From positions 64,001 through 128,000 of the forward strand of contig JANJUP010000022.1 in the NCBI GenBank assembly GCA_024710525.1: a DNA stretch of 64,000 bases, read 5' to 3'. This document shows, one piece after another, positions 1 to 64,000 of the stretch (position 1 is the first letter of the stretch; every line of letters begins with the position of its first letter). This stretch comes from Candidatus Rifleibacteriota bacterium. Lineage in GTDB: Bacteria; Muiribacteriota; Ozemobacteria; Ozemobacterales; Ozemobacteraceae. Under the pieces are notes generated by a model, which saw nothing but the letters and a program-made list of their open reading frames with translations, was not told where the DNA came from and did not search any database. Both the position numbers and the translations under genes were made by a program.

Positions 1-141
1 CAGTTCCATGTTCTTTCTGGTGTAGCCGGTGGTCTGTTCCATGGTGGCGTTCCAGAATTTGTTCATGACCTGAAAATTTTCGTTCATGAGCTGAGCGTAT
101 TCGTTTGAGAATTCCATCCATTTGTTAGTGTTGTTAGTCAT
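1..141 (-). CDS. Partial CDS, 5' end only (start ATG at 141 on minus strand). Begins MTNNTNKWMEFSNEYAQLMNENFQVMNKFWNATMEQ and runs off the window. Hypothetical, possibly phasin-like.
   Basis: Hand translation of the reverse complement of 1..141 gives an open frame from an ATG at 139-141 with no stop before the window edge. Not in the ORF track because it is truncated. Confidence 0.4.
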   Translation of the reverse strand, partial: MTNNTNKWMEFSNEYAQLMNENFQVMNKFWNATMEQTTGYTRKNMEL

Positions 142-439
142 TTTAGAAACTCCTGTTTGAAGTATTGATTTCGAACTTTTGGTTTGATTGATCGCTGCGT
201 TATGAATTTATATTAACAATTTTGCTGCAATGTGTCAATAAAAATTTAAAAAAATATTTTCTCGAATTAATGATGTTGGCTTTTAATGCTGGTTTCGTAA
301 TGCTGGATTGCAAAAAAAATAAAACGCAAAGCGGCATAGTTTTGAAAAAATACATCCTGGCGGAGAACTTTTCATGTTTTTTGCGGTATTAGATATATAG
401 CCGATTGTGTTATCAATCGTTTCTCTGGAGGAAACCGGA

Positions 440-1747
440 ATGAAACCCAGAAATTATTTTGTCTTTGTTTTACTGTTGCTGCCCCTGTTTGTTTTCGCAG
501 GATCGGACCTGCTGAAAGCCCAGACGGCTGCAGATGTCTTCGGACAGAGTTCCGTCGTCATCTCTGACCCGGCAAAAAGCCAGCCCGAAGCTTCTACCGC
601 TCCATCAGGCATGGGTGGTTCCTTCAGTGGTACAGTCAGGGCCATACCTGGCCTCAATATTCGTAATGGCCCGTGGGGGGCGATCATCGGCTCATTCGGA
701 AATGGCGCCAGCGTGACCGTAATCGGCCAGGAAGGCGAATGGTACAAAGTCAGTTATAATGGCACGGTTGGTTACTGCCATTCAGCATATATAACTCAGA
801 GCTCGACGCCGGCGGCATCAGCTGCCCGCGGTGGTACTGTCAACGCTGTGCCGGGCCTGAATGTTCGCACCGGCCCGTGGGGAAGCATCGTCGGTTCATT
901 CGCCAACGGTGCCAGGGTCTCGATTCTTGGCCAGGAAGGTGAATGGTACCGGGTCAGTTATAATGGCGCGGTTGGCTATTGCCATTCGGCCTATATCAAC
1001 GCCGACAGTGCTTCTTCGACTGCGCCGGCTCAGCCTGCCAGCACTCCTGCCACCTCGGCTGGTTATGTCACTGCCGATGTTCTCAATGTCAGAAGTGCCC
1101 CGTGGGGCTCGATTCTCACCACTTTCAATTATGGCACGAAGATCGATATCGTCGGCAAAGAAGGTGACTGGTACAGAGTCAGCTGGAACGGGCGCATCGT
1201 TTATTGCCATGCCAGCTATGTTTCTTCTTCTAAGCCTTCTTCTGGCACCACTACTCCGGTGACCCCGGCTGCCGGTGCCAATGGCAAGGTCGTTCTGCCC
1301 GTGCCGCAGCAGTGCCAGGGTTATGTTAAATGCCCATACCCGTGGTCTGCCTGTGGTCCAACTTCTCTCGGCATGGCTCTTGCCTATCACAACAAGCAGA
1401 ATGCCGGCGCTCTGGCCTCTACGCTCTGGAATACCTGTGGTTCGACCGGCGCAGCGGGCACTTCGCATGCTGGTATGCTCACCGGGGCCAGGGCCAATGG
1501 TTTCCCGAATGCAAAATGGCATTACAGCGTTGGTTTGTCGTGGGTGCGCGAGCAGATAAAGGCCGGCAAGCCGGTTATTGCCAACGTCTACAACCACTAT
1601 GTCGTTATTACCGGTGTGGATGACAGCGGCAATATTTATTATAATGATCCCGCCAAAGACCCGGTGCCGCAGGTCAGGTCGTTTGACAGCTTCTCGGCCT
1701 GGTGGAACGGCGGTGGCTGTTATCACGCAGCCATGACCCTGAATTGA
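440..1747 (+). CDS. Secreted protein with three tandem SH3b-like repeats and a C-terminal peptidase C39-like (C39_2) domain
   Basis: GGAGGA RBS then ATG at 440 (MKPRNYFVFVLLLLPLFVFA signal peptide). Three repeats of GLN[IV]R.GPWG.I.GSF.NGA.V...GQEGEWY.VSYNG..GYCH.AYI. C-terminal region has CGPTSLGMALAYH ... HYVVITGVDDSGNIYYNDP, typical of C39-like cysteine peptidase domains. Confidence 0.7.
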   Translation: MKPRNYFVFVLLLLPLFVFAGSDLLKAQTAADVFGQSSVVISDPAKSQPEASTAPSGMGGSFSGTVRAIPGLNIRNGPWGAIIGSFGNGASVTVIGQEGEWYKVSYNGTVGYCHSAYITQSSTPAASAARGGTVNAVPGLNVRTGPWGSIVGSFANGARVSILGQEGEWYRVSYNGAVGYCHSAYINADSASSTAPAQPASTPATSAGYVTADVLNVRSAPWGSILTTFNYGTKIDIVGKEGDWYRVSWNGRIVYCHASYVSSSKPSSGTTTPVTPAAGANGKVVLPVPQQCQGYVKCPYPWSACGPTSLGMALAYHNKQNAGALASTLWNTCGSTGAAGTSHAGMLTGARANGFPNAKWHYSVGLSWVREQIKAGKPVIANVYNHYVVITGVDDSGNIYYNDPAKDPVPQVRSFDSFSAWWNGGGCYHAAMTLN

Positions 1748-1764
1748 CGGCGTGGAGTAAAAAT

Positions 1765-2676
1765 ATGATCAAGTTTATGATTATGGCACTTGCTTTGTTT
1801 ATGCCTTTTTCTGCAACAACGGCCGCTGAACCTGCCGCGGCCGCCGCGACAGCTTTTGATGCCGGTGTTTTGGTGCCGGGAAGTTTTCTTTCACTGGCTG
1901 GCCGGAGTGATGGTTCGGTGTTTCTTCTGGGCACTGACCATCAGCTGGTGTGCCTTGCTCCTGACGGCGCCAGCAGTGCACTGACTCTGCCTCCGGTTGT
2001 TGAATCCAAGCCCGATGATCGTTTCTGCGACCTCGTTGTTGATGGCAACAATGCCTGGTTCTGCGGTTTTGCTTTTCCGGTGATTTTTGCGCTCGATCTT
2101 GAAAAGCTGGCTGAATACCAGATCGTCAGAGCCTCGGACCCTGAGGCGGCGGCCCTGAATCTCCTCAATCTCGATCGCCGCGGCAGTGGTTTTGCCATCC
2201 GTGATGCCGATGGCAATACTCTGGTTCTCGAAAACGAAAAACCGGTGGTAAAACTGGCAAATCATGCTTCGCTGCTTTGTGGCATGAGCGGGGAACCATT
2301 TATTATACCGCCGCCGGTGCCGGAGGCTGCCAGCTCGACAGTCGGCAGCGTGGTCATTCATCAGGCTGGCGGCATTTTCTGGAAAGCGCCATTGCCTGCG
2401 TTACCGCGAGTGCTGAAGTCGGTTGAGTTTCTGGGCTGTGATGACCAGAAACGCAGTATTTTTCTTGTAATCACCGGCAGTGGCGAACTCGACAGTGAAT
2501 TTACCCTCTATGCGGTCAGCGCCGAAGGCAAAACTCTGGCTGAAAAGAAGATTAGCGGCCCGGCCGGGCTTGAAATGCAGCGCTTCTGTCGCCTCTCGCC
2601 CGATGGCAGTATTCTGCTTGCCGAAAAAGCCCCCGGAAACGAACCCGGGGTCCTGGTTAAAAAACTGCGTCTGTAA
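1765..2676 (+). CDS. Secreted hypothetical protein
   Basis: GGAG RBS then ATG at 1765; signal peptide MIKFMIMALALFMPFSATTAA. No recognisable catalytic motif. Confidence 0.55.
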   Translation: MIKFMIMALALFMPFSATTAAEPAAAAATAFDAGVLVPGSFLSLAGRSDGSVFLLGTDHQLVCLAPDGASSALTLPPVVESKPDDRFCDLVVDGNNAWFCGFAFPVIFALDLEKLAEYQIVRASDPEAAALNLLNLDRRGSGFAIRDADGNTLVLENEKPVVKLANHASLLCGMSGEPFIIPPPVPEAASSTVGSVVIHQAGGIFWKAPLPALPRVLKSVEFLGCDDQKRSIFLVITGSGELDSEFTLYAVSAEGKTLAEKKISGPAGLEMQRFCRLSPDGSILLAEKAPGNEPGVLVKKLRL

Positions 2677-2732
2677 AGTAAGGACAAATATTCTGGCCCC
2701 GGCTGGATGGGACAAAAAACCGGGGGAAAAAA

Positions 2733-2776
2733 ATCAGCTCCGTTTGCCTTGTGGCGAGCGGAGCTGATTTGTTTTG
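2733..2776. terminator. Bidirectional rho-independent terminator between convergent genes
   Basis: 10-bp perfect stem atcagctccg / cggagctgat with a 16-nt loop. Flanked by an A-run upstream and ttgttttg downstream. Confidence 0.5.
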
Positions 2777-2796
2777 TCAGACGTTGGTGATTGGTT

Positions 2797-3600
2797 TTAT
2801 GGATTACCGGTCTGTGGTGCGGCTTCAGTTGCTGGAGCGGCTTCTACTGCCGGGGTTGCTTCAGTTTTTGGGGCCGGCTGGGCTTCTTCCATCTGCGGCG
2901 CGGCTTCGGTGGCTTCGACAGCCTGAGGTTTTGCAACAGCAGTCTGGCCACTCTTCTTCATACCGCCGCGGGCGATTTTAAGCCACTTCTGGGCTTCTTT
3001 GTTGGCGGGGTTGAGGCGCAGCGATTCGTTGAGAAGTTCGACGGCGCGGGCGTATGAGCCCTGAGAGTAAAGCAGGTAGCTCCATTTGCGCAGAGAGTCT
3101 GAACCGTTAACTTTGGCTTCGGCGGCTTTTTCCGAATTCGGATACTTCTGCAGGAAATCGAGCCAGAGAGCAGATTCGCGTGAATAGAAATCGATGCGTT
3201 TGTGGGTCATGGCGAGGTTGAACAGGTGCTTTTCGGCGTTTTCAGCGTCGGTCTGCAGCAGGTATTCAAGGCGCTTGATTTCGAGGTCGGCAACGGCCCG
3301 CGGAGATTCACCGAGCTTGAGCTGGGTTCTTACTTCGGGTGCGATAGTGGCGAGCACACGCATTTCGGCAAGCGGCATAGAACAGTTGGCGCAGTAGTCA
3401 GCCTTGGCCATGTTGTCGTGACCGCATTTGAGGCAGTGGTTGAGCGGGTTCTGGCAGTTTTCGCAGAGAATGGTTTCAGCTTTGTTGATCCAGTTGCACT
3501 TGCCGCAGATGTTACGGCCGATCATGGCATAAGCCGAAGACAAGACCAGTACAAAGGCAGTTAGCAGTACGATACTTCTGAAGAGAGATTTTGAAGTCAT
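2797..3600 (-). CDS. Membrane-anchored protein with double zinc-ribbon (CxxC x4) and TPR-like region; Ala/Pro/Glu-rich C-terminal tail
   Basis: AAGGGG RBS then ATG at 3600 (MTSKSLFRSIVLLTAFVLVLSSAYA). CGKCNW...CENC...CLKCGH...CANC zinc-ribbon cysteines. Helical repeat region consistent with TPR. Confidence 0.55.
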   Translation of the reverse strand: MTSKSLFRSIVLLTAFVLVLSSAYAMIGRNICGKCNWINKAETILCENCQNPLNHCLKCGHDNMAKADYCANCSMPLAEMRVLATIAPEVRTQLKLGESPRAVADLEIKRLEYLLQTDAENAEKHLFNLAMTHKRIDFYSRESALWLDFLQKYPNSEKAAEAKVNGSDSLRKWSYLLYSQGSYARAVELLNESLRLNPANKEAQKWLKIARGGMKKSGQTAVAKPQAVEATEAAPQMEEAQPAPKTEATPAVEAAPATEAAPQTGNP

Positions 3601-3774
3601 TATTTTCCCCTTTCTTTCGGGTTCAGTTTTTACCCGAAAAACAGACTCCTGTGAAAGCAGCATAACCACAAAGTGCCCATTAATTCAAGCTGCTTGCCCG
3701 AAAATTAATTAAATGAAGAATTTTAAAATTTTTAAATAAATCTGTGCGAAACTTGACTCTTGATTTGTGAAACC

Positions 3775-4296
3775 ATGAAAAACCACAACCAGATAACCGA
3801 AATGCTCGAAATCTACCGGCAGAACCCGGAAAAGGGTTTTGCCCTGATCTATCAGGCGTTTTCGGCCCCGGTTTTTCGCTATCTGCGCAACTCATTCACG
3901 CTGTCGCGTGAAGAGGCTGAAGACATACTGCACAACGTCTTTCTGCCATGGGTGCAGAACCCGCAGAAATTCGCCACTGTCGAAAACCCGACAGCCTACC
4001 TGTTCACCAGCGCCAGAAATGCGGCGCTGAAAAAACGGGCGCAGCCGCGCGAACAGTCGGTGACAGTTGAGCCGGCCAGTCATGGGCATGAGAATCAGGT
4101 CGAAGATGCCATGCTCATCAGCCGGGCCCTCTCAGCCCTGCCGGAAGAGCAGAAAGAAGCCGTGGTTTTAAAAGTCTGGACCGACATGACCTTTGAAGAA
4201 ATTGCCGAAGTCCAGCAGTGCTCGCTGCAGACGGTGGCATCAAGGTACCGTTATGCAATTGCCAGATTAAAGGAGTTGATCCCATGGAACCGCTGA
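3775..4296 (+). CDS. ECF-family RNA polymerase sigma-70 factor
   Basis: Region 2 / region 4 signatures; C-terminal LSALPEEQKEAVVLKVWTDMTFEEIAEVQQCSLQTVASRYRYAIARLKE is classic sigma-70 region 4 (HTH). ATG at 3775. Confidence 0.8.
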   Translation: MKNHNQITEMLEIYRQNPEKGFALIYQAFSAPVFRYLRNSFTLSREEAEDILHNVFLPWVQNPQKFATVENPTAYLFTSARNAALKKRAQPREQSVTVEPASHGHENQVEDAMLISRALSALPEEQKEAVVLKVWTDMTFEEIAEVQQCSLQTVASRYRYAIARLKELIPWNR

Positions 4297-4700
4297 ACAA
4301 GGATCAATTTGAAAAATATCTCGAAGCTCACCGGCCGACTGAAGAACCGTCAGTCGAAGTCTTCAACCGTCTGCAGAAAGAAGCCGTCTGGAACAGGCCC
4401 GCGGGGCCCGGTAGATTTGCCTTGCCGCTGTTGCTGATTCTGGCCCTGCTGGCTATCGTTGTCGGCAATATCAGCGACAGTAATGTGCCTGAAAAGGTTA
4501 AAGGCAGCGAAAAGCCGGTTCCGGTAATTGAAAAGGTCGTTCCGGTACCGCCGCCGGTAATCGCTTCTGCCGAATTTCCCGAGAAAATCGGCGTCGCCAG
4601 ACTTCTGCGCCACTATGACGATGATTTCAATCTTTCTTTTGCTGAAGATAAAACAGGTGTTTTAATGTTGGGCTCCTCGCGCGAACTGGACAACATTTGA
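4284..4700 (+). CDS. Putative anti-sigma factor (single-pass membrane protein), translationally coupled to the ECF sigma gene
   Basis: AAGGAG RBS then ATG at 4284, overlapping the sigma stop codon (4294-4296). One TM helix ALPLLLILALLAIVVGNI. Position immediately after the ECF sigma gene. Confidence 0.45.
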   Translation: MEPLNKDQFEKYLEAHRPTEEPSVEVFNRLQKEAVWNRPAGPGRFALPLLLILALLAIVVGNISDSNVPEKVKGSEKPVPVIEKVVPVPPPVIASAEFPEKIGVARLLRHYDDDFNLSFAEDKTGVLMLGSSRELDNI

Positions 4701-4728
4701 TTCATAAATTCATTTCAAGGAGAGCATT

Positions 4729-6003
4729 ATGTTTAGAAATATCATGCTGATCACTGCTGTGATGCTTCTGTCTCTTTCTGTTGCCGCCTTCGCTGAATTC
4801 CCAGAGCCTTACCGTGACCCGAATGCCGCTCTGCGCTACCTGATGGCAATGGGCCGTATGCCGCAGCTTACCGAAGATGAGGTGAAACTGCTGACCGATA
4901 TCAGTAGCGCAGAGGCATTTTCGGCATTGCCTGACTCGTTGAAGCGCAAAGTGGCTGAAGCCGGTTTCCAGAACATCTTTAACCAGCTTAAGGCGGCAGC
5001 CGCCTGCACAGAATGCAGTTTTGTGCCAGACAGCAAGTTCGAACCCCAGGATCTCATTCCCCCATACCGGGCGCTTCGCACTTTCGCCAGGTATGTGAAT
5101 GCCGGTGCCTGGCAGGTCATTTCCGGGGGAGACCACGAAAAGGGCGCACAATTGCTGGTATACGTGTTCAAATTTGGTGCCGATTCTGAAAAATACCAGC
5201 CGCTGATTGGTTACATGCTTGGTGTCGGTATCAGATACATTGCCCTGAATTCGATGAAAAATGTTCTTGCTGGCAATTACAAGGTAGAAGCGAAGAAAAT
5301 CATCACTGATTATCTCAAAGCCTTGCCGCGGCCAGCTTTTAACGCCAGAGACAGCCTGGTCTGGGAAAGAATTTATTTTGTTAAAACACTTGATATGCTT
5401 GCCAGCAGCACAGAAGGGGTTGTCGAACTGCTGAAGTCTGTCAGTGATGAGACAAAGCCGGTGGGTGAACAGTCGCTCAGCTGTGTTCCTTATCAGAGAA
5501 TTCTTTTGGGTGCCGTTGAAATGGCGCTGATGGATGGTCTGAAGTTTGAACCCGGAAAACCTGCCGCGGAAATAATTGGAGAACTGGTTAAGAAGCAGTA
5601 TCTGAAAGCGGCACCGGTTTGCCCTGACAAGGGTGAATACAAGATCGAATTCATCAAAGAAGACGATTTTAAAGTCAGCTGCAGCTGTGGTGCCGACCCC
5701 GAAAAATCTGTAGAGAAAAAGGAAGAGGTCAAACCGGCTATAAACCCTGAACTTGAAGCCAAAGCCAAAGAATACCTCTCTTCGGGCAGGCTTGCCAAAG
5801 ATGTTAAAGAAATTCATGAGTATTTCGACAAAGTCATGGCCTGCGATCCGCTCGAATCAGGCCTTGTCGAGAAGCTGAAAACGATGAAAAATGATTATGA
5901 AGGCCGTGACAACATTCTTATCAAGGCAATTCTGCCGGACTTCTCCAAAGTATACGAAAAGCAGTTCAGCCTTCAGGAAGCCATCGATGGTTTGATCAGG
6001 TAA
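4729..6003 (+). CDS. Secreted hypothetical protein
   Basis: AGGAG RBS then ATG at 4729; signal peptide MFRNIMLITAVMLLSLSVAAFA. The antisense ORF 4702..5817 is F-rich, low complexity, and judged spurious. Confidence 0.6.
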   Translation: MFRNIMLITAVMLLSLSVAAFAEFPEPYRDPNAALRYLMAMGRMPQLTEDEVKLLTDISSAEAFSALPDSLKRKVAEAGFQNIFNQLKAAAACTECSFVPDSKFEPQDLIPPYRALRTFARYVNAGAWQVISGGDHEKGAQLLVYVFKFGADSEKYQPLIGYMLGVGIRYIALNSMKNVLAGNYKVEAKKIITDYLKALPRPAFNARDSLVWERIYFVKTLDMLASSTEGVVELLKSVSDETKPVGEQSLSCVPYQRILLGAVEMALMDGLKFEPGKPAAEIIGELVKKQYLKAAPVCPDKGEYKIEFIKEDDFKVSCSCGADPEKSVEKKEEVKPAINPELEAKAKEYLSSGRLAKDVKEIHEYFDKVMACDPLESGLVEKLKTMKNDYEGRDNILIKAILPDFSKVYEKQFSLQEAIDGLIR

Positions 6004-6100
6004 AACAACTGATTTCGGCGTGATAACGCTCTGGAGCGAGAAAGCAGGGCGGGCGTTGAAAAGCACGCGGGCAGATAGATTCTGAAATGTCGCTTATAAA

Positions 6101-6131
6101 AAGACACCGGTTGAGTTCCGGTGTCTTTTTT
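6101..6131. terminator. Bidirectional rho-independent terminator between convergent genes
   Basis: Stem agacaccgg / ccggtgtct with loop ttgagtt, followed by ttttt. An A-run on the other side. Confidence 0.6.
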
Positions 6132-6157
6132 CATCTACGGCGTATTCGGTCGCATTC

Positions 6158-8077
6158 TCAGGTGCCGGAAAGAATCTTTCTGAAGAAGATCGCCTCTTTT
6201 TCGAGAGAATCGACGAGGTTGGCTTTCTGCCTGAATCCATGCGCTTCGGTGGGGTATTCGTAATATTCGTGCCGGATGTGTTTGCTCGCGAGAATTTCGG
6301 CCATTTCGCGTGAATTCTCGGGCGGCACGACCTTGTCTTCTGAACCCTGGAAGATAATCATCGGACTTTTGAGGTTAACGAGATGATTGATCGGCGACCG
6401 ATCTTCGAAAATGTGGCGATGCGTGCTCATGGGCCCGCCGAGAAGTCCCTCAAGGTAACGCGATTCGAATTTGTGGGTCAGATTCTGCAGGGTGACGAGA
6501 TTGCCGATGCCGAAATAACTGGCGCCGGTGGCAAACATCTCAGGAAACATCGTAAGCAGTCGTTGTACCGTATAGCCGCCGGCACTGCCGCCAGAAACCA
6601 CAGCTTTGTCACCGATCATGCGCTTTTCGCGCAGGTATTGCAGACCGTCTTTGACGTCGCTGATCTCAAGAACTCCCCATTCGCCAAGCAGTGCGTCACG
6701 ATAGGCCCTGCCAAAACCGGTTGAACCGCGATAGTTAACGTCGAAAATCGCATAGCCCTGGCTGGTCCAGAAGACATGCTCGCGGCTGAAACCGGCTCGT
6801 GCCAGGCTGGTCGGGCCGCCGTGCACGAGAACCCTTACCGGCGGGAGCTCCCCTTCGGGAGTTTTGTAATTGCTGTTTTTCGGGGGGTAGAAGTAACCGT
6901 GGCATAACTGGCCATCACTGGTTGGAAAGCTGATTTTTTCGGGGCTGCTGATGTCTGCAGCCGAAATATGGCATTCTGATGTGTGCCGTAGAATTTCGAG
7001 ACTGGCATTTTTCTTTATCAGGGCCAGCTGAGTTGGCCTGTCAGCGGGGGTTCCGGTCAGGGCTAGATTTTCGCCACATACGACTGGCTTCGATATCGAC
7101 AGAAACGGCGTCGGCAGTTCGGTTAAACTGCCGCTTTCAGCGTCAACCCAGGCCAGACCAGGCATTCCGTCGTTGAATGTCAGGGCAAGAATCCTGTCTG
7201 CAACGTGCAGAATATAGGCAATCTCATGCCCGGCCGCTGTTATGCGCTTTGTAGAGCCATTGTGCCAGGTGTAAATGTTGAAAAAATTATCGGTCGAATT
7301 CTGCCCGGCCCCTTTTCGGTCGATGCTGTAGCGTATTTCGCCGTTACTGTTGAAGGAAAAGTCGCTTATCGCTTCACTGTCTGAGCCGGCAATTCTGCAC
7401 AGGGCCTTCTGGTTCACTTCGCCGTCGGCAAAGGGAGAGCAACAGAGAACCGTTGAATCCCAGGGCATATAGGGGTGATTCCATTGCAGCCAGGCGATAT
7501 TTTTGCCGTCCGGCGAAAAAAACGGCTGTTTGTAAAAATCGGCACCGCACACCAGAATTTTGGGCTCCTGAATGCCAGGTTTTTGCAGGTCCAGAAGGCA
7601 GAGAGCGTTTTCTGGCTCATTGTGCCCGCCTTCAAGCTCAAAAGCTGCAACCAGCCAGCGGCCATCAGCAGACACGGCTGGCTGCATGAACTTCATCATC
7701 CGGCCGTCGGCGGCCTTTTCGGGGGTAATGGGGGCCGGAGTTTCGCTTTTACCGAAATCAAAGGCATAAAGGCGCTGATCAGAGAAGTTGGCGAATATAA
7801 CCCGGGTTTCAGTCGTGACGTAAGGCATGCCGCCGTATTCCATGACCCTGGTTCTCGCTGAAAAAGGCGCGGGCAGCAGTTCTTTGATTGTGCCGTCGGG
7901 AGTGCGCAGCATGATGACGCAGCGACCTTTCTCTTCGGGGCGCATTTCAACCCAGAACAGCCTGCCGGCCGCATCGCCGGAGAGAAATGAAAAATTCACG
8001 GTTGCCTGAAAGACTTCTTCGGCGCTTATTGCCGGTTTCCAGGTGAGATATGACGCTGTGACTGGTGCGCTGTGCAT
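6158..8077 (-). CDS. S9 family serine peptidase (prolyl oligopeptidase / acylaminoacyl-peptidase type), beta-propeller N-domain, cytoplasmic
   Basis: AAGGAGA RBS then ATG at 8077 (MHSAPVTAS...), 20 nt after the radical SAM stop. Nucleophile motif VVSGGSAGGYTVQ (GxSxGG). C-terminal Asp (QGSEDKVV) and His (TEAHGF) consistent with the S9 triad. No signal peptide. Confidence 0.8.
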   Translation of the reverse strand: MHSAPVTASYLTWKPAISAEEVFQATVNFSFLSGDAAGRLFWVEMRPEEKGRCVIMLRTPDGTIKELLPAPFSARTRVMEYGGMPYVTTETRVIFANFSDQRLYAFDFGKSETPAPITPEKAADGRMMKFMQPAVSADGRWLVAAFELEGGHNEPENALCLLDLQKPGIQEPKILVCGADFYKQPFFSPDGKNIAWLQWNHPYMPWDSTVLCCSPFADGEVNQKALCRIAGSDSEAISDFSFNSNGEIRYSIDRKGAGQNSTDNFFNIYTWHNGSTKRITAAGHEIAYILHVADRILALTFNDGMPGLAWVDAESGSLTELPTPFLSISKPVVCGENLALTGTPADRPTQLALIKKNASLEILRHTSECHISAADISSPEKISFPTSDGQLCHGYFYPPKNSNYKTPEGELPPVRVLVHGGPTSLARAGFSREHVFWTSQGYAIFDVNYRGSTGFGRAYRDALLGEWGVLEISDVKDGLQYLREKRMIGDKAVVSGGSAGGYTVQRLLTMFPEMFATGASYFGIGNLVTLQNLTHKFESRYLEGLLGGPMSTHRHIFEDRSPINHLVNLKSPMIIFQGSEDKVVPPENSREMAEILASKHIRHEYYEYPTEAHGFRQKANLVDSLEKEAIFFRKILSGT

Positions 8078-8097
8078 TTGAATGTCTCCTTTGCCTG

Positions 8098-9117
8098 TCA
8101 GCTGTCTTTGCGGTTGAGAACGCACTGTGGGTCGTCGCCGAGCGGGTCGCCCGAAAGGGCCCGCGCCAGAGCCCGGCACCCAGGGCAGTCGTCGTATGGG
8201 CATGAGCCGCAGGCTATGCCATGCAGCTTTGGCCTTATGCGGCTGCATTCCCATTCTGCCAGCCGCAGTCTGATTGCAGAGAATGGCTCATGCAGGATAT
8301 TGCCGACCGGAATCTGCAGGCGGCGGCACGGAAAAACGGTGCCGTCTGGCATCAAAGCCATCGATTCATGCCCGAGATTGCATAAAGCGGCTTCAAGCAA
8401 GTCTTCTGGTTCTGCTTTGCCATTGGTAACCAGGCCAAAAGCCCGGCATGCAGCCAGTTCGTCGGGGTCGATTTCGAGACCGGCAGCGGCGCCGATGCTT
8501 CTTATGGCTTTATACCAGTCATCTGCCGACAACAATGACTCTGAAATGTCCAGACCTGTGCCCAACGGTATGAAGCGCTCGAAGAGAATGTCGTCAGCGC
8601 CGGTTTCTCTGGCGAAGTCGACCGTTTCTTTTATCGTTTCACAGTTGAGGCGCGAGAGTGTCATCATCAGCGTCACCGATTTGCCGGTGATTTCGCGGTA
8701 GAGTGGAATCGTGCGGCGCAGACCGCTCAATGAGCCGGTCCCGCGGATGAAATCGTTGATTTTTTCATCACCCGATTCGAGAGAGATTCTGAATGATCGC
8801 AGACGCTGAAAACTGCCGAGTCTGGTCAAAAGCGCCCGGTCTTCGATGGTGCCGTTGGTGATGATATTTATTTCGGCGAGGTTTTCGTAGCTTTCAAGGT
8901 GAGCGATAAGGTCAGTCAGGTCAGGCAGAAGCAAGGGTTCGCCGCCGGTAAGATTGACGGTTACCGGTTCATTGGGGATCGCCGCCAGAACAGCATCTGC
9001 TGCCAGACGTCGTCTGTCTGCCCCGTCAGACAAATTCTCGCGTTCATGTGCATTTTGATAACAGTGCCGGCACCGGCGATTGCACAGATCGGTCAGATGC
9101 CACTGAAACCCAAACAT
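8098..9117 (-). CDS. Radical SAM enzyme with C-terminal SPASM-type auxiliary Fe-S domain
   Basis: N-terminal CNRRCRHC (Cx3Cx2C) radical SAM cluster motif and GGEPLL SAM-binding motif. Cys-rich C-terminus CSRIRPKLHGIACGSCPYDDCPGCRAL typical of SPASM/twitch domains. Confidence 0.85.
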   Translation of the reverse strand: MFGFQWHLTDLCNRRCRHCYQNAHERENLSDGADRRRLAADAVLAAIPNEPVTVNLTGGEPLLLPDLTDLIAHLESYENLAEINIITNGTIEDRALLTRLGSFQRLRSFRISLESGDEKINDFIRGTGSLSGLRRTIPLYREITGKSVTLMMTLSRLNCETIKETVDFARETGADDILFERFIPLGTGLDISESLLSADDWYKAIRSIGAAAGLEIDPDELAACRAFGLVTNGKAEPEDLLEAALCNLGHESMALMPDGTVFPCRRLQIPVGNILHEPFSAIRLRLAEWECSRIRPKLHGIACGSCPYDDCPGCRALARALSGDPLGDDPQCVLNRKDS

Positions 9118-9150
9118 TCAGTCACCACCAGATATGATAAAAAGGCCCGG

Positions 9151-9246
9151 TCAGGAACATAACACTTTAAGCGGTCTGCAACAAGCCATTTTCTGCCTGA
9201 ACGGTGCCTTTGCGGGAATGGCCCGGAAGAATGACCGTGCCATCAT
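9151..9246 (-). CDS. Candidate small ORF (31 aa) MMARSFFRAIPAKAPFRQKMACCRPLKVLCS lying between the transporter and radical SAM genes; possible precursor peptide
   Basis: Hand-translated. The ATGATG starts 10 nt after the MFS stop. The stop TGA (9151-9153) lies 33 nt before the rSAM ATG. Three Cys in the last 10 residues. Below the 60-aa cutoff of the ORF track. No strong RBS. Confidence 0.25.
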   Translation of the reverse strand: MMARSFFRAIPAKAPFRQKMACCRPLKVLCS

Positions 9247-9256
9247 CGTGGCATAT

Positions 9257-10567
9257 TCAAGAATTATTGAGGTTTTCGGCAGCCTGCTTTTCTCTCTGGA
9301 TACGGGCTCTGTTTGTCCAGGTGTGTGGCAGAAGCACGAGCATCAGCCAGCCGATCAGCATCAAAACGATAGCCAGACCAAATGCCGCCTGAAAAGCGGC
9401 TGTTTCTCTGGTGCCGTCAGGTGATACCCAGCCGATGATCAGGCCCATGACCCACATTCCGAGGCCGCCGCCGACGAAACCGGTGAAATTGTAGACGCCG
9501 AGGGCGGTGCCGGCCATCGAGGCCGGAAAACACTCGCGTGCAATGCCGAAACTGATCGAAAAGAAGCCGGCGCAGAAACCCATAACCGCGAGCAGCGGAA
9601 TCAGATAGCTCTGCATTGTTGAAGTGGCGAAAACCAGAGGTACCCAGCACAGCAGATAGCCGAACATTCCGGCTGTCAGAACCGTGTGGCGCCGCTGAAC
9701 CGATTTTCCGGCCAGAATGCCGGAGACGATTGCCCCGAGCATCAGGCCAAGGGCAAGCCAGGTCAGGGCATAGCCGACCGATGTGTCTGGCATCTGATAG
9801 ATGCGCTTGAGAAATGGGCCGGCCCAGAGGCCCTGAAAACTGATTATCGTGGTTTCGAAAGCGAAGAAGTAGAGAGTTACGGCCCAGAATCTTTTTGATT
9901 TGAGCATGCCGCGCAGGCCTGAACGCTCGCCCGGTTCCACTGTTTCGTCAGAGTCGTGGTGCTTTGCAGAACCGGCTTCTGGCCCACTTTCTTTTGGGCG
10001 TTCAGATTCTGGTGGCTGGTCTTTGACCACGAGCCAGACAAATATCACCAGAAGCAGGGTAATGACGCTGACGAGTTCCATCGTGGCCCGCCAGCCCCAG
10101 ACGCTTTTTATTACAGCCAGCGGCCATGTCGAACTCAGTGCGCCAAGGTTGCCTACTGCCAGCATCATGCCGGTCATAAATACAAAAGATTCGCCGCCAA
10201 ACCAGCAGCCCATAAGTCTGAGCGCCGGCACATAAACGCAGCCGACCCCGGCACCGACCAGCCAGCGCGATAGAACCGCCGTTTCGAATGAAGCCGCCTT
10301 GCCGAAAGCAAAGGCGCCGAGGCTTGCCAGCAGCAGAAACAGTGATATGGTCTTGCGGGCACCCCAGCGGTCTGAAAGGATGCCGACCGGTATCTGTACC
10401 GTTGCATAGCCAAGCAGATACATCGATGAGAGAAAACCGAGTGCTGCCGGTTCAAGGCCAAGGTCGGCGGTGAGGTCGCCGGCCATTACCGCAGTGCAGA
10501 ACCGATGAAACATGACAAAGAAATAGGCAATCGCCAGAACCCAGAATATGGCCCACTTTCTTGTCAT
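9257..10567 (-). CDS. Major facilitator superfamily (MFS) transporter, 12 predicted TM helices
   Basis: AAGGAAAG RBS then ATG at 10567. Hydrophobic throughout, with a central cytoplasmic loop. MFS-like motif GILSDRWGARKT (G-x3-D-R/K-x-G-R-K/R). Confidence 0.85.
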   Translation of the reverse strand: MTRKWAIFWVLAIAYFFVMFHRFCTAVMAGDLTADLGLEPAALGFLSSMYLLGYATVQIPVGILSDRWGARKTISLFLLLASLGAFAFGKAASFETAVLSRWLVGAGVGCVYVPALRLMGCWFGGESFVFMTGMMLAVGNLGALSSTWPLAVIKSVWGWRATMELVSVITLLLVIFVWLVVKDQPPESERPKESGPEAGSAKHHDSDETVEPGERSGLRGMLKSKRFWAVTLYFFAFETTIISFQGLWAGPFLKRIYQMPDTSVGYALTWLALGLMLGAIVSGILAGKSVQRRHTVLTAGMFGYLLCWVPLVFATSTMQSYLIPLLAVMGFCAGFFSISFGIARECFPASMAGTALGVYNFTGFVGGGLGMWVMGLIIGWVSPDGTRETAAFQAAFGLAIVLMLIGWLMLVLLPHTWTNRARIQREKQAAENLNNS

Positions 10568-10719
10568 TGCGGCTTTCCTTGTTAATGTTCTCTTTACTTA
10601 AGCTTGCCTGTAAAGAAGCGTTTATGCAACTATTTTCTGATAGGACTGCCCGGTTTTCCGCTTCGGGTATTTCTGTTACAATCGTCTGCATAATTTTGCT
10701 CAGACAGGGAAGAAATCTT

Positions 10720-11409
10720 ATGACCTTTTCATTATCGCCCAGAAAAAGTCTGAAAGTCGTGCTGTTGCTGGCAGTGCTTTTTCTCGTGCAGGCTGTTGAA
10801 CCTCAGCCATTGCAGGCAGATGATATCGAGAAACAGATGCGCGAACTGCTCGCTGAGGCTGGCCCTTTCCCTGAGGCGGTTGCCAGGCCGCGCGACCCTG
10901 TAAACAGTGAGCTGACGATTCGTGAAAGATTTAATCGTATCTGGAACAATTTTCTGGGCTTCAGGGTCACCTATGCGACCGCGAGAGGTAAGGCCTGCCA
11001 CGCAAACCAGCGGGTAATCGCCGGTGCGATTGAAATGTACAACATGGACAACGCAACGATGATGAAAACATTGCGGCACGACGACGCCGTTATGGCCTCG
11101 GGAGCGCTGGTCAGGGGCCTTTACCTTAAGAATGGGATTCGCCCGCCTGAATCCGACTGTGAATATTTCAGTTTTGGTGATCTGACAAAAAATGGCATAG
11201 TTTATTGCCGGCGACATGGCACGATTGAACCGTATTATAAAGCCATAGCAAAGGTTGCTGGTGTTAAAATGCCTGTCGATGAGCGGGCAGAAAATCTTCA
11301 GATCGCTTTGGCCGGCATGGTCGGTCTGATTCTGATCTCAATGGCGGTTCTGATCGTTTTGTTTTTCAGTCGCCGCCAGTCGTCAGAGGCATCAGACGCA
11401 GATAGATAG
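10720..11409 (+). CDS. Secreted protein with GspG-like pseudopilin globular motif and a C-terminal TM anchor
   Basis: Sec-type signal peptide MTFSLSPRKSLKVVLLLAVLFLVQA. KACHANQRVIAGAIEMYNMDNATMM resembles the T2SS GspG/PulG motif (..A.DMY.LDN..YP). C-terminal helix LAGMVGLILISMAVLIVLFF. Confidence 0.5.
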   Translation: MTFSLSPRKSLKVVLLLAVLFLVQAVEPQPLQADDIEKQMRELLAEAGPFPEAVARPRDPVNSELTIRERFNRIWNNFLGFRVTYATARGKACHANQRVIAGAIEMYNMDNATMMKTLRHDDAVMASGALVRGLYLKNGIRPPESDCEYFSFGDLTKNGIVYCRRHGTIEPYYKAIAKVAGVKMPVDERAENLQIALAGMVGLILISMAVLIVLFFSRRQSSEASDADR

Positions 11410-11514
11410 GCCTTTTTTGCCGGTTCTGTTTTTTGGCAGGTTTTATTTGAATCTGAGTGCCAAAAAAGGTTATAGTTAGAGCAATACATAGAAAGTTTCA
11501 AGTTCTGCAAAGTC

Positions 11515-12594
11515 ATGTCATGCTTTAAGCGGCAGTTAACCTGCGTTTGCCCGCGCAACAGCGGTTTCGTTTTTCCGCTGATTCTTTTTGCATCCCTGGC
11601 GGTAGGCCTGTTTATTCTGACGCTTACCCAGTATCAATCAGCGAATCGAGTCAAGCTTCAGCATCTCAACGACTACCAGGGTGCATTTAACATCGCCTGG
11701 TCGGCACTTGTCGAAGTGCTGGCCGACATTCAGGCGAAGCAGTGGAGCAACCGTTCTTTTAAATCCGGGCCAAAAGACAAGTCTGCCAGCCTGTTCGGCG
11801 GCAGTTACAATCTCAGGGTGGCTGACCATGATGTGGCGCAGTATCTGTTCAATGTTAAAGTCAGGGTGAGCTTTAAAAACAAAAATCACCTGTTCTACTG
11901 GCGCATGAAATACAACCCGAATTTGCTCGATTTTACCAATCTTTTCATACCTGTCTGCTATGATGACATGCTCGATGAGCCTGGTGCGGCGCCTGGCGAT
12001 ATCGATGCAATCGTCGATGATATGCTCGAAACCCGTGAAGAGAACCGTGAGAAGGCCGAAGAGATCGCCAAAGCCATCAAAGCGACGCCGACTCTTAAGG
12101 AGGCACTGCAAAAAATCGGCATCAAACCCGACAAAGTCAAGGATGCCGACAAGCCAAGACCAGCGCCCCCAACGGTGCCGACTGCGCCGACTCCGCTGAC
12201 GCTGAAAGATATCGCGGCCCTGGCTACCGGTGCTGACCCTGAAGTGGTCTTTGCAATCAAAGATTTTCATTTTGGTGGTGACGTCGCAGTGCTTACCGAA
12301 GAACAGAAAGACCTGCTCGACGCTATGGCTAAAATTCTTGCCGACCGGCCCGAGATTAAAATCGAGCTGCGTGGCCATACGACCGGTCTGGTTGGTACCG
12401 CCGAAAGCAATCTTGAATTCTCGATTCAGCGGGCACAGAACGTGGCCGACTATCTTATCAGTGTTGGTATTGCAGCTGAAAGGCTCACAGTTAAAGGTTT
12501 TGGTCGCGAAAAACCGCTCGCCAGCAACGACACCGAGGCCGGTCAGACGAAAAACCGCCGCGTCGAATTCGTTCTTTCATCCACATCAAGTTAG
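11515..12594 (+). CDS. OmpA/MotB-domain protein with N-terminal TM helix
   Basis: C-terminal IELRGHTTGLVGTAESNLEFSIQRAQNVADYLISVGIAAERLTVKGFGREKPLASNDTEAGQTKNRRVEFVL is a canonical OmpA-like peptidoglycan-binding domain. N-terminal hydrophobic helix. Confidence 0.75.
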   Translation: MSCFKRQLTCVCPRNSGFVFPLILFASLAVGLFILTLTQYQSANRVKLQHLNDYQGAFNIAWSALVEVLADIQAKQWSNRSFKSGPKDKSASLFGGSYNLRVADHDVAQYLFNVKVRVSFKNKNHLFYWRMKYNPNLLDFTNLFIPVCYDDMLDEPGAAPGDIDAIVDDMLETREENREKAEEIAKAIKATPTLKEALQKIGIKPDKVKDADKPRPAPPTVPTAPTPLTLKDIAALATGADPEVVFAIKDFHFGGDVAVLTEEQKDLLDAMAKILADRPEIKIELRGHTTGLVGTAESNLEFSIQRAQNVADYLISVGIAAERLTVKGFGREKPLASNDTEAGQTKNRRVEFVLSSTSS

Positions 12595-12626
12595 TTACAG
12601 CCGTAGCAGAGTTTGAGTTACCGACT

Positions 12627-13199
12627 ATGAAAAATCGATCTGACAGAAGTTCTTTAACGGCCGCAAGTAGCGGTTTTACGGTATTGGAACTCGTGGTTGT
12701 CGTCGGCATAATGGCTCTGCTGGCGGCAATGGTATTCGGCATGTTTTCTACGACCAGTTCCAACCAGCAGAAGGTTTCGACCGACATGCAGATGCAGGCA
12801 ATGATACTTAACTCGCAAAATCGCATCGTAAGAGCGGTCAGAGAAGGCATCGATTTTATTCTGCCCGAACTTGGTGGAGAGTCGGCTGCCCTCTTTTTTG
12901 CTGACAGTGAAAATAACATCAGGGTGCTCTATCAGCAGAAAGACGAAGAACTGTCAAAACGCACCGGCAAAACTTTGTACAAGCTCGTTCATCAAAAGGT
13001 TGAAACGAAAGGCTTTAATAGCAGCAGCCCGGCATCTGACCCGAAAATGTCCTCGACGGTTGCCGAGTATGTTAAAGACATCAAATTTCGCGTTTCAAGC
13101 GCCAATACGGTCAATGTTACCGCCAGTTTTGCGACCGAGCGCGCCGAATTTCAGACAATGTTCGAGATTGGCCTGCAGAATTCGGGAGTTGTTGAATGA
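12627..13199 (+). CDS. Prepilin-type N-terminal cleavage/methylation domain protein (pseudopilin)
   Basis: Class III signal: SSGFTVLELVVVVGIMALLAAMVF (G|FTVLE with E at +5). Confidence 0.7.
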   Translation: MKNRSDRSSLTAASSGFTVLELVVVVGIMALLAAMVFGMFSTTSSNQQKVSTDMQMQAMILNSQNRIVRAVREGIDFILPELGGESAALFFADSENNIRVLYQQKDEELSKRTGKTLYKLVHQKVETKGFNSSSPASDPKMSSTVAEYVKDIKFRVSSANTVNVTASFATERAEFQTMFEIGLQNSGVVE

Positions 13200-14473
13200 A
13201 CCAGCGAGCAAACCGTGGTATGACACTGCTTGAACTGCTGATCGGCTTTTTTCTGCTGGTTTCGGCCTCGATTATTTTTTTTCAGGCCATGCACAGCTTT
13301 AAAAAAGAAACCACCTTTACTTCGGAAAATTTCCTCGCGGCTTCTCTGACTGAAAAAGTGCTCGAGCAATGCTACCAGGAGGCCGACCTGAACCCGCATG
13401 GCCTGCAGGCAATCGGCCTGGCCGATGCCGACGGCGCGCTCTACCCGTTTTCGACCTTTGTGACTGACAGAGAGACAATTTTCTTTTCGAACCCGGGCAT
13501 AACCGACACCGAAACCCCAAACCTGCACAAACTTCTCAAGGAAAACTTCAATCTCAAGGTCTCCGGAAAAAAAACTACCGGATTCTATGAAATCACCGCC
13601 GGTTTTAATTGGAAAGCTGCTTCGGGCAAGGGCGGTTCGCTCACATCAACGAGAATTCTTTCGTTTACCGGCGAAAAGGAAGTGCTGACAACCTTCGCTC
13701 TATCAGATGCCGAGGTGAAAAACCGGCTGGTAAAAGATGTGTTCAATGCCCCGGGTGCCGCTCTTGGCAGCAAGGTCAGCAGCGCCGGTGCCGAAAAACT
13801 GCTGCTTGATATTGGCCATATTTACTACACCTGCAACGACTGGCTTAACTCAGCTGAATTTAAAGACCGCTACCAGAAGGCTCGCAGCCTGGAGATTGTC
13901 TCGTCACCTGCATCTGAAGATTATGAAAAGTGTACCCGCATGTATTTTGATCTCGCCAGAGACATGCTGCATCTTATGATGAGTCTCAAAGGTCATGCCG
14001 AAGAGGCAAACAAGCAGATCAGCTTTCTTGCTTCCGTTCCGAAACCCGAGAAATACATCATTGAGAGCCGCATCGAGCGTGGCGGCCTGTTTTATCGTCA
14101 GCTGCGCCGCCTGCTTTTCAATTGTCTTTTCAGGGTTGCTGAACGTTACGAGCAGCAGAGCAAAAATGCCCGATCGCCGAAACACCAGCGCCAGCTGATT
14201 ATACGGCTTTTCAATATCAATCGCATTCTTTTTGCCAACCGCAGTTTCAGTGACGAAGTGCCGGCCGCCGAGATCGAAAGCCGTTATCGCAACTTCATCA
14301 CAAGAATGCAGACAGCTTTCAGCGAGTCCGACCCTTCGATTTTTCGCCTCGCCGACCAGGAAAAGACTTTTATCACCGCCGGCAATCTCGAAGACCGCTT
14401 TTTCATGCTGAAATTGACCGGCGAGCTTTTTGCCACCATCGATAAATTTCTGACGGTTCTCGATCCGGCCTGA
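13196..14473 (+). CDS. Large prepilin-type N-terminal domain protein (425 aa pseudopilin-like)
   Basis: Start overlaps the upstream stop (ATGA). N-terminus RGMTLLELLIGFFLLVSASIIFF (G|MTLLE). Confidence 0.65.
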   Translation: MNQRANRGMTLLELLIGFFLLVSASIIFFQAMHSFKKETTFTSENFLAASLTEKVLEQCYQEADLNPHGLQAIGLADADGALYPFSTFVTDRETIFFSNPGITDTETPNLHKLLKENFNLKVSGKKTTGFYEITAGFNWKAASGKGGSLTSTRILSFTGEKEVLTTFALSDAEVKNRLVKDVFNAPGAALGSKVSSAGAEKLLLDIGHIYYTCNDWLNSAEFKDRYQKARSLEIVSSPASEDYEKCTRMYFDLARDMLHLMMSLKGHAEEANKQISFLASVPKPEKYIIESRIERGGLFYRQLRRLLFNCLFRVAERYEQQSKNARSPKHQRQLIIRLFNINRILFANRSFSDEVPAAEIESRYRNFITRMQTAFSESDPSIFRLADQEKTFITAGNLEDRFFMLKLTGELFATIDKFLTVLDPA

Positions 14474-14591
14474 GTTTTCTGCCAGACAAAGATACCCGCA
14501 TCCCCGCCGGGCTAAAGCATTTCGCAGGTTGATGCGGCTATTGTCGGTATCAATAGTTCGCAGAATATCTGAAATGCGGCAATCAAGACGC

Positions 14592-16214
14592 TCAGAAGAG
14601 AAAGTCAGTGGTCAGAAAGCTCGAAAGGTCGTCTTTAAGGATTTTCGTGATCAGCTGCTTGTTGTCGTCACTGTCTTTGGCAGCGACCAGGGTTCTGATC
14701 GAGAAAACCCGAAGCGCGTCAGAGACCGAAAGGGTGCCTTCGGCTGAATCCTTGCGGCCGGTGAACGGGAAGGTGTCGGGGCCACGCTGGCACTGGCTGT
14801 TGATATTGACGCGGCAGACCTGGTTAACCAGCGGGTCGATCAGTGAAGCCATCTGTTTCGCATCTTTTCCGAAGAGGCTCACTTGTTGGCCGTAGTCTGA
14901 CTCGACGACGTAGTCGATCGCTTCTTCGATCCGATTATAGGCTGCGACCGGTACGACCGGGCCGAACTGTTCTTCGCGATACAGTTTCATTTTATCGTTC
15001 ACCGGGTAGACAACGGCGGGAAAGAACAGCGAATCCGAGAAAACGCCGCCCGAAGGGTTGACGATTCTGGCGCCGTTTGCCTGGGCATCTTTGATAAGAT
15101 CGGTAAGGCGCTCTGCTTTGCCGGGCTCAGCGAGCGGAGTAATCTGGGCGCCCTTTTCCCAGGGCAGGTTGATCTGCAGCTTTTCTACTTCGGCCGAGAA
15201 TTTTGCCAGAAACACATCGGCAATTGAAGAATGCACAAAGATCATTTTCAGGGCGGTGCAGCGCTGGCCATTGAATGACAGACTGCCGAGAATGCATTCT
15301 TTTACCGCCAGGTCGATATCGGCATCTGGAAGAATGATGCAGGGGTTCTTGGCATCAAGACCGAGCACGCAGCGCAGGCGGTGCGGTTTCGGGTGTGCTC
15401 TGCGGATAACGTCTGAGACACGGCTGGTGCCGATAAAAGCCAATACATCGACTTTGCCTGAAGCCATCATCGGGGTGATTACGGTTTGCCCACTGCCATA
15501 AACCGTATTGATTACCCCTTTCGGAAATGAATCGCGAAAAGCTTCGAGCAGCGGCTGAAAAAGCAGCACGCCGTGTTTCGGCGGCTTGAAAACGACAGTG
15601 TTGCCCATGATCAGGGCAGGGATCAGCGTCGTAAAAGTTTCATTGAGCGGGTAATTGAACGGGCCCATGCAGAGTACGACGCCAAGGGGCGCCCGTCTGA
15701 TCTGGCCGATGATCTTCTGTTGGATGGTAAAGCGCGATGAAGTTCGGTCGAGCTCTTTCAGAGCTTCGACTGTGTCGCGGATATAGTCGATGGTGCGGTC
15801 GAATTCCTTCTGGGCATCGGCAAGGTTTTTGCAGATTTCCCACATCAGCAGGTTAACGACGCGGTCACGGCAGCCGAGCATGCGTTCGACAAAATTTTGA
15901 ACGTGCCTGATGCGTTCACCAACCGACATTGTCGGCCATTTTCCCCGACCGTTGTCATAGGCCGCAGCCGCTGCATTCAAAGCCTCGGTGGCGGCCTGTT
16001 CAGACATGCTTGGCACGCTGCCGAGTTTTACCTGTTCAGGAGCGCTGCCGTTTCTGATTCTGATCGGCGAACTGATTTCCTGCATCGGGCCCTGCCACTG
16101 CCGGATTTCTCCATCGATCAGGTAATCGCGCTGTTCGATCCTTGGCGCTGTGAATTCAGCCGGAATATTCGCATCCTGCGGGAAAAGGGCCGCAAGGGTT
16201 TCGCTTTTCAACAT
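14592..16214 (-). CDS. Aldehyde dehydrogenase family protein (NAD(P)+-dependent)
   Basis: Catalytic Cys motif SFNGQRCTAL and Glu motif LGLDAKNP. Rossmann GxxxxG region. 540 aa. Confidence 0.8.
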   Translation of the reverse strand: MLKSETLAALFPQDANIPAEFTAPRIEQRDYLIDGEIRQWQGPMQEISSPIRIRNGSAPEQVKLGSVPSMSEQAATEALNAAAAAYDNGRGKWPTMSVGERIRHVQNFVERMLGCRDRVVNLLMWEICKNLADAQKEFDRTIDYIRDTVEALKELDRTSSRFTIQQKIIGQIRRAPLGVVLCMGPFNYPLNETFTTLIPALIMGNTVVFKPPKHGVLLFQPLLEAFRDSFPKGVINTVYGSGQTVITPMMASGKVDVLAFIGTSRVSDVIRRAHPKPHRLRCVLGLDAKNPCIILPDADIDLAVKECILGSLSFNGQRCTALKMIFVHSSIADVFLAKFSAEVEKLQINLPWEKGAQITPLAEPGKAERLTDLIKDAQANGARIVNPSGGVFSDSLFFPAVVYPVNDKMKLYREEQFGPVVPVAAYNRIEEAIDYVVESDYGQQVSLFGKDAKQMASLIDPLVNQVCRVNINSQCQRGPDTFPFTGRKDSAEGTLSVSDALRVFSIRTLVAAKDSDDNKQLITKILKDDLSSFLTTDFLF

Positions 16215-16404
16215 CGGGTTCCTCCATTTTTGTCAGCGACAGCTGTAATCTTTAAGTCTGGTTTTTGCGATTTTAACTGACCGCCGGGTGCCAGTCCAAT
16301 TTATTCGCAGCGACCCGTTCAAAGCTTGATTTTGTAACCTGAAACCATGTAGTCATCCTTGCCGAGGTGGTGAATGGTCTTCGGTTCAGAAATTTCCGGG
16401 TCGA

Positions 16405-17037
16405 TTATTTTGTTTTCGGATTGAGTTCTTTGACCAGATCAGACCGCTTCGGCCATGGCTGAAAACCGTATCTGGGGCCGGGGCATGCTTCATTGATATA
16501 TCTGATAAGATTGTTAGGCCTGGGGAAATGTGCCATCGGCACAATTTGCGAGCCGACGAAGGCGTTGAGTGCCTCCGAGTCTTCGAGGCCGTCGTCACGC
16601 GCCGCTTCAAGGCTTGCTTCCAGTTCCTGTGGACTGAACAGAGGTTTTTCCCATGGCTGCTGCTCACCTTCAGCGACCAGCCACATAAAATCTCCCCATT
16701 GCAGGTTTCTGACCAGACTGCCGTTGCTCCAGGCAGCATAAATTCCTGAGGTGAGACCTCCGTCGATCAGATAAAAAGCTATTACCTCGCCAACCTGTGC
16801 CGACAGCTCGGCAAGTTCTTTTGCAATGGCCGGATCTGAAGCTTCAACCCACATTGGCGGGTAATCGGTGCGGTTCCAGCGGTCAACGACCGCAAACTGA
16901 TGCACGGCCGGGTCGCCACCGAGAACCTTTAACGGACTGAACTCTTTCCCGGCGGCTCTGGCCTTTTTGATTGCCTCTTCAAGGGCTTCGATTCCTCCGT
17001 CAGGAAATTTTGCGTAAACTGCTCCGTCACAATCCAT
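16405..17037 (-). CDS. Hypothetical protein
   Basis: ORF with ATG at 17037 (MDCDGAVYAKFPDGG...). No recognisable motif. Confidence 0.45.
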   Translation of the reverse strand: MDCDGAVYAKFPDGGIEALEEAIKKARAAGKEFSPLKVLGGDPAVHQFAVVDRWNRTDYPPMWVEASDPAIAKELAELSAQVGEVIAFYLIDGGLTSGIYAAWSNGSLVRNLQWGDFMWLVAEGEQQPWEKPLFSPQELEASLEAARDDGLEDSEALNAFVGSQIVPMAHFPRPNNLIRYINEACPGPRYGFQPWPKRSDLVKELNPKTK

Positions 17038-17294
17038 ATTTCTGTCCTCCTGTGGCGTCTGCCGCCCTGTTTCTGTTTTTATGCAGCGCCACCAATTTAA
17101 TACCAATTTAGCTTACCTTTTCTGCCTCGACAAGAAAAATGAGCATCCAACCAGTCTGGTTCCTTGTCGAAAATGGATTCGAGGACAGGCCGCCGAAGCA
17201 GGGAGCTTGAATCTTTATTGCCGAGCCTGCACTGCAATAGAAAAAAAACTGCAACTCAAATGCAGTAATGGTCCGGAAGAATGATCTGCAAAGT

Positions 17295-17332
17295 TTGACA
17301 ATTACAATTAAATTGAATACAATTTAATTGTA
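17295..17332 (+). promoter_or_regulatory. Sigma-70 promoter (TTGACA-17-TACAAT) overlapped by an OhrR-type inverted-repeat operator
   Basis: TTGACA at 17295-17300, 17-bp spacer, TACAAT at 17318-17323. Inverted repeat tacaattaaattg (17303-17315) / caatttaattgta (17320-17332). Followed by a TAAGGAG RBS and the gpx ATG at 17353. Confidence 0.7.
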
Positions 17333-17352
17333 ATAAATCGTAAGGAGCTGCT

Positions 17353-17922
17353 ATGAATATTTATGAATTCACGGTTAAAGATATACATGAAAACCCGGTA
17401 TCGCTGCGTGACTATCAGGGGCGGGTGCTGCTGATTGTCAACACTGCCACCGGCTGCGGGCTGACCCCGCAGTATGAAGGCCTTGAAAAGCTTTATAAAA
17501 AATATCATGACCAGGGATTCGAAATTCTCGATTTTCCGTGCAATCAGTTTCTTAACCAGGCTCCAGGCACCGGCGAAGAGATTGCCAGTTTCTGTCAGCT
17601 CAAATACGGCGTGTCGTTCCGCACTTTCGGTAAAGTAGAGGTAAACGGCGACAAAGCCGATCCGCTGTATGTTTACCTCAAACAGCAGGCGCCGGCCGAT
17701 GTTGAAAATGCCGATGCCGGAGCATTCAGGCAGATTCTTGTAAAACTCGCTCAGACGGTTGCCGGCAGCGGTATCAAATGGAACTTTACCAAATTTCTGA
17801 TCGACCGCCAGGGCAGAGTGGTTACCCGGTTCGCTCCGACGGTTAAGCCCGAAGAACTTGAAGCTGCCATTGTTAAATTGCTGCCGCAGGAGAAAAAATG
17901 TGAAAAAGCCGGCGAAAGATAA
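17353..17922 (+). CDS. gpx: Glutathione peroxidase (Cys-type, BsaA-like)
   Basis: LLIVNTATGCGLTPQY...FEILDFPCNQF and WNFTKFLIDRQG are GPx family signatures with a peroxidatic Cys. Confidence 0.9.
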   Translation: MNIYEFTVKDIHENPVSLRDYQGRVLLIVNTATGCGLTPQYEGLEKLYKKYHDQGFEILDFPCNQFLNQAPGTGEEIASFCQLKYGVSFRTFGKVEVNGDKADPLYVYLKQQAPADVENADAGAFRQILVKLAQTVAGSGIKWNFTKFLIDRQGRVVTRFAPTVKPEELEAAIVKLLPQEKKCEKAGER

Positions 17923-18385
17923 ATTTGCCGCATTAAGGCTTGATAATCAGCTGTGTTTTCCGCTTTATGCTGCTTCGAGGCTGGTGATCAAACTTTATAA
18001 GCCTTTTCTGGATCGGCATGGGCTGACTTATACTCAGTATATTGCGATGATGGCACTCTGGGAAAAGGATAATGTCGCGGTAAACGAACTGGGAGAGCGC
18101 CTTTTTCTCGATTCCGGCACCCTGACGCCGCTTTTGAAAAAACTCGAAACTCTTGGTTTTATCAAAAGAGAGCGCGATGCCGCCGACGAACGCACAGTGC
18201 GCATTCAACTGACCGGCCAGGGAAAAACGCTGCAGAAAACCATGTGCGATGTTCCCCAGCAGATGGCCGCCTGCGTTCATCTCGGCAGAGAAGAAGCCGG
18301 CAACCTGCATGAACTTCTTCACAATCTCATCAGAAATCTGAGCAGCACTGACGGCCGCAAAAACAGCCGGCCCGGTATTTTCTGA
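17897..18385 (+). CDS. ohrR: OhrR-type MarR-family organic hydroperoxide sensor/repressor (2-Cys type)
   Basis: LDNQLCFPLYAASRLVIKLYKPFLDRHGLTYTQYIAMMALWE...LFLDSGTLTPLLKKLETLGFIKRERDAADERTVRIQLT is closely similar to Bacillus subtilis OhrR, including the sensing Cys in the NQLCF motif. A second Cys is near the C-terminus. Start uncertain: GTG 17897 with AGGAG RBS, or ATG 17858. Confidence 0.85.
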   Translation, partial: NVKKPAKDKFAALRLDNQLCFPLYAASRLVIKLYKPFLDRHGLTYTQYIAMMALWEKDNVAVNELGERLFLDSGTLTPLLKKLETLGFIKRERDAADERTVRIQLTGQGKTLQKTMCDVPQQMAACVHLGREEAGNLHELLHNLIRNLSSTDGRKNSRPGIF

Positions 18386-20019
18386 TGCGGGCGGCACTGA
18401 TTTTTCCGCCACAGTGGGATCCGCGGCAGCCGCCGCTGGCGCCGTCAATTCTCGCTGGCACCATGCGACGTGCCGGTGCCGATACCCGGGTATTCGATCT
18501 GAATGTCGCTTTGTACCGCCATCTGCTTCTATCACACGAGCCAGGAGGAATCGGGAGTTTTCTGCTGCAGAAACTGCTCGATCCGAAGAATCTGGCCGAT
18601 GCACAAAGCTATCTGCGTATCAGTCAGGAAGCCCAGAAAATTTTCGATTCAGAGTTCGATCCGGCAGGCCGGGCGCGCTTGTTCTGGGATGCCTGCGGCG
18701 GACTGCCATCGGTTGATTCGTCTGCAGGCTGGAAGATAGCTGCAGAGAAACCGGAAAAGCTGCCGTTCATCGGGCATCTTGGCAAAGAACTGGCCGAAAT
18801 ACTGAGCTGGTCATCCGACTTCATTGGTTTTTCGATAATATCAGATACGCAGTTGCCGGCAGCGTTGGCTCTGGCGGCATTTATGCGTAAACGTCTGCCG
18901 GCTGCGAAGATTGTTTTTGGTGGTGACGCTGTTACTTACCGGCGCCGCCTTCTCACTAGTCAGGGCTGGCTTGGCTCGATAATCGATGCGGTCTGTCTTG
19001 GTGATGGCGAGCCGTTTGTCACAGCCGCTGCCAAGGGCATGAGTCCTGCCGGTTCGCCGAATTCTCTCAATTGGCAGGCTTCCGAGGGTAGCTGCAGCGG
19101 GCAGCAGTCTCTGCATGATTTTTCAGATATAAACACAGCTGCCTTTTCGGCTCTGCCGCTGCATGACTATCTGACGCCGCATCTCGTAATGCCGGTAGAA
19201 ACAGCCAGGGGCTGCCCATGGGGCAGATGTGCATTCTGCATCCATCCGGTGCGGGCGGCGAGCGGCCGACCATTGTACCGGCCGCGTTCCATGGCTGCCG
19301 TCACCGAAGAAATTGAAACCCTTTTTGCGGCCGGGCATCGTCGGTTCTTTATTGTTGATGAAGCTTTGCCGCCTGCGCGTCTGCTTGAGTTGGCAGAAAT
19401 TTTTGCCGCTCTGCCTGAACCGGTTTTCTGGATCGGTTATGCCCGCCTCGACGCCGGGCACACTCTTGAAGGCTTTTTGCGGGCACGCGCTTCGGGGTGT
19501 CTGAAACTCTTTATTGGTCTTGAGACAGGATCAGATCGTATTCTTGCCAGATTCAACAAGGGTGTCGATCGGGCGCAGACCCGCCGGGTGCTGCTCGACG
19601 CTGCTGCTGCCGGCCTCGCGGTGCATACATTTCTGATGACTGGGTTTCCGGGCGAAGATGCGTCTGATCGGCAGGCGACCCTCGATCTGCTTGCCGATGT
19701 CTGGCCGGCCTTTGCCCCATTCGGAGTATCGTTCGATCTGTTCGCGCTGACCGGCGAACTCGAAACTGAAATGGCTGCCGATCCAGCAGCCTTCGGCTGG
19801 GAAGGCCCGAAATTTGACGGGCGTAACGATCTTGCCTGGCAGTTTCCGCTGCTTACGGGTCCAGCTGCGGCCGAAACGCTGGCCGAATTTAGAGCCAGCC
19901 TGCACAGCCTTGCCGACAGGGTTCTGGGCAGAGAGTTTGGTCTGCGTCACGCCGCCCTGGCCCAGGATTCCCTGCATTTGCTGCTGCTGGAAGCAAAAAC
20001 CAGTCTGCGTCGGCCATAA
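18385..20019 (+). CDS. B12-binding-domain radical SAM protein (class B-like), 544 aa
   Basis: ATG overlaps the ohrR stop (TGATG). N-terminal cobalamin-binding-like fold (ALIFPPQW...PPLAPSILAG). Radical SAM cluster Cys ARGCPWGRCAFC, which is Cx4Cx2C rather than the usual Cx3Cx2C. Confidence 0.7.
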   Translation: MRAALIFPPQWDPRQPPLAPSILAGTMRRAGADTRVFDLNVALYRHLLLSHEPGGIGSFLLQKLLDPKNLADAQSYLRISQEAQKIFDSEFDPAGRARLFWDACGGLPSVDSSAGWKIAAEKPEKLPFIGHLGKELAEILSWSSDFIGFSIISDTQLPAALALAAFMRKRLPAAKIVFGGDAVTYRRRLLTSQGWLGSIIDAVCLGDGEPFVTAAAKGMSPAGSPNSLNWQASEGSCSGQQSLHDFSDINTAAFSALPLHDYLTPHLVMPVETARGCPWGRCAFCIHPVRAASGRPLYRPRSMAAVTEEIETLFAAGHRRFFIVDEALPPARLLELAEIFAALPEPVFWIGYARLDAGHTLEGFLRARASGCLKLFIGLETGSDRILARFNKGVDRAQTRRVLLDAAAAGLAVHTFLMTGFPGEDASDRQATLDLLADVWPAFAPFGVSFDLFALTGELETEMAADPAAFGWEGPKFDGRNDLAWQFPLLTGPAAAETLAEFRASLHSLADRVLGREFGLRHAALAQDSLHLLLLEAKTSLRRP

Positions 20020-20092
20020 TGGCTGTTACAGACTGGTTCTTGAGGAATCGAAATGAAATCAGAGCATCAATCGGTTCAAATAAGCGAGCTTT

Positions 20093-20866
20093 TCACTCCT
20101 GATTGCGGATTTTCCGGTAAGGTTCCATGTCGATGCCGGCCGCTTTGCACGCAGATTCAAACACGTTCGCCTGGTCTCCGAGAACCATTTTTTCCCTGAT
20201 GGCAACGGCTTCCATCGCGTTGGCATCGGTTTCGTGGCCATTGGCGCGCCAGACCTGTTTGATCTGCTGTATGAGGGCGATTTTGCCGGCTTCGTCGAGG
20301 AGCTGCCAGTCGAAAATATCTTTCGTCACAAGGTTTTTGACGTGCTCCTTGTCGAGTTTCGGGGCGTTGTCTGCCTTTTTGGCAGGTTCTGCCGCCGGTG
20401 CTTCAGAGCCTTCGAGCGGGTCGGTAATTGATTCGCAGATCATCGGGCCGGTACTGGCGTCATCGGCCGGCGAAATGCACATGAATACCGGTCCTGAGGG
20501 CTCTTTATATTTGAACAGGATGCCTCTGGCATCGTCAGAAACCACGGTAGTCAGCGGCGATTGCAGCTGCAAGCCCTTGACCTGCTCAAAGCTTACCTGT
20601 GGCTGGCACACGGAAAACACATTCGTGACCTTGTTATTTTCGTAGCCAAGCATTCCCATCATCAGAAAATCGGGAGAGTCTGAGATGAGCCAGGTGTCGA
20701 GCTCGCCTGCATCAGCTGGTTTGCCGAGCATTTTGTGAGCTTCTTCTCTGGAAACCCCAATAAAGCTGGTTTCGGTCCAGAATTTTGCCGTAATTGCTTC
20801 GGCACTGCCGGCTGCGATAATTAACAGAACGAAGACGAGAATGATAATACTGTTGCGGTTTTTCAT
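20093..20866 (-). CDS. Secreted hypothetical protein
   Basis: Signal peptide MKNRNSIIILVFVLLIIAAGSAEA. Confidence 0.55.
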   Translation of the reverse strand: MKNRNSIIILVFVLLIIAAGSAEAITAKFWTETSFIGVSREEAHKMLGKPADAGELDTWLISDSPDFLMMGMLGYENNKVTNVFSVCQPQVSFEQVKGLQLQSPLTTVVSDDARGILFKYKEPSGPVFMCISPADDASTGPMICESITDPLEGSEAPAAEPAKKADNAPKLDKEHVKNLVTKDIFDWQLLDEAGKIALIQQIKQVWRANGHETDANAMEAVAIREKMVLGDQANVFESACKAAGIDMEPYRKIRNQE

Positions 20867-20874
20867 TGATTTTA

Positions 20875-21516
20875 TTACTTGTTATCTGTGGGAGTGGCTG
20901 ATTCTGAGGCAACAGGTGTGGCTTCGTCGGCAACGATTTCGGTCGGAAGATATTCGACGAGAATGTGGCGCTCATCCTGAGCTTTGATCAAAGCTGAGAA
21001 CTTGCCGGCGACGCTTACTTCTTCACCGGCTTTTTCCCAGTCTGCGGGAGTTGCATGCACGTCGGGAGTGCCGCCTGAACCAGTGCTGTAAATGGTGCCG
21101 CTGGCTTTGAAAGTGTCGCTGCCAATGTCTTCGAGTGTGTCGAGCTGCGAGAAAAAGAATGCCTCGCCGTCGGCAAGCGGGATTGAATAAGTCTTTTCCT
21201 TGTGCTGCGCCGGCTTTTGCCCGAAGTATTTTATCGCAGCCGTGTCGACCTGCTCAGTGGTCGCCGTGACTGAAAGCCTGTCTTTGGAAGGTTTCAGCGA
21301 CTTGAACTTGTTGAGATACAGGTGCCGAAGAGCGAAGTCGACGATGGTCTGATCGGTCAGCGCGCCCTGAGAAAAGCTTGCAACCTGGGCTTCAGAGAAG
21401 TTGCTGAAAAATACGTTCAGATTTTTCTGCTGAGCTGGTTCGAGCTTCATCGGCTCTGCCAGACCCATCGAGGCCACGGTCATGATTACTGCCAGTAAAG
21501 TCAGGATTTTTTTCAT
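20875..21516 (-). CDS. Secreted hypothetical protein
   Basis: GGAG RBS then ATG at 21516; signal peptide MKKILTLLAVIMTVASMGLA. Confidence 0.55.
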   Translation of the reverse strand: MKKILTLLAVIMTVASMGLAEPMKLEPAQQKNLNVFFSNFSEAQVASFSQGALTDQTIVDFALRHLYLNKFKSLKPSKDRLSVTATTEQVDTAAIKYFGQKPAQHKEKTYSIPLADGEAFFFSQLDTLEDIGSDTFKASGTIYSTGSGGTPDVHATPADWEKAGEEVSVAGKFSALIKAQDERHILVEYLPTEIVADEATPVASESATPTDNK

Positions 21517-21554
21517 TGAGTTCTCCATTTCAGATCGTGCTGTAAAGGTTCTGA

Positions 21555-22130
21555 TCACTTTGCCGACAGCGGCACGACGGTGAAGGAATAAGCGGTATCT
21601 TCGCCATCGCCACCGGTGCGCAGTGTAAATTTCCAGCCCTGGTGTTCCCAGACGGTGTTGTTGTAGCCCTCTTCTTTTTCGCCGTCTTTGCCGGCTCCGG
21701 CATTTTTCTCAAGCCACGCCTGCAGTTCTCTGGTCGGAACTTCTTCGCCATCGATGCAGATTTCAGCGATTTTACCGGCTTCGTTCCAGTCGACAAAAAG
21801 AGTTACCGGGGCTGATTCGGTTGCAATCTGGAAGTCATACTGCAGCCTGTTTGCTTCTTCCATTTCGGTAGCTTCGCCGAGAATCGGCGTCAATTTGGCA
21901 GCCAGGTCATCGCGAGTGGCGTCTCTGCCGATGAAGACTTCGGTTCCCTTCAGCATCAGCGGAAATTCTGCCGTGGCGCTGGCGACATCAGCTGTGACTG
22001 CGGTTGTTGATGCAGTTTCTACTGCTGCGGCTGCGGCTGCGGCGGGTTTGACTTCGGCTCCGGCAAAGCTCTGACAGGCTGCTGCCACGATGAATGCGAG
22101 AGCGACGGTTGTGAATCTGGTGTTGATCAT
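21555..22130 (-). CDS. Secreted hypothetical protein
   Basis: Signal peptide MINTRFTTVALAFIVAAACQSFAGA. Ala-rich linker. Confidence 0.55.
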   Translation of the reverse strand: MINTRFTTVALAFIVAAACQSFAGAEVKPAAAAAAAVETASTTAVTADVASATAEFPLMLKGTEVFIGRDATRDDLAAKLTPILGEATEMEEANRLQYDFQIATESAPVTLFVDWNEAGKIAEICIDGEEVPTRELQAWLEKNAGAGKDGEKEEGYNNTVWEHQGWKFTLRTGGDGEDTAYSFTVVPLSAK

Positions 22131-22171
22131 ATTTTTTTCTCCATGTGAAATTTTGTCAGCTGTATCTGCTG

Positions 22172-22912
22172 TTATTGCTGCGCCGGGGTGAATTTGCCGC
22201 TGATCGCCATATAGCGGAAGTTCGGGCCTTCAAAGCCGGGGCTGGTGTAAGAAACGATCACGACAATGCCGTCTTTGCAGCTGGTTACCCGGCGAACCTG
22301 GTAAGAAAGCGGATAGGCGCGGCTTTTTGGCAGACGCTTGTCTTCCTGAAGAATCTGTATGGTCCCGGAAGCTTCTTCAAGACCGGCAATCGACAGTTTG
22401 AGCATTTTTGCCGGGCCAAAATCAGTCGGCATATCTTTGATGGCAGGGGTTGTATCAGTAGTTTCGAGCCTTACTTCATATTTTGCGGTGATCCCTGAGG
22501 CTCCGCCATCGATGCCTGGCGTCAGAGAGAAAATATTGCCGGTAAATGGGCTGTGGTCGGTCGGCAGGTGTACCAGAAGGTCTGAACCCTGATTTTCATT
22601 GACTTTCAGTGCGAAGCGTTCGAGTCTGGCGGCTTCGATTGCTTTTTTGAGTGCCGGTTCGGCTGAGCCCGCCTCGATATCTTTGTCTTCGGTCAACTCG
22701 GTGGCGCTGGTGGCGACCTGCTCATTTTTCAGAACATCGATTACCCACAGTTCCGCATATGGAACCCCTGAGCCATCGTGGATACCCATCTGGGCAAAAG
22801 CGTAATACTGGCCTGATTGAGAGAAACCGAGCGGCCGGAATTCGGCAATATCGCCGGCCTGGCAGCTGGCAACAAAAAAGAACATGGCAAGGGTGACTAA
22901 AATGCGTTTCAT
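22172..22912 (-). CDS. Secreted hypothetical protein (possibly DUF2259-like)
   Basis: ATG at 22912; signal peptide MKRILVTLAMFFFVASCQA. The motif GFSQSGQYYAFAQMGIHDGSGVPYAELWVIDV is reminiscent of a family of predicted secreted proteins. Confidence 0.5.
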   Translation of the reverse strand: MKRILVTLAMFFFVASCQAGDIAEFRPLGFSQSGQYYAFAQMGIHDGSGVPYAELWVIDVLKNEQVATSATELTEDKDIEAGSAEPALKKAIEAARLERFALKVNENQGSDLLVHLPTDHSPFTGNIFSLTPGIDGGASGITAKYEVRLETTDTTPAIKDMPTDFGPAKMLKLSIAGLEEASGTIQILQEDKRLPKSRAYPLSYQVRRVTSCKDGIVVIVSYTSPGFEGPNFRYMAISGKFTPAQQ

Positions 22913-22932
22913 TATTTTCTCCTGGGGTGTGA

Positions 22933-23622
22933 TTATTTTCCGGGTCTGAATTCGATCAGTCGGCAATTGACTTCGCTGGTGGTTCCCTGATGTGAATAGA
23001 TGTAGCCGGTAAAACCGACGCCATGGGTAAATTTCCAGGTGGTTGTGTCCGGGCCGGTAGACAGGCTGATCGAAACTTCGTCGGGAGTGCCGGTAAGCTT
23101 CAGACCTTTTACCGCTGCGGCAGAAAACGGTGTTTTGCCTTCAACCCGGTAAACATACATCGGAATGCCCGAAAGCAGCTGCGCAGTTTCGCCGAAGGTT
23201 TTTTCTTCTACCAGCGGAAAATCGAGCAGCAGATCAGCTTCGGTAACCGATTCGCCCAGGCTCTCGCCGGTGATGGCCTTTTCCCAGACCTCTTTGATTC
23301 TCTCGTCGCCCTGAATCAGATAGAGCCGCCAGGGCCCGGCCAGAATCATCAGAAATGGTGACGGTTTTTTGCCTTTTTCATAAAAGGTCAGGTCGCTCGG
23401 CAGGCCAGAGCCTTTTGCAAAAGTAATGTTTTCCCAGGCGGTTACCGAGGTTATTTCGGTTGTCCAGGTGAGGGTTTCGCTCAGTTCTTTGCCTTCAGAA
23501 TCGGCTTTGACGTCGGCGCTGTAGACCCATGCGGTGCCGGTTGCCAGCTGCAGCGGCAGGCTTTCGGCTGCCGTTACGGTGAGGGAAATAAGACAGAAAA
23601 TGACAATAAGAGCGTGTTTCAT
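22933..23622 (-). CDS. Secreted hypothetical protein
   Basis: ATG at 23622; signal peptide MKHALIVIFCLISLTVTAAES. Confidence 0.55.
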   Translation of the reverse strand: MKHALIVIFCLISLTVTAAESLPLQLATGTAWVYSADVKADSEGKELSETLTWTTEITSVTAWENITFAKGSGLPSDLTFYEKGKKPSPFLMILAGPWRLYLIQGDERIKEVWEKAITGESLGESVTEADLLLDFPLVEEKTFGETAQLLSGIPMYVYRVEGKTPFSAAAVKGLKLTGTPDEVSISLSTGPDTTTWKFTHGVGFTGYIYSHQGTTSEVNCRLIEFRPGK

Positions 23623-24012
23623 AGGTTTAATCCTGCTTTTGGAGTAATTGTCCTGGCGGTGTCCTGCTAAAAACCGGAAAACTGGCTGGTTTATTTTGTG
23701 TACCCTCTGATCCTCTCTAAGATTATGAAAAATATCACAAACTTCGCAAAGGTTCAAGTTTTTGCTCTTTGACTTTTCAAAGCCAGTTCTGATGCGAATC
23801 GGAGCGGTCGATTTTTCGTGTAAAGCTCGTTGCAAAGCTTGGTCAGGCGCAGCGGCAATTTATGTCATGGTTAAGGGTGGCCCGGCGCTCTGTGCGTAAA
23901 AATCAGTTGGTGAATCATTGCCGATCTGATAGACTCAGGTTTCACATACGGGGCTGTAATTGCCTGGATTTTTTGTGGGAACCTGTATTTTCGAACAAAA
24001 GGGGACATAAAG

Positions 24013-24609
24013 ATGAAAAGAAATTTCAATCACCTGATTCTTGCAGTATTACTCGCTTTTACCGCACCGGGCTTTGCCGGCGAAGTTAAGCCGGCTGATG
24101 CTGCCGGGCAGCCGGTGACCGAACAGGCCGCTGTAACTGAACAGGCTGCTGTAAATCAGGAAACCGACATCGATATAAATAACCCGATTGAAAAAGCCTT
24201 CGCCAAAGATTTTGAGATGGCCCAGGCCACCCCGGAAATCAATTATGTGAACGAAGCTTATCTCGAAGCCTGGAAGGCGGAGATGGCCAATGCCGCCGCA
24301 GTTGTTAAAAAATCACTGCCACATCAGGATGACGGCAAGCGGGTTGATGAGTATGTTGCCGTCGGCAGCGCTCTTGCAGACAAAGCCTTTGAACTTGAAA
24401 TGCTCAACTGGATTTCAGACCCCGAAGCGCCGATTGCCGACCGTTCTTTCGGAACCGGCGCCACCGGCGGTGCCATGCTTGCTCAGGCCAGAATCTACAA
24501 ACAGGCGACTTTGAACCTGATCACGCATTATCAGGCCAGCCCGGATATGGCTTATTCCTTCAGCTACAGCGGCAAAGGTGCCGACCTCGAAAAACTCAGA
24601 GCTCAGTAG
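24013..24609 (+). CDS. Secreted hypothetical protein
   Basis: Signal peptide MKRNFNHLILAVLLAFTAPGFA. Internal direct repeat TEQAAV x2. Confidence 0.55.
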   Translation: MKRNFNHLILAVLLAFTAPGFAGEVKPADAAGQPVTEQAAVTEQAAVNQETDIDINNPIEKAFAKDFEMAQATPEINYVNEAYLEAWKAEMANAAAVVKKSLPHQDDGKRVDEYVAVGSALADKAFELEMLNWISDPEAPIADRSFGTGATGGAMLAQARIYKQATLNLITHYQASPDMAYSFSYSGKGADLEKLRAQ

Positions 24610-24668
24610 ACTCTGATTCGCAGAAAGCCGTTCTGATAAAGAACTCGGGTCGCCAGTTGTTGAGCACT

Positions 24669-24693
24669 GCCACAGAGACATGTGGCGTTTTTT
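24669..24693 (+). terminator. Putative rho-independent terminator
   Basis: Stem gccaca / tgtggc followed by tttttt. Confidence 0.4.
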
Positions 24694-24758
24694 GCAGTCA
24701 CGACAAGATCAACATTCAAAATCCGATTTGAAAGTGATTCGGTGTCCTGTTCAAGAGA

Positions 24759-27080
24759 TCATGGTTGCCATAACGGCAGGCTGGATGCCTGACGGCGTGC
24801 CGTTTCTGAAACCGGAATTCCCCACTTCGTGAAATGTGGCGACAAATTGTGGCCGGTGGCCCTGCTCATGCGAATCAGCCACTGGTCACGTTTTTCGTCG
24901 TCGGTTGCCGGCGGAACATTATCAGATGAAGTATAAGAAGCGAAAAACTTCTGAAAAGCTTTCCAGCCAAACTCATTCTGAAGCTCCACAAAGAAACACA
25001 GGGCAAGCCCTGGGTCTTTTTTCCAGACTTCGAAATCGGGCTTTAACAGATAATTCTGAACTCTGGCAATCTGCCCTTTCAGCCATGGGTGGTTTTTGGG
25101 GGCTATGCCTCGAATTTTTTCCTCGACAAACAGTGAAAAAAGATTGCAGGTTACCTCAGTGGCGCCATTGAACGTCCATTCCGGCTTCTGATGATTATGC
25201 CCGAGCTCATGCCAGAACCCCCAGGCGCCTTCAACGTCTTTTTCGGGATTTGCCAGCCCCTGAAGATTAACCATCTTAGGGGCAACGGCAATATTTGCCA
25301 TTATCGGGTAGCCGGCATGCAGCCAGCCGTTTGAAATCTGGCGGTCTGCAACGATCCGCTGCGGGCGGCGATCGAGAGGCCGACAGCCAAGTTCTTCGTA
25401 ATAGCCGAGCACCCGGTTCCAGAATTGCATCAGCGGTTCGGGGTCATCGAGCGAGCGAATCTCCGAAGCGGGGACGGTCAGAATTATACGCTCACATCTG
25501 AGCTCAGCCCATGGCGCCGGGGCATTGCGCAATCGTTGCCAGCTTTCTTTGTCGGTTTTGTCGAGAACGAAAAATGGCGCTTCGACGACTCCTCCGGCAA
25601 TTCTTATATTTACCGGTTTTGGCGGCATTGGTTCCTGTCGGCGCGGCACTTCGAGGTAGATGAGACCTCCATGAGGATTGAAAACCTTGTTAAGACCTGC
25701 TTTTGCGGGAAAACTGCGAAAAATTTCCGGGTGACGGCTCCACTCCGCGAGATGCCAGTTTTTATCGGTATGACAGCCAATGCGAATGAAAAAGCCTTTT
25801 TCTGAGCAGGCTTCTGGTAGAGTGACTTCAACTGTTTCGCCAGCGATGGCCCATAGGCCGGTGCTTGCCCAACCGGCGACGGAAATGTCGATTTCCGGCT
25901 CACGGGTGACTCCTGGTGCGTTATCAGGCAATCCTCCCGGGTAATCTGCCGCTGAATCCGCTGGCCGCATTGAATTTTCTTTTTGCCTTATCGCATCCAG
26001 ATGGTCGACAATCAAAGCGAGCCTTGCCAGCGGCGCCTTGCCCAGCGGGCTTTTTCGGGTCGGAATGATTGGTCGGGGAAAAGCCCTGCCGATCAAATTC
26101 ACACGCTCGCGAAATGAAGATTCATTTTCTGGAAGCCAGCGATAAGCTGCTGTGACAACGGCCAGGGCCTGGTCTTCCATAGATGTCTGCCCGGGAACTA
26201 TTGTCTGTTTATTCGCAGACTCCAGTGAATGCTCAAGGCAATTCAGTGCATCGATAGCATGAGCACGGCGCAGCCACTGGCCGTCGCCGATTTTTTCCGC
26301 TCCGATTTCATTTATATAGCCATCGACAAAAGCCAGCCCCATTGGCGCCAGAACCCGGTTCAGCGGGTGATCGCGCCGCAGATCCAGTTCGGGGTTGAGC
26401 TGCGTCCAGCCCCATGCCAGACCTGATGTCAGAAACCCGCCGCCGTTGCTGATAAACTCTGTGAGAGCTATTTCATGCTCTCTGTCAGGCAACAGGTTGC
26501 TTCCGACAAGAAGATCGATTTCGCTGATCCTGTCTTTCCAGCCTGGGCAGCCGAGAAATTTCACTTCAAAACCAAGTTTTTCAAGAGGTTTGGCCATGTC
26601 GAGAGCAAAAATAAGCCCGGCGACCGGCTTTGCATTGCTTTTGTGTGGCAATCTTGCCGCCCATTTTGCGGCGTTGGCCAGCAGTTTCGGCGTATCTGCT
26701 TCCTCACTGGCCGGCTTTTCCATAAAGCCGTTATGGCCGAAAGCCACTACTTTACCTTTTCCGAAGCGTGCGGCCGCAATTACAGTCTGATGAGAGTCGC
26801 CTGCTTTGCCAAGAATAACCGGAAAGGAATTCTCGCTGACGCAGGCAATCGGCCCCGGCACTCCTGGTTTTGCAATTTTTCCGACGCCTGCGGTCAGCCT
26901 GGCGATATCTTCCTGAAACTGTGCTTCACCAGTTGAGCCTATCACCGGCAGTATTTGAAAAAACAGCAGACAAAACAGGCCGGTGCAAAAAACATTCAGC
27001 CAGAAAACCTTGCCTGAGTTGTAGCTGCGTTCGTGGCCGTGCCTGCTTCCTGATTCATTTGAACGAATTTGTTTCATCAA
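24759..27080 (-). CDS. Large membrane-anchored/secreted zinc metallopeptidase-like protein (M60-like/enhancin-like HExxH)
   Basis: HExxH motif in AWGFWHELGHNHQKPEWTF with the flanking conservation typical of M60-like domains. N-terminal hydrophobic anchor. 773 aa. Confidence 0.45.
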   Translation of the reverse strand: MMKQIRSNESGSRHGHERSYNSGKVFWLNVFCTGLFCLLFFQILPVIGSTGEAQFQEDIARLTAGVGKIAKPGVPGPIACVSENSFPVILGKAGDSHQTVIAAARFGKGKVVAFGHNGFMEKPASEEADTPKLLANAAKWAARLPHKSNAKPVAGLIFALDMAKPLEKLGFEVKFLGCPGWKDRISEIDLLVGSNLLPDREHEIALTEFISNGGGFLTSGLAWGWTQLNPELDLRRDHPLNRVLAPMGLAFVDGYINEIGAEKIGDGQWLRRAHAIDALNCLEHSLESANKQTIVPGQTSMEDQALAVVTAAYRWLPENESSFRERVNLIGRAFPRPIIPTRKSPLGKAPLARLALIVDHLDAIRQKENSMRPADSAADYPGGLPDNAPGVTREPEIDISVAGWASTGLWAIAGETVEVTLPEACSEKGFFIRIGCHTDKNWHLAEWSRHPEIFRSFPAKAGLNKVFNPHGGLIYLEVPRRQEPMPPKPVNIRIAGGVVEAPFFVLDKTDKESWQRLRNAPAPWAELRCERIILTVPASEIRSLDDPEPLMQFWNRVLGYYEELGCRPLDRRPQRIVADRQISNGWLHAGYPIMANIAVAPKMVNLQGLANPEKDVEGAWGFWHELGHNHQKPEWTFNGATEVTCNLFSLFVEEKIRGIAPKNHPWLKGQIARVQNYLLKPDFEVWKKDPGLALCFFVELQNEFGWKAFQKFFASYTSSDNVPPATDDEKRDQWLIRMSRATGHNLSPHFTKWGIPVSETARRQASSLPLWQP

Positions 27081-27158
27081 ATTATTTCCTCTCTTTATTG
27101 CTGAAAAGTTAAAAATCCGGCAGAAATCGTGTCAGTTTCTATGCTTGTTTCGACCTGA

Positions 27159-28634
27159 TCAGTGTGAGTCAGACTCCTGCGTCCGCTCTTTGATCCAGTC
27201 GGTTACAAGGCTCAGAGTCTCGGTTGCCACGGTTTCTGCAAGCGGGTAAGTTGCAGAGGCATATTTGACCGGTCTGCGCATCTGGTGGTCTAAATCTGGA
27301 AAAGTGTGGATTTTGAATGACGGGCATTGACTGGCACGCAGATGTTTTTCAAGTTCGGCTGCATTAGGTTCTGGCAGAACATTTTCGTCTAAGCCTGCAA
27401 AGACGCCAAGGACCGGGCAGGAAATCCCCCGATATGACGCGGCAGGGTCGAAAACTGCCATGAACAGCATCCAGGGACTGCACCATTCTTGTAATTCATT
27501 TTCTATGCCGATCTGTCCTTTTTCTCTTGCTGGAAACCCGATAATTACACGGTCTTCTTCTGACAGGCCGGCAAGAAAAGATGTGTAAAAAGTTCTGAAA
27601 ATCAACTTGTCTGAGTTGTCTCTTGAGATTTTCACAAGTTTCTGCCAGGCTTCGGCTTCAAACTTTCTGCGCAATTCTGCCTGTCGCTCATTGGTTCCTT
27701 TTCTGCGGTTTATCGAAGGGGCCTGCTGTTCCCATATTTTGCTGATTGGAAAAACCGGCGGAGCCAGCAGAACCAGAAAGTCGACAGACCGACATTCTGA
27801 AGCGACCATGGCGGCAACCAGACCGCCTTCGCTGTGCCCGAGAATGCCGGTTCGGCTGACTTCGGGGCGTTTCTTCAGAAAGTCGATGCAGGCACTGGCA
27901 TCTGCCGCAAAATCTGCAGTGGTAGCTTCATTAAAAATGCCTTCTGAGCTGCCAACGCCCCGGTCGTCACAGCGAAGCACAACCAGGCCGCTTCTTGTCA
28001 GGTGGTCGGCCCAGACCAGGAACGGGCGATGGAAATAACATTCTGAATCGCGGCCCTGAGCATGCTGGCCGTTTAAAAGGAGAATGGCGGTATAAGATCC
28101 TGGCTCAGCAGGTCTGGTGATGGTGCCTGCCAGTTCGGGCCGGTTGTCTTTGCCGGGTATTATGACCTCCTCGACCAGATAGGGAAACGGCGGCCAGGGG
28201 TGCTGCTTCGTGAACATGAAGGCTGGAGTTGCCACTGAGTTCATCGTCAGCCACCATGAAGTGTAAGGTTCTTCATTCCAGGCGCCAGTGATTGTGTTTG
28301 AAGCAATTGTTCCGGAAAAAGAAACGTTTCTGGTTGAGATTCTGAAGCTTAACTGGTTTCCCGATAGTTTCAGGTGGTCAACCGGGCCGGCCCATCCCGG
28401 CCGAGAGGCGGTAACACTCATTTTCGGCTGTTTCCCGTCTGTGGGCATCTGCAGGTAGAAGTGCAGCGGAAATTTGTCCGCTTCAAGGCGCCCTTCCCAG
28501 AAGGTCGTGGAACCGGGAGTTATTGCCGGTGCATTCGTCGCCGTTTGTTCGCCGCAGCCGCAGAAAAGTGTTGCCAGCAAAATGCCGATAATCGCGGCTG
28601 CATAAGTTTTATTCCGGTTAAAACATTTTTTCAT
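27159..28634 (-). CDS. Secreted alpha/beta-hydrolase fold serine hydrolase (possible lipoprotein)
   Basis: GxSxG nucleophile elbow ILGHSEGGLVAAMVA. N-terminal signal with Cys (LATLFCGCG). Confidence 0.65.
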   Translation of the reverse strand: MKKCFNRNKTYAAAIIGILLATLFCGCGEQTATNAPAITPGSTTFWEGRLEADKFPLHFYLQMPTDGKQPKMSVTASRPGWAGPVDHLKLSGNQLSFRISTRNVSFSGTIASNTITGAWNEEPYTSWWLTMNSVATPAFMFTKQHPWPPFPYLVEEVIIPGKDNRPELAGTITRPAEPGSYTAILLLNGQHAQGRDSECYFHRPFLVWADHLTRSGLVVLRCDDRGVGSSEGIFNEATTADFAADASACIDFLKKRPEVSRTGILGHSEGGLVAAMVASECRSVDFLVLLAPPVFPISKIWEQQAPSINRRKGTNERQAELRRKFEAEAWQKLVKISRDNSDKLIFRTFYTSFLAGLSEEDRVIIGFPAREKGQIGIENELQEWCSPWMLFMAVFDPAASYRGISCPVLGVFAGLDENVLPEPNAAELEKHLRASQCPSFKIHTFPDLDHQMRRPVKYASATYPLAETVATETLSLVTDWIKERTQESDSH

Positions 28635-28739
28635 TGCGAGAGGAGAGGGTAATTCAAGGTTTCTTTTCGGTCAAATTTTTTCGTGAAGTCTTTTTTCGAA
28701 AGCGGGGTTGCTTTATAGCCCTATAAATGCGCACAATTT

Positions 28740-28762
28740 TAGAAACCTTAACAAGGTTTCTA
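28740..28762. promoter_or_regulatory. Perfect 23-bp palindrome (10-bp arms, 3-bp spacer) in a divergent promoter region
   Basis: tagaaacctt aac aaggtttcta. Lies between divergently transcribed hydrolase (-) and M1-like peptidase (+) genes. Confidence 0.4.
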
Positions 28763-28911
28763 TTGCCGTGTCTTGAACTGATAAATTGCAACAGGCTGGC
28801 AATTGTAAAGCGGGTGTAATAATATACTCTGTCCTGAAATTCTGATTCATGGGCATTCAGAAAAATGGTCAAAATCGGATTCATATAAATACCAGAACTT
28901 AAGAGGTTGAA

Positions 28912-30178
28912 GATGTCTTTCAGAAGAATGCTTGCTCTTGTTTTGCTGCTTTTAATGATTATTTCTGACGTTGGTCTGGCGGTTGAAGCTTCACAAAGCT
29001 CCGCTTTTGAGCCATATTTCAATCTTATTATCCGCCCGGTGTCGCTTTGGCAATCACACTTTGCGGTAAAGGGCAGTGTTGCGATACCGGGGCATGTCGA
29101 AAAGGTTGAATTTGCCCGCATACCCGGGCAGCAATTCATTTTTAGAGTTAACGGAATCGAACAGAGCCTTGATGAAAGCGGCATTCTTGCCAGACCGGCT
29201 TCGGCCCCGCTGACAGAGCCATGGCTGGTTGCCTTTGAAGGCATTTCGCAGCTCAGGGCGCCAAAAAGTCTTGCCAGCGGCGATGAGGTTTATTGCCTGA
29301 ATAATTGCCCGCCCTCGCCCGAAATAATTACTGATGCGCCTTCACGCTATAACGTTAAATACGATCTGCCCACCGGCTACAGCGCCATTTCGTTTGACTC
29401 TGAAATTGCTTCGTCAATGGGTCTGCAGTTTCAGATAGCCAGATTTCAACCCCCAGTGATCAGAAAAACCAGAAACTTTTCTTTCGAGTATGTTTTTCCT
29501 GAGGGCTTTACCGCCGATTCTGTCTACCTGGATTTTCTTGAAGCCAACATGGAAAAGTGGTTCGAGCTGTTCGGGTCGCCAGGCTTCACAACCGTTCGCA
29601 TCGGCGTTATTCGCCGGGGTGAGGCTAAGGGCGAAATCAACGGCAGTCCGTGCGGCAACCTGATCCTTCTTTCGCGTTCCGCACTGGGAGGAAAAGTTGA
29701 CCTGAGCGGTCTGGCCGCTATGGGTATCGACAATTCTTCGGCCACGCAGTTCAGAAAAATGGTTATCGCGCATGAACTTTCACATTTCTGGTTTGGCGTG
29801 AAGTTTTCCGGCCGTGACGGGTGGATGACAGAAGGTATTCCTCAGTATCTTGGCATGTTTGCAGTTCATCATGAAAACCCGGAGCAGGCGCGCCCTTTGC
29901 TCGTCTTTACAGAGCACCTCGACAAAATGATTCCGCAGGATGCCATTCCAGATAACCCTTTCAGCGATGACCAGATTCTTTATATCAAAGCCTATTACCA
30001 GGGCTCACTGGCCCTTTTCAGAATTGGCGAAATGATCGGTCACGAAAACCTGCACGGATTGCTGCGGACAGTGTTCGACGAAAATAAAAATCCCGCTTTT
30101 GTCGATTTTGACAGGCATTTTAAACAGCTTTATCCCGAAAAACATCAGGACTGGTTAAAGACCTGGAGAATTAAATAA
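28912..30178 (+). CDS. Secreted gluzincin metallopeptidase, M1-like (HExxH...E)
   Basis: AGAGG RBS then ATG at 28912; signal peptide. VIAHELSHFWFGVKFSGRDGWMTEGIPQY matches the M1 HExxH-x18-E zinc-binding arrangement. Confidence 0.6.
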
Positions 30179-30193
30179 GGCACAGCCTGCTCT

Positions 30194-30868
30194 TTGCAGG
30201 CTATTCAACAAAATATGGATATTTCAAATTATCATGGCATTATCTTTGACCTCGACGGAACTCTTCTCGACACCCTGACCGATCTCGCCGATTCGACCAA
30301 CCGGGTGCTGGCGCGCCACGGCTTTGCAACGCATCCTGTCGATGCCTACCGCTATTTCGTCGGCGATGGTATGCGCATGCTTGTCGAACGCGCCTTGCCG
30401 CCAGAACAGAGGGTTACTGCAGTTATCGACGCGGTTTTTTCAGAACTGCATGCCGATTACGCGGAAAACTGGGCCGTGGCCACCAGGCCATACGCTGGCG
30501 TGGTCGAGCTTCTGGCCTGGCTGCAGCAGCGTGGCATAATCATGTCGGTTCTCTCGAACAAACCCGATGAATTCACCGGCATCATGGTCAGAAAATATTT
30601 TCCCGAAATACCGTTTAAATGTATCTATGGCGTCAGTAAACAGGTTGCGAAAAAGCCTGATCCGGCAGGCGCAATGCGCATCGCCGCAGAAACCGGCATA
30701 AAACCAGCGCAGACGCTTTATCTCGGTGATACTCTTGTAGATATGAAAACAGCCGTCAGCGCCGGCATGTTCCCAATCGGCGCTCTGTGGGGTTTTCGCG
30801 ATGAACCAGAGCTGCGTGATGGTGGTGCAGAACTTCTGCTGCAGCACCCTTTGCAGCTGCTGCCCTGA
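30194..30868 (+). CDS. HAD-superfamily hydrolase (phosphoglycolate phosphatase-like)
   Basis: Motif I IIFDLDGTLLDT, motif II SNK, C-terminal DT..D motif. Confidence 0.8.
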   Translation: MQAIQQNMDISNYHGIIFDLDGTLLDTLTDLADSTNRVLARHGFATHPVDAYRYFVGDGMRMLVERALPPEQRVTAVIDAVFSELHADYAENWAVATRPYAGVVELLAWLQQRGIIMSVLSNKPDEFTGIMVRKYFPEIPFKCIYGVSKQVAKKPDPAGAMRIAAETGIKPAQTLYLGDTLVDMKTAVSAGMFPIGALWGFRDEPELRDGGAELLLQHPLQLLP

Positions 30869-30943
30869 TCGTGGACTTATCTATTAATAGATCTCATGTC
30901 TCTAAGGTGCCTGCTAAATGGGTATTTTGAAGGAGTAAACATT

Positions 30944-31909
30944 ATGCGTAAATTGCTTGTTGTTCTTGGCTTTCTTCTTCTGACGGCGTCTGCAATTTTT
31001 GCCGGGCCGGTAGTTCCTGCCGATATCGACGCACAGGCCGTCTGGTATGGCCACGTCGATGCCGAAGCCATCATGCAGCTGCCCATGGTTAAAGAACTGC
31101 AGCAGCGCGCGATGAAAAAGCCAAAAAAAGACGTTTTCCATGAGCTGTTGCGAAAAACCGCCATGCATCTCATGGGCGAATTTATGAGCGCCACGATGTA
31201 TGCAACCCAGTATGAAGGCGATTTTGGCGTAGTGCTGATGAAATACAGAAACGATCTTCCCAAAGACAGCATTATGGCAATTCTGGCCCATAAATTCCCC
31301 GGCCACGAAGAAACCACGCTTCGCAACCGCAAGGTTTATACCTGGCAGGTCTGCTGCGGTCGCAAAAAAATGCGCCTGTCTGGCTGCTTCGTGAATGACC
31401 GGCAGATTCTTGTCGGCATCGACCTGCACCATGTCGAAAATGCCCTGGCCGTTCTCGATGCCGAACGCCCGGCGATGACGATCGATAGACCGCTTTTCAA
31501 AGGTCTGATGCCCGGCACGTTGTTTATTTCACGCGCTCTCACCGTGCCTGCAGATTATCAGCTTTCGACTTATTGTCCCGTTCTGCGCCATTGTGATGAA
31601 GCCTTTGCCCGCTGGACATCGCATGGCGATACGATCCGTGGCCGCTATGAATTTCAGGCCACCGACCGGGAAAAGGCAGCCCTGTATCTGCAGGCTGTCG
31701 AAGGCATGAAGGCCATGTTTGCTCTGCGCTTTGCCGGGCATGATAAAGTCATGGCTCTGCTTGAAGGTTTTACCAGTGTTCAGGCCGGTAAAGCCCTGAT
31801 ATTGTCATGGGAAGGCAGTTCTGATCAGGTTAGAAAGGCCTTCAAACAGATTCGCGCCCACAGAAAACAGCAGCGCAAAATGCGCAAAAGATTCAACGCC
31901 CGCGGCTAA
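30944..31909 (+). CDS. Secreted hypothetical protein
   Basis: ATG at 30944; signal peptide MRKLLVVLGFLLLTASAIFA. Confidence 0.5.
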   Translation: MRKLLVVLGFLLLTASAIFAGPVVPADIDAQAVWYGHVDAEAIMQLPMVKELQQRAMKKPKKDVFHELLRKTAMHLMGEFMSATMYATQYEGDFGVVLMKYRNDLPKDSIMAILAHKFPGHEETTLRNRKVYTWQVCCGRKKMRLSGCFVNDRQILVGIDLHHVENALAVLDAERPAMTIDRPLFKGLMPGTLFISRALTVPADYQLSTYCPVLRHCDEAFARWTSHGDTIRGRYEFQATDREKAALYLQAVEGMKAMFALRFAGHDKVMALLEGFTSVQAGKALILSWEGSSDQVRKAFKQIRAHRKQQRKMRKRFNARG

Positions 31910-31917
31910 TCTGCCGC

Positions 31918-32592
31918 TTATAAATCCGGTTCCAGACCTTCTTTTTCGACGGTCTTTTTGAGCAGCCGGCACAGTTCGAGGGCTTCTCTGGCGAGGGTTT
32001 CAAAATCCGGTGCCCATTCCAGCCGACCCTTGTGAAAAAACAGGCTTGAGCCGACGCCTTCGATCTGTGCCGCAGAACCGGCATAGCGCATCACTAAGCT
32101 TCGAACCTCGTTGTTGAAAAGATACCTGGCCAGAACTTCATCTTTGCTCTGCAAGACAAAGGCCTTTGAAAAAGCCTGATCCTCGTTGAAGTTGATATCC
32201 TGCATTTCAAAAAAGCGCCCGATACCATCGGTAAGGCTGTCTTCATGCCTTAAATAAAAGCTTGGCAGGTTCATGTGGTAGTCAATTACCACGCAGGTTG
32301 TCGCGGCGCGTACCGAGCCATCTTGGGAATAGTGAAAATCAGCGATTTTAATTTCAATGTCTTCATCTTTTTTTGAAAAACAGTTTGAGGCGCTTACCGG
32401 GTGGCATTGCGAAAAATAATTGCTTTTTCTGAGCAGGCGCAAAAAATCCGCGTCTTTTTCCTTGAAGGCAAAACCAAGTTTTTCGGCCATCGCCTTCAGC
32501 GACTTAGTTCTCTCGCGGCGATTTTCAAAATGCTGCACGAGAACCCACACAGAAAAAATTATCAACGCCAGTAACAGAGGATTGTAAAGCAA
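31918..32592 (-). CDS. Hypothetical membrane-anchored protein
   Basis: N-terminal TM helix MLYNPLLLALIIFSVWVLV. Confidence 0.45.
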   Translation of the reverse strand: MLYNPLLLALIIFSVWVLVQHFENRRERTKSLKAMAEKLGFAFKEKDADFLRLLRKSNYFSQCHPVSASNCFSKKDEDIEIKIADFHYSQDGSVRAATTCVVIDYHMNLPSFYLRHEDSLTDGIGRFFEMQDINFNEDQAFSKAFVLQSKDEVLARYLFNNEVRSLVMRYAGSAAQIEGVGSSLFFHKGRLEWAPDFETLAREALELCRLLKKTVEKEGLEPDL

Positions 32593-32788
32593 AACTGATT
32601 TTCGACTCCTTGCCGCTGTCTGATAATTGAATGATTCGCCCGGCCACAGTTAAAGAATACACAGAGAAATACAGTTGGTAAAGCATAGTATGACATACCT
32701 GTTGCCAATTTGTCGGTTCTGATGTGATACTGAAACTGTAAATTCGGGCGAGTAAACCTTTTTAAATTGCGGCAGAACAGGAAACCTG

Positions 32789-33199
32789 ATGACTGAAAAC
32801 GATATTCCGGCAGATGAAAAAGAAGTGCGGCAACAGCCTAACAACCCGCTTCACGGCGTCACTCTCGAAAAAATACTGACAGTGCTTCGTGCCCATTACA
32901 GCTGGAAAGAGCTGAACCAGCGGGTCGAGCTCAACTGCTTCTTCAGCCACCCCAGCATCAAATCCAGTCTCACCTTTTTGCGCAAAAACGACTGGGCCCG
33001 CAAAAAGGTTGAAAATCTATATCGCGAACTGATCGCCAGCCTTGAGGCTGACCCGACTGCCCAGAACAAGGCCACTAAACCCACCAAACCCACTAAACCC
33101 ACTAAACCCAACTCAGTCACCGCCAGAAAGCATGCTAAAACTGGTCCGGCGGCCAAACACAGCGCCCATGAGCCACCTGCTGACCGCAGGAACGAATAA
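32789..33199 (+). CDS. DUF2132 (VF530)-like helical-bundle protein with a C-terminal KPT tandem repeat
   Basis: [63 protein letters not shown] resembles the DUF2132 family. [11 protein letters not shown] from 9-bp DNA repeats around 33078-33115. Confidence 0.45.
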
Positions 33200-33275
33200 A
33201 AAGCTGACCAGGGCATATAAAAAAATGGGACTGCCACGAGAATCATGTGGCAGCCCCGCTTCTTTTAATCAGGTC

Positions 33276-34178
33276 TTAGCGGCATGATCTGACCGGTCTG
33301 GCTTCGATGTATCCCCGTTCCGGTAAAGGAATCAGCTGATATCGCGGCGCTGCCCGGTCGTCCCATGTGTAGCCATATACTTTCGGGTCATAAGTATCGA
33401 TGCTTTTCTGCAGAAAGCCGATTACCGAACCCATCTCCTCATCATTGTAAGGCGGCGTCTGAAAAACCATCATGTGGCAGGGGGCCAGGTCGATGATTTC
33501 CATGCCTTCCGGAACCGGACCGGCATAGTCTGCCGGCACTTCGACACCCTGGGCATACTCGGATGTTCCCGGAGTTACCATATTTTCCGGCAGCCACATG
33601 CCGATCGGCTCGTAGATAGCTTCTTTGATGCTGCTGAGAATGCCCCATACATCACAGCCAACCTCTTCGCAGTATTCAAAATAATGTGTGGCCGCTTTAC
33701 CTCTTTTGAGAATCAGGCGGCGTGCCGGCCGGGAGATTACCTGAACAAATACCGTATTTTGTGAATTCTTCATGACTGGTGATGAGTCTCCTTTCAGATA
33801 GTGGGTGTAGTAGGCAATGGCACTGCGGGGCAGAAAAAGCGGTACGGGCGGGGAATGTCTGCGATAGTAGGCAGGCGCATAGCCAAAGCGCTTTTTAAAG
33901 GCCCTTAAAAAGCCCTCGTGCGTTTCAAAGCCTGCTTCCAGACTGATTTCAATGATTTTTGCCGATGAGCCTCTCAGTTTATCAGCGGCTTTCGAAAGTC
34001 GCCGGGCCCGCAGATAATCCAGAGGCGCAATTCCGACAATTTCACTGAACACCCTCGATGCATGCGATTCAGCGTAGCCGGCCGCTTCAGCCAGATCTTT
34101 GAGTGAGACCCGGTCTTCGAGGTGCTGCTCGATGTAATCCTGCATTCTTTGTACTGCTTCAAACTTTTCCCGTTGCAT
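33276..34178 (-). CDS. AraC-family transcriptional regulator with GyrI-like effector-binding domain
   Basis: GGAG RBS then ATG at 34178. N-terminal AraC HTH (LKDLAEAAGYAESHASRVFSEIVGIAPLDYLRARRL). C-terminal GyrI-like region. Confidence 0.75.
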   Translation of the reverse strand: MQREKFEAVQRMQDYIEQHLEDRVSLKDLAEAAGYAESHASRVFSEIVGIAPLDYLRARRLSKAADKLRGSSAKIIEISLEAGFETHEGFLRAFKKRFGYAPAYYRRHSPPVPLFLPRSAIAYYTHYLKGDSSPVMKNSQNTVFVQVISRPARRLILKRGKAATHYFEYCEEVGCDVWGILSSIKEAIYEPIGMWLPENMVTPGTSEYAQGVEVPADYAGPVPEGMEIIDLAPCHMMVFQTPPYNDEEMGSVIGFLQKSIDTYDPKVYGYTWDDRAAPRYQLIPLPERGYIEARPVRSCR

Positions 34179-34480
34179 TGTTTTCTCCACCTGAAAGCAG
34201 TTTAAGTTTTCAGAAACTGATTTTCTTGACCGCAATTGCGTTTTTTCATGTGTCACTCTCCTGCCAGGGCGCTGTTGTCAGCCAGATTGACTTTATCACC
34301 AGTTTATATATGACTGTAGAAAAAAAAGCCGGTCTGTTTTTTTGTCAGTGACAGCGCCGCCGCTGGTCGCGAAACTCGACTGCTGCTGGTATAATCATCG
34401 CATGCCCGTTAAGAGAATTTGATTTTTAGACAGCGCAATCAAAGGCCCGGGCCGTGCCGGTGCCGACAGGGAGCAGCCAG

Positions 34481-35587
34481 ATGGAACACGTAAAACTGCT
34501 GGAAGAACTTTCGAATCTGCATGGAGCGCCTGGCCATGAAGACGACGTGGTGAACCATATCATCGCAGCCTTTGCCAATCTCAAAATAGAGCGCGATTGC
34601 CTCAACAACCTGTTTGTCACCACCGCCGGCTTTTCCACCGGAAAGCCTGTTGTGGCGCTTGATTGCCACAGTGACGAGGTCGGGTTTCTGGTCGAGGGAA
34701 TCAATGCCAACGGCACTGTCAGATTTCTGCCGCTCGGCGGCTGGCATATAACCAATATTCCGGCGCATGCCGTAGTAATCAAAAACTTCCGGGGCGAGTA
34801 TGTCAGGGGTGTCGTGGCTTCGAAACCGCCTCATTTCATGAGCCCCGAAGAAAAATCGCGCCTGCCGAAACTTGAAGAACTCGTGATCGACATCGGCTCC
34901 GGTTCGCGTGCAGATACCGAGAAACTTTATGGTATCGAGATCGGCAACCCGATTACTCCCGATGTCACCTTCCTGCACGACACAAAAAGCCGGATCGTTC
35001 GTGGCAAGGCTTTTGACAACCGCCTTGGCTGTGCCGCTGTCATGTCGCTGATGCAGGATCTGAATAATGCCAGTCTGCCGGTTAATCCGGTGGGCGTCAT
35101 CAGCTCTCAGGAAGAAGTCGGGCTCAGAGGCGCTCAGGTCTCAGCCGGCCGGTCCCGCCCCGACTTTGCCATAATCTTTGAGGGAAGCCCTGCCGACGAT
35201 ACTTTTCGCGATGCCGCGCAGGCCTGTGGCGTGATCGGCGGCGGTGTGCAGTTTCGCGTTCTCGATGCCGGAATGGTTTCAAACCCTAAAATTCAGGCCT
35301 GGGCCCGCAGAATCGCCGCTCAGAACGATATTCCGTTTCAGGTGATTGCCCGCAGTGGCGGCAGTACCAACGGGGCGCGCTATCACCTGGCTATGCAGGG
35401 CGTTCCGACTCTGGTGATCGGTATTCCGGCCAGATACATTCACACCCACCATTCTTACGCTTCTCTCGACGATTTTGAAAATGCCATCCGCCTCGGAAAA
35501 AAGCTTCTCGAATCGCTCGACGCCGAAGTCATAAACAGTTTTCAAAATGGCGGAACCGGTGAGTGCAGCACTCGGTCGCAGCGTTGA
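34481..35587 (+). CDS. M42 family metallo-aminopeptidase (FrvX/glutamyl aminopeptidase-like)
   Basis: ELSNLHGAPGHEDDV, DCHSDEVGF, AFDNRLGCA and SQEEVGLRGA match M42 family motifs. ATG at 34481. Confidence 0.85.
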   Translation: MEHVKLLEELSNLHGAPGHEDDVVNHIIAAFANLKIERDCLNNLFVTTAGFSTGKPVVALDCHSDEVGFLVEGINANGTVRFLPLGGWHITNIPAHAVVIKNFRGEYVRGVVASKPPHFMSPEEKSRLPKLEELVIDIGSGSRADTEKLYGIEIGNPITPDVTFLHDTKSRIVRGKAFDNRLGCAAVMSLMQDLNNASLPVNPVGVISSQEEVGLRGAQVSAGRSRPDFAIIFEGSPADDTFRDAAQACGVIGGGVQFRVLDAGMVSNPKIQAWARRIAAQNDIPFQVIARSGGSTNGARYHLAMQGVPTLVIGIPARYIHTHHSYASLDDFENAIRLGKKLLESLDAEVINSFQNGGTGECSTRSQR

Positions 35588-36215
35588 ACCCGTGCACCTG
35601 ATCATTGTCGGAACCGTCCATCTTGACCCCGATGGTTTTACGGCCCTCACAACGGCTATGAATAAATTCGCTCCCGATCTGGTTACGGTAGATGTCAGCA
35701 ATTATGCCGTTGAATTCAGGCGTTCCCGCTCTGCCGGTTTTCTCAGGCGCCTTGACGCTTTTCGCCGGCCAGACGGAAAATTGCCGCCGGCTCTGACGGC
35801 AGTTGAAGCCCAGCTGGCCGTGCCGTTCGAAGTCAGAGCCGCCGAAACATGGGGCGGAAAATTCATGCTGATCGGCAGCGACGACGATTCCCGGCAGCGC
35901 CTGTCGCTTCTTGAAAATGAATTGATGGTACCTGAAAATCTCAGCTTTCTGGCCGGCGAAAGCTCGCCCTGTCTGCAGACTCAGATACTGCGCCAGTGGG
36001 AAAAAGCCCGATCAGAATATCTGCGTCCCGGAGCAATTGAGCCCTGCGACAGCCGTATTGCCGATATTTTAAGGCACCTGGTCGCCGGTACAGGGGGGAT
36101 ATTATTGCATGTGACCGGCTGGCAGCACCTTGAGCCCCTTGCTGCCCTTCTGAAAGAGCTTTCACCCGAGTTGTATCTTCTCAGTTGTTTGAAAAATGAC
36201 TCGCAAAAACCGTGA
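35547..36215 (+). CDS. TraB/GumN-family-like protein
   Basis: HLIIVGTVHLDPDG ... PDLVTVDVS resembles the GTxH motif region of the TraB/GumN family. Start uncertain: ATG 35547 overlaps the M42 gene; alternative GTG at 35592. Confidence 0.4.
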   Translation: MAEPVSAALGRSVEPVHLIIVGTVHLDPDGFTALTTAMNKFAPDLVTVDVSNYAVEFRRSRSAGFLRRLDAFRRPDGKLPPALTAVEAQLAVPFEVRAAETWGGKFMLIGSDDDSRQRLSLLENELMVPENLSFLAGESSPCLQTQILRQWEKARSEYLRPGAIEPCDSRIADILRHLVAGTGGILLHVTGWQHLEPLAALLKELSPELYLLSCLKNDSQKP

Positions 36216-36370
36216 ATCAGCCATTTAAATTGGGCTATGATTCTCGTCATTTCCGGTTTTCACATTCTCAATAAATCAGTTAGACAAAATTGGAATTTGG
36301 AACATCTTTATGATTAAATATTTCTATACATAATAATTAGACAAAAAACGATCTTTTGCAGGAGGGGTTT

Positions 36371-37516
36371 ATGAATCCATTCTTAAAAGAGAAGAGAGTC
36401 CTTTTTTGTTCTGTTCTGGTATTGTTTCTTTTTCTGTTCTTTAGCGGGTTATCCCCGATTTTTGCCGCTGGGCGCCCCATCGGCCAGAGACCAGATAACC
36501 CCGGCAACATTGGCCAGAGACCAGATGATCCCGGCAACATTGGCCAGAGACCAGATAATCCCGGCAACATCGGCCAGAAACCAGGCAGGCCGGGTGACCC
36601 CAACCAGAAGCCGCACAAACCTGACAATCTCAACCAGAAACCAGACAAACTCGGTGACCTCAATCAGAAGCCGCATAAACCCGACAATCTCAACCAGAAA
36701 CCAGACAAACTCGGTGACCTCGGCCATAAGCCGCACAAGCCCGATCAGCTCGATCATAAAAAGCCGGATGTAGAAAAACTGAGAGCCGGAGATATCGGGC
36801 TGCAGATTGCCAATGACACGGATTTTGCTCTGACTGTGCGTGTATCTGCAGTTGATGCCTCAGAACGGGTAAATCTCGCGAAGGCAAAATCAATCACTCT
36901 GGCGCCGCATGCCCGTGAATCGGTCGTTCTTACGCCCATGAGTGCCGGCAAAGTCAGTCTTTCACCCATGAATGCAAAACATGAGGTCGAAAAAGACTCA
37001 AAGATCCTGTTGACCATAAACAGGGGCAAAGAAACCAGAAGACTGGTCGTTGATTATGCAAAAAGTGCCGGAATGATAGTTCTGGGCAAAGATCTTTTCC
37101 AGCAGGGGCATGAAACGGCGCACCGGGACGACCTCCAGTCTGACTCAGAAGATCCTGAAGAGCCGCAAAAAAATCCAGATGCTTCGAACAAGGGTCAGAT
37201 AGTTTATGTCATTAATCAGACCGGAATCCCGTTAAACTATAATGCCTTGCTGAAACCCGCCGGTTTTGACTCTGTGCAGGGCGAATTGAAGCCCGGGGCA
37301 AACGTTTTGAAATTCCCGGCTAAAAAAGTCGCCCAGGCTTTCTCCAAAGAGCCGGTCAGCCTTATTCTTCAAATGAAATACGATCTTCCCGGCAGCCCTG
37401 CGGTAAACTTTAAAAAGGAAGCATTGGACCTCGATTCGCATCCTACCGTAACCATTACGCGAACGATCATGGGTGAGCCGAAAGACCAGACTCAATCTCA
37501 GAAAAAACCCAGGTAA
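36371..37516 (+). CDS. Secreted proline/lysine-rich tandem-repeat protein
   Basis: GGAGGGG RBS then ATG at 36371; signal/TM segment. Repeats GQRPD[ND]PGNI x3, then NQKP[HD]KPDNLNQKPDKLGDL x2. Confidence 0.6.
   Translation: MNPFLKEKRVLFCSVLVLFLFLFFSGLSPIFAAGRPIGQRPDNPGNIGQRPDDPGNIGQRPDNPGNIGQKPGRPGDPNQKPHKPDNLNQKPDKLGDLNQKPHKPDNLNQKPDKLGDLGHKPHKPDQLDHKKPDVEKLRAGDIGLQIANDTDFALTVRVSAVDASERVNLAKAKSITLAPHARESVVLTPMSAGKVSLSPMNAKHEVEKDSKILLTINRGKETRRLVVDYAKSAGMIVLGKDLFQQGHETAHRDDLQSDSEDPEEPQKNPDASNKGQIVYVINQTGIPLNYNALLKPAGFDSVQGELKPGANVLKFPAKKVAQAFSKEPVSLILQMKYDLPGSPAVNFKKEALDLDSHPTVTITRTIMGEPKDQTQSQKKPR
36479..36760. repeat. Coding tandem DNA repeats: three 30-bp units followed by two 60-bp units
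   Basis: ggccagagaccagat[aa/ga]c/tcccggcaacat x3 (36479-36570). 36601-36660 and 36661-36720 are near-identical 60-mers. Confidence 0.8.
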
Positions 37517-37523
37517 CGACAGG

Positions 37524-37568
37524 CAGAGCCGAAGATTGCTCAAACAGCTTCTTCGGCTCTGTTCTTTG
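37524..37568 (+). terminator. Rho-independent terminator
   Basis: 11-bp perfect stem cagagccgaag / cttcggctctg followed by ttctttg. Confidence 0.6.
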
Positions 37569-37606
37569 CATCCTTTGTGAGATCAATTGCCGGGAAAAGA
37601 ATCAAA

Positions 37607-39148
37607 ATGACCCTTAAAAAAACTTCTGCCCTTCTGCTCTTTTTTGCCTTTCTGGTTTCTTTGCCTTTTACTGCCTTGAAGGCAGAAGATAACACTCAGA
37701 CAATCTCGCTGGCTGAGTGTGTTGCTCTGGTCATGCGCAGAAATACCTCGGTCAAACTGGCCTACATGGACCGGATTGTTCAGAAATATTCTTTTACAAC
37801 CACGGCTGATTATACTTTTAAACCTGATATAGACTGGCAGACTGCTTTGAGCCAGGCAGAGGCAAAGCAGACGGTTCCAGAAAATTCTTCTTCATTGAAC
37901 CGGTCGATCGGTTCATCTCTGCACCTGCGGCAAAATCTTCCCACCGGCGGAATCATCGGCATTCAATGGCAGCCATGGACTAAGGATCTCAGCAAAACAA
38001 GCCAGCCCATGATTTCTTCTGACGTCACTTCCCGGCAGGATTCATGGCGGTTGAATTTTTCTCAGCCTCTCGGAAAGTTTGCCGGGTCCAGAGTGGCAAA
38101 TCTTGTTGTCGACCAGGCCAGGCATCAGGAAAATCTTAATGTTCTTCAGCTCAAAGCAACGATTATCAATGCCGTTACTTCTGTCATTAAAGCCTACCGC
38201 CAGCTGCTTCTGGCAAAATGGGATATCGAGATCAATGAAGCAGCGCTTGAAAGGGCAAAAAACCTGCTTGAAAACAATAAAATTTTAATTGAAATGGGGA
38301 AAATGGCCGCCCAGGACATTATTCAGTCTGAATCTGACTGCGCCAACAAGGAGCTTGCCCTCGAAATTTCCAGGAATGCTTTTGACCAGGCGCGACTGGC
38401 ACTGCTGCAATTGCTCGATCTGAGTCGCGACCTGATGATTGAACCCGAAGATAAGATCGACATAGTTCCTTTCAGCTACACAGAAGACCAGATTTTTTCT
38501 CTGGCAAAGGCGAACCAGCCAGACTGGCTTTCGATGCTGATCTACCTTGAACTGGCACGCATGGAACTGATTCAGGCAAGGAGTGAGCAGAGGCTGGATG
38601 TGGCGCTTTCCGGCTCAATTGGAACTTCAAATACCCGTGGCGACATCACTGTTGATAATTCCGAAAAAGCCTGGGAACTCGGCGTTGTCGTCGATATCCC
38701 CATTTCAGGAAAAACACGACGGGAACTGAAAGGCAATCTGATCAAGGCCCAGGTCGACATGGACAAAGCGAACATTACCCTGCAGAAAGCCCTTGACGAC
38801 CTGGCAATCAATACCAAAGACCTGGTGCAGAGAACTAAGACTCTTGAAAAACAGATTGCTCTCGCTGAAAATGCTCGCAAACTTTCTGAAAAGAAGCTCG
38901 AAGTCGAGCTGATTAAACAGAAAACAGGAAGAAGCACAAACTTTCAGATCGTCACCTATCAGGATGAATTGCGCTCAGCCAGAATCAATGAGCTGAACGC
39001 CAAAATTTCCTATCTGAATTCATTGAGCGATCTGGATAAATTTATGGGAACAGTTCCTTTGACCTGGGGAATTGATCTGGCTTCGGCCCCGCAGCAGATT
39101 GAAAAATCAGATGAAAAAAAATCAATAAAATCAGAGAGCCGGCAATGA
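37607..39148 (+). CDS. TolC-family outer membrane efflux protein
   Basis: Signal peptide. Two coiled-coil/beta-barrel repeat halves typical of outer membrane factor proteins. Start overlaps the next gene (ATGA). Confidence 0.7.
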   Translation: MTLKKTSALLLFFAFLVSLPFTALKAEDNTQTISLAECVALVMRRNTSVKLAYMDRIVQKYSFTTTADYTFKPDIDWQTALSQAEAKQTVPENSSSLNRSIGSSLHLRQNLPTGGIIGIQWQPWTKDLSKTSQPMISSDVTSRQDSWRLNFSQPLGKFAGSRVANLVVDQARHQENLNVLQLKATIINAVTSVIKAYRQLLLAKWDIEINEAALERAKNLLENNKILIEMGKMAAQDIIQSESDCANKELALEISRNAFDQARLALLQLLDLSRDLMIEPEDKIDIVPFSYTEDQIFSLAKANQPDWLSMLIYLELARMELIQARSEQRLDVALSGSIGTSNTRGDITVDNSEKAWELGVVVDIPISGKTRRELKGNLIKAQVDMDKANITLQKALDDLAINTKDLVQRTKTLEKQIALAENARKLSEKKLEVELIKQKTGRSTNFQIVTYQDELRSARINELNAKISYLNSLSDLDKFMGTVPLTWGIDLASAPQQIEKSDEKKSIKSESRQ

Positions 39149-41199
39149 AAGATGAAAATGGGTCAGGTTTGCATGCCGTAAATGATCTGCAGAGTCTGGC
39201 GCAGATCGGTCTCGCCCTTTCGCAGGAGCATCAGCTTGGCGCGATTCTTGAAATGATCGTGAATGCCGCCCGCTCGATGACCAACGCGGATGCCGGAACT
39301 CTGTATATTCTTGATAGAGAAGCCAGATGCCTGCGTTTCTGCATAATGCAGAACGAAACGGCCAGAACGAAGATTAATGCCGTCACGAACCCTGATGCGC
39401 CAATTCCCGAGCCGGTTTCTTTATATATTGACGGCGCTCCGAACAACGCCAATGTCTCGTCATACGTGGCTCTAACCGGCGCGCCGGTGAATATTCCCGA
39501 TGTTTATTCTGCCCGGGGCTTCAACTTTTCAGGAGTTAAGCACTACGACTCCGTTTCCGGCTATCGTTCAAAATCGATGCTGGTAGTGCCGATGCGCGAC
39601 CACAACGACGACATAATCGGCATTCTGCAATTGCTGAATTCACAGATTGCCGGCACCGGTAAGGTTACTGAATTCTCTGAGCGCCACGAAGTGCTGGTCT
39701 CGTCCCTTGCATCTCAGGCCGCGGTAAGTATTACCAACCGACGCCTTATCTCGGGGATGCAGAAAGACCTCGAAGAGATTAAAAGGCTGCGACAGGCAGA
39801 GGAAGAACTCGGGGAAAAACTTAAAAAAGCATACCTTGAGACAGAAACGGCAAATGTCGAACTAAGGGCCGCAATGGCGCAGACCGGCGTTGTCAGAAAA
39901 GTCTGGATGTTGTTTGTGCTGGTTCTGATTCTGGTCGGCAGCGCCTGGAAAGGGCTTGAAACTGGCGTTCTCGGCACGGTTCTCTCTGAGACTGCACGCA
40001 ATGAAACGACTGAGAGCAGGGCGATCGAGACGGTAAGGGTCGCGAATTCCCCGGTTACGGCGAATCTGTCTTTTGTCGGGCAGATAGAGCCGCTGACCCA
40101 GAAGGTTTTTCTCAGCCCTTTCAGTGGCAAGGTCATTGAAAAATATTACCTGGAAGGGCAGCTGGTAAAAGCCGGTGATCCGCTTCTCAAAATCGACACG
40201 ACCGAACTCGAGATCAAGGTTCGCCAGGCGCGTTCCGCATTGATAAGAGCCAAAAAGGATCATATTCAAGTCAAAGAATGGGCAGCCGGGCCCCGGGTGA
40301 ATCAGGCCCGATTAACCCTGGCAAGGCAGAAAGCGATTCTTGATAATTTAAAAAGAAAACTCGATGAAGCGAAAGTCTTGTTTGATAAGGGCATCATTCC
40401 CGGGTCTGAACTGGAGTCTGCGGTAGAAGCTTTCGAAAATCAGAAGATAAGTGCTCAGGCTGCTGAAGATGAGGTTAAGAGTCTGCTGGCTCTTGGCAGC
40501 CACGATCAGTTGCTGATCGCAGGCATGGAACTGCAGAACGCGCAGGCTGAACTCGATGAGCTCGAAAATCAGCTGGCAAAGGCAGTTATAACCGCTGAAG
40601 GCGACGGTATTATTCTGCTTCCGGCCTCAGACGAGCAGAGACAGCAGGAACTCAAATCCATCGAAATCGGCAGCAAGGTTCAGCAGGGTGAAACGCTGGT
40701 TGTCATCGGTGATCTGTCTGGTTTAACCATTCGCACGAAGGTCGATGAAGTCAGCATCTCGAAGCTTTCGCTGAGCCAGCCTGTGCAGGTTACCAGCGAC
40801 GCTTTTCCTGAAATTGTTCTCGATGGCTGGATTTCTGCAATTTCATGCCAGGCCCTTGGCAGCGCTTCAGGCCGTTCATCCGGGGGCAAGCCGCCGGTTT
40901 TCGATGTGACGGTAACCGTAGACGAACTGTCTTTCGAGCAGCAGAGCAAAATAAGAATGGGAATGTCTGCAGTTCTCAACGTGACCGTTTATGATAATCC
41001 GGGTGCACTGGTGGTGCCGATTTCGGCGGTCGAGTCAGGTTATGGCTATGCGCAGGTCTATAAAAAGAATCCGCAGACACACAGTTTTGAAAAAGTTTCG
41101 ATAAGGGCTGGTATAACCACTCTCGATCAGGTCGAAATACTTTCCGGCCTGGCCCTCGATGACGAAATTGCCCTGTTTCCATATGAGGTCATGCAATGA
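39145..41199 (+). CDS. Membrane fusion protein (HlyD/MacA-like periplasmic adaptor) with an N-terminal cytoplasmic GAF domain
   Basis: Residues ~15-200 have a GAF-like fold signature (LAQIGLALSQEHQLGAILEMIVNAARSMTNADAGTLYILD...MLVVPMRDHNDDIIGILQLLN). TM helix VWMLFVLVLILVGSAW. Then HlyD-like coiled-coil, lipoyl and beta-barrel regions. Confidence 0.7.
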   Translation: MKDENGSGLHAVNDLQSLAQIGLALSQEHQLGAILEMIVNAARSMTNADAGTLYILDREARCLRFCIMQNETARTKINAVTNPDAPIPEPVSLYIDGAPNNANVSSYVALTGAPVNIPDVYSARGFNFSGVKHYDSVSGYRSKSMLVVPMRDHNDDIIGILQLLNSQIAGTGKVTEFSERHEVLVSSLASQAAVSITNRRLISGMQKDLEEIKRLRQAEEELGEKLKKAYLETETANVELRAAMAQTGVVRKVWMLFVLVLILVGSAWKGLETGVLGTVLSETARNETTESRAIETVRVANSPVTANLSFVGQIEPLTQKVFLSPFSGKVIEKYYLEGQLVKAGDPLLKIDTTELEIKVRQARSALIRAKKDHIQVKEWAAGPRVNQARLTLARQKAILDNLKRKLDEAKVLFDKGIIPGSELESAVEAFENQKISAQAAEDEVKSLLALGSHDQLLIAGMELQNAQAELDELENQLAKAVITAEGDGIILLPASDEQRQQELKSIEIGSKVQQGETLVVIGDLSGLTIRTKVDEVSISKLSLSQPVQVTSDAFPEIVLDGWISAISCQALGSASGRSSGGKPPVFDVTVTVDELSFEQQSKIRMGMSAVLNVTVYDNPGALVVPISAVESGYGYAQVYKKNPQTHSFEKVSIRAGITTLDQVEILSGLALDDEIALFPYEVMQ

Positions 41200-41906
41200 C
41201 TGAAAAATTGAACGCGCCGCCGGTGATTCAGCTCAGAGGCATAAAAAAGAATTTTCGTGTCGGAATTCTTGATCTGCCGGTCCTTAAAGGTATCGATCTC
41301 GATATCTACGATGGCGAAATGGCCGCAATAACCGGCACTTCAGGTGGCGGCAAGAGCACTTTGATGAATATCATCGGGTTGCTCGACGAACCCACTTCCG
41401 GCACTTATTCTTTTGCAGGCAGAGAAGTCGTAAATCTCGATGATGATGAATTGTCGGGCATAAGAAATGAAAAAATCGGCTTTGTGTTTCAGCAGTTCAA
41501 TCTTCTGCCGCGCCTGTCTGCCGCTGAAAATGTCGCTATCCCTCTTCTGTACCGTGGTGAATCGGTCAGAAGAAGCAGCGTGATCGCCAGATCTTTTCTC
41601 GAAAAGGTCGGAATGGGCGACCGGGCTGATCATAACCCGATGGAACTTTCCGGCGGCCAGCAGCAGCGTGTTGCAATTGCCAGGGCCCTTGCCGGCAATC
41701 CTTCGATAATACTGGCGGACGAGCCTACCGGAGCCCTGGATACCAGGGTTGGCCAGGAAATAATGGACCTTTTTTTGCGGCTCAACAAAGAAGATGGAAT
41801 TACCATCGTCATGATTACACATGACCCGAGAATCGCGGCGCAGTGTGAGAAGCGCTTCAATATCTGCGATGGGCTTGTTGAGAGCAGATCCGAGGCTGTT
41901 GCATGA
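41196..41906 (+). CDS. ABC transporter ATP-binding protein (MacB/LolD-type nucleotide-binding domain)
   Basis: Walker A GTSGGGKST, signature LSGGQQQRVAIARAL, Walker B ILADEPTGALD. Confidence 0.9.
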   Translation: MTEKLNAPPVIQLRGIKKNFRVGILDLPVLKGIDLDIYDGEMAAITGTSGGGKSTLMNIIGLLDEPTSGTYSFAGREVVNLDDDELSGIRNEKIGFVFQQFNLLPRLSAAENVAIPLLYRGESVRRSSVIARSFLEKVGMGDRADHNPMELSGGQQQRVAIARALAGNPSIILADEPTGALDTRVGQEIMDLFLRLNKEDGITIVMITHDPRIAAQCEKRFNICDGLVESRSEAVA

Positions 41907-43087
41907 AACTTTACTTATATTTTCGCGAGGCAACCAGAAGCCTTTTTTCGTCTCTGCAAAGAACTTTTCTGGCATTGCTGGGGATCGCCATCGGCATTGC
42001 GTCTGTTATTGCGATGGTGTCGATCGGTGAAATTGTCAAAGAAGAGGCGCTTCGCCAGTTTCAGGAACTGGGAACCGATTTTCTGGTGATATCGAACATT
42101 GCTGACGAAACAAAGACCGGTAATGGCATTGTTCAGCTTAAATCTACGCATTCGATTTCGCGCGCCTGCCCTTCATTGCGCGAATTTGCACCCTATTCGG
42201 TTGCGTTTGCCACGGTGGTCTGCTCAGGTAAATCCTGGGGCAGCCCGGTTCTTGGAATTACCGGGAATTTTCATGCCGTCAACCGGCTGATAATCGATAA
42301 AGGCCGACCATTATCTGAAATCGATCAGGAGATGAAAAACTGCGTAATCGGCGACAGAATTGCCCAACAAATGCGGCAGGTCGGCATTACCAACATGGTT
42401 GGTTCGAAGTTGCTGATTCTTGACCATATATTTACCATCGTTGGCGTGGTAAAACCGGCTTCCGAAAACTCCCTTCGGCCACAGGAAATAAATGAAGGGG
42501 TGATGGTTCCATATCTTACGCTTAAGCGCATTACAGGCACCGACCAGGTCACCGGGATAGTTGCCCGGTTAAGGAAGAATGTAAATGTTTCAGCGGCAGT
42601 AGAGCAGATTCAGGGCGTTTTCGATCAGATCGTCAAAGAAAGAAAACCCTATATTCAGACGGCGAGCGAACTGATCGGGCAGATGAATAAACAGATGAAC
42701 CTGTTGACCATGTTTTTCGGTATCGTTGGCTGCATCGCCCTTGTGGTCGGTGGCGTCGGCGTTATGAATGTCATGCTCGTTTCCGTTGCCGAAAGACGCC
42801 GTGAAATTGGCATAAGAAGAGCGCTCGGCGCAAAACGCCGCGATATTCAGGGACAGTTCATCGTTGAGGCTTCTTTGCTCTGCCTGTTTGGCGGCATCGC
42901 CGGGATCGCTCTCGGAATCGGCGGAGCCTACGGAATCTCAAGATTTCAGCACTGGTATTTTTTCATTTCCCGGACACCAATTCTGCTTGGTTTCGGCGTC
43001 TCGGCAATGGTCGGGCTGTTTTTTGGCTTTTACCCGGCCTGGCAGGCCGCAAGGCTTCGCCCAATCGAAGCCTTGCGGGCTAACTAG
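41903..43087 (+). CDS. ABC transporter permease, FtsX/MacB-type (4 TM, large periplasmic domain)
   Basis: N-terminal TM, large periplasmic domain, three C-terminal TM helices. Conserved RRREIGIRRALGA motif of the FtsX-like family. Confidence 0.85.
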   Translation: MKLYLYFREATRSLFSSLQRTFLALLGIAIGIASVIAMVSIGEIVKEEALRQFQELGTDFLVISNIADETKTGNGIVQLKSTHSISRACPSLREFAPYSVAFATVVCSGKSWGSPVLGITGNFHAVNRLIIDKGRPLSEIDQEMKNCVIGDRIAQQMRQVGITNMVGSKLLILDHIFTIVGVVKPASENSLRPQEINEGVMVPYLTLKRITGTDQVTGIVARLRKNVNVSAAVEQIQGVFDQIVKERKPYIQTASELIGQMNKQMNLLTMFFGIVGCIALVVGGVGVMNVMLVSVAERRREIGIRRALGAKRRDIQGQFIVEASLLCLFGGIAGIALGIGGAYGISRFQHWYFFISRTPILLGFGVSAMVGLFFGFYPAWQAARLRPIEALRAN

Positions 43088-43090
43088 CGG

Positions 43091-44257
43091 TTAATTTGCT
43101 GCCATTTCGGCGTATTTGCGGTAGAAAGCCGCGCGCTCGGCTGCGTTCGGAATCTCTTTGCGCGGCACGACCACGACATTCGGGCCCTGGGGCTTCGAAA
43201 ACGACTGTTCCATGAACATTTTCACGATTGCGGGCGGCACCGGGTAAAGAATGTCGAAGGGGTCCTGTTCGGCTTTGCCTTCGCGGATCGCTTTGGTGCG
43301 TTCCATGGTTCTTTCGGTGTTGGTCTGAATGAGATCGAGTATTTTGCAGACATTCGGACTCAGGCCTTTTCTATCGACCTTGTCGAGTGTGGTTCCCCAC
43401 AGGTTGATCGCTCTGAGTTCGTTGACTTCGCTGCTGGTGAGGCTGACAGTCGGTTCAAAATAAACCAGCTTCATGCGGTAGGGAATACCGGCATACAACG
43501 GGTCAGGGTTTTCCATGGTGATGGGTGAGCGATACTCGAGGTCGGTATTGACGCCGTTGTAGAAGACGCTGTAGCCACGGCTGAGATAGAGATCGGTCAT
43601 GCGGTTAACCACGAACCATGCCAGCGTGCTTTCCCAGGGGGCGAAGCAGGGGCCGAATTCCTTGAACAGCATGTATCTGATGTTGTCGCATGAGGCGTTA
43701 ACCACATTGCCCAGTTCATGGTAGAAGGTCGATTTGCCGCAGCCGGCCGCACCAATCGGAATGATGAGCTTCGGACTCGCAGAAGTGAGCGTCTTTTTGT
43801 TCCAGTTTTTATTTTCTTTCAGAGAAGCCGCGATAAAGGCTTCCATGTGCTCTTCGCCTTTTTTGAGAAGAAGGTTCGGATCCTGTTCGGTGATCTGGGC
43901 GATCAGAATGGCGAGATAGGTGTTGATTACGTGATAGGGGCTGAGTTTGAAGCAGAAGTCGAACTTTGCCAGGTCTTTTAAGGCCTTGTCAAAATCGGGT
44001 TCGGCTTTGATGAGATACTTCTTTTCTGCGGCATTTATCGCAAAAATCGGCCCGTTATACATGTTTTTAGCGTCTTTGAGCAGTTCTTTCGTGTCGCCTT
44101 CAGCTTTGGCAGCCTTGAGAATATTGGCGATACAGATGGTGATGTCTTTTTTCCAGATTATGTGTTCGTCGCTTTTGATAATCTCTGCCAGAGCCGGCAG
44201 TTTGTATTTCTCAGCGATCTGTCCGAAAATTTTTCTGGTTTCCTGGTTGGTGCTCAT
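43091..44257 (-). CDS. P-loop NTPase-domain protein (putative kinase-like) with N-terminal extension of unknown function
   Basis: Walker A IIPIGAAGCGKSTFYHEL. No other recognisable motif. Confidence 0.5.
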   Translation of the reverse strand: MSTNQETRKIFGQIAEKYKLPALAEIIKSDEHIIWKKDITICIANILKAAKAEGDTKELLKDAKNMYNGPIFAINAAEKKYLIKAEPDFDKALKDLAKFDFCFKLSPYHVINTYLAILIAQITEQDPNLLLKKGEEHMEAFIAASLKENKNWNKKTLTSASPKLIIPIGAAGCGKSTFYHELGNVVNASCDNIRYMLFKEFGPCFAPWESTLAWFVVNRMTDLYLSRGYSVFYNGVNTDLEYRSPITMENPDPLYAGIPYRMKLVYFEPTVSLTSSEVNELRAINLWGTTLDKVDRKGLSPNVCKILDLIQTNTERTMERTKAIREGKAEQDPFDILYPVPPAIVKMFMEQSFSKPQGPNVVVVPRKEIPNAAERAAFYRKYAEMAAN

Positions 44258-44424
44258 TAATCTTCCCTTTCTTTTGCAAAGCTGCTTGTAAAAGTAATTT
44301 CATACTGACAGGCAATCATTGCCGAATCTCAATTCCGGCCGATGCCAAAATTTTCTCAATCATTATACCCGATACGAATCGTTTCCGGAATTATCCGATT
44401 TTTTGGGCGATTGTAATGATTCTG

Positions 44425-44453
44425 TTGTCTATAAGTCCATATAGGGCTATATT
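44425..44453 (+). promoter_or_regulatory. Sigma-70-like promoter (TTGTCT-17-TATATT) within a ~55-bp motif shared with the promoter at 56974-57002
   Basis: TTGTCT 44425-44430, TATATT 44448-44453. Extended identity tgttgtctataagtc ... ctatattaccagc with the second locus. Confidence 0.55.
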
Positions 44454-44507
44454 ACCAGCATAGACAATTTTGCGGGGTTGCCCCGGAAGGATTTTAAAGG
44501 AAATATC

Positions 44508-45749
44508 ATGAACCGACTTACCGTTTTATTTTGTGCTGTAGTTTGCGCCATGGCGATGGCATTGTCTGCTTCCCCTGCATCAGCAGGATCAGGTTGTTGT
44601 CCTGTTCCCCCGGTATCAACAGAACAGCCGGCAGATCTTTCGTTGAACACCCTGGTAAAAGGCAACAGCGCCTTTGCCGTAAAGCTTTATCAGCAGCTGG
44701 GCGCCTCCGGTGGCAACCTTTTCTTTTCGCCATTCAGCGTCTCCTCTGCTCTCGGCATGACCTATGCAGGCGCCCGCGAAAATACTGCCACAGAAATGCA
44801 GGCCGCCATGTCTTTCGGGCTCGATCAGGAACCGCTGCACGACGCGTTCAGACAGCTTAACCAGAAACTGGCTTCAGCGGCCAACAACGACGGTCAGAAA
44901 CTCAACATCGCCAACGGTCTCTGCCTCACCGGCGGTGACGTGAGCGAAGAATTCAAAGCCCTGCTGACGAAAAGCTACGAGGCTGAGCTGTTCGCGGGCG
45001 ACCTTGAAAAAATCAACGGCTGGGTAAAAGCAAAAACCGAGGGCAAAATCGAAAAAATCCTCGAAATGCTAGATCCAAACTCAGTCTGCGTTCTTCTGAA
45101 TGCCATTTATTTCAAAGGCATCTGGGAAAGCCAGTTCGACGAAAAACAGACCAAAGAAGCCCCTTTCAGATTGTCTGAAACAGAAAATGTCCAGGTTCCA
45201 TTCATGTATCAGAAGGGCAGCTACCGGCTCATCGAAAAAGATGATTTTCAGGCCATTGCCATGCCCTATAAGGGAAAAGCGCTGGCAATGATCGCAGTGC
45301 TGCCGCAGAAAGTCGACGGCCTCGCCAGTCTCGAAAAAGACCTGAGCCCGGAAAAAGTCGAAGCATGGCTCACCGAACTGGACGCTGCTTCTGAACAGGA
45401 TGTCAAACTGTATCTGCCAAAATTCAAGCTCGAAACCGGCTACGATCTGGTTCCCGCCTGTACCGCCCTCGGCATGAAAGATGCTTTTGCTCCGGCCGCC
45501 GCCGATTTCACCGGCATGGGCTGGCCAAAAGGCAAATTATGGATCTCGCAGATCAAGCATAAAGCTTTTGTCGAAGTGAACGAAGAAGGCACCGAAGCCG
45601 CCGCCGCCACCGCCGTCGAAATGGCCACAAAATCGATCAGCATGGACCCGGTTTTTAAAGCCGACCACCCCTTCATCTTCATGATCCGCGACAACTCAAC
45701 CGGCAGCCTCCTCTTCATGGGCCGCATCACCAACCCCGCCAGCAAATAA
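44508..45749 (+). CDS. Serpin (serine protease inhibitor), secreted
   Basis: AAAGG RBS then ATG at 44508; signal peptide. Serpin signatures FSPFSVSSALGMTYAGARENTATEM and C-terminal HPFIFMIRDNSTGSLLFMGRITNP. A reactive centre loop precedes. Confidence 0.85.
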   Translation: MNRLTVLFCAVVCAMAMALSASPASAGSGCCPVPPVSTEQPADLSLNTLVKGNSAFAVKLYQQLGASGGNLFFSPFSVSSALGMTYAGARENTATEMQAAMSFGLDQEPLHDAFRQLNQKLASAANNDGQKLNIANGLCLTGGDVSEEFKALLTKSYEAELFAGDLEKINGWVKAKTEGKIEKILEMLDPNSVCVLLNAIYFKGIWESQFDEKQTKEAPFRLSETENVQVPFMYQKGSYRLIEKDDFQAIAMPYKGKALAMIAVLPQKVDGLASLEKDLSPEKVEAWLTELDAASEQDVKLYLPKFKLETGYDLVPACTALGMKDAFAPAAADFTGMGWPKGKLWISQIKHKAFVEVNEEGTEAAAATAVEMATKSISMDPVFKADHPFIFMIRDNSTGSLLFMGRITNPASK

Positions 45750-45785
45750 AAAACACGCAGAAATACTGTACCTGTTTAAAATAAA

Positions 45786-45816
45786 AACCCGTTGCCACCC
45801 GGCACGGGTTTTTTTA
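45786..45816 (+). terminator. Rho-independent terminator after the serpin gene
   Basis: Imperfect stem acccgttgcc / ggcacgggt followed by ttttttt. Confidence 0.5.
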
Positions 45817-45970
45817 TTCGGGCTTACGCTGCATTTAATGCGACAATCGCCTGTTTAACGAGAAAAATAACAATCAGGGCAGTTGACGCAAGGCTTTATG
45901 AGCCCCCGTTTTTCAGGGCCGGCACGATCTTGAAGAAAGATCGACCTTTGCAGAATCAGCTCATTACTGC

Positions 45971-46753
45971 TCATTGTAGATTCACTTCTTTTTGGGTTTC
46001 GGTTATTTGAATTTTTTGCATCTTGAAGATGATTTTCTTATTTTTGCTGTCAATGAGAGCGATGCACTTCTCGTTTTTGTATTCGCTGTTTCTTTCGAAA
46101 CCTTCGAAACCAAATAGCTCAGAAGCATGGTCAAAAATCAGACGTTCTTCAAATTTTCTGCCTGGCATCAAGGTTTTTTGCAGATAATCGCTGGCAAATT
46201 CCCAGGATTTTTCAAATTCTCTGTCGAATTCTATTTTATTCTCTGCAAGTTTGAACAGAGATCTGGTTTCGCCATCTTCCTGTCCGACACAAATTCTTTC
46301 CTGAAACTTGTCCAGCGCAAATTCTGATGAGTAAACCGACCCCGATTCGGCAAAATATAATATCTGAAAATCGGTCAGCCGTTCATTCCTGAGCATGAGA
46401 AAGTCGGCATCATGAGCGCCCGGTCCGTCGTATCCGCCTGCTATCAGTATCCAGTCATTAGCAAGGTCTTCCCGTTGCAGACGAACGTAAGGGTCTTCAC
46501 CGCTGTCAATATGGAATGGATTGAAGTCGGTGAGGCCAGAATCCAAAAACCAGCAAAGCTTTTTATAAAGAAAATCCAGGGAATCCTTGTGCTGTTCGAC
46601 CGAAGGAAAACTCCTCGAATACTTTTCCGCGCCGGGAACAACGGAAAAATGCTTTTGTGACAGCAGTGGTGCAGCATTTGCAATCATAAATAGACAGAGC
46701 AGAAAACCCAGCGAAAGAATTCTTCTGATTTTGAACATATTGAGCATTTTCAT
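45971..46753 (-). CDS. Secreted hypothetical protein
   Basis: Signal peptide MKMLNMFKIRRILSLGFLLCLFMIANA. Start among three nearby ATGs is uncertain. Confidence 0.45.
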   Translation of the reverse strand: MKMLNMFKIRRILSLGFLLCLFMIANAAPLLSQKHFSVVPGAEKYSRSFPSVEQHKDSLDFLYKKLCWFLDSGLTDFNPFHIDSGEDPYVRLQREDLANDWILIAGGYDGPGAHDADFLMLRNERLTDFQILYFAESGSVYSSEFALDKFQERICVGQEDGETRSLFKLAENKIEFDREFEKSWEFASDYLQKTLMPGRKFEERLIFDHASELFGFEGFERNSEYKNEKCIALIDSKNKKIIFKMQKIQITETQKEVNLQ

Positions 46754-46853
46754 ATAAAGTTCTCTCTGATCCCCTTCATTCGGATGCCTCAGAAATCTCA
46801 TTCATCATCACATAAAATGAAAGGATTTACAAACCAGGCAGGCTGTCGATCAG

Positions 46854-47900
46854 TTACCAGTTAAAGCCTTGCCAGCCTTCATAGAGAGCGATCTGGTTGA
46901 CTGCTTCTTTGATGACCGGGTCGGCGTTATTGCTGTTGGCAAGAATAAATGCCCCGCAGCCGCTCGACTCATGGGCGATGAACATCGATCGGTAGCCCTC
47001 GGTATTGCCGGTGTGCCCGAAAAACAGGCCTGGCCCCTTGTCGTTGTAAAGCGCAAATCCCAGGCCGAAAAAGGGCTCACGATATGGCGACAGCATCATT
47101 TTGAGCGACTGTGGCTGAAGCAGCCCTGAAGTGTTGCCCTGAAGTATTTTCTGCAGATGCAGCGCAAATTTGGCCAGGTCGGTGGGGGTTGTCCAGATGC
47201 CGCTGCCAGCCTGAGTCGGGTAGACGAACCAGTTGCCGTCTACCTGTTCGCCGTCAGAGCGATGGCCACAGGCCGCGTTTCTGCTCAAAGGTCCGCTGAG
47301 TGGCTGCGCAAAGCAGCTTCTGTGCATGTTCAATGGTTGCAACAGCTCTCGCTGCACCAGTGCTTCAAAACTTTCGCCGGTAACATCCTGCAAAATCGTC
47401 TGTAGAACCGCAAAAGAGCCGGTAGAATAAGCGAACTGCCCGTCGACCGGCTTTTCGACGACTACCGCCGGCGCATCGCATGGCCCGGTTCCGTTCAATA
47501 CGTCTAACAATGAGGGTAGCGGGCCTTCTTTTGCAAAACCCCGGTAAGTCGGCACATTGATGCCGGAAAAATGGCTGAGCATGCGCCTGATGGTTACCGG
47601 GGTCTTTCTGGTGAAATCGTTGTCAGGCAGTTTCCATGATTTCAGATATTCATTTACCGGTCTGTCGAGGTCCAGTATGCCTTTTTCAACCAGAATCATG
47701 GTTAAAACAGCAGAAATGATCTTGCTGACCGACGCAGCCTGGAAAATCGTGTCAGGCCAGAGAGGCTCGCGCGATTCTTTGCTGATAACGCCTTCACACT
47801 GAGCATACGCAAGATGAAAATCGCGCAGAACCGCGATGCTGATGCCCGCGACATTGTGTTGTTTCAGTAGGTTGTTAAGTTCTTCGGCTGCAAGACTCAT
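46854..47900 (-). CDS. Serine hydrolase of the beta-lactamase/transpeptidase-like family (class C-like)
   Basis: SxxK motif FQAASVSKIIS. Fold-family features. Confidence 0.7.
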   Translation of the reverse strand: MSLAAEELNNLLKQHNVAGISIAVLRDFHLAYAQCEGVISKESREPLWPDTIFQAASVSKIISAVLTMILVEKGILDLDRPVNEYLKSWKLPDNDFTRKTPVTIRRMLSHFSGINVPTYRGFAKEGPLPSLLDVLNGTGPCDAPAVVVEKPVDGQFAYSTGSFAVLQTILQDVTGESFEALVQRELLQPLNMHRSCFAQPLSGPLSRNAACGHRSDGEQVDGNWFVYPTQAGSGIWTTPTDLAKFALHLQKILQGNTSGLLQPQSLKMMLSPYREPFFGLGFALYNDKGPGLFFGHTGNTEGYRSMFIAHESSGCGAFILANSNNADPVIKEAVNQIALYEGWQGFNW

Positions 47901-48002
47901 TTTTGCTCACCTGTTCTGTTGTATCTGGATTGAATTGTCTATTTAAGCTGCAATGACTGCGCAAATATAAAATGTTCAAAGAAATTGCCCGCGATAATGG
48001 CC

Positions 48003-49064
48003 TCAGACGGCCTTGCCTGTCGGCTTGAGAGAGTCGGGATAACGATGCGGTGCCAGGCCTTTCGTCTGATGCCTGATCGGCTGATTTATCAGCTCAGCAG
48101 TCTCTGCAGCCGAAACCGTGATGCCCAGAAAAAGACTGAAAAAATGCCTGATTTCAGCGATCAGGTCGATCTGGTAATGCTCGGGATATAGGCATTTCAT
48201 CAGCCATTTCAGCCCGATAAAGCGCATGAAAGAAGGTGGGCGGTCAAACCAGTTGAAAGGCAGAGACGGAATCAGAAACACGCGCCGGTCTCTTACTGCC
48301 TCTACCTGCTGCCATTCGGGGTTTTTGTAGACATCGGCAAAGAAAGCCCGTTCGAGAGCGATAATGATATCAGGCCCGGCAGCGGCAACCTGCTCGATGC
48401 TGACCCTTTCCATGCCCGCATGCGTCTTGATGTTGCCACGGTGAATGTTTACGTCGCCTGCAAGTTTGAGAAGATGCGCGTGCAGTGAATCATCGAATTC
48501 TGTGGCCAGGCCATCACGGCCTTCCGCATAATAGACCCGCGGGCGGCGGGCGGCCGGAACCTGCTGCAGAACCGCCTCGACTTCGCTCAGTGTCTGTCGG
48601 CAGTATGAAGCCAGTTTGTTGGTTCGCTCTTTCTGGTTGAGCACCTGGCCAAGAAAATCGTAGGCGGCCGGATAGTCGGCCAGATCGACAAGATCGCCCA
48701 TGGTTACATAGACAAACGGCAGGTTGAGGGCATTGAGAGCATCCTCGGATTTTTTATGGAACGGCTTTTTAGTTTCGGCCCAGACGACCACCAGATCGGG
48801 CCGGGCCTTCGCCAGACCGTCGGTGTCAGGCAGCATGCCGATTACCGGCAGTTTATGCAGGCAGGCAGGAAGATACTTCAGACTTTCGCCCGTCAGTGGC
48901 TGAAGCAGCCCCGGCAGCATCTCGGGTGCTATGCTGCAGAGAGCTGTGAACCCATACGGAGAAGCTGAATAAACGGTTTTTATGACTTCAGGCAGGGTAA
49001 CCCGCCGGCCGGCCATGTCGATAATCTCGCGGCCTGTTGGTCTGTTCAGTTCGTCTGCTTGCAT
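48003..49064 (-). CDS. Periplasmic-binding-protein type 2 (siderophore/cobalamin-type) ABC substrate-binding protein homolog, no obvious signal peptide
   Basis: PDLVVVW, LNLPFVYV and PFNWFDRPPS regions resemble the BtuF/FecB-like family. No adjacent permease or ATPase. Confidence 0.5.
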   Translation of the reverse strand: MQADELNRPTGREIIDMAGRRVTLPEVIKTVYSASPYGFTALCSIAPEMLPGLLQPLTGESLKYLPACLHKLPVIGMLPDTDGLAKARPDLVVVWAETKKPFHKKSEDALNALNLPFVYVTMGDLVDLADYPAAYDFLGQVLNQKERTNKLASYCRQTLSEVEAVLQQVPAARRPRVYYAEGRDGLATEFDDSLHAHLLKLAGDVNIHRGNIKTHAGMERVSIEQVAAAGPDIIIALERAFFADVYKNPEWQQVEAVRDRRVFLIPSLPFNWFDRPPSFMRFIGLKWLMKCLYPEHYQIDLIAEIRHFFSLFLGITVSAAETAELINQPIRHQTKGLAPHRYPDSLKPTGKAV

Positions 49065-49272
49065 GTTTTTCTCCCGATTCGCTTATATCTGGAGCCCGGG
49101 CCTGTATCTGCCGGCAATTTTAAGTCTGTTCGTCAGTTTAACAGTTTTAACCGGCAATGCAAAGCATCGGCCATTATTTGCGGCAATCTGGCTCTTTAAC
49201 TCGGAAAAAGCCGTAAAAAAGGGCTGTCTCACGCGATAGAGCCAGCCCTTTGCTTAAGTCAGCAGCAGAATT

Positions 49273-52200
49273 TTAAAACCAGCCGGTAATGGTATCCCAT
49301 GCGCCTTTGGCAATGTTTTCCATGGTGTCGGCAACCTTACTGGCAATTTTCTCAGCATTGCTGGCAAGATCTTTGGCAGTGCTGGCGGCAAGCTTTGCAC
49401 CGCTCTCAGCGACATTTTTGACGGTCTCGGCCTTCTTGGCCGCCTCATTTTTGATATTTTTCCAGTTTTCTTCCGGCGACCGGCCAAAAGTGTTTATCAG
49501 TTCTTTGCCCACGTCTTCGCCAAGTTCTGCAATGCTTTTACAGGCGTTATCCATAAAAGCCAGAGGGTCTTTGACCAGATCTTCAGCAATCTTGATAACC
49601 TTTGCAGCAATGGCTTCCGTCAGCTTGTTTTTCAGGCCGGTATCCGAAATGGCTGCCGGAGTGGTTACCGTAAAGCCCATACCAAAAGCTGAACAGACAA
49701 CTTTCACCTCAGGCAGTTTTCCTTTGGCAAAATCGTCGAGAGAGCCGCTTACTTTTATACTTCTGATCTTCAGAATCGAATCGCCAACCAGCTTGACTGC
49801 GGCCTTTATGACATCATTGTTGCCAACTTTCCCGATTACCTGTTTTTCGATATCTTCGACAAAGTCGCTTTTTGCTTCACCAGAACAGTAAAGGCTGCCG
49901 CCCTTGCTGATATCTTTCAGCAGCGAATGGTCGCCCTTTCCGGTAATGTTAATGTTGAAGGCCGACCCCAGGTCGCCAGTCAGATCGACTTTCAGGCTGT
50001 CTTTGGCGGCGTCGAGAAAGATGTTCATGCGGGCCTTGAGAATATCGACGCGGCCGCTGATGTAACAACGCTGTTCGAGGGTGTATGGCGGTTTCGTCAG
50101 GGGCCAGTATTCGATGTCGATAGCCGGGCCGTCATCACTGGTCGAATCTTTTTTGTCAGCACCTGCGCCAGAAATGCCAAGGTCGCCGATTTTGAAACCC
50201 CTTATCCAGGCCTTGCATCTGACGCCTTCTTCTGCGGCCATCCAGAAGTCTGTGCCGCCAAGGTCGGTGGCGCCAAGTGCCAGAATCCCTTTAACAGTAA
50301 GCCCCTTCTGAATGTTCAGGGCCGGGATATCGATTTCGGAAATACAGAACTCAGGATCTTTGATTTTCAGTTCATCAATCGGCAGGTCGATTAGCTTTAA
50401 ATCAGGAATTTTTACTTTTGGCAGTGCCAGTTTCAGCAGTATGCCATGCATTTTGATCAGATCGCCAAGGCTCAGGTCGCGATCTAGCTTGAATTTTAAT
50501 GCCGAAATGGCAACTGGCGAAGAAAAAGAAAGCGCACCGGAAAAGTCAAAACAGAACCCGTCGCCCATGTCGATGACACCGCCCAGAGCCAGGTTCGGCA
50601 GTTTGCCAAAATTGCCGCTGATCGCCATGTTGCCGATTGAAAGGCCCTTTATGCCGAATGGATTTTTCCAGATCCCCGGAATGAGGCCGGAAACTGAAAT
50701 TCCATCCAGAGGGTTGCAACCCAGCGGAAAAGCTAACTGAAGCGGCAGTGAAAGTTTCAGTTGTTTTGACAAATTCAGATCCAGGTCTGCCAGAATGTTG
50801 ATTCCCTGAAACTTTCCGACGCCGATTTCCAGATACTGAACCAGCAGCTTCAAATACTTCCAGTCAGGGAGAAATTTGGGCAGAAAGCCGTCACGCAACC
50901 TGGCTCTGAGTTTGACCGGTTCATCTTTTTCCGGCGGAAAAACCGCGGTAAAAATGACAGTTGGTGGTGCGGCCTTCAAAACAGAAAAAGACTCGGTCAG
51001 AACGCTGTTATCTTTGGCACTGGCAGCCAGCCAGGCGTTTTCGCCCTTGTCAAAATTGAAGACAGTGCTGTTGTCGCCAGAAAACTCTTTAAAACTGTCT
51101 CTTATCTGGTCAGGCAATTCGTCGAAAGCCCATTCATGCTCTTCACTCGCATAGGTTACCGCTGTTTGCGAGAACTTGAGCTGGCTAAGGGGCTTTTCAT
51201 TCATGCCAGGCAGCCGGCTTAAAACTTTTTCAGTTGGAACCAGCGCCACAAAGCCAGTGCGCAGACCCTGTTCTTTGTATAAGCGCGACAGAACCATGAT
51301 TTTGCCAGAAATCTCGCCAAACCGGTTGAAATTCAGTTTCGCATCGCCGCTCAGGCACATCCATGGCTGACCCTTTTCATCACCGGCAGCAATTTCGCCC
51401 TGACTGAAAACAGCATTATCCACTTCAACACCCTTGATGAAGGGCAGCTGATTCAACCCGGGAACGGTATCCAGGCTTACTTTTCCACCAGCGGCCGTGA
51501 TTTTTTTAATGCTGTCAGTAAAAGAGCGGCTCGAGAATTCAACTTTTGTTAAGGCATGGGTCGCAGTTGTGCCGCCCTCAAGGGTCTCAGAACTGCCGTC
51601 AAGCTCTGAACCCTTTTTTTGAGCACTCTGTGCCTGTTCGATCTTTTTGTTCAGCTCGCCGGCACTGGCAGTCAACTCCTGCTGTTGCTGCAGGTAAAGA
51701 TCGGCAACCTTCTGCTGCGTCAGCGCTATTATGGCATTACGAACCAGACTTACATAGCCGTTATAGGCGTCGTTGTAGGCATCCTGACCGGAAAGGCCTT
51801 TGATAACATATGCCGGGGCAACTGGTTTGTCATTATAGTTGTCTCTGACGTGAAATGTATTGGTCACCAGAAATGGGAGTGAGGCATTCTTATCATCAAC
51901 CGTCTGCGACCAGACCGCGCAGTCTTTTTTGGCGCCCGATTTTTTATCGGTCCAGATATGCCCGATGTATCTGCCCGGCAAAATGAGGTCAGACCTGACG
52001 CAGCGCATGATGCCCAGATCGGTTGGTTTTGCGTGACTCCTTTGTGTAACGACTCCGAGAGAGACATAGCCTTTGGGCGGCACCGGATACCAGAAAGAGC
52101 CATCCCAGTCAGCGCCTGATTTTTTGTCATCCCAGAGCCAGGTGTAATCTGTGGGTTTTGCCAGAAACGGGCCTTTTTCATCGCCGGCAGGATTGTTGTC

Positions 52201-52767
52201 ATCCCACTTAACCATCAACGCAGGAACCTTCGGGCTGTCTGTCGACATCGAATCAACAGCGATGTCACCCAGGCTTACCCAGCCATTAGGCCGAAATGGT
52301 CTCCAGACACCAAGATCCATGGCGCCGCCTGTGCCTTTATCGCGCCAGATCATTTCGTATGACCAGGTGTAAGCACAACGCAGATGAGGTGTCAGAATGG
52401 TGTTTTCTTCAAGCTGCTGTGCTATTTTTTTTAATGCGTCTTCGTAAATCTTTTTAAAAGGATTCGAGCTCTGGGGCGATTTTTGAGCATCCGGCTTAAC
52501 TTCGGGCACCAGCTTTTTTAAAGTGTTTTCACGTATTTTTTCAACAACATTCAAACTTCGGGTCGATTTTATAGGACCCTTCTTTGAACCGGGCGTCATG
52601 GACATCGACCGCTCTACTCCAGAGGCCTTCTCAATACTTTGAGGATTTGTGAGCACCTTGCCCATGGCTTCGCCGAAAGCGCTTGGCGCCTGGGCCTCGC
52701 AGACCCCGGTCACAGATAAAAAGAGCGCAAACCCACAAAGCGGGAACAGATAATTTTTTAACGGCAA
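49273..52767 (-). CDS. Very large secreted protein (1164 aa) with N-terminal Vps62/DUF946-like repeats
   Basis: Signal peptide MPLKNYLFPLCGFALFLSVTGVCEA. Three repeats of W.DK.[ST]G...D...W.P..P.G[WY]VSLG.[IV]. Lys/Ala-rich coiled-coil-like C-terminus. Confidence 0.5.
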   Translation of the reverse strand: MPLKNYLFPLCGFALFLSVTGVCEAQAPSAFGEAMGKVLTNPQSIEKASGVERSMSMTPGSKKGPIKSTRSLNVVEKIRENTLKKLVPEVKPDAQKSPQSSNPFKKIYEDALKKIAQQLEENTILTPHLRCAYTWSYEMIWRDKGTGGAMDLGVWRPFRPNGWVSLGDIAVDSMSTDSPKVPALMVKWDDNNPAGDEKGPFLAKPTDYTWLWDDKKSGADWDGSFWYPVPPKGYVSLGVVTQRSHAKPTDLGIMRCVRSDLILPGRYIGHIWTDKKSGAKKDCAVWSQTVDDKNASLPFLVTNTFHVRDNYNDKPVAPAYVIKGLSGQDAYNDAYNGYVSLVRNAIIALTQQKVADLYLQQQQELTASAGELNKKIEQAQSAQKKGSELDGSSETLEGGTTATHALTKVEFSSRSFTDSIKKITAAGGKVSLDTVPGLNQLPFIKGVEVDNAVFSQGEIAAGDEKGQPWMCLSGDAKLNFNRFGEISGKIMVLSRLYKEQGLRTGFVALVPTEKVLSRLPGMNEKPLSQLKFSQTAVTYASEEHEWAFDELPDQIRDSFKEFSGDNSTVFNFDKGENAWLAASAKDNSVLTESFSVLKAAPPTVIFTAVFPPEKDEPVKLRARLRDGFLPKFLPDWKYLKLLVQYLEIGVGKFQGINILADLDLNLSKQLKLSLPLQLAFPLGCNPLDGISVSGLIPGIWKNPFGIKGLSIGNMAISGNFGKLPNLALGGVIDMGDGFCFDFSGALSFSSPVAISALKFKLDRDLSLGDLIKMHGILLKLALPKVKIPDLKLIDLPIDELKIKDPEFCISEIDIPALNIQKGLTVKGILALGATDLGGTDFWMAAEEGVRCKAWIRGFKIGDLGISGAGADKKDSTSDDGPAIDIEYWPLTKPPYTLEQRCYISGRVDILKARMNIFLDAAKDSLKVDLTGDLGSAFNINITGKGDHSLLKDISKGGSLYCSGEAKSDFVEDIEKQVIGKVGNNDVIKAAVKLVGDSILKIRSIKVSGSLDDFAKGKLPEVKVVCSAFGMGFTVTTPAAISDTGLKNKLTEAIAAKVIKIAEDLVKDPLAFMDNACKSIAELGEDVGKELINTFGRSPEENWKNIKNEAAKKAETVKNVAESGAKLAASTAKDLASNAEKIASKVADTMENIAKGAWDTITGWF

Positions 52768-52972
52768 TTCAACCTCCCTGGCTTGCTGCCAGACTTTTAT
52801 CAGCAGCGCAGAAAAAAATATGGAATGACAGAATTCTATTTATATAAAGTAATGCCCCAGAAGCAATTAAACAATAACGGATTCGCAAAACGCTGCTTTT
52901 GCCGAAAAATTTCTAAACCCGCTTGTGCCGCCTCGCGTTCTAATTTCCAGAACACCAGCGAGGAGGTCGATC

Positions 52973-53437
52973 ATGAAAAAGTTTGCCAGTGCCCTGAGGT
53001 TATCTCTTGCCGTGGCTGTAATTTTTTGCGCCATGACCGCTCTTATGGCCGAAGAAAGCCAGAACAACGAAACTGCGGTCATCGATCGGCTCTGTCAAAA
53101 TTTCACATTTCAGGGCGAAAATGCCGCCCACGACCCATTCAGGCCGCTTATCACAAAAAAGGTTGTCGCACCGGTTAAAATCGAACGACAGCCTGAACCC
53201 GTTCCGCAAAAAGAAGTTGCAAAGGTGATACCGCCTCTTAAACTGACAGTTACCGGCATTTGCGGCAACGATAACGTCAGGGAGGCCGTCGTTCAGTTCG
53301 AAAACGATGAACATATCGTCAGACCCGGCCAGGTTGTGAACGGTAAATTCAAGGTCGTTGACATCGAGAACGGCAGAGTCGTCGTTTACTCGATCGGGGA
53401 AGCCCGCCGCGCCACCTTCGCGCTCAACGAAAATTGA
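52973..53437 (+). CDS. Small secreted hypothetical protein
   Basis: GGAGG RBS then ATG at 52973; signal peptide MKKFASALRLSLAVAVIFCAMTALMA. Confidence 0.5.
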   Translation: MKKFASALRLSLAVAVIFCAMTALMAEESQNNETAVIDRLCQNFTFQGENAAHDPFRPLITKKVVAPVKIERQPEPVPQKEVAKVIPPLKLTVTGICGNDNVREAVVQFENDEHIVRPGQVVNGKFKVVDIENGRVVVYSIGEARRATFALNEN

Positions 53438-53473
53438 CAAGGCCGCGCTGTCTGCGTATCTGCCTAAACATAA

Positions 53474-53504
53474 AAATCCCCGGCAACTTGATGGCCGGGG
53501 ATTT
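53474..53504 (+). terminator. Putative rho-independent terminator
   Basis: Stem aaatccccggc / gccggggattt with loop aacttgatg. Weak T-run. Confidence 0.4.
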
Positions 53505-53895
53505 TATGCAATTGCCGGAAATAAAAAGCTGGCACCACACACAACCGGAGAGATCCATTACCTGAGAGTCAGACAAGAACCCAAACGCAAAAGCGCCCGA
53601 AAGAAAAGTGGTGCCAGCTATATTGAATGTATCCAATAAAAACACGAACGCAAGTGATATTTTTCCGAGCAGCTGAGTTACTGGTTACAACCTCCATTTT
53701 CGGCTCACTGTGCAAATTGACTTGTTTGAAGGCCACAGGATATAATCCGTCTGTCAGATAGTTAAAACTAAAGAACAATTCTCTGAAAACCTCGTTTTAC
53801 CTCGATCGACAGAGAGAATTACTTTATACCAGGCAGGAACAATAGTCATAAATTGCCTGCGCAGTCATGATTAAACGATTCCGGGAGGTTAGAGT

Positions 53896-56800
53896 TTGTT
53901 ATCTCATCTTCTGAGCCTTGTTCAAGAAAAAAATCTTGAAAAATCAGCTCTGCAATTTACTGCCATCCTGGAAAAGCTTTTTCCTGAAACCCGTTTTGCA
54001 TTTATCCCGACTGGTGAACCTGCACCGAATGACGGTTTTCCGATCGAAACGCCCGGAAGACATTATGGCTGGCTTTCCATTGCCGGTTATTCTGCATTGG
54101 CCAATGAACAGCTGAAGCTTATTGCAGATGCAGCGCGGGTGTATGCAGTTATCGTCGAGAACAACGCGACAGAATCAACTCTGAGTTACGAAGAGTTGCG
54201 CCGGGAAAACGAGCAGCTTCGTAATGAGCTGATCAGGTATCGGCAGGTTGATAACGAATTGCGTGAAAGCCAGGAGATTTTTTCCACTTTCATGGAGCAT
54301 AACCCTGCCTACGTTTTTTTCAAGGATGAGAATCTGCGGGCCATCAGATTAAGTAGAAACTACGAGCAGATGCTGGGCCGGCCTCTTTCGGAACTCCTGA
54401 ATAAGACAAGCGATGAGTTGTTTCCGGAAGAGCTTGCAAAGCCTATGATTGCTGCTGACCGCAGTATTCTTGATGAAGGCAGAGCTGTTACGATTGAAGA
54501 AGAATTTAATGGCCGCTTTTATTCAACTTTAAAATTTCCGATCAAAATTGCTGGCCGGCCGAGCCATCTGGCCGGTTTTACCATTGATATCACCAGGCTT
54601 AAACTCGCAGAAAAAGCATTGCGCGAGAGTGAAGCCATGCTTGCCCGCTCGCAGCAGATCGCACATGTTGGCAGCTGGGTTCTTGACCTGACAATTGACC
54701 AGCTCATCTGGTCTGAAGAGACTTATCGAATTTTCGGCATAAATTCACACGATTTTGTGCTGTCTTTTGCGGCCTTTCTGGAAACCGTCCACCCTGACGA
54801 CCGTAATGCCCTTGAAGCCATGTATTTATCTTCTTTCAGAGAAAACCAGGCTGGTTATGAAATTGAACACCGGATTATTCGCCAGGATAATCGTGAAGTT
54901 CGATATGTCCTGGAAAAGTGTTTTCATGAGCGCAATAAAGACGGAGAAGTTGTTCGCTCGGTAGGCATAGTTCAGGATATTACCGGGCGCAAGCTCGCCG
55001 AAGAAGAGTTACGCAGGGCAATAGCTATTGCTGAAGAGAATGAGACCCGTTTTAAGGCCCTTCATAATGCTTCTTTTGGTGGTATTGCCATTCACGATAA
55101 AGGGATTATTCTTGACTGCAATCAGGGGTTGTCTGAAATCACCGGCTACCCGGTAGATGAATTGATTGGCATGGATGGCCTGCTGTTAATAGCTGAAAAG
55201 TCCCGAGACATGGTTAGAGCTCATATCAGAGAAGGGTATGAAAAGCCTTACGAAGGAATCGGGCGGCGTAAGAACGGTGAAGAGTTTCCATTGCGTCTGG
55301 AAGCTCGTGAAATCCCTTACCGGGGTCGGCGGGTAAGAAGTGTAGAATTCAGGGATATAACCGAACAGAAAAGAGCCGAGTCTGTGCTTGCTGCAGAAAA
55401 AGAGCGTCTGGCAGTAACCCTGCGCAGCATTGGTGATGGGGTTATCACAACCGATACTCAGGGAAATGTCATAATGATGAACAGGGTTGCCGAGGATCTC
55501 ACCGGCTGGCAGCAGCACGAAGCTCAGGGCCTGCCACTCGATAATATTTTCAGGATCATCAATGAAAAGACGCGTGAGCCTGCCGAAAACCCGGTAGCAA
55601 AAGTGATTGCATCAGGAAGTATCATCGAGCTGGCAAACCATACTTTGCTGATTTCCCGAAACGGTGCCGAATTAAATATTGCCGACAGTGGCGCTCCGAT
55701 TAAGGATGCCAGCGGTATTATCATTGGTGTGGTGCTGGTTTTTCGCGATATGACCGAGAAACAGAAACTTCTGGACTCGTTGCAGAGAACTGACAAGCTT
55801 GAAGCCATAGGGGTTCTGGCAGGTGGGATCGCGCATGATTTTAATAATCTGCTGTCGGGGATTTTCAGTTATATCGAACTTGCCCGCATGGCTACTGATC
55901 CAAAAAAGATCGCCAGCTATCTTGATCAGGCTCTGGTAGTTTTTGACCGCGCCAAAAACCTGACGAGCCAGCTTCTTGCGTTTGCCAAAGGTGGCGCGCC
56001 AAAACGAAAGACAGGCGATCTTGGGCTGGTGGTCAAAGAAGCTGCCATGTTTGCTCTATCTGGCTCGTCGATTACCTGTAAATTCGATATTGCTGAAGAT
56101 TTGTGGGCGGCTGATTTTGACAAGGGCCAGATTGAACAGGTCATCGATAACCTGATTATTAATGCCCAGCAGGCAATGCCTGTCGGCGGCATGATTACTA
56201 TAAGAGGCCGGAATTATGTTGCCAGAGATGGCGAAAACCCGCTGCTCAAACCTGGTAAATATATCAGGATTTCTGTTGCCGATACTGGCATTGGCATGCC
56301 AGCCAGCCTTCTTAAAAGAATTTTCGACCCGTTTTTTACCACAAAACAGAAGGGTAATGGCCTCGGGCTGACAACCTGCTATGCCATCATTCAGAAGCAT
56401 GCCGGCATGATCGATGTCGAATCGGTAATTGGAGAGGGGGCGACTTTTCATGTTTTTATACCGGCTTCAAGCAACGTGCCTGACACCAAAGATCATTCCG
56501 CGCCGGTTTCCCATGTCGGGCATGGCCGGATACTGATTATGGATGACGAAGAGTTTCTCAGGAACATAGTCGGCATCCTGCTTCGGGAAATGGGCTACCA
56601 GGTTGTCGAGGCCAGAAACGGTGAAGAAGCGGTAAGGCTGCTTACTGAACCCGGTGCGCCTGTAATAGATGCCGCCATTTTTGATTTGACCATTCCCGGC
56701 GGCATGGGTGGCAAGGACGCGATTGTACAGGTGCGCAAAAAATTGCCTGACCTGGTTGTTTTTGTTTCGAGTGGCTATTCAGAAGATCCTGTCATGGCGC

Positions 56801-56904
56801 AGCCACAGCAATATGGGTTTACCGACAGCCTTTGTAAGCCATATCGCAAATCAGAACTTGCAGCAATGCTGGACCGTTATGCGAAGAAGCAGAGAGTGCC
56901 CTGA
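53896..56904 (+). CDS. Cytoplasmic multi-sensor hybrid histidine kinase (multiple PAS domains, HisKA, HATPase_c, C-terminal receiver)
   Basis: Several PAS-like segments. H-box IAHDFNNLLSGI. N, G1 and G2 boxes (DTGIGMPA, GNGLGL). Receiver domain ILIMDDEEF...DLTIPGGMGG...K. No TM segment. Start probably TTG at 53896 after GGGAGG. Confidence 0.85.
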   Translation: MLSHLLSLVQEKNLEKSALQFTAILEKLFPETRFAFIPTGEPAPNDGFPIETPGRHYGWLSIAGYSALANEQLKLIADAARVYAVIVENNATESTLSYEELRRENEQLRNELIRYRQVDNELRESQEIFSTFMEHNPAYVFFKDENLRAIRLSRNYEQMLGRPLSELLNKTSDELFPEELAKPMIAADRSILDEGRAVTIEEEFNGRFYSTLKFPIKIAGRPSHLAGFTIDITRLKLAEKALRESEAMLARSQQIAHVGSWVLDLTIDQLIWSEETYRIFGINSHDFVLSFAAFLETVHPDDRNALEAMYLSSFRENQAGYEIEHRIIRQDNREVRYVLEKCFHERNKDGEVVRSVGIVQDITGRKLAEEELRRAIAIAEENETRFKALHNASFGGIAIHDKGIILDCNQGLSEITGYPVDELIGMDGLLLIAEKSRDMVRAHIREGYEKPYEGIGRRKNGEEFPLRLEAREIPYRGRRVRSVEFRDITEQKRAESVLAAEKERLAVTLRSIGDGVITTDTQGNVIMMNRVAEDLTGWQQHEAQGLPLDNIFRIINEKTREPAENPVAKVIASGSIIELANHTLLISRNGAELNIADSGAPIKDASGIIIGVVLVFRDMTEKQKLLDSLQRTDKLEAIGVLAGGIAHDFNNLLSGIFSYIELARMATDPKKIASYLDQALVVFDRAKNLTSQLLAFAKGGAPKRKTGDLGLVVKEAAMFALSGSSITCKFDIAEDLWAADFDKGQIEQVIDNLIINAQQAMPVGGMITIRGRNYVARDGENPLLKPGKYIRISVADTGIGMPASLLKRIFDPFFTTKQKGNGLGLTTCYAIIQKHAGMIDVESVIGEGATFHVFIPASSNVPDTKDHSAPVSHVGHGRILIMDDEEFLRNIVGILLREMGYQVVEARNGEEAVRLLTEPGAPVIDAAIFDLTIPGGMGGKDAIVQVRKKLPDLVVFVSSGYSEDPVMAQPQQYGFTDSLCKPYRKSELAAMLDRYAKKQRVP

Positions 56905-56973
56905 ATATCCACTGCATCCCGCAATCCACGGCTTGTCAGATCAAAATAAGATCATCAGCTTCACACGTTTTTG

Positions 56974-57002
56974 TTGTCTATAAGTCTAAACATATCTATA
57001 TT
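56974..57002 (+). promoter_or_regulatory. Sigma-70-like promoter (TTGTCT-17-TATATT), paralogous to the one at 44425-44453
   Basis: TTGTCT 56974-56979, TATATT 56997-57002. Shared flanking sequence with the serpin promoter. Confidence 0.55.
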
Positions 57003-57097
57003 ACCAGCTGAACAGCAATTTTTCGAGACTTGTAAGCATGATCCGCTTGTAGCAGGAATCAAATGTCCCGCGAGTAATAAAAACAGGAATTTAAACA

Positions 57098-57478
57098 ATG
57101 GAATATATCTGTAGAATTTGCAACCAGCCCAGACCAGAGTCGGCCTTTACTGAAAAAAGCCATTCTTTGCACACTTGCAAAAAATGTAATGTTTTACCCA
57201 ATCAGAGAACTGAAGAGCGTGATCAATTAGATGAAATTTTTAAAATTTTCATGCAGACGCGCATCTCACAGAAAGACACAGTGAGACTTAAGACCTTATG
57301 CACCAGCAAATATCCCAGGGTTGCTACACATGCGACTCTGGTTTTTGAAGTTTCCCAGCTCAGGCCTTACAAAAAAGGAAGATTTGCTTTTCTGGAACAG
57401 AAATACCCCGAGCTCGCAAAAAGAATTGAAGACGCCGGATTTTTTTACCCTCAATACATCAAGACAAACAGCAATTAG
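57098..57478 (+). CDS. Small zinc-ribbon-containing hypothetical protein
   Basis: CRICN...CKKC (two CxxC pairs). Downstream of the conserved promoter. Confidence 0.45.
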   Translation: MEYICRICNQPRPESAFTEKSHSLHTCKKCNVLPNQRTEERDQLDEIFKIFMQTRISQKDTVRLKTLCTSKYPRVATHATLVFEVSQLRPYKKGRFAFLEQKYPELAKRIEDAGFFYPQYIKTNSN

Positions 57479-57565
57479 AAATCTGGGGGAAAACGCTCTG
57501 CGCTGCGTTTTACTGCACGCTTAAGTGCCCTGCTTCCAACCCGATGCAATAGCGCCGGATCAGAA

Positions 57566-58333
57566 TCAGGCATTAGGCTCTGAATCAGGCTCGCTGGCAT
57601 CAGCATCATGCAATTGTGATTTCTGATGAATATAGGAAAAGTATAAATGCCGCCCAGTGATAAATGCGGCTGATAGCTCGATTAAAACAAGGGTTCGAAT
57701 GGACGGTTGTTTGGGAAGTAAGCTCCAGGACAAAAACAGGATAAGGCTGAACCATGCTCCCATGTATGCCGGGTTGCTTTTCTCTTCTTGTTCAGCGAAT
57801 CCTGTCGAACAGACTCCCGTTGTTATTGACCCGGCAATCAGGAAAAACTCTACTGCATTCAAGAAATTCCGGGAAAACATATAAGCACTGAGAAGACAGG
57901 CGACAATTAAAAACACTGCTGCAAGACCGTTTAAATAGCCGGGCGCTTTCTTTAACTTTATGGAAGCAATTACGCAAAGCCATACGCCAGTTACCGTAAA
58001 TAAAAAAGACTCATTCGAGGCGCTTGAAAGCGCAAATCCTGCCATGCAGATCAGAATGCCGGCCGGGCCAGGATCATGAGTTCTCCGTTCCGGATCTGAA
58101 AGTCGCAATAAGCTGAAGTAAACGATTGTTGCCAGTGCCATGACCAATGGAACCGGCCCCCAGTCCAGAAAGTCCGGGCGCCATTCCACTATCGGGAATT
58201 CCAGCAACCACCAGGAACCAATGCCGCCACCGGGTTCAATGGTATAGCGAAATGTTGAAGCCAGCCAGAAAATTCCCAGCTGCATTGGCCACGAAAACAG
58301 TTTCAAAGCCTGGTTTGTCATCTCTTTTTTCAT
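57566..58333 (-). CDS. Polytopic membrane protein of unknown function
   Basis: About 6 predicted TM helices. Start uncertain (ATG 58333 or 58360). Confidence 0.4.
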   Translation of the reverse strand: MKKEMTNQALKLFSWPMQLGIFWLASTFRYTIEPGGGIGSWWLLEFPIVEWRPDFLDWGPVPLVMALATIVYFSLLRLSDPERRTHDPGPAGILICMAGFALSSASNESFLFTVTGVWLCVIASIKLKKAPGYLNGLAAVFLIVACLLSAYMFSRNFLNAVEFFLIAGSITTGVCSTGFAEQEEKSNPAYMGAWFSLILFLSWSLLPKQPSIRTLVLIELSAAFITGRHLYFSYIHQKSQLHDADASEPDSEPNA

Positions 58334-58390
58334 CCCCGTAATGTTGCTGCCCGGGGCCACGTTAAAATCTTCCTTTGGTGAACTGATCGC

Positions 58391-59014
58391 TTACCATTTT
58401 TGCAACTTTGTCCAGGCATAAAGCGCATTGCCCGGGCAGTCTGTTTGCGCCAGATCCCGATGGCAGCAGACATTTTCCGGAACAAGAGAATATTCTGCCA
58501 GCTTGTTTTTGATGATTTTTTTCAGCGCATGCCGGGCCTGTGGACAGGGTAAATGCTTGTCGTAAGTGCCCAGAAAACAAATCATCAGGTAGCCGTTGGT
58601 ATCATATCTGGTTCCAGAATCACCGAGATACGATGAGTTGCGACCTTCATATATTTTTCCGGAGGGAGCAATCAGGTAATGATAAGCAATATCTCCCCAT
58701 TTTTTGTCAGTCATATGAAAGCTCTGAATGTTTCGAAGAATCATGGCTTCATCCTTTTCAACAGGGGCTCTTCCCGCTGTATGATGAATGACAATACCCT
58801 TGATTTTATCCTGAACAGACATTCGATCTGTTGCTGCTGGAACACCTTGCCAGACCTCACGGGCGGCAATGGGCAGTGACAAACCTTCGGATGGCTTCTG
58901 AGTAAGCGACTGGGATCTGGCTGCGGTTGTGAATGTCAGCAAAATCACCAGAGCAACTGTGGCTTTCAGCCAGCCCGGGAAGGTTTTGAGATCATAGTGT
59001 CGATTCATATTCAA
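58391..59014 (-). CDS. Secreted N-acetylmuramoyl-L-alanine amidase (amidase_2 / PGRP domain)
   Basis: GIVIHHTAGRAP...DIAYHYLIAPSGKIYEGR...CHRDLAQTDCPG are amidase_2/PGRP zinc-amidase signatures. Signal peptide. Confidence 0.75.
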   Translation of the reverse strand: MNMNRHYDLKTFPGWLKATVALVILLTFTTAARSQSLTQKPSEGLSLPIAAREVWQGVPAATDRMSVQDKIKGIVIHHTAGRAPVEKDEAMILRNIQSFHMTDKKWGDIAYHYLIAPSGKIYEGRNSSYLGDSGTRYDTNGYLMICFLGTYDKHLPCPQARHALKKIIKNKLAEYSLVPENVCCHRDLAQTDCPGNALYAWTKLQKW

Positions 59015-59400
59015 TCTGAATCTCCATTATTTAGCATTGCGGCAGGATTTAATGCGACTCTCTTGCATGTTCATTATCAGCTGCCGGTACACATATTGTT
59101 ATCATCAGAGCATCTTTCTTGTCACTCTTGTTAAAGTTGCCGATGAACACGAATGATACAAGAATTCCTCAAAAAAAATCTGCCGAAAACCTTGCTAAAG
59201 CACAAAATCCCCGTCACGGACGAGGATTTGCGCAGTGGAGGCGGCCCAAACAGGAACATATCCACGTCCTGCTACATGGTTTCTCTAATTATTTGCACTT
59301 ATCGCAATGATTCTGGTTCAGATTTCAAAGTTGAATTTCCTCCAGAATCAAACTTATAATCAATTCCAAGTGAAAAAATTGATGAGACAGGTATTGAAAA

Positions 59401-60015
59401 ATGAGGATTTTTTTCCTGATGTTTGTGTTTCTGTGCCCTGTTATTGTTCTTGCGCAGGATTCCAAAGAGCTTATGGGCAAGTATGACGAGGCCTTCTATG
59501 CCGGCAATTATGAGCAGGAACTGTCACTGGTAGAACAATTGATTGCAATGGACTCTCAAAATTGTCTCTTTTTCAGGGAAAAGGCAAAAATGCAGGCAAT
59601 GACAGGGAACAAGGGTGCTTTTGCCGCAACATTGAATCATATCAAACAAACATTTGACAGGGTAAACGCAGAAACCGCAATAAAGCACATACATGAGTGG
59701 GAAAAGCTGTCTGAAGATTTTAAAGTTCTCAGCCGGTCATATTTGCCAGAGCCGATTGTGTTGAAAATTTCATCTCGAGATTCGGCAGATTTTCTGGTTG
59801 CCAAAGCATCTCAACAGCCCAATCCAATTGCCCCGGCTGCAAATCAGAAAATCCCAATTTGCTACATCAGCGAATACGGAAAAAAGTATCATGCAAAAGG
59901 TGAATGCCCTGCAGTTACACGCGGAAAGCTTGTTCCTGCTTTTGACCTGGATCATATCAGGAAGAAAACGGAAGGTCCTTGTGAAAACTGCTGGAAAAAT
60001 AAAAACCTGTTCTAA
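59401..60015 (+). CDS. Secreted hypothetical protein (TPR-like helical), Cys-containing C-terminus
   Basis: Signal peptide MRIFFLMFVFLCPVIVLA. Confidence 0.45.
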   Translation: MRIFFLMFVFLCPVIVLAQDSKELMGKYDEAFYAGNYEQELSLVEQLIAMDSQNCLFFREKAKMQAMTGNKGAFAATLNHIKQTFDRVNAETAIKHIHEWEKLSEDFKVLSRSYLPEPIVLKISSRDSADFLVAKASQQPNPIAPAANQKIPICYISEYGKKYHAKGECPAVTRGKLVPAFDLDHIRKKTEGPCENCWKNKNLF

Positions 60016-60041
60016 AAAACTTCAATTGCTGTAGATGAAAG

Positions 60042-60389
60042 TTAGAAGTTTAAGCGAGATATAATTTTTGTCAGATTTTCCAGAAATAGAGGGATTTTAT
60101 CCTTTATGACAAGAAAGACAATTTCGTCATCTATGACATCGTAGGCATGAACAATAACATTTCTGAAAGATATAATTCTTTGCCAATCTGAGAGTTCATT
60201 CAGGAGTTCTGGATCTATTTTTTTGATCCGGTTCAGAGCTTCTCCCAAAATTTCAAACTGTCTTTCAACAGCCGATTTTACCATCAGATTCTCCTGATAT
60301 TCCTGCAGGCTTATTCCTTCTGAAAATTTAATGATCAAACCGCAGGCCGAAACTGCGTCGTGAAGACAAACTTTTGAATTATGAGTCAT
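60042..60389 (-). CDS. hepT: HepT-like toxin (DUF86 / nucleotidyltransferase substrate-binding family)
   Basis: Conserved RNVIVHAYDVID (Rx4HxY motif). Overlaps the upstream antitoxin gene. Confidence 0.75.
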   Translation of the reverse strand: MTHNSKVCLHDAVSACGLIIKFSEGISLQEYQENLMVKSAVERQFEILGEALNRIKKIDPELLNELSDWQRIISFRNVIVHAYDVIDDEIVFLVIKDKIPLFLENLTKIISRLNF

Positions 60390-60687
60390 AACATTTCTTG
60401 AGCCTGGAATAGATGCTTTCTTTTAAATACGGATTCCTGATTGCTTTGGGCATAACCAGATCGACTTCTCTGTTTAAAAGCTTTTCAAGCTCTTCTTTTA
60501 TGCCAAAATATTTATCAAGCCCGTTTTCAGGAGTTATTAATTCCAGAAGGAAATCAAGATCGCTGCTATCCGGGTTGAACTCTTCGGTAAGAGCACTGCC
60601 AAAAAGCGTCAGGCTCTTAGCTTCGTATTTTTTGCAGATCTTCTCTATTTCTGGCAAAAAAGGTTCTATTTTGAACATCAAAATCAC
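60379..60687 (-). CDS. mntA: MntA-like minimal nucleotidyltransferase (antitoxin partner of HepT)
   Basis: LFGSALTEEFNPDSSDLDFLLE matches the GSx9-13DxD nucleotidyltransferase motif. Gene overlap with hepT. Confidence 0.75.
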   Translation of the reverse strand: MILMFKIEPFLPEIEKICKKYEAKSLTLFGSALTEEFNPDSSDLDFLLELITPENGLDKYFGIKEELEKLLNREVDLVMPKAIRNPYLKESIYSRLKKCYDS

Positions 60688-60702
60688 TCCGAAAAGTGGC
60701 GG

Positions 60703-60748
60703 TCAAAACAAAACCTCGGCCACCTCTTTAAAAAGCGGACGAGGTTTT
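60703..60748 (-). terminator. Rho-independent terminator of ssrA
   Basis: 10-bp perfect stem caaaacctcg / cgaggttttg with a U-run on the minus strand, immediately 3' of the tmRNA. Confidence 0.6.
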
Positions 60749-60754
60749 GTTCAG

Positions 60755-61114
60755 TGGAGGCGGCGGGAATCGAACCCGCGTCCGAAAAGGCTCACAGACA
60801 CCGTCTACCATTATGTCCTGCGTTTAATTGTTTAAGACTTTCGTAACCCACAGGCAGGTCTCTACTCATCCGATCCGTCTGGAAAATCTCGACTTGCTAC
60901 CCCAGTGGCCCGGTATCAAGCCCAGCCGGTTTTGTCTACGGTCGTCTCAGTGCTTACCGGCGGAATCAGCTGAGGGACCGTCACAGCAAATTAGGCTGCG
61001 AGTGCCAGTTCTTCGTTGGCAGTTAAGTTTTGATCGATTTTATAACGAGGCCCTTCGATCAACCTCGAATGGCAGGTGGATGCTCACGCTCCCCGTCGAA
61101 ACCAGGTCGCCCCC
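60755..61114 (-). ncRNA. ssrA: tmRNA (ssrA); tag reading frame encodes ANEELALAA, stop at 60991-60993
   Basis: 5' end GGGGGCGACCTGGTTTCGACGGGG (tRNA-like acceptor / tmRNA 5' consensus). 3' end GGACGCGGGTTCGATTCCCGCCGCCTCCA (T-arm and acceptor). Internal ORF ending ...GCAGCC TAA = LALAA stop. Confidence 0.85.
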
Positions 61115-61294
61115 GATTTCTTCAGTTGTACAAAACAACCACTCATAAAAGTATAGCCCAAAGCCTGCACAAAAGCAAGACTTATGCAAGACCATCAGGG
61201 CAAACACACTAAATACCTTAGATTCTCAATCGGACTAGATTCCCGCCTGTACCCGTTCCGGGCATAAACGCGGGAATGACGTAATCCGGTTCAT

Positions 61295-63061
61295 TCATTC
61301 CGGACGCAGAAGCCCGATAACCTCGGTATCTTTCAAATTATCATTCGCGAGCGCAAAATCAAGGGCGGTTTTGCCGTGCTCCTTGTCGGCAAAATCAATT
61401 CTGGCGCCGGCAGCGACAAGAATCTTGATTGTTTCCGGGCTGACACTCATTTCGGCCGCTGCCATGAGCGCCGAGAAACCATATTTATCGCAGATGTTTA
61501 CATCGGCGCCGGCTGCAATAAGAGCCTTTATCGCCTCAGGGGCCGAAAATCTGGCTGCGAAAAACAACGGCGTCCTGCCCAGGTCGTCAGTTGAATTTAC
61601 GTCGGCGCCCCTTGTCAGGAAAAGTTTGACGACTTCCGGGTCCCTGTTACTGGCTGCCCTAAGAAGCAGTTCGGCTTCAGGCAGTGCTTTGCCGGCAGTT
61701 TTTTCTGTTTCGGCAAGCAGAAACTTTACGACCTCTGAGTTATTGTATTGCGTTGCATAAAGCAGCGCTGTGGTGCCATTTCTGCTGACAGCGTCGATTC
61801 TGGCCCCTGATTTGATGAGGAATTTTACCATTTCAGGGTTTGGGTTGCCGATGGCTGCTTCCATCAAAGCTGTTATGCCATCTCTGTCAGGCATATTTAC
61901 ATCGATGCCAAGGTGCACTATTCTCCTGGCCAGATTCAGCCCGTCTTTGGCAGCCACTGCCACCAGCCAGGCTTCATACAGAAGCGGGTCTTTGCTTGTC
62001 AGCTTTGCGCCATGCCGTAAAAGCAGATCGATCAGACTGGCACTCCTGGGTTCTTTATAGGTGTCGCCGTTCGCGGCACTGCGAATAGCCATATCCAGAG
62101 CCCTGACATGATTCGCGGCGCCTGCATTCAGAGAAGCCCCGGCTTTCAGCAGTATTGTAACAATGTTTTCGTTGCCCTTAACCCCACATGCCCAGATCAG
62201 CGCTGTAGAACCCTTGTTGTCGCGGGCATTAACTTTAGCGCCATGCCTGATAAGGGCCTTCACCAGAATTTCATTGGCAGGTTCAACCACCGCATGCATC
62301 AGCGGTGTCATGCCATTTTCGTCTCTGCTGTTTACCCTGGCTCCGAGCTTGATCAAAGTTTCGGCAACTTCGCGGTTTTTGTTGTAATAAATCGCGCTGG
62401 AAAGGGCCGTGCGCCCCTTTGCATCGACCACTGCCAGATCGGCGCCGGCTGCTGCAAGCATCGCAACGATACGCGGGTCTTGGTTGTGGGAAGCGGCAAA
62501 GAGCAGGGGAGTTGTTCCGGTGCTGGCCTTATCGTTGACGCCCAGACCCTGGCGCAGCAGGAAGGCGACAACCTCAGGGTTTCGGGCATTCGCGGCGGCG
62601 CTGTGCAGCAGAGTGAATCCCCGTTCGTCAGTAAAATCCCTGCTGTTATACAGTTCAAGCGCTGTCTTGAACATTTTCATGCTTTTGTTGCCGGTTGCCG
62701 CTTTGAGAACTTCGAGATCGATGTTGAAACCCTCTGAAGCAAGAAATCTCAGGGTGGTTTCATCGTCACGGAAAACCGTAAAGGCGCTCATGACATTTCT
62801 TTCTGTTTCGGCATCAAGCTTCGCACCTGCGTCGATAAGGGCTTTGATAATCGTCCGGTCGCAACCGGTAAGAATGGCGGTCGAGAGCAGACTGCTGCCA
62901 TCTTCGACCGGTTTGTTGACATCGGCGCCTTCCCGGATTGCTCGCGTCAGCTTCAATAAAGCACCTGGCTGCCGGTTGCTGATGATTTCCTCAAGATTTT
63001 CAGCAAAAACAGCTGAATTAAATGAAAATAACAGAGCAAACGGAATAAGTTTTCTGAGCAT
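61295..63061 (-). CDS. Secreted ankyrin-repeat protein (>12 ANK repeats)
   Basis: AAGGTG RBS then ATG at 63061; signal peptide MLRKLIPFALLFSFNSAVFA. Repeated G.TPL..A.......V..LL..GA[DK][VL]N ANK consensus throughout. Confidence 0.85.
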   Translation of the reverse strand: MLRKLIPFALLFSFNSAVFAENLEEIISNRQPGALLKLTRAIREGADVNKPVEDGSSLLSTAILTGCDRTIIKALIDAGAKLDAETERNVMSAFTVFRDDETTLRFLASEGFNIDLEVLKAATGNKSMKMFKTALELYNSRDFTDERGFTLLHSAAANARNPEVVAFLLRQGLGVNDKASTGTTPLLFAASHNQDPRIVAMLAAAGADLAVVDAKGRTALSSAIYYNKNREVAETLIKLGARVNSRDENGMTPLMHAVVEPANEILVKALIRHGAKVNARDNKGSTALIWACGVKGNENIVTILLKAGASLNAGAANHVRALDMAIRSAANGDTYKEPRSASLIDLLLRHGAKLTSKDPLLYEAWLVAVAAKDGLNLARRIVHLGIDVNMPDRDGITALMEAAIGNPNPEMVKFLIKSGARIDAVSRNGTTALLYATQYNNSEVVKFLLAETEKTAGKALPEAELLLRAASNRDPEVVKLFLTRGADVNSTDDLGRTPLFFAARFSAPEAIKALIAAGADVNICDKYGFSALMAAAEMSVSPETIKILVAAGARIDFADKEHGKTALDFALANDNLKDTEVIGLLRPE

Positions 63062-63333
63062 TGAATTCACCTTCAGACCAGAATTTTTTTTTGAATCAGA
63101 ATACAGTATAAGAAGAAAAGGCGCTGACAGCAATTACAGCAAACCATAGTCGCCATCCGCGCGTCGGCGAGAATCATGCTCTGAACGTTAAGACGGCATT
63201 CCAGTGCTTTTTCCAGTGGATTAGAGTCAAGTCTATTCAAATGCTGACGCGTGATGTATAGTTTCCACATCTTTTGTCTGAAACCAGATTTTTAAATCAG
63301 AGTGGTCGGTTGCCCGGCCAGGGAGATATTGCC

Positions 63334-64000
63334 ATGAAAAGAATTCCCGCTTTATTGCTGATCAGCATTCTGCTCTTTTCCTGTTTTCTCGATGCAAAAA
63401 TTCTGTTTGCGTCCGAACTGGCAGCAGACGGGATGGAATACATTGAAGTCCGCAATGAAAAGAACGAACGGGTTAAGTTTTCCAGATTGATCCTGGGAAC
63501 GGACCACCTGGCACAGGAAGACTGGACCGACCCGATCCCCAGAAAAATAACCGAGCAGAGCGTCAAAAACCTTTTCGACGAAGCCGTGCGCCTCGGAATC
63601 AACCTTTTTGACACCTCGCCAATCTATGTCGGCGATGTCGAATATAAGCTTGGCAACTGGATCACCGCATATCGGCAGGAAAATCCGGGTAAAAAAATCT
63701 ACACCCTTTCAAAAGGCGGGTTTCCCTTTGACCTTTTCTGGGCAAAAAAGCTGCCGGAAGGTGAGAACTCTTTCTGCCTGCAGGAAATGCTGAAAGCAAA
63801 GAACATCATGGCCGAGGGCTATACGGATCTGCCCAATTCGACGGACGGAACCTATGCCAGTCGCCTGTTCGGCAGCAAAGAGCAGATCGCCGCAAGGGTC
63901 GGAGAAGAACTTGGCCACACAATTAAAAATCTGCAGGGAAACCCTGATGTCTACCTCATGCACAGAGATGATGGCGATTTTATCAATTTCGAGCCGATCA
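63334..64000 (+). CDS. Aldo/keto reductase family oxidoreductase, 3'-truncated by the window edge; N-terminal signal-like segment
   Basis: GGGAGA RBS then ATG at 63334. Open frame to the window end. RLILGTDHL...GINLFDTSPIYVGDVEYKLG resembles the aldo/keto reductase N-terminal region. Not in the ORF track because it has no stop in the window. Confidence 0.55.
   Translation, partial: MKRIPALLLISILLFSCFLDAKILFASELAADGMEYIEVRNEKNERVKFSRLILGTDHLAQEDWTDPIPRKITEQSVKNLFDEAVRLGINLFDTSPIYVGDVEYKLGNWITAYRQENPGKKIYTLSKGGFPFDLFWAKKLPEGENSFCLQEMLKAKNIMAEGYTDLPNSTDGTYASRLFGSKEQIAARVGEELGHTIKNLQGNPDVYLMHRDDGDFINFEPI

Follow-up and report, generated by a model that had tools for sequence, protein, structure and literature searches.

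The locus lies within a 64-kb window (the whole stretch of DNA analysed, 64,000 nucleotides of a Candidatus Rifleibacteriota bacterium) and comprises three genes on the forward strand, all of which are present as open reading frames in a check of the window. These are gpx (17353-17922), encoding a Cys-type glutathione-peroxidase-family peroxidase of 189 amino acids, ohrR (17900-18385), encoding a predicted MarR-family organic-hydroperoxide sensor and repressor of 161 amino acids, and a gene at 18385-20019 encoding a 544-amino acid protein with a class-B-like B12-binding domain and a radical SAM domain, here termed rSAM. As the preliminary description had stated, the three are serially overlapped. 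The 3′ end of gpx and the 5′ end of ohrR share 23 nt, taking GTG 17900 as the ohrR start, while the ohrR stop and the rSAM ATG are joined as TGATG, with the single base A18385 in common. The identical overlapped layout is found in an independent assembly (L089, SRR27868858), and is therefore not an assembly artefact. Between ohrR and rSAM the window has no spacer, no recognisable terminator and, by scan, no forward-strand promoter-like site; an independent promoter or terminator at this point had been named beforehand as one of two findings that would refute the proposed operon.

The gpx gene is preceded by a Shine-Dalgarno sequence, AAGGAG, at 17342-17347, and its product aligns over the full length of the GSHPx domain (PF00255, E=1.7e-39). 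The peroxidatic residue, Cys35, is encoded by a TGC codon rather than being Sec, and is housed in NTATGCGLT, which corresponds to the NxAxxCG motif and identifies a Cys-type enzyme. Cys81, within SFCQLKYGVSF, is by its position the putative counterpart of the resolving Cys of thioredoxin-dependent CysGPx enzymes, and the protein is a Cys-type, probably thioredoxin-dependent, peroxidase. It scores under the equivalog cut-offs of both the BtuE-type model NF007900 (194.6 vs 270 bits) and the Gpx7 model TIGR02540 (116.6 vs 207.3 bits). Against relatives, gpx dN/dS is 0.03-0.17.

The reading frame of ohrR is open from TTG 17858; GTG 17900, standing 6 nt past an AGGAG (17889-17893), is the start chosen by gene callers in relatives and the likely one here. 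The winged helix-turn-helix fold is recovered by PF01047 (E=2.8e-14) and PF22381 (E=1.4e-20). Among proteins of resolved structure, OhrRs match at E-values of 1e-34 to 1e-31, the top match being Bacillus subtilis OhrR (1z91, E=1.9e-34), followed by Xanthomonas OhrR (2pfb/2pex). The sensing residue, Cys19, lies in LDNQLCFPLYA, an instance of the xNQLCF motif, and is the equivalent of B. subtilis C15 and Xanthomonas C22, aligning with LDNQLCFALYS of 2pfb and with LENQL(S)FLLYA of 1z91, a structure of the C15S mutant. The top NCBIfam match is the Vibrio-type OhrR model NF052638, at 159.5 bits under a cut-off of 200, a model that covers one OhrR lineage only. Two further cysteines, C116 and C125, are present, the latter aligning one position after Xanthomonas C127, and the protein may belong to the 2-Cys class, as far as the alignment indicates.

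Upstream of gpx is a predicted promoter (17295-17323, forward strand) with a -35 box TTGACA at 17295-17300, a 17-nt spacer and a -10 box TACAAT at 17318-17323. It matches the consensus at 11 of 12 positions and is the sole forward-strand promoter-like site found by consensus scan in 16900-20400, where the scan employed a sigma-70-type consensus that Riflebacteria promoters, being uncharacterised, may not fit. Overlapping the spacer of this promoter, its -10 box and the likely start of transcription is a predicted OhrR operator (17303-17332, unstranded) of two tandem 15-bp sites of the TACAATT-N-AATTGTA type, which lie inside an inverted repeat with perfect 15-nt arms (17301-17315 / 17320-17334). 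Of the 30 operator positions, 28 are identical to TACAATTAAATTGTATACAATTAAATTGTA, the ohrA operator of B. subtilis (PMC2651793), and such a site occurs once in the 64-kb window against a chance expectation of 0. In four genomes the operator is perfectly, and the promoter 100%, conserved, with the flanks, including that farther upstream, unalignable. An AT-rich inverted-repeat operator over the target promoter, a trait of OhrR regulation, is thus predicted here, in agreement with the OhrR-controlled promoter proposed previously. Given the matches to OhrRs of known structure, the sensing-Cys motif, and the match, uniqueness, promoter overlap and conservation of the operator, the MarR protein is, on these features, an OhrR.

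Together, gpx and ohrR form what is by its sequence features a canonical, self-contained OhrR/OspR-type module, in which gpx is followed by the gene of an OhrR-family repressor, with one promoter and operator upstream. The two genes stay together in all relatives, including those in which 7 kb separates them from rSAM. The preliminary view that OhrR normally controls ohrA proves too narrow, as the Pseudomonas aeruginosa gpx-ospR operon, induced by organic hydroperoxides, has already been described (PMC4999210), and ohrR-gpx pairs occur in Clostridia, including Anaeromicropila. With B. subtilis OhrR (PDB 1z91, 1z9c) the protein shares the MarR fold and the N-terminal sensing Cys, and the two systems share the tandem operator overlapping the promoter. 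They differ in that the peroxidase is a Gpx here and an OsmC-type OhrA there, that the regulator gene here follows the peroxidase gene within one operon, and that the window OhrR has C116, C125 and an 11-residue non-native C-terminal tail. Gene order is shared with P. aeruginosa gpx-ospR (PA2826-PA2825), which is autoregulated, is specifically induced by organic and lipid hydroperoxides and has an AATT-N-AATT operator core (PMC4999210). The phylum, however, is a different one, the operator is of the B. subtilis type and not GCAATT-N-AATTGC / AATTCAA-N-TTGAATT, and an unrelated third gene is joined downstream in the window. Since OhrR has its nearest relatives beyond the genus, at ≤66% identity, in Clostridia, gpx-ohrR may have been acquired by lateral transfer from Firmicutes, a suggestion drawn from protein similarity. 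Base composition was considered as a sign of foreign origin and dropped, GC3 of 0.54 against 0.56 not being discriminating. A textbook OhrR operator and gpx-ohrR module are hereby extended to an uncultured anaerobic phylum.

The rSAM protein combines a radical SAM domain (PF04055, E=9.7e-14) with an N-terminal Rossmann-type B12-binding domain, indicated by a marginal PF02310 match (32.6 bits vs a cut-off of 32.1) and by superposition of a predicted structure. In this AF2 model (pLDDT 91.6) both domains superpose on OxsB, TsrM and MgmA; the top Foldseek matches are OxsB, MgmA, TsrM and AprD4 (E 1e-16 to 1e-13, TM 0.52-0.64), and profile matches in the PDB are 9ccb and 5ul2. An N-terminal Rossmann-like B12-type domain and a radical SAM partial TIM barrel are common to these enzymes and, by the model, to rSAM; however, identity is only 12-17% and the window rSAM is without biosynthetic gene neighbours. 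The three cysteines of the predicted [4Fe-4S] cluster, C277, C282 and C285 in CPWGRCAFC (nt 19213-19239), are spaced as Cx4Cx2C, a variant of the Cx3Cx2C of known class B enzymes; MgmA aligns here with a one-residue gap. This motif, earlier singled out as atypical, is real and invariant in 33 orthologues; it is not, however, peculiar to them, as a wider clade, including distant paralogues at ≤30% identity, carries the same spacing. The family's own motifs are a conserved N-terminal FPPQWDPR and a C-terminal D..HL.

Placement within a curated family was attempted and given up: all 23 NCBIfam matches fall far under their cut-offs, and sequence and fold searches of the PDB return generic class-B enzymes only. 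The best NCBIfam match, to the RiPP maturation rSAM C-methyltransferases of TIGR03975 (84.6 bits vs 281.85), also has the longest aligned span among these models, starting from residue 4; rSAM is, however, about 150 amino acids shorter than its 700-amino acid relatives. The Cx4Cx2C spacing is likewise common to distant YcaO/TfuA-linked Streptomyces relatives, where a 30%-identical paralogue stands beside YcaO and TfuA. Neither a precursor peptide, nor YcaO, nor RiPP tailoring genes are found beside rSAM in the window or at 27 orthologue loci, and membership of TIGR03975 is supported by neither score nor neighbourhood. AprD4 has the same fold as class B enzymes yet does not use B12, so that the fold does not settle B12 use by rSAM; its most likely activity is, in our estimate, B12-dependent methylation or another radical modification. 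Some 70 clusters of homologues at ≥34% identity are nearly all from Riflebacteria, and dN/dS of 0.11-0.27 points to purifying selection. A literature search for Riflebacteria together with radical SAM returned no publication. An orphan, well-conserved, class-B-like family, mainly of Riflebacteria, is thereby delineated; it may carry out chemistry that has yet to be described, and it merits functional study.

Orthologues of rSAM are found in about 25 Riflebacteria species, and at about 27 species-level loci. Co-occurrence of the three genes in other genomes, a check proposed at the outset, is confined to the window's genus: among about 27 species-level loci, gpx and ohrR lie upstream of rSAM only at L001, L022, L025, L080, L081 and L089, and are absent from L002 (77% identity), L082 (71%) and more than 20 other orthologue loci. 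Neighbours elsewhere have no common theme, ranging over an MFS transporter, RecQ, a histidine kinase, HD-GYP and Hcp, and at L019 and L020 rSAM and the aldehyde dehydrogenase gene stand next to each other in divergent orientation. ORF clustering across the 27 orthologue loci returned no conserved partner gene, for which reason derivation of a function from gene neighbourhood was abandoned. No rSAM orthologue without gpx-ohrR has the CAATT-N-AATTG core of the OhrR box in its upstream region. Only in L003-L006 does a small DUF3006-like ORF abut the rSAM ATG. A search for RNA elements, cobalamin riboswitches among them, had a tmRNA at 60752-61114 as its sole find.

Three kinds of ohrR-rSAM junction occur within the genus: a spacer of 100-280 nt, a 7.3-kb type I restriction-modification island (L088/L078) and direct abutment (the window, L080 and L089). 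The spacers are mutually unalignable and non-conserved, and OhrR there is 151 amino acids long, the native form in relatives, ending in ...ACT GGC TGA. The window corresponds to the L088 sequence freed of its island, minus 8 nt (GGCTGAAT), with the deletion junction at about 18349/18350. As the native ohrR stop lies within the missing 8 nt, the frame reads through into the former 5′ leader of rSAM (18350-18385, forward strand), adding the tail DGRKNSRPGIF and a stop, which accounts for an OhrR of 161 rather than 151 amino acids. At L078 and L088 an unrelated ORF of 75-77 amino acids enters the same leader and gains the same ...KNSRPGIF* ending. By this sequence comparison, the TGATG overlap appears to be explained by a recent 8-nt deletion rather than by a conserved functional partnership. 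Divergence is mosaic, dS between the window and L080 being 0.03-0.04 for gpx and ohrR and 0.21 for rSAM, and rSAM is under purifying selection in every junction state. No terminator is recognisable after ohrR in spacer-bearing relatives, and a single weak promoter-like site (9/12) occurs in L001; these scans, at or near chance expectation, were set aside as uninformative. The window lacks the TATAAA-like element that stands about 30 nt ahead of the rSAM ATG in L022 and L025.

We regard it as probable that the locus holds two unrelated units side by side, namely peroxide-defence gpx-ohrR and an orphan rSAM gene with a peroxide-independent role. Reduced OhrR dimers would bind the tandem operator over the -10 box and repress transcription, and oxidation of Cys19 by an organic or lipid hydroperoxide would release OhrR, leading to synthesis of Gpx and more OhrR. 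In the ancestor of the genus, gpx-ohrR would have landed in a variable region between the aldehyde dehydrogenase and rSAM genes, and in the window lineage the 8-nt deletion would have taken the ohrR stop, so that 11 extra codons are read to a TGA that has one base in common with the rSAM ATG. We infer this sequence of steps (insertion, gain or loss of the island, deletion) from only a few genomes and with no species tree to order them. As a side effect in the window strain, transcripts from the OhrR-controlled promoter probably run on into rSAM, whose translation would then begin by termination-reinitiation. With no spacer, terminator or promoter-like site in between, such read-through and translational coupling look plausible in the window strain, though incidental. 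In spacer-bearing relatives, with no recognisable terminator and one weak promoter-like site, transcription from the gpx promoter might reach rSAM as well. Co-transcription is something we infer, as are the biochemical activities of the products. Several observations speak against the two-unit interpretation: adjacency of gpx-ohrR and rSAM in one orientation persists through several species-level lineages of the genus, in which rSAM is 81-97% identical, and at least two of these show abutment; the possible read-through in spacer-bearing relatives and the unremarkable base composition of gpx-ohrR count on the same side.

The preliminary description had interpreted the locus as a peroxide-stress operon, with repair or methylation of peroxide-damaged lipids or cofactors as possible roles of rSAM. 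In a true operon of this kind, the B12-dependent enzyme would have been recruited to the OhrR regulon for repair or modification of damaged lipids, cofactors or proteins. The uninterrupted junction in the window is what such an operon would have, and the absence of a Shine-Dalgarno sequence upstream of rSAM suggests that its translation may need coupling to ohrR; moreover, adjacency and orientation are kept in several species of the genus, and the abutted allele is common, the cluster of 161-amino acid OhrRs (P0103) having 21 member sequences. Against this, more than 20 species with an orthologue do not have the linkage, and a 90%-identical relative carries the 7.3-kb island between the genes with neither lost. 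The spacers are non-conserved, the overlap is a by-product of the deletion, and no OhrR box is found near rSAM elsewhere. An oxygen- and peroxide-labile Fe-S/cobalamin enzyme would also be an implausible effector under oxidant stress. We consider a functional operon of this kind very unlikely. Of the earlier claim, inducibility of rSAM from the OhrR promoter is plausible in so far as the window presents no recognisable barrier to it; the functional operon built upon it is not supported, given linkage confined to one genus and an unconstrained junction. A stop/start overlap in one genome looks like strong operon evidence, and the present case, where loss of 8 nt at a junction prone to rearrangement produced it, calls for caution in that respect.

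Alternatively, and the overlap notwithstanding, rSAM could be expressed independently of OhrR, if a weak or non-canonical promoter in the 3′ part of ohrR drives the gene. Orthologues are evidently expressed from many upstream contexts, including behind the restriction-modification island, and uncharacterised Riflebacteria promoters could escape a sigma-70 scan; however, 17324-20400 contains no forward-strand promoter-like site, and the window has neither the TATAAA-like element of L022/L025 nor a Shine-Dalgarno sequence for rSAM, leaving such a promoter unlikely. That the MarR and rSAM genes constitute a dedicated pair like the TIGR04472 “radical SAM mobile pair system”, with gpx as a passenger, is barely conceivable. 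TIGR04472 does appear among the weak matches of the MarR protein (E=1.4e-10), at 41.3 bits against a cut-off of 240, the protein being far closer to characterised OhrRs. The operator, furthermore, is upstream of gpx and not of rSAM, and gpx-ohrR stays paired with the rSAM gene 7 kb away, so that score and synteny effectively refute the idea. Some selection for co-expression of gpx-ohrR and rSAM within the genus is conceivable. That rSAM has there, and most strongly in the window lineage with its deleted ohrR stop, been captured by the OhrR-controlled promoter, is induced by organic hydroperoxides and aids the oxidative-stress response, for example by re-modifying or repairing a peroxide-damaged target, seems very improbable. 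A literature search for OhrR together with radical SAM returned nothing relevant, in keeping with the earlier statement that no described OhrR regulon contains a B12-dependent radical SAM enzyme; a captured rSAM, if real, would be the first radical SAM member of an OhrR regulon.

The locus comprises three overlapping open reading frames on the + strand, as the preliminary description had set out. The first, gpx (17353-17922, 189 aa), encodes a Cys-type member of the glutathione peroxidase family with a full-length match to PF00255 (E=1.7e-39). It overlaps by 23 nt with ohrR, a MarR-family hydroperoxide-sensor gene extending from a GTG at 17900 to a TGA at 18383-18385. The open frame reaches back to TTG 17858; the GTG, six bases past AGGAG, is the best start and the one that gene callers picked in relatives too. 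The third, rSAM (18385-20019, 544 aa), encodes a B12-binding-domain radical SAM protein matching PF04055 and PF02310 (marginal), and its ATG combines with the ohrR stop as TGATG, with A18385 as the single common base. The overlapped layout is real, since an independent assembly, L089 (SRR27868858), harbors the identical arrangement.

By its sequence, gpx-ohrR is a canonical module of a type already known. The best solved relatives of OhrR are those of B. subtilis (1z91, E=1.9e-34) and Xanthomonas (2pfb/2pex), the sensing-cysteine motif LDNQLCF is kept, and OhrR is the top NCBIfam model for the protein, with a score of 159.5 bits, under the cut-off of 200 of this lineage-specific model. In the region just one + strand site is promoter-like, TTGACA-17-TACAAT (17295-17323, 11/12 matches), and it lies upstream of gpx. 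An inverted repeat with perfect 15-nt arms (17301-17334) overlaps it. The 30-bp core, TACAATTAAATTGAATACAATTTAATTGTA (17303-17332), is a putative OhrR operator, given that it departs at two positions from TACAATTAAATTGTATACAATTAAATTGTA, the ohrA operator of B. subtilis employed in vitro (PMC2651793). One copy of this type of site occurs in the 64-kb window, where none is expected by chance, and the promoter-operator block is 100% conserved across four genomes of the genus, while sequence further upstream is unalignable. From homology and the operator, reduced OhrR would repress the gpx promoter, organic hydroperoxides would oxidise Cys19 and release OhrR, and Gpx and OhrR would then be made. 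The arrangement resembles the P. aeruginosa gpx-ospR operon (PA2826-PA2825), where a Gpx-type peroxidase is likewise controlled by an OhrR-family repressor whose gene comes directly after it, and induction is specific to organic and lipid hydroperoxides (PMC4999210). An ohrR-gpx pair is present in Clostridia as well, in the genome of Anaeromicropila herbilytica. Lateral acquisition of gpx-ohrR is hinted at because the nearest OhrR homologues beyond the genus are from Clostridia (≤66% identity); the base composition of the two genes does not confirm it.

The gpx-ohrR-rSAM linkage, for which a co-occurrence check had been proposed, proved, among the loci compared, to be confined to the window's own genus. 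An orthologue scan of one genome per species, with neighbours identified by tblastn and ORF clustering, returned 27 rSAM loci, only three of which (L001, L022 and L025, rSAM 81-84% identical) carry gpx and ohrR upstream; metagenome-assembly look-ups add L080, L081 and L089. Wholly different rSAM neighbours, with no common theme, are found in L002 (77%), L082 (71%) and more than 20 other species. Across 89 scanned loci, CAATT-N-AATTG cores occur only upstream of this genus's gpx and of one clostridial ohrR, with none ahead of rSAM orthologues without gpx-ohrR. The aldehyde dehydrogenase gene (aldh), upstream of gpx in the window, is directly divergent from rSAM in L019/L020, which is what an insertion of gpx-ohrR between aldh and rSAM would predict.

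Three states of the ohrR-rSAM junction are evident within the genus. In L001, L022, L025 and L081, OhrR has 151 aa and a spacer of 100-280 nt, unalignable between species, comes before rSAM. In L088, a 7.3-kb type I restriction-modification island separates the 151-aa OhrR from rSAM, and the right-hand end of this state recurs in L078/L079, where rSAM is 90% identical. In the window, L080 and L089, an OhrR of 161 aa abuts rSAM. The island (L088 10457-17985, GCA_054685995.1, contig BAAFTJ010000024.1; also L078 1-3931) lies exactly between ohrR and rSAM and contains hsdR, hsdM, rhuM, hsdS, an AAA_15 fragment and a 75-77 aa ORF. One source labels the OhrR of this assembly (L084/L088) 'Erysipelotrichia bacterium'; the contig is syntenic with the Riflebacteria-type window (aldh, gpx, ohrR, rSAM) with proteins 87-98% identical, and the taxonomic label or binning is probably wrong.

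The island-bearing and abutting states have about 33-37 nt before the rSAM ATG in common. In L088 the 8-mer CTGGCTGA is present at the ohrR end (10450-10457) and again where the island ends on the right (17940-17947), a doubling that may represent a target duplication or recombination scar. Joining both copies yields ...CACTGGCTGAATGACGGTCACAAAAAC..., and the window sequence at this point, ...CACTGACGGCCGCAAAAAC..., equals the joined one with 8 nt missing (GGCTGAAT). As these include the ohrR stop, OhrR runs on across what was formerly the rSAM leader, adding 11 codons (DGRKNSRPGIF) and ending at the TGA that shares one base with the rSAM ATG. An unrelated small ORF in L078/L088 enters the same leader and gains the same ...KNSRPGIF terminus and stop; TGATG therefore belongs to the leader and did not evolve as a coupling device. 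When the window is compared with L080, synonymous divergence amounts to 0.03-0.04 in gpx and ohrR and to 0.21 in the adjacent rSAM, a step which suggests a recent recombination event whose breakpoint fell at the junction.

An independent promoter or terminator between ohrR and rSAM, named beforehand as evidence against the peroxide-stress operon, is not recognisable in the window, where rSAM also lacks an upstream spacer and a Shine-Dalgarno sequence. Its transcription is probably due to read-through and its translation to reinitiation, although an internal non-canonical promoter possibly drives it. Co-transcription with gpx-ohrR in the window strain is plausible, and to this extent the operon interpretation stands; a functional peroxide-stress role of rSAM is not supported. 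Recruitment of rSAM to the OhrR regulon in this genus specifically is considered very improbable, and the read-through is judged a by-product of the deletion rather than a selected regulon.

The rSAM protein itself belongs to a Riflebacteria-centred orphan family. Homologues of at least 34% identity form about 70 clusters, nearly all from Riflebacteria/Ozemobacteraceae MAGs, below which identity falls to ≤30%. No curated NCBIfam family is reached: the best, TIGR03975 (RiPP maturation rSAM C-methyltransferase), gives 84.6 bits where the cut-off is 281.85. Purifying selection acts on the gene (dN/dS 0.11-0.27), and its protein family carries, along with an invariant N-terminal FPPQWDPR, a D..HL motif at the C-terminal end and Cx4Cx2C. 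The latter, CPWGRCAFC in the window, had been described as atypical; none of its three cysteines varies among 33 orthologues, but the spacing also occurs in distant 600-870-aa relatives and is therefore a trait of a wider clade. A class-B-like two-domain fold is supported, because the confident AF2 model (pLDDT 91.6) superposes on the B12-type enzymes OxsB, MgmA, TsrM and AprD4 (TM 0.52-0.64, 12-17% identity); these superpositions do not reveal the substrate.

Among the relatives, Streptomyces sp. NPDC048604 (L030 6001-12303) encodes a 702-aa, 30% identical paralogue with Cx4Cx2C, with YcaO, TfuA and metallo-beta-lactamase-fold genes directly downstream and an NB-ARC/TPR regulator further upstream; the locus looks like a thioamide-type RiPP cluster. 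The L025 orthologue (6001-7625) lies in two frames, with residues 1-138 encoded by 6001-6414 and 139-538 by 6426-7625, its database protein (P0034) being only 406 aa, and is either a frameshifted pseudogene or a MAG assembly error. In L003-L006, a small conserved ORF of about 58 aa, from MAEKRR... to ...KVELEEGDRVSV(L/M)(L/V) and a stop, is directly upstream of rSAM; by eye it is like DUF3006, it is restricted to that subclade, and in L004-L006 the rSAM ATG directly follows its stop (TGAATG).

The whole aldh-rSAM interval behaves as a variable region. Between aldh and gpx, the window has a 233-aa ORF of no family (16405-17106, - strand), L081 an intact flavin reductase, L080 two flavin-reductase fragments and a 228-aa ORF, and L088/L022 nothing. 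The hairpin ACTGCAACTCAAATGCAGT (17231-17266) reads as a - strand terminator because an A-run precedes it on the + strand; to its right there is no - strand gene for it to serve, and it may be left over from a previous gene order. The only Rfam family at gathering score in the window is a tmRNA gene (60752-61114, - strand, RF00023, 166.5 bits). A 425-aa ORF with a prepilin-type N-terminus (MTLLELLIGFFLL; 13196-14473, + strand, cluster c6) is conserved adjoining aldh in relatives.

Follow-up and report, generated by a model that had tools for sequence, protein, structure and literature searches.

Tripartite efflux and export pumps are known to be controlled mainly through transcription, and their adaptor is seen as a bridge across the periplasm that also stimulates the ATPase. 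The locus described here raises the question of what a GAF domain is doing on the cytoplasmic side of such an adaptor. It lies at positions 37607 to 43087 of a 64,000-nucleotide stretch of DNA from Candidatus Rifleibacteriota bacterium (GCA_024710525.1 JANJUP010000022.1:64001-128000), referred to below as the window. An earlier note, made from the sequence alone, had read the locus as four overlapping genes, for an outer membrane factor (OMF), a membrane fusion protein (MFP), the ATPase of an ABC transporter (NBD) and a permease, and had proposed that the pump is controlled by a ligand from the cytoplasmic side.

The operon and its predicted exporter

The open reading frames and the Pfam matches bear out the four-gene operon, in which all genes run in the same direction and each of the three junctions (3/3) is an ATGA stop/start overlap, as the earlier note had read them. 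The first gene (37607-39148, + strand) encodes a 513-aa OMF of the TolC family, matched by Pfam OEP in two stretches (2.6e-26). It starts at ATG 37607, an alternative in-frame GTG at 37577 also being open, and its product has a Sec signal peptide and lacks a lipobox cysteine. Because its scores against the TolC (TIGR01844, 5.8e-19) and NodT subfamily models of NCBIfam both fall under the curated cut-offs, the OMF is assigned at the family level only. The second gene (39145-41199, +) encodes the periplasmic adaptor, a 684-aa MFP that begins with a cytoplasmic GAF domain (Pfam GAF, HlyD_3 and HlyD_D23) and scores 98.8 bits against NCBIfam RND_mfp, over the cut-off of 94.9. The third (41196-41906, +) encodes a 236-aa ABC ATPase of the MacB/LolD type (Pfam ABC_tran, 1.3e-32) that matches the MacB NBD region at 1.5e-74 and LolD at 1.6e-68 (NCBIfam). 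Its Walker A (GTSGGGKST), Q-loop, signature (LSGGQQQR), Walker B with the catalytic Glu (ILADEPTGALD) and H-loop (ITHD) are all intact. The last gene (41903-43087, +) encodes a 394-aa MacB-type (type VII ABC) permease (Pfam MacB_PCD, 2e-29; FtsX, 5.8e-21), laid out as a periplasmic core domain plus an FtsX four-TM module and matching MacB structures 5gko (1.9e-49, residues 7-392), 5lil (5.4e-43) and 5nik (2.6e-41) in the PDB.

The MFP has no N-terminal signal peptide, and its periplasmic domains come after a TM helix at residues 249-267 (39889-39945, +), which is the only Kyte-Doolittle peak of at least 1.6 in the protein (2.15) and is oriented with its N-terminus inside. The earlier note had described about 200 aa ahead of a single TM helix; the helix is indeed single, while the part before it amounts to about 248 aa, made up of the GAF (residues ~4-200) and a linker of about 48 aa. 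The periplasmic body (40018-41196, +; AlphaFold (AF2) secondary structure and Pfam HlyD_D23, HlyD_3 and Biotin_lipoyl_2) comprises membrane-proximal, beta-barrel and lipoyl domains and an alpha-helical hairpin, the helices of which span residues ~353-414 and 420-478 in the AF2 model. Its closest solved sequence is MacA of A. actinomycetemcomitans (4dk0, E 2.1e-7).

All components of the MacAB-TolC systems of E. coli, A. baumannii and A. actinomycetemcomitans (5nik, 5gko, 5lil and 4dk0) are matched here: a TolC-family OMF, a MacB_PCD and FtsX permease, a MacB/LolD-type ATPase, and an adaptor with lipoyl, beta-barrel, membrane-proximal and alpha-hairpin parts and one N-terminal TM helix. Judged by these sequence matches, the locus is a MacAB-TolC-type (type VII ABC) tripartite exporter, export being its predicted function. 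The ATPase and the permease, fused in E. coli MacB, are separate polypeptides here. The hairpin helices, at ~60 residues each in the AF2 model, are longer than those of the MacAB-TolC adaptor, and where that adaptor has a short tail the MFP carries its long cytoplasmic extension of GAF and coiled coil.

Upstream of the OMF, and ending 90 bp before its start, is a gene for a secreted repeat protein (36356-37516, +; identified by translation, with no Pfam match), the true start of which is probably ATG 36371. The product has a signal peptide followed by GQRPDNPGNI and NQKPxKPDNL repeats and a C-terminal domain of ~240 aa. In Rifleibacterium amylolyticum (locus L008), a protein 54% identical over 390 aa is encoded directly 5' of the OMF, and a weak counterpart is present in a Wallbacteria locus, L001 (25% identity, E 2e-5). 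This protein is possibly a fifth member of the operon, as an accessory protein or as cargo, although its membership is uncertain. A promoter and terminator scan of 35900-44500 gave counts no better than shuffles and was uninformative on the operon boundaries. The scanned neighbour genes with a Pfam identity encode an AraC-type regulator, an M42 peptidase, a serpin, a beta-lactamase-fold protein and a periplasmic binding protein, and several others had no Pfam match.

The adaptor also resembles HlyD, in which a cytoplasmic segment at the N-terminus is likewise combined with one TM helix and a long helical hairpin, and the cytoplasmic part of HlyD is functionally important. One might thus read the locus as a type I secretion-like system in which the cytoplasmic GAF is a cargo-docking platform like the HlyD N-terminus; the shared topology and a weak match to NCBIfam type_I_hlyD (1.5e-13, 50.5 bits against a cut-off of 208.65) speak for it. 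However, the cytoplasmic part of HlyD is ~60 aa long and is not a sensor fold, and HlyD works with a T1SS ABC exporter, whereas the partner here is a MacB/FtsX-type permease with a periplasmic core domain and not a 6-TM T1SS exporter. MacB-type transporters are thought to load their substrates from the periplasm or the outer leaflet, which also argues against cytoplasmic docking, as does the Sec signal peptide of the conserved upstream protein. Because the permease is of the MacB type, we rejected type I secretion, which we regard as very unlikely.

The GAF domain of the adaptor

The GAF domain occupies MFP residues ~4-200 (39154-39744, +; Pfam GAF, AF2 and Foldseek). Residues 31-196 match Pfam GAF (PF01590) at 1.3e-14 (55.3 bits, cut-off 22.4), and the AF2 model of the N-terminal region has a pLDDT of 88.2 and a pTM of 0.79. 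Foldseek matched this model to more than 50 GAF structures with a probability of 1.00, the top matches, to cNMP-binding GAFs and the GAF of PmGH, being CyaB2 (1ykd, 6e-13), PmGH (4mcw, 1e-12), PDE5A, PDE2A, PDE10A and Lcd1. The combination of a Pfam score above the cut-off, the high model confidence and the Foldseek probability identifies the modelled N-terminus as a bona fide GAF domain. This was the fold that the earlier note had recognized and on whose modelling it had staked its interpretation in advance. By sequence, the matches in the PDB are to a PDE5 GAF (2.6e-18) and, distantly, to PmGH (3.8e-8). The domain contains a conserved insertion of ~25 aa between beta2 and beta3 (residues ~79-103). 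Searched with tblastn, the rest of the window yielded no paralogue of the GAF or the MFP.

The MFP GAF is 47-57% identical to the N-terminal GAFs of hundreds of GAF-HD-GYP c-di-GMP phosphodiesterases and belongs to the cNMP-type, HD-GYP-associated GAF subfamily. A GTDB scan with patterns placed in the GAF recovered mostly GAF-HD-GYP genes. It is only the GAF that the MFP shares with these proteins, Pfam giving no match to HD or HD_5 in it. In PmGH-type GAF-HD-GYP proteins (4mcw; Tlr0485), as in the MFP, a long and, in the MFP, probably dimerizing helix leads from the GAF to the output; the output there is an HD-GYP hydrolase, whereas here it is a TM helix and a periplasmic adaptor. Dimerization of PmGH runs through the GAF and the long helix alpha5, which gives a structure on which the cytoplasmic part of the MFP can be modelled. 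Tlr0485 has been reported to be cAMP-dependent, and the PmGH GAF has no known ligand.

Across 21 family members, with overall identity down to 37%, the GAF is the best-conserved region of the MFP, and its invariant residues (D119, Y121, F126, G130, D135, Y140 and S144) cluster in beta3-alpha4-beta4. The contact pattern of PDE2A, D-x2-T-x3-T, was not used as evidence here. When compared with cGMP sites at the level of the motif and the 'lid', the beta3-alpha4-beta4 segment aligns with a part of PDE5 GAF-A that has been named the 'lid' of the cGMP site in a published study (PMC11977230). The NKFDE motif of cNMP-binding GAFs (N-K-Xn-F-X3-D-E; PMC11977230) is incomplete in the MFP: N165 and F177 do not vary, conservation is missing at the Lys and Glu, and the residue at F+4, which most relatives have as Asp, is His181 in this protein. 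Taking F177 as the motif Phe assumes a three-residue shift in the beta5-beta6 loop, the ungapped HMMER alignment giving Val174. We judged F177 and the Asp/His at F+4 to be likelier equivalents of the NKFDE Phe and Asp, with Val174 as the alternative for the Phe.

Both the partly kept NKFDE motif and the lack of a known ligand for the PmGH GAF count against ligand gating. They would fit a GAF and coiled coil that form a ligand-free structural module, which only dimerizes or anchors the protomers or docks them onto the ATPase subunits, thereby stabilizing the assembled pump, and receives no signal, and GAFs do act as dimerization modules in PmGH and in PDE2A GAF-A. However, conservation is strongest in beta3-alpha4, which flanks the pocket, and not in the dimer helices alone, and conventional MacA-type adaptors assemble without any such module. 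In addition, the replacement of the GAF by PAS or CAP-type cNMP-binding domains in related adaptors (see below) is typical of interchangeable sensors and not of a fixed scaffold. We consider a purely structural role unlikely.

Linker phasing and alternative sensors among homologous adaptors

The GAF is joined to the TM helix by the helical, coiled-coil-like linker (39745-39888, +), which was delimited from the AF2 model, the heptad register and a motif in homologues. In the AF2 model of the full-length MFP (pLDDT 80.8), residues 179-268 form one unbroken helix, and 10 of the 14 a/d positions of the linker are hydrophobic in one heptad register. The juxtamembrane motif L-K/R-x-A-Y-x3-E-x2-N-x2-L is common to GAF-type and PAS-type MFPs. 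In 26 homologues, measured with local HMM anchors, the distance from anchor to motif is 44, 30 or 23 aa; all differences are multiples of 7, the pattern to be expected of a coiled coil that signals and keeps its phase, with just two independent length variants behind this comparison.

A survey of MFP homologues for N-terminal GAF fusions, which the earlier note had proposed as a check, found the architecture many times over. Some 39 clusters match the GAF-MFP from end to end, with identities of 36-93%, in MAGs of Riflebacteria, Wallbacteria, Syntrophobacteria and Nitrospirae; they span at least four phylum-level groups, and identical or near-identical GAF-MFPs occur on several contigs. The rarity of the architecture among characterized adaptors is the only point in favour of an assembly or annotation artefact, or of a recent fusion without function. 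Since full-length homologues are found on many independent contigs, the fusion is not an artefact, and the reading frame, the linker length and the operon are all conserved as well, which makes either version of this explanation extremely improbable.

In other homologous MFPs, a PAS or cNMP-binding domain occupies the position of the GAF. Among the nearest 80 MFP representatives, Pfam identified 46 with PAS, 25 with GAF and 1 with a cNMP-binding domain; the scan covered the first 80 of 131, and the remainder were classed with local HMMs. PAS-GAF and GAF-PAS arrays were also found, and on a crude NJ tree of the periplasmic MFP parts the sensor types are interleaved, which points to repeated swapping of the sensors. 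Of nine distinct related loci, eight have the genes for the sensor-MFP, the ABC ATPase and a MacB-type permease next to each other, usually along with an OMF. OMF orthologues lie upstream of the sensor-MFP in L001, L003, L006-L009 and L090, L006 being a PAS-MFP operon of Desulfobotulus mexicanus. Across related loci, the identities of OMF, MFP, NBD and permease co-vary. Next to one homologue of the GAF-MFP (L091) there are no ABC genes, which counts against the gating of a pump.

Transporters of the MacB type rely on mechanotransmission and make large movements in the periplasm, and the linker could transmit in either direction. Both points allow for signalling in reverse, in which the adaptor would report the periplasmic state of the pump (substrate load or OMF engagement) and the GAF would be an output that binds a partner or a nucleotide; such a system would resemble flux sensing of the BceAB type. 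However, in essentially every characterized architecture that has a GAF, PAS or cNMP-binding domain, this domain is an input at the N-terminus, as it is in the GAF-HD-GYP proteins, which hold the closest relatives of this GAF, and no candidate gene for a cytoplasmic partner is conserved in the compared loci. We think it quite improbable that the signal runs outside to inside.

Proposed ligand gating of the pump and its precedents

Our best explanation is a MacAB-TolC-type exporter whose adaptor doubles as a signal receiver, in the manner of a one-component system, and is switched by a ligand; we hold this to be moderately probable, and ligand-gated control of the pump is plausible. The case is strengthened by the GAF being the best-conserved part of the MFP, by its place in a cNMP-type, HD-GYP-associated subfamily, by the heptad phase kept between GAF and TM helix, and by the PAS and cNMP-binding domains that replace it in homologues. 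The GAFs sit in the cytoplasm, probably as parallel dimers as in PmGH, and the C-terminal helix of each runs unbroken through the heptad-phased coiled coil into the single TM helix of the adaptor. Binding of a small cytoplasmic ligand, most likely a cyclic (di)nucleotide or a related nucleotide, would change the packing or rotation of the helix pair. The change would then pass through the TM helix to the contact between adaptor and permease or to the membrane-proximal domain and so switch on or off either the stimulation of the ATPase or assembly with the outer membrane channel.

MFPs act as hexamers, as established for MacA. Dimeric GAFs would thus give a putative three dimers around two NBDs, which counts against the ligand-gating explanation. 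To our knowledge, there is no experimental precedent for a MacAB-type pump that is regulated through the cytoplasmic end of its adaptor. More tentatively, as a generalization that we rate somewhat below even odds, sensor-bearing adaptors with GAF, PAS or cNMP-binding domains or with arrays may be unrecognized one-component transducers. Their output would be a MacB-type pump, gated post-translationally by a cytoplasmic second messenger or metabolite via a phase-sensitive coiled coil and TM helix.

The closest conceptual precedent, an analogy of topology, is Alg44 of the Pseudomonas aeruginosa alginate system. There a cytoplasmic PilZ domain is followed by a TM helix and a MexA-like MFP domain, and ligand binding is needed for export-coupled function (PMC3815931). 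The MFP shares the order of cytoplasmic second-messenger receptor, single TM helix and periplasmic MFP-like domain. The receptor in Alg44 is PilZ, with c-di-GMP as its ligand, whereas here it is a GAF, and Pfam found no PilZ domain in the MFP. The partners of Alg44 are the glycosyltransferase Alg8 and a polysaccharide porin, in contrast to the MacB-type ABC transporter and TolC protein here, and no Pfam match among the scanned neighbour genes points to a glycosyltransferase.

Proteins that combine GAF, HlyD and Biotin_lipoyl domains have been described in SecA_DEAD/Peptidase_M50 loci and read as regulatory or sensory (PLoS One 2015, PMC4452313), and no other published mention of GAF with HlyD-type domains was found. 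Those loci have a secondary SecA_DEAD protein and a Peptidase_M50, with no MacB-type partner described, whereas the scanned neighbour genes here gave no Pfam match to SecA_DEAD or Peptidase_M50. Haft et al. 2010 was set aside, its mention of GAF being irrelevant to the GAF-MFP architecture. The suggestion of the earlier note that the architecture is possibly undescribed thus holds in part: our literature search turned up no paper that deals with sensor-MFPs in pumps of the MacAB type, but Alg44 and PMC4452313 precede it, and database entries for sensor-bearing MFPs already bear the names 'PAS domain S-box protein' or 'GAF domain-containing protein'. Sensor-bearing MFPs form a sizeable group that is apparently unstudied.

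A conserved clade with interchangeable cytoplasmic sensors, linked to the adaptor through a coiled coil that keeps its phase, implies that intracellular signals may gate MacAB-type pumps directly and post-translationally. If so, the Alg44 paradigm would extend from polysaccharide synthases to ABC-driven envelope exporters. Since the GAF subfamily is shared with HD-GYP phosphodiesterases, export would be tied to a nucleotide signal that controls c-di-GMP turnover, and the sensor-MFPs offer a route to the ligand of a GAF subfamily that is widespread on these enzymes. The exported cargo would perhaps be the upstream secreted repeat protein or another component of the envelope or matrix.

The operon and the GAF domain of its adaptor

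Four co-directional open reading frames on the forward strand, with a 4-nt ATGA overlap at every junction, encode a TolC-family outer membrane factor (OMF; 37607-39148; Pfam OEP, 2.6e-26), a 684-aa membrane fusion protein (MFP; 39145-41199; Pfam GAF PF01590, HlyD_3, HlyD_D23 and Biotin_lipoyl_2), an ABC ATPase (41196-41906; ABC_tran, 1.3e-32) and a permease (41903-43087; MacB_PCD, 2e-29; FtsX, 5.8e-21). The locus is a MacAB-TolC-like gene set, and the reading frames, the three overlaps and the Pfam families all agree with the four-gene operon described in an earlier note. In NCBIfam, the MFP scores above the cut-off as RND_mfp, and the ATPase and permease show greatest similarity to the two halves of MacB. 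The nearest solved structures are MacB for the permease (5gko, 1.9e-49) and A. actinomycetemcomitans MacA for the periplasmic part of the MFP (4dk0, 2.1e-7). The Walker A, Walker B, signature and H-loop motifs of the ATPase are all intact. Read from the ATG at 37607, the OMF has a canonical Sec signal peptide without a lipobox; the frame can also be read from a GTG at 37577.

The same note had placed a GAF-like domain in the ~200 aa ahead of a single transmembrane (TM) helix. There is indeed one TM helix (residues 249-267), preceded by ~248 residues rather than ~200, and the domain is a GAF domain. Pfam GAF matches residues 31-196 (1.3e-14; 55.3 bits vs a cut-off of 22.4). AlphaFold2 modeled residues 1-232 from an alignment of 53 sequences with confidence (pLDDT 88.2, pTM 0.79) in the canonical GAF layout of two N-terminal helices, a six-stranded sheet, two short helices and a long C-terminal helix. 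All Foldseek matches in the PDB were GAF domains with probability 1.00, including the tandem GAF of CyaB2 (1ykd, 6e-13), which is a cAMP binder, PmGH, a GAF-HD-GYP c-di-GMP phosphodiesterase (4mcw, 1e-12), PDE5A, PDE2A, PDE10A and the cAMP-bound Lcd1 GAF. Sequence searches of the PDB returned PDE5 GAF (2.6e-18) and CyaB2 (8.8e-12). The outcome that the earlier note would have taken as refutation, a domain that does not model as GAF, did not occur.

The NKFDE motif is typical of cNMP-binding GAFs (PMC11977230). It appears to be partial in the MFP: N165 and F177 are invariant across the family, the Lys and Glu are not conserved, and the F+4 position, Asp in most relatives, is His181 in our protein. 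F177 is the likelier counterpart of the motif Phe, assuming a 3-residue shift in the β5-β6 loop; the ungapped HMMER alignment sets Val174 against it. Conservation is highest in D119-Y121-F126-G130-D135-Y140-S144, a segment that aligns with a 24-residue stretch of PDE5 in the PDB sequence search; this stretch is the β3-α4 region, which has been described as the lid of the cGMP site (PMC11977230). An insertion of ~25 residues in the β2-β3 loop (about 79-103), with conserved Pro, Gly and Asn, is common to the whole GAF subfamily and is longer still in one sub-clade.

Relatives of the adaptor and possible exchange of its sensors

The MFP is 100% identical to one public protein and shares 82% identity with a protein of Candidatus Rifleibacterium amylolyticum, 57% with one from Wallbacteria and ~48% with proteins of Ozemobacteraceae. 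Full-length matches form about 39 clusters. The remaining matches, which number in the hundreds, are limited to residues ~12-215 and are GAF-HD-GYP proteins (47-57% identity) from Desulfobacterota, Calditrichia, Nitrospinota and other groups. In a GTDB scan with one genome per species, five representatives carried the full-length architecture: two Riflebacteria MAGs and one MAG each labeled Erysipelotrichia, Syntrophobacteria and Nitrospirae. The Erysipelotrichia contig (L011, SABV01000145.1) encodes a GAF-MFP of 84% identity; because of this identity and its closeness to the Riflebacteria copies, we suspect that the contig was misbinned and not that the gene moved horizontally. A 387-aa protein from a 2.9-kb ENA contig (P0047) is 86% identical to our GAF region, with transposase-like HTH_23 and HTH_32 domains in place of the adaptor, and is probably the GAF-MFP gene of a close relative broken by an insertion sequence.

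Nine distinct loci were compared (L002 duplicates L001, and L005 duplicates L004). The best matches of all four pump proteins fall in these loci, with correlated identities. The order OMF, sensor-MFP, ABC, MacB-type permease recurs in Wallbacteria (L001) and R. amylolyticum (L008) and, with a PAS sensor, in D. mexicanus (L006) and a Gammaproteobacteria MAG (L007). A JGI metagenome contig (L003, 40% identity) has the same order with the OMF fused to peptidoglycan-binding SPOR (5759-7987, 742 aa). Ozemobacteraceae (L009) keeps this order too, but an extra 877-aa gene with a faint FixG_C match alone (4366-6999) lies between OMF and GAF-MFP, and a 550-aa gene of no assigned family lies 3' of the permease. 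OMF and GAF/PAS-MFP are convergent with ABC and permease in GCA_025352565.1 (L090), and no ABC genes are adjacent in a Logan metagenome contig (L091). The most divergent GAF-MFP locus (L004, an ENA metagenome contig, 36% identity) has no adjacent OMF, and the gene immediately 3' of its permease is lnt (12143-13717), for apolipoprotein N-acyltransferase, a hint of some connection with lipoproteins or envelope lipids in this lineage.

When 1.84 billion cluster representatives were searched exhaustively with HMMER, the MFPs that ranked next below the GAF-MFP family (575-650 aa) were 30-40% identical over residues ~205-676, with N-termini that resemble PAS or a different GAF type. Pfam found HlyD domains in 80 of the best 80 matches, PAS in 46, GAF in 25 and cNMP_binding in one (P0156). 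P0122 is a PAS-GAF-MFP and P0208 a GAF-PAS-MFP. With local HMM classes, 151 sequences divided into PAS (68), query-type GAF (25), other GAF (24), tandem arrays (2) and no sensor class (32, mostly short or truncated). Database names include 'PAS domain S-box protein [Desulfobotulus mexicanus]' and, for members from Desulfuromonadales and Gammaproteobacteria MAGs, 'efflux RND transporter periplasmic adaptor subunit'. The sensors are interchangeable in MFP homologs. A crude NJ tree built from the periplasmic parts has the sensor types intermixed, which suggests repeated exchange on one shared coiled-coil/TM/adaptor chassis.

Fusion of a second-messenger receptor to an adaptor-like periplasmic domain is already known, and the present architecture has two partial precedents. 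Alg44, needed for alginate production, joins a cytoplasmic c-di-GMP-binding PilZ domain through one TM to a periplasmic MexA-like domain (PMC3815931), and GAF+HlyD+Biotin_lipoyl proteins have been mentioned, with a regulatory or sensory role suggested for them, in SecA_DEAD/Peptidase_M50 loci (PLoS One 2015, PMC4452313), a locus type unlike the pump locus here. A literature search that reached few subscription journals gave no paper about MacAB-type pumps whose adaptors bear sensors. Genuine MacB-type ABC tripartite pumps with GAF, PAS or cNMP sensors, and the existence of the whole sensor-adaptor clade, appear to be uncharacterized.

The linker helix and possible control of the pump

In the full-length model (pLDDT 80.8), residues 179-268 form one unbroken helix that takes in the C-terminal helix of the GAF, the linker and the TM helix. 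About 25 disordered residues come next, and then an adaptor body of standard form that includes a long hairpin. The linker has one dominant heptad register, with hydrophobic residues at 10 of 14 a/d positions. A juxtamembrane motif, L-K/R-x-A-Y-x3-E-x2-N-x2-L, is conserved and also present in the PAS-type relatives. Between small HMM anchors on the GAF C-helix and this motif, the spacing was 44 residues in 22 sequences, 30 in two and 23 in two. P0028 and P0029 lack exactly 21 linker residues (three heptads; alignment columns about 250-270), and P0122 and P0124 lack exactly 14 residues of the GAF-to-TM linker. Because all the differences are exact multiples of 7, the linker bears the signature of a putative phase-sensitive signaling coiled coil, with just two independent length variants behind it.

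The MFP is oriented N-in, with a cytoplasmic GAF of the cNMP/HD-GYP-associated subfamily that is joined to the TM by a continuous helix in heptad phase. The sensor-MFP pump architecture is, in our judgment, virtually certain. The ligand-gated control proposed in the earlier note is plausible, and we lean toward it. The MFP GAFs would form parallel dimers, as in PmGH, where the GAF and the long helix after it make the dimer contacts (PMC4159591). Ligand binding would repack the terminal helices, a response that has been described in PDE5 GAF-A (PMC11977230). The coiled coil and TM helix could relay this change to the contact between adaptor and permease or to the membrane-proximal domain, where it would tune ATPase stimulation or OMF recruitment. 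Given that MacA is a hexamer around a MacB dimer and stimulates its ATPase, and that the cytoplasmic tail of HlyD is required for function, three GAF dimers would hang ~7 nm (~49 helical residues) below the membrane, close to the ATPase subunits. The ligand would most likely be a cyclic mono- or dinucleotide. The ligand of the PmGH GAF is not known, and cAMP, reported to be required by Tlr0485, is the sole experimental precedent in a GAF-HD-GYP protein (bioRxiv 10.1101/2021.11.05.467447). We tentatively raise the possibility that sensor-adaptors make up a general class, one-component regulators whose output is a pump.

Neighboring genes

Directly 5' of the OMF gene, 36356-37516 (+) encodes a repeat protein with a Sec signal peptide, three copies of GQRPDNPGNI, then NQKPHKPDNL/NQKPDKLGDL and a ~240-aa C-terminal domain; it has no Pfam match. 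A counterpart of this gene immediately precedes the pump operon in L008 (54%), and a weakly conserved one does so in L001 (25%, E 2e-5), which gives only a lead to a candidate accessory protein or cargo.

On the other side, 43091-44257 (-) is convergent with the permease gene (stops 3 bp apart). Its 388-aa product contains the P-loop GAAGCGKST, and neither Pfam nor tblastn against the related loci gave a match to it. Just 3' of the pump locus is a full-length bacterial serpin (44478-45749, +; Pfam Serpin, 9.6e-114), around which the window is rich in peptidase genes (M42, M60, S9 and M1-like). The single Pfam match of a 1164-aa protein (49273-52767, -) is Vps62-like (1.1e-15), unusual in a bacterium because this vacuolar sorting protein family is described as eukaryotic. 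A 612-aa protein (61295-63133, -) consists nearly entirely of ankyrin repeats (Ank_2, 1.2e-80). Finally, 53896-56904 (+) encodes a 1002-aa hybrid sensor kinase in which at least three PAS domains are combined with HisKA, HATPase_c and a receiver domain; it has no relation to the pump but shows a PAS-rich signaling repertoire.

Follow-up and report, generated by a model that had tools for sequence, protein, structure and literature searches.

A probable integrase-less integrative element at the 3′ end of the tmRNA gene in Candidatus Rifleibacterium

In the window, by which we mean the whole 64-kb stretch of DNA analysed here, the end of the tmRNA gene (ssrA) recurs in the same orientation some 1.5 kb downstream, which raises the question of whether the DNA lying between the two copies was inserted there, and if so, how it moved. 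The preliminary description read the locus as the decayed remnant of a single genomic island. We conclude that the 29-nt repeat probably marks both ends of a small integrative element, without an integrase, at the tmRNA 3′ end of Candidatus Rifleibacterium. The reading of the repeat as a pair of att scars is well supported. The tmRNA is whole, and a 3′ fragment of it lies displaced further downstream in the same direction, exactly as in a tDNA island. To judge from the sequences, the islet is a familiar kind of insertion scar, and the same site in relatives holds small cassettes without an integrase in an unusually busy array. The comparisons below draw on ~40 related Candidatus Rifleibacterium contigs (numbered with the prefix L), all of them metagenome assemblies, which at repeats of this kind are often broken and could pass from one strain to another. 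The features of the locus are collected in Table 1.

The tmRNA gene bordering the islet is intact. ARAGORN called it on the minus strand at 60752/60754–61114 with the tag ANEELALAA, Rfam family RF00023 matched it over the full length of the model (positions 1–374; 166.5 bits, gathering score 47), and its identity to the tmRNA of Ca. Rifleibacterium amylolyticum (L009) is 90%. Read from the sequence, the acceptor stem is GGGGGCG/CGCCUCC, the discriminator A closes the gene and CCA is not encoded. The two copies of the repeat, both on the minus strand, are identical at 26 of 29 positions; they have the exact 13-mer GCCGCCTCCACTG in common, and all three mismatches fall in the terminator-arm part. 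The preliminary description had the degree of identity and the right copy correct, including the make-up of the latter from the tmRNA end and its terminator flank (10 nt of tmRNA at 60755–60764, followed by 19 nt of the hairpin 5′ arm), whilst its left copy, given as 59207–59235, was 10 nt off.

Allowing up to three mismatches, the 29-mer occurs at just these two sites in the 64 kb, none of 100 dinucleotide shuffles matched it, and the binomial expectation for such a match is ~5e-8. Outside the 29-mer, ungapped identity collapses on both sides, so the repeat does not belong to any longer duplication in the window, the event that the preliminary description had named as speaking against att sites. 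The arrangement is reproduced at 100% in two independent Logan assemblies (L001 and L002). Each copy is accompanied by its own complete hairpin terminator, in which the 5′ arm is the same and the 3′ arm is different and compensating. The T2 hairpin folds with a minimum free energy (MFE) of −27.8 kcal/mol (z = −3.9) and the T1 hairpin, presumably the terminator that ssrA had originally, with an MFE of −27.7 kcal/mol. We considered these hairpins as integron attC sites and rejected the idea, as there was no evidence of IntI or attC and these are ordinary terminators with T-runs after them. The U0+T2 junction, as present in the proximal copy, also occurs in L021–L023, and the same T1 arm is found in L007, after a 23-nt tmRNA fragment. 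In L003, L005 and L016 the distal copy shows decay, which implies that it is without selection in these three contigs.

Table 1 Features of the islet and the adjoining tmRNA gene, with positions in the window.
Feature	Position	Strand	Description
T1 hairpin	59205..59229	−	From terminator scan; now left behind at the islet's outer edge
Distal copy (attR-like)	59217..59245	−	Displaced tmRNA 3′ end (10 nt) and native terminator 5′ arm, type T1
U1 arm, distal element end	59246..59269	−	GGACGTGGATATGTTCCTGTTTGG in tmRNA sense
204-aa orphan secreted protein (predicted)	59401..60015	+	Signal-peptide-like N-terminus, TPR-like domain, Cys/His-rich C-terminus
hepT, HEPN RNase toxin	60042..60389	−	Pfam PF01934 (1.2e-18)
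mntA, MNT nucleotidyltransferase antitoxin	60379..60687	−	Pfam PF01909 (2.4e-14) and PF18765 (1.1e-9)
T2 terminator hairpin	60707..60751	−	Inverted repeat; carried by the islet, now terminates ssrA, then TTTTGTTTTG
Proximal copy (attL-like)	60736..60764	−	Last 10 nt of tmRNA (GCCGCCTCCA) and 19 nt of T2 terminator 5′ arm, element-borne
tmRNA (ssrA), intact	60755..61114	−	ARAGORN and Rfam; discriminator A at 60755

The only genes of the islet are mntA, hepT and a secreted-type orphan gene of 204 aa and there is no recombinase among them in the open-reading frame list, Pfam or NCBIfam; the preliminary description had noted the lack of an integrase. The assignment of the pair to HepT/MntA also held, with Pfam domains and catalytic motifs in agreement. 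It resembles type VII toxin–antitoxin (TA) systems in the mntA–hepT order with an overlap (hepT overlaps the end of mntA by 11 nt, the antitoxin gene lying upstream), in the domains PF01909 and PF01934, in the RX4HXY motif of the toxin (RNVIVHAY at residue 76) and in a GS…DXD motif (PMC7641770). It differs in the spacing of the latter (GSALTEEFNPDSSDLD, GS-X11-DLD, which is one residue longer than the GSX10DXD consensus), and both proteins score below the 60-bit NCBIfam equivalog cut-off (HepT_toxin 43.6 bits, MntA_antitoxin 40 bits). The start of mntA is probably the ATG at 60678, which gives a protein of 99 aa, since the MntA homologues in Rifleibacterium MAGs (90–98% identity) are 99 aa long. 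As to the retention by an addiction module that the preliminary description proposed, the relatives show no more than that, of all residents of the locus, MntA–HepT persists most across the genus.

The 204-aa protein, earlier described as TPR-like and secreted, exhibited a helical domain of this type at residues 21–112 and a conserved Cys/His-rich C-terminus. Its AF2 model shows a helical-hairpin N-domain (pLDDT 85–97 over residues 21–110), for which the best PDB fold matches were all TPR domains, with E-values of at least 0.04, but a search against Pfam and NCBIfam returned no match, and its homologues form only four clusters (74–94% identity; mean column identity 87%). These results weakly suggest a TPR-like, secreted protein. 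The U1 arm at the distal end of the islet is conserved beside the core in several different cassettes, twice each in L003 and L016 and once each in L004, L005 and L035. We considered it as a degenerate tmRNA T-arm, with which it shares GGACG.GG.T, but it has no T-arm fold and is conserved as an element end, and we assign it to the element DNA.

In the related loci the same junctions recur in many forms. Across L003–L035, a constant (C)CGCCTCCA joins five left arms to seven right arms in 12 combinations. The left arms comprise the true tmRNA and U1, U2, U3 and U4, which keep ~10, 23, 9 and 29 nt of tmRNA-like sequence, respectively, and the right arms are T1–T7, every one with a stable hairpin. 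U1, U2 and U3 show no relationship with each other or with the body of the tmRNA; nevertheless, each stops precisely at the same few tmRNA-end nucleotides. The three mismatches of the repeat, on the terminator side, co-segregate with the type of arm, which puts the crossover in or before the exact 13-mer. The hybrid U1+core+T2, the predicted attP-like junction of the islet, is present as a tandem-array junction in three contigs, where it adjoins this very islet (L003) or related islets (L004 and L035). Between the junctions, the cargo varies among close relatives and includes HigBA, VapBC, HicB, GIY-YIG, type I restriction–modification (R-M) and Y1 transposase genes. Varied cargo, several arms at one core and tandem hybrid junctions all bear out the attL/attR-type scars proposed for the ssrA 3′ end, and such tmRNA-end junctions recur in dozens of independent contigs. 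This documents the accumulation of TA and defence cassettes at a single chromosomal hotspot. The catalogue of arms narrows the recombination point to a few nucleotides and so provides concrete att sequences for tracing the missing integrase or integrases, which could serve as site-specific tools in a lineage without genetics.

The islet itself is evidently a mosaic of two modules with separate histories. The first, T2–MntA–HepT (~60080–60751), is also found in L004, L008, L009, L010 and L021, the second, consisting of the 204-aa gene and the U1 arm (59234–60000), is paired with VapBC in L016, and the breakpoint between them (60000–60080) lies at no att-like site. Compared with L003, the islet differs at 1 of 1519 nt (99.93% identical; 0.07% divergence), whereas the chromosomal flank differs at 77 of 2281 nt (96.6% identical; 3.4% divergence), a contrast with a Fisher p of 2e-16, and the break in divergence falls at 59243/59246, the boundary of U1 and the core. 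A near-identical islet beside a 3.4%-divergent flank points to recent movement as a unit. The islet thus looks recently mobile, in the manner of a cis-mobilizable element, rather than merely decayed, and the wording “decayed remnant of one island” fits neither its two modules nor the single difference from a relative with so divergent a flank. An element of 1.5 kb without a recombinase of its own can, it appears, still have moved recently between strains.

The preliminary description had proposed a comparison with relatives that have an empty site, which here would be U0+T1, that is, tmRNA ending in GCCGCCTCCA, then CTGCGCAAATCCTCGTCCGTGACGGGG and the amidase gene. Relatives exhibited abundant polymorphism of content, but none had the tmRNA joined directly to T1 and the amidase, among loci retrieved with the amidase from genome contigs (L003–L006), with the core from metagenome contigs (L007 and L008) and with amidase homologues (L024–L032); more distant amidase orthologues (66% identity) are not adjacent to ssrA. 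A scan of viral contigs with the core and the U1, U3 and U2 arms for a free attP (phage, plasmid or circle) returned 0 matches. Within the window, no integrase was detected by a crude HxLRH motif scan of all open-reading frames of at least 180 aa, nor by Pfam on ten unannotated candidates, and neither the islet, the tested open-reading frames of the window nor the ~40 related contigs yielded a tyrosine integrase. The search beyond the window did yield recombinases, though no cognate integrase: the only ones close to an array are the large serine recombinases of L004, namely a resolvase/recombinase/Zn-ribbon protein of 555 aa and another that is partial, both in the element upstream of the U1+T2 junction. 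Pfam searches of the neighbouring genes in related loci also gave a Y1 transposase, as a weak match, and, in L036 and L037, an IS21-type transposase. A tyrosine integrase in L039 was rejected as the cognate enzyme, as it belongs to an unrelated type I R-M island with a 65%-identical MntA and no tmRNA nearby. That these searches gave no empty site, no free attP and no tyrosine integrase counts against an integrative element, as do the small share of tmRNA in the repeat, the decay of the distal copy in three contigs and the metagenomic origin of the comparison sequences.

We propose the following course of events. The att site of the element brings the last ~10 nt of the tmRNA together with the element's own T2 terminator hairpin, and recombination at the start of GCCGCCTCCA left a tmRNA that is rebuilt, and terminated, by element DNA, with the original 3′ end and the native T1 pushed 1.5 kb downstream, after the distal arm U1; thus far the steps can be read from the sequence. 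The recombinase would most likely be a tyrosine integrase that acts on the 3′ strand of the acceptor stem and is encoded outside the islet, operating either in trans or, from an adjacent element of a tandem array, in cis. Supplied with its recombinase from outside, the islet would be equivalent to a cis-mobilizable element (CIME). The locus would be a hotspot, at which repeated integration at the regenerated att, excision and deletion between att copies may shuffle cassettes, and such shuffling would result in the present mosaic of T2–MntA–HepT and 204-aa-gene–U1 modules. MntA/HepT, a putative type VII TA, would probably either keep the islet stable through post-segregational killing or have a role in defence. 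A bolder proposal, and one that we consider unlikely, is that the ssrA 3′ end anchors an integron-like array of very small (0.4–2.6 kb) integrase-less cassettes, each with a tmRNA-end mimic and a terminator and most with a TA or defence gene. One or more recombinases encoded elsewhere would capture and shuffle these cassettes and exchange them from strain to strain; the locus would then be a dedicated platform for cassette capture and not a graveyard of decayed islands.

Three other explanations of the repeat compete with an integrative element. The DNA downstream of ssrA could be reshuffled by ordinary homologous or illegitimate recombination among the short, similar stretches of terminator, with no dedicated integrase involved, the copies of the tmRNA end and terminator having arisen by duplication. 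The fruitless search for a cognate integrase in the islet, the tested window and the ~40 contigs is in keeping with this, as is the module breakpoint away from any att-like site, and possible microhomology is present in the terminator 5′ arm, which is similar throughout the right arms (AAA.C(C)TCGTCC). However, the unrelated arms U1, U2 and U3 would not be expected to stop each at the same tmRNA-end nucleotides, the exact shared block of only 7–13 nt is too short for efficient RecA recombination, and the drop in divergence against L003 stops exactly at the core with no fading into the flank, all of which makes this explanation quite improbable.

We regard it as very unlikely that an enzyme of another class moves the cassettes, with the tmRNA-like sequence serving only to restore the gene. 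The candidates would be a large serine recombinase, for which the two proteins upstream of the U1+T2 junction in L004 speak, or a hairpin-recognising Y1 HUH transposase of the IS200/RAYT type (L005 and L007), for which there is a stable hairpin in every right arm and a 207-aa Y1_Tnp-like gene always directly after the T3 hairpin. Serine integrases exchange at a 2-bp core and normally neither need nor leave a long direct repeat, whereas the sites here share 13 nt exactly and 29 nt near-exactly; IS200/IS605-type elements do not duplicate their target, and the Y1 match is weak (E = 2.7e-5) and confined to one type of cassette. Neither a serine recombinase nor a Y1 transposase is present among the tested open-reading frames of the window, and the islet carries no large serine recombinase gene. 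Finally, a chance match or assembly artefact with ordinary chromosomal genes between the copies, to which the mere 10 nt of tmRNA in the repeat and the resemblance that terminator arms can have might lend some colour, is effectively refuted already by the shuffles and the expected frequency, by the identical arrangement in two other assemblies and by the same junction logic in dozens of independent contigs.

An integrative element at the tmRNA 3′ end remains the explanation we prefer, and it has relatives among known systems. Current understanding is not overturned by the islet, which adds a clean, well-delimited case of tmRNA-gene traffic in an uncultured candidate phylum. CIMEs and accretion have been defined for the ICESt1-related elements of Streptococcus (PMC5704250). 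Like a CIME, the islet is without integration and transfer genes whilst attL and attR are both kept, and the tandem U1+core+T2 junctions of L003, L004 and L035 match accretion of an incoming element beside a resident one with the same att (PMC5704250). It differs in that no ICE or IME parent was found, its mobilization being deduced only from the discontinuity in divergence, that the host is an uncultured lineage of Riflebacteria, and that integration is at ssrA and not at fda or a tRNA gene. With chromosomal integrons the array shares its one-sided layout, in which small cassettes, most of one or two genes and many with TA pairs, are anchored at a fixed site, and the delimitation of cassettes by a short conserved recombination sequence with an adjoining hairpin, but this is a resemblance only, as no IntI, attI or attC was seen and the delimiters are copies of the tmRNA 3′ end and terminators.

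The closest comparison is with islands in tDNA. For such islands it is documented that the tDNA is restored and a fragment displaced, that arrays in tandem occur and that tmRNA genes are enriched among the targets of integration (PMC4383910). As in Islander-type islands at the tmRNA gene, the gene in the window is intact and regenerated by element DNA, with the displaced 3′ fragment directly oriented at the far end, and, as in Williams' “traffic at the tmRNA gene”, there are tandem arrays and several element types with different crossovers in the 3′ part of ssrA (PMC4383910). The Islander filter requires an integrase gene inside the island, whereas the islet has none, and the islet is tiny (1.5 kb), with ~10 nt of tmRNA duplicated and similarity that runs 19 nt into the terminator arm. 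Its crossover lies at the extreme 3′ acceptor strand, whereas the positions counted in Islander are reportedly the T-stem or the anticodon equivalent. The 10 nt that the tmRNA contributes to the repeat are fewer than in most tDNA islands.

The window holds a single tmRNA gene, recognised by both ARAGORN and Rfam (see table), whose acceptor stem, read from the sequence, is GGGGGCG/CGCCUCC with a G3:U pair and whose discriminator A is position 60755; CUG comes next, so the CCA is not encoded. The preliminary description had reported a 26/29 direct repeat of the tmRNA 3′ end bounding a ~1.5-kb islet downstream of ssrA, and this repeat exists: at up to three mismatches the 29-mer matched two sites only in 64 kb, its two copies, and none in dinucleotide shuffles of the window (binomial chance expectation ~5e-8). 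The right, proximal copy lies where it had been placed and, as described, joins the end of the tmRNA (GCCGCCTCCA) to its terminator flank, the remaining nucleotides supplying the 5′ arm to a strong terminator hairpin, whilst the left, distal copy lies 10 nt rightward of the position first assigned to it. The left copy is also inside a complete hairpin, sharing its 5′ arm with the right copy and having a different but compensating 3′ arm. Identity collapses directly beyond both ends of the 29-mer, so within the window the repeat does not belong to any longer, non-att duplication.

Features of the ssrA locus, arms joined to the tmRNA-end core (U, left; T, right; tmRNA sense) and cargo of related contigs (L handles)
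Feature	Position	Strand	Description
264-aa ORF	57566-58360		multi-pass membrane protein, no Pfam match
Left (distal) repeat copy	59217-59245		direct repeat of the right copy
204-aa ORF	59401-60015	+	signal-peptide-like N-terminus
hepT	60042-60389	-	PF01934 at 1.2e-18; RX4HXY motif RNVIVHAY
mntA	60379-60687	-	PF01909 at 2.4e-14; motif GS-X11-DLD; probable start, ATG at 60678
Right (proximal) repeat copy	60736-60764		10 nt tmRNA + 19 nt downstream
tmRNA, ARAGORN	60754-61114	-	tag ANEELALAA
tmRNA, Rfam	60752-61114	-	RF00023, 166.5 bits, model covered full length
612-aa ORF	61295-63133		secreted ankyrin-repeat protein
U0			true tmRNA body
U1			GGACGTGGATATGTTCCTGTTTGG; ~10 nt tmRNA left
U2			..ATG(G)AT + GGGTTCGATTCCCGCC; 23 nt left; L007, L008
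U3			..GACGAGAAAATAGCTCA.T..GGA; L007, L016-L020
U4			degenerate whole T-arm; L009-L012, L033, L034
T1			hairpin continuous with amidase flank; presumably native terminator
T2			then MntA-HepT
T3			then Y1/IS200-like gene (L005, L007), 82-aa ORF + HicB (L010) or HigA-like gene (L035)
T4			then VapBC
T5			then 253-aa gene
T6			then GIY-YIG gene
T7			then MntA-HepT in R. amylolyticum
L004, recombinases	89-3446		two large serine recombinase genes, upstream of U1+T2 junction, then 553-aa ankyrin protein
L004, cargo			MntA-HepT; HigB/HigA-peptidase pair in place of 204-aa gene
L021 + L035, cargo			MntA-HepT; type I restriction-modification system, HigBA and more
L005, L024-L026, cargo			Y1 transposase-like gene, 123-nt MntA fragment, 253-aa gene
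L016, cargo			VapBC, 198-aa homologue of 204-aa gene; second cassette with 253-aa gene
L009 (R. amylolyticum)			~0.4-kb GIY-YIG cassette separating ssrA from MntA-HepT
L010			82-aa/HicB cassette separating ssrA from MntA-HepT

About 40 related contigs were gathered via the flanking amidase, the DNA core, and homologues of MntA, the 204-aa protein and the amidase, and every GCCTCCA heptamer (the tmRNA end) in them was catalogued with its context. The amidase assigns the organism to Candidatus Riflebacteria, genus Rifleibacterium, being 97% aa-identical to its homologue on MAG JANJUX010000019.1; MntA homologues occur in Ca. Rifleibacterium in NCBI records, and the Ca. R. amylolyticum tmRNA is 90% identical to that of the window, with the same tag. 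Two independent Logan assemblies carry the window arrangement, including both repeat copies, at 100% identity over 4.8 kb.

The constant part of the junctions, in tmRNA sense, is (C)CGCCTCCA. Most right arms start with a terminator hairpin, its 5′ arm common to T1-T4, and 12 left/right pairings were seen (U0+T2, U0+T3, U0+T6, U1+T1, U1+T2, U1+T3, U1+T5, U2+T1, U2+T2, U3+T3, U3+T4 and U4+T7). Site-specific recombination at the tmRNA 3′ end predicts just such free reassortment, with unrelated arms meeting within the same few nucleotides. The islet in the window ends in U0+T2 proximally and U1+T1 distally, therefore the attP of the element should be U1+core+T2, and this combination is found as an internal tandem-array junction in L003, where it adjoins a nearly identical islet, and in L004 and L035, where it adjoins related islets. 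All three repeat mismatches lie in the terminator-arm part and co-vary with arm type (T1 vs T2), which locates the crossover within the exact 13-mer GCCGCCTCCACTG or immediately ahead of it.

Between the window and L003, the chromosomal flank (56965-59245) shows 77 differences in 2281 nt (3.4%), whilst the islet (59246-60764) shows one in 1519 nt, at 59519 (Fisher p = 2e-16). The flank differs for the last time at 59243 and U1 starts at 59246, thus the divergence break sits at the predicted crossover. This break, the reassorting arms and the U1+core+T2 junctions support the earlier attL/attR interpretation, and we consider it probable that the repeat copies are att scars of insertion at the tmRNA 3′ end. 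The distal core has six changes in L003 and is more decayed in L005 and L016, so the outer scar is old, and in one or both of these genomes the islet is young. On these sequence comparisons, the 1.5-kb unit is most simply read as recently exchanged between strains via core recombination, either by itself or in a tandem composite which later lost its partner, although L003, a MAG contig from short reads, may be a strain-switch chimera. Such behaviour is known from cis-mobilizable elements and accretion (PMC5704250), and the islet is probably still, or was recently, mobilizable.

Three genes lie between the repeat copies, mntA, hepT and the 204-aa ORF, none of them a recombinase, in line with the integrase-free islet described at the outset. 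The RX4HXY and MNT motifs define HepT/MntA type VII toxin-antitoxin pairs, which are among the most abundant toxin-antitoxin families (PMC7641770). Pfam matches and motifs uphold this assignment here, with the caveats that the MntA spacing of X11 is one residue over the consensus and both proteins fall under the NCBIfam equivalog cut-offs. The 204-aa protein matches nothing in Pfam or NCBIfam, even at E <= 1, and its homologues form four clusters only among 5.8 billion proteins, all at 74-94% identity; it is highly conserved, therefore a real, lineage-restricted gene. Its designation as a secreted TPR-like protein is plausible but weakly supported: the N-terminus is signal-peptide-like, residues 21-112 of an AF2 model are confidently predicted as stacked helical hairpins, and the top PDB matches are all TPR domains, none better than E = 0.04. 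The C-terminal part is Cys/His-rich. G+C is 35-43% in the islet vs 45-52% in the flanks.

Cargo between like junctions differs among close relatives, and L021 and L035 jointly tile a ~14-kb array without any integrase. Similarity of the window to relatives sharing MntA ends at ~60080 and to L016 spans 59234-60000, so the islet is a mosaic of two modules, whose boundary falls in the short stretch separating hepT from the 204-aa gene, which converge there. Loss of the DNA between two U1 junctions in an array like that of L016 would yield the distal end of the islet. The proposal of a decayed remnant of one island, retained by its addiction module, is only partly supported: the islet is mosaic and probably mobilizable, or was recently, and a retaining role of the toxin-antitoxin pair is conjectural. 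Other cargo was observed in the same arrays. A 207-aa Y1 (IS200/RAYT-like) transposase gene (L005 2284-3000, L007 3673-3897, L024-L026; weak Pfam match, E = 2.7e-5) always directly follows a tmRNA-end core and T3 hairpin of its own, like a cassette in itself. In L010 (1036-10347), a 430-aa HepT-DncV-like nucleotidyltransferase fusion comes after MntA, then UDG, HARE-HTH, an HTH/peptidase M78 pair, a thymidylate-kinase/HMUDK_hel protein and a radical SAM enzyme, an ensemble within the same hotspot that resembles a defence or phage-like block. In L016 (5651-6610), an element ending with a U3 arm encodes a 319-aa reverse transcriptase (RVT_1), which may be a retron or defence enzyme, and a pEK499_p136-domain protein.

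No recombinase was detected in the window by motif scan (all ORFs >= 180 aa) or Pfam (ten candidates), no tyrosine integrase in any array examined, no empty site among the ~40 related contigs and no free attP in four viral-contig scans. The only recombinases adjoining arrays are the large serine recombinases of the L004 upstream element, one complete (555 aa; resolvase, recombinase and Zn ribbon) and one without its N-terminus. Large serine recombinases exchange at a 2-bp core, and such a repeat is not expected from them. Contig ends frequently fall at or near core junctions (e.g. L001, L003), so elements carrying an integrase may simply have escaped assembly.

Islands integrated in the 3′ part of tRNA and tmRNA genes, with island DNA restoring the gene, displaced fragments marking island ends and tandem arrays, are documented, the tmRNA gene being specially enriched as a target (PMC4383910). 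The islet resembles these structurally in all but the integrase, and fits the definition of a cis-mobilizable element (PMC5704250). Integration at the tmRNA 3′ end is therefore already well known, here in a poorly studied candidate phylum; less ordinary are the many very small, integrase-less, mostly toxin-antitoxin or defence cassettes, each bringing a tmRNA-end mimic and a terminator of its own, so that the ssrA locus looks integron-like; that it is a true dedicated cassette-capture system is possible but improbable.

The window and L003 share the 264-aa ORF, which L004, L005 and L016 lack at the equivalent position; in these three the gap from the amidase to a 126-aa gene is only ~170 nt. 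This is a second indel polymorphism near the ssrA hotspot. A 25-nt inverted match (84% complementary) between its region (57882-57906) and the tmRNA body (60932-60956) may be chance. Only the two ends of the amidase gene are left in L016 (710-1000) and it is absent in L035 (5131-5313), thus deletions starting at the outermost att scar also reach into the flank. L036 (302-2350) and L037 (4-2010) carry an IS21-type pair (rve transposase and AAA helper) inserted a short way upstream of a truncated MntA, so transposition too takes part in reshaping the array. Immediately upstream of ssrA is the 612-aa ankyrin-repeat gene, and R. amylolyticum also has an ankyrin gene there (67% nucleotide identity over 287 nt), so the upstream side appears syntenic and the downstream side hypervariable.
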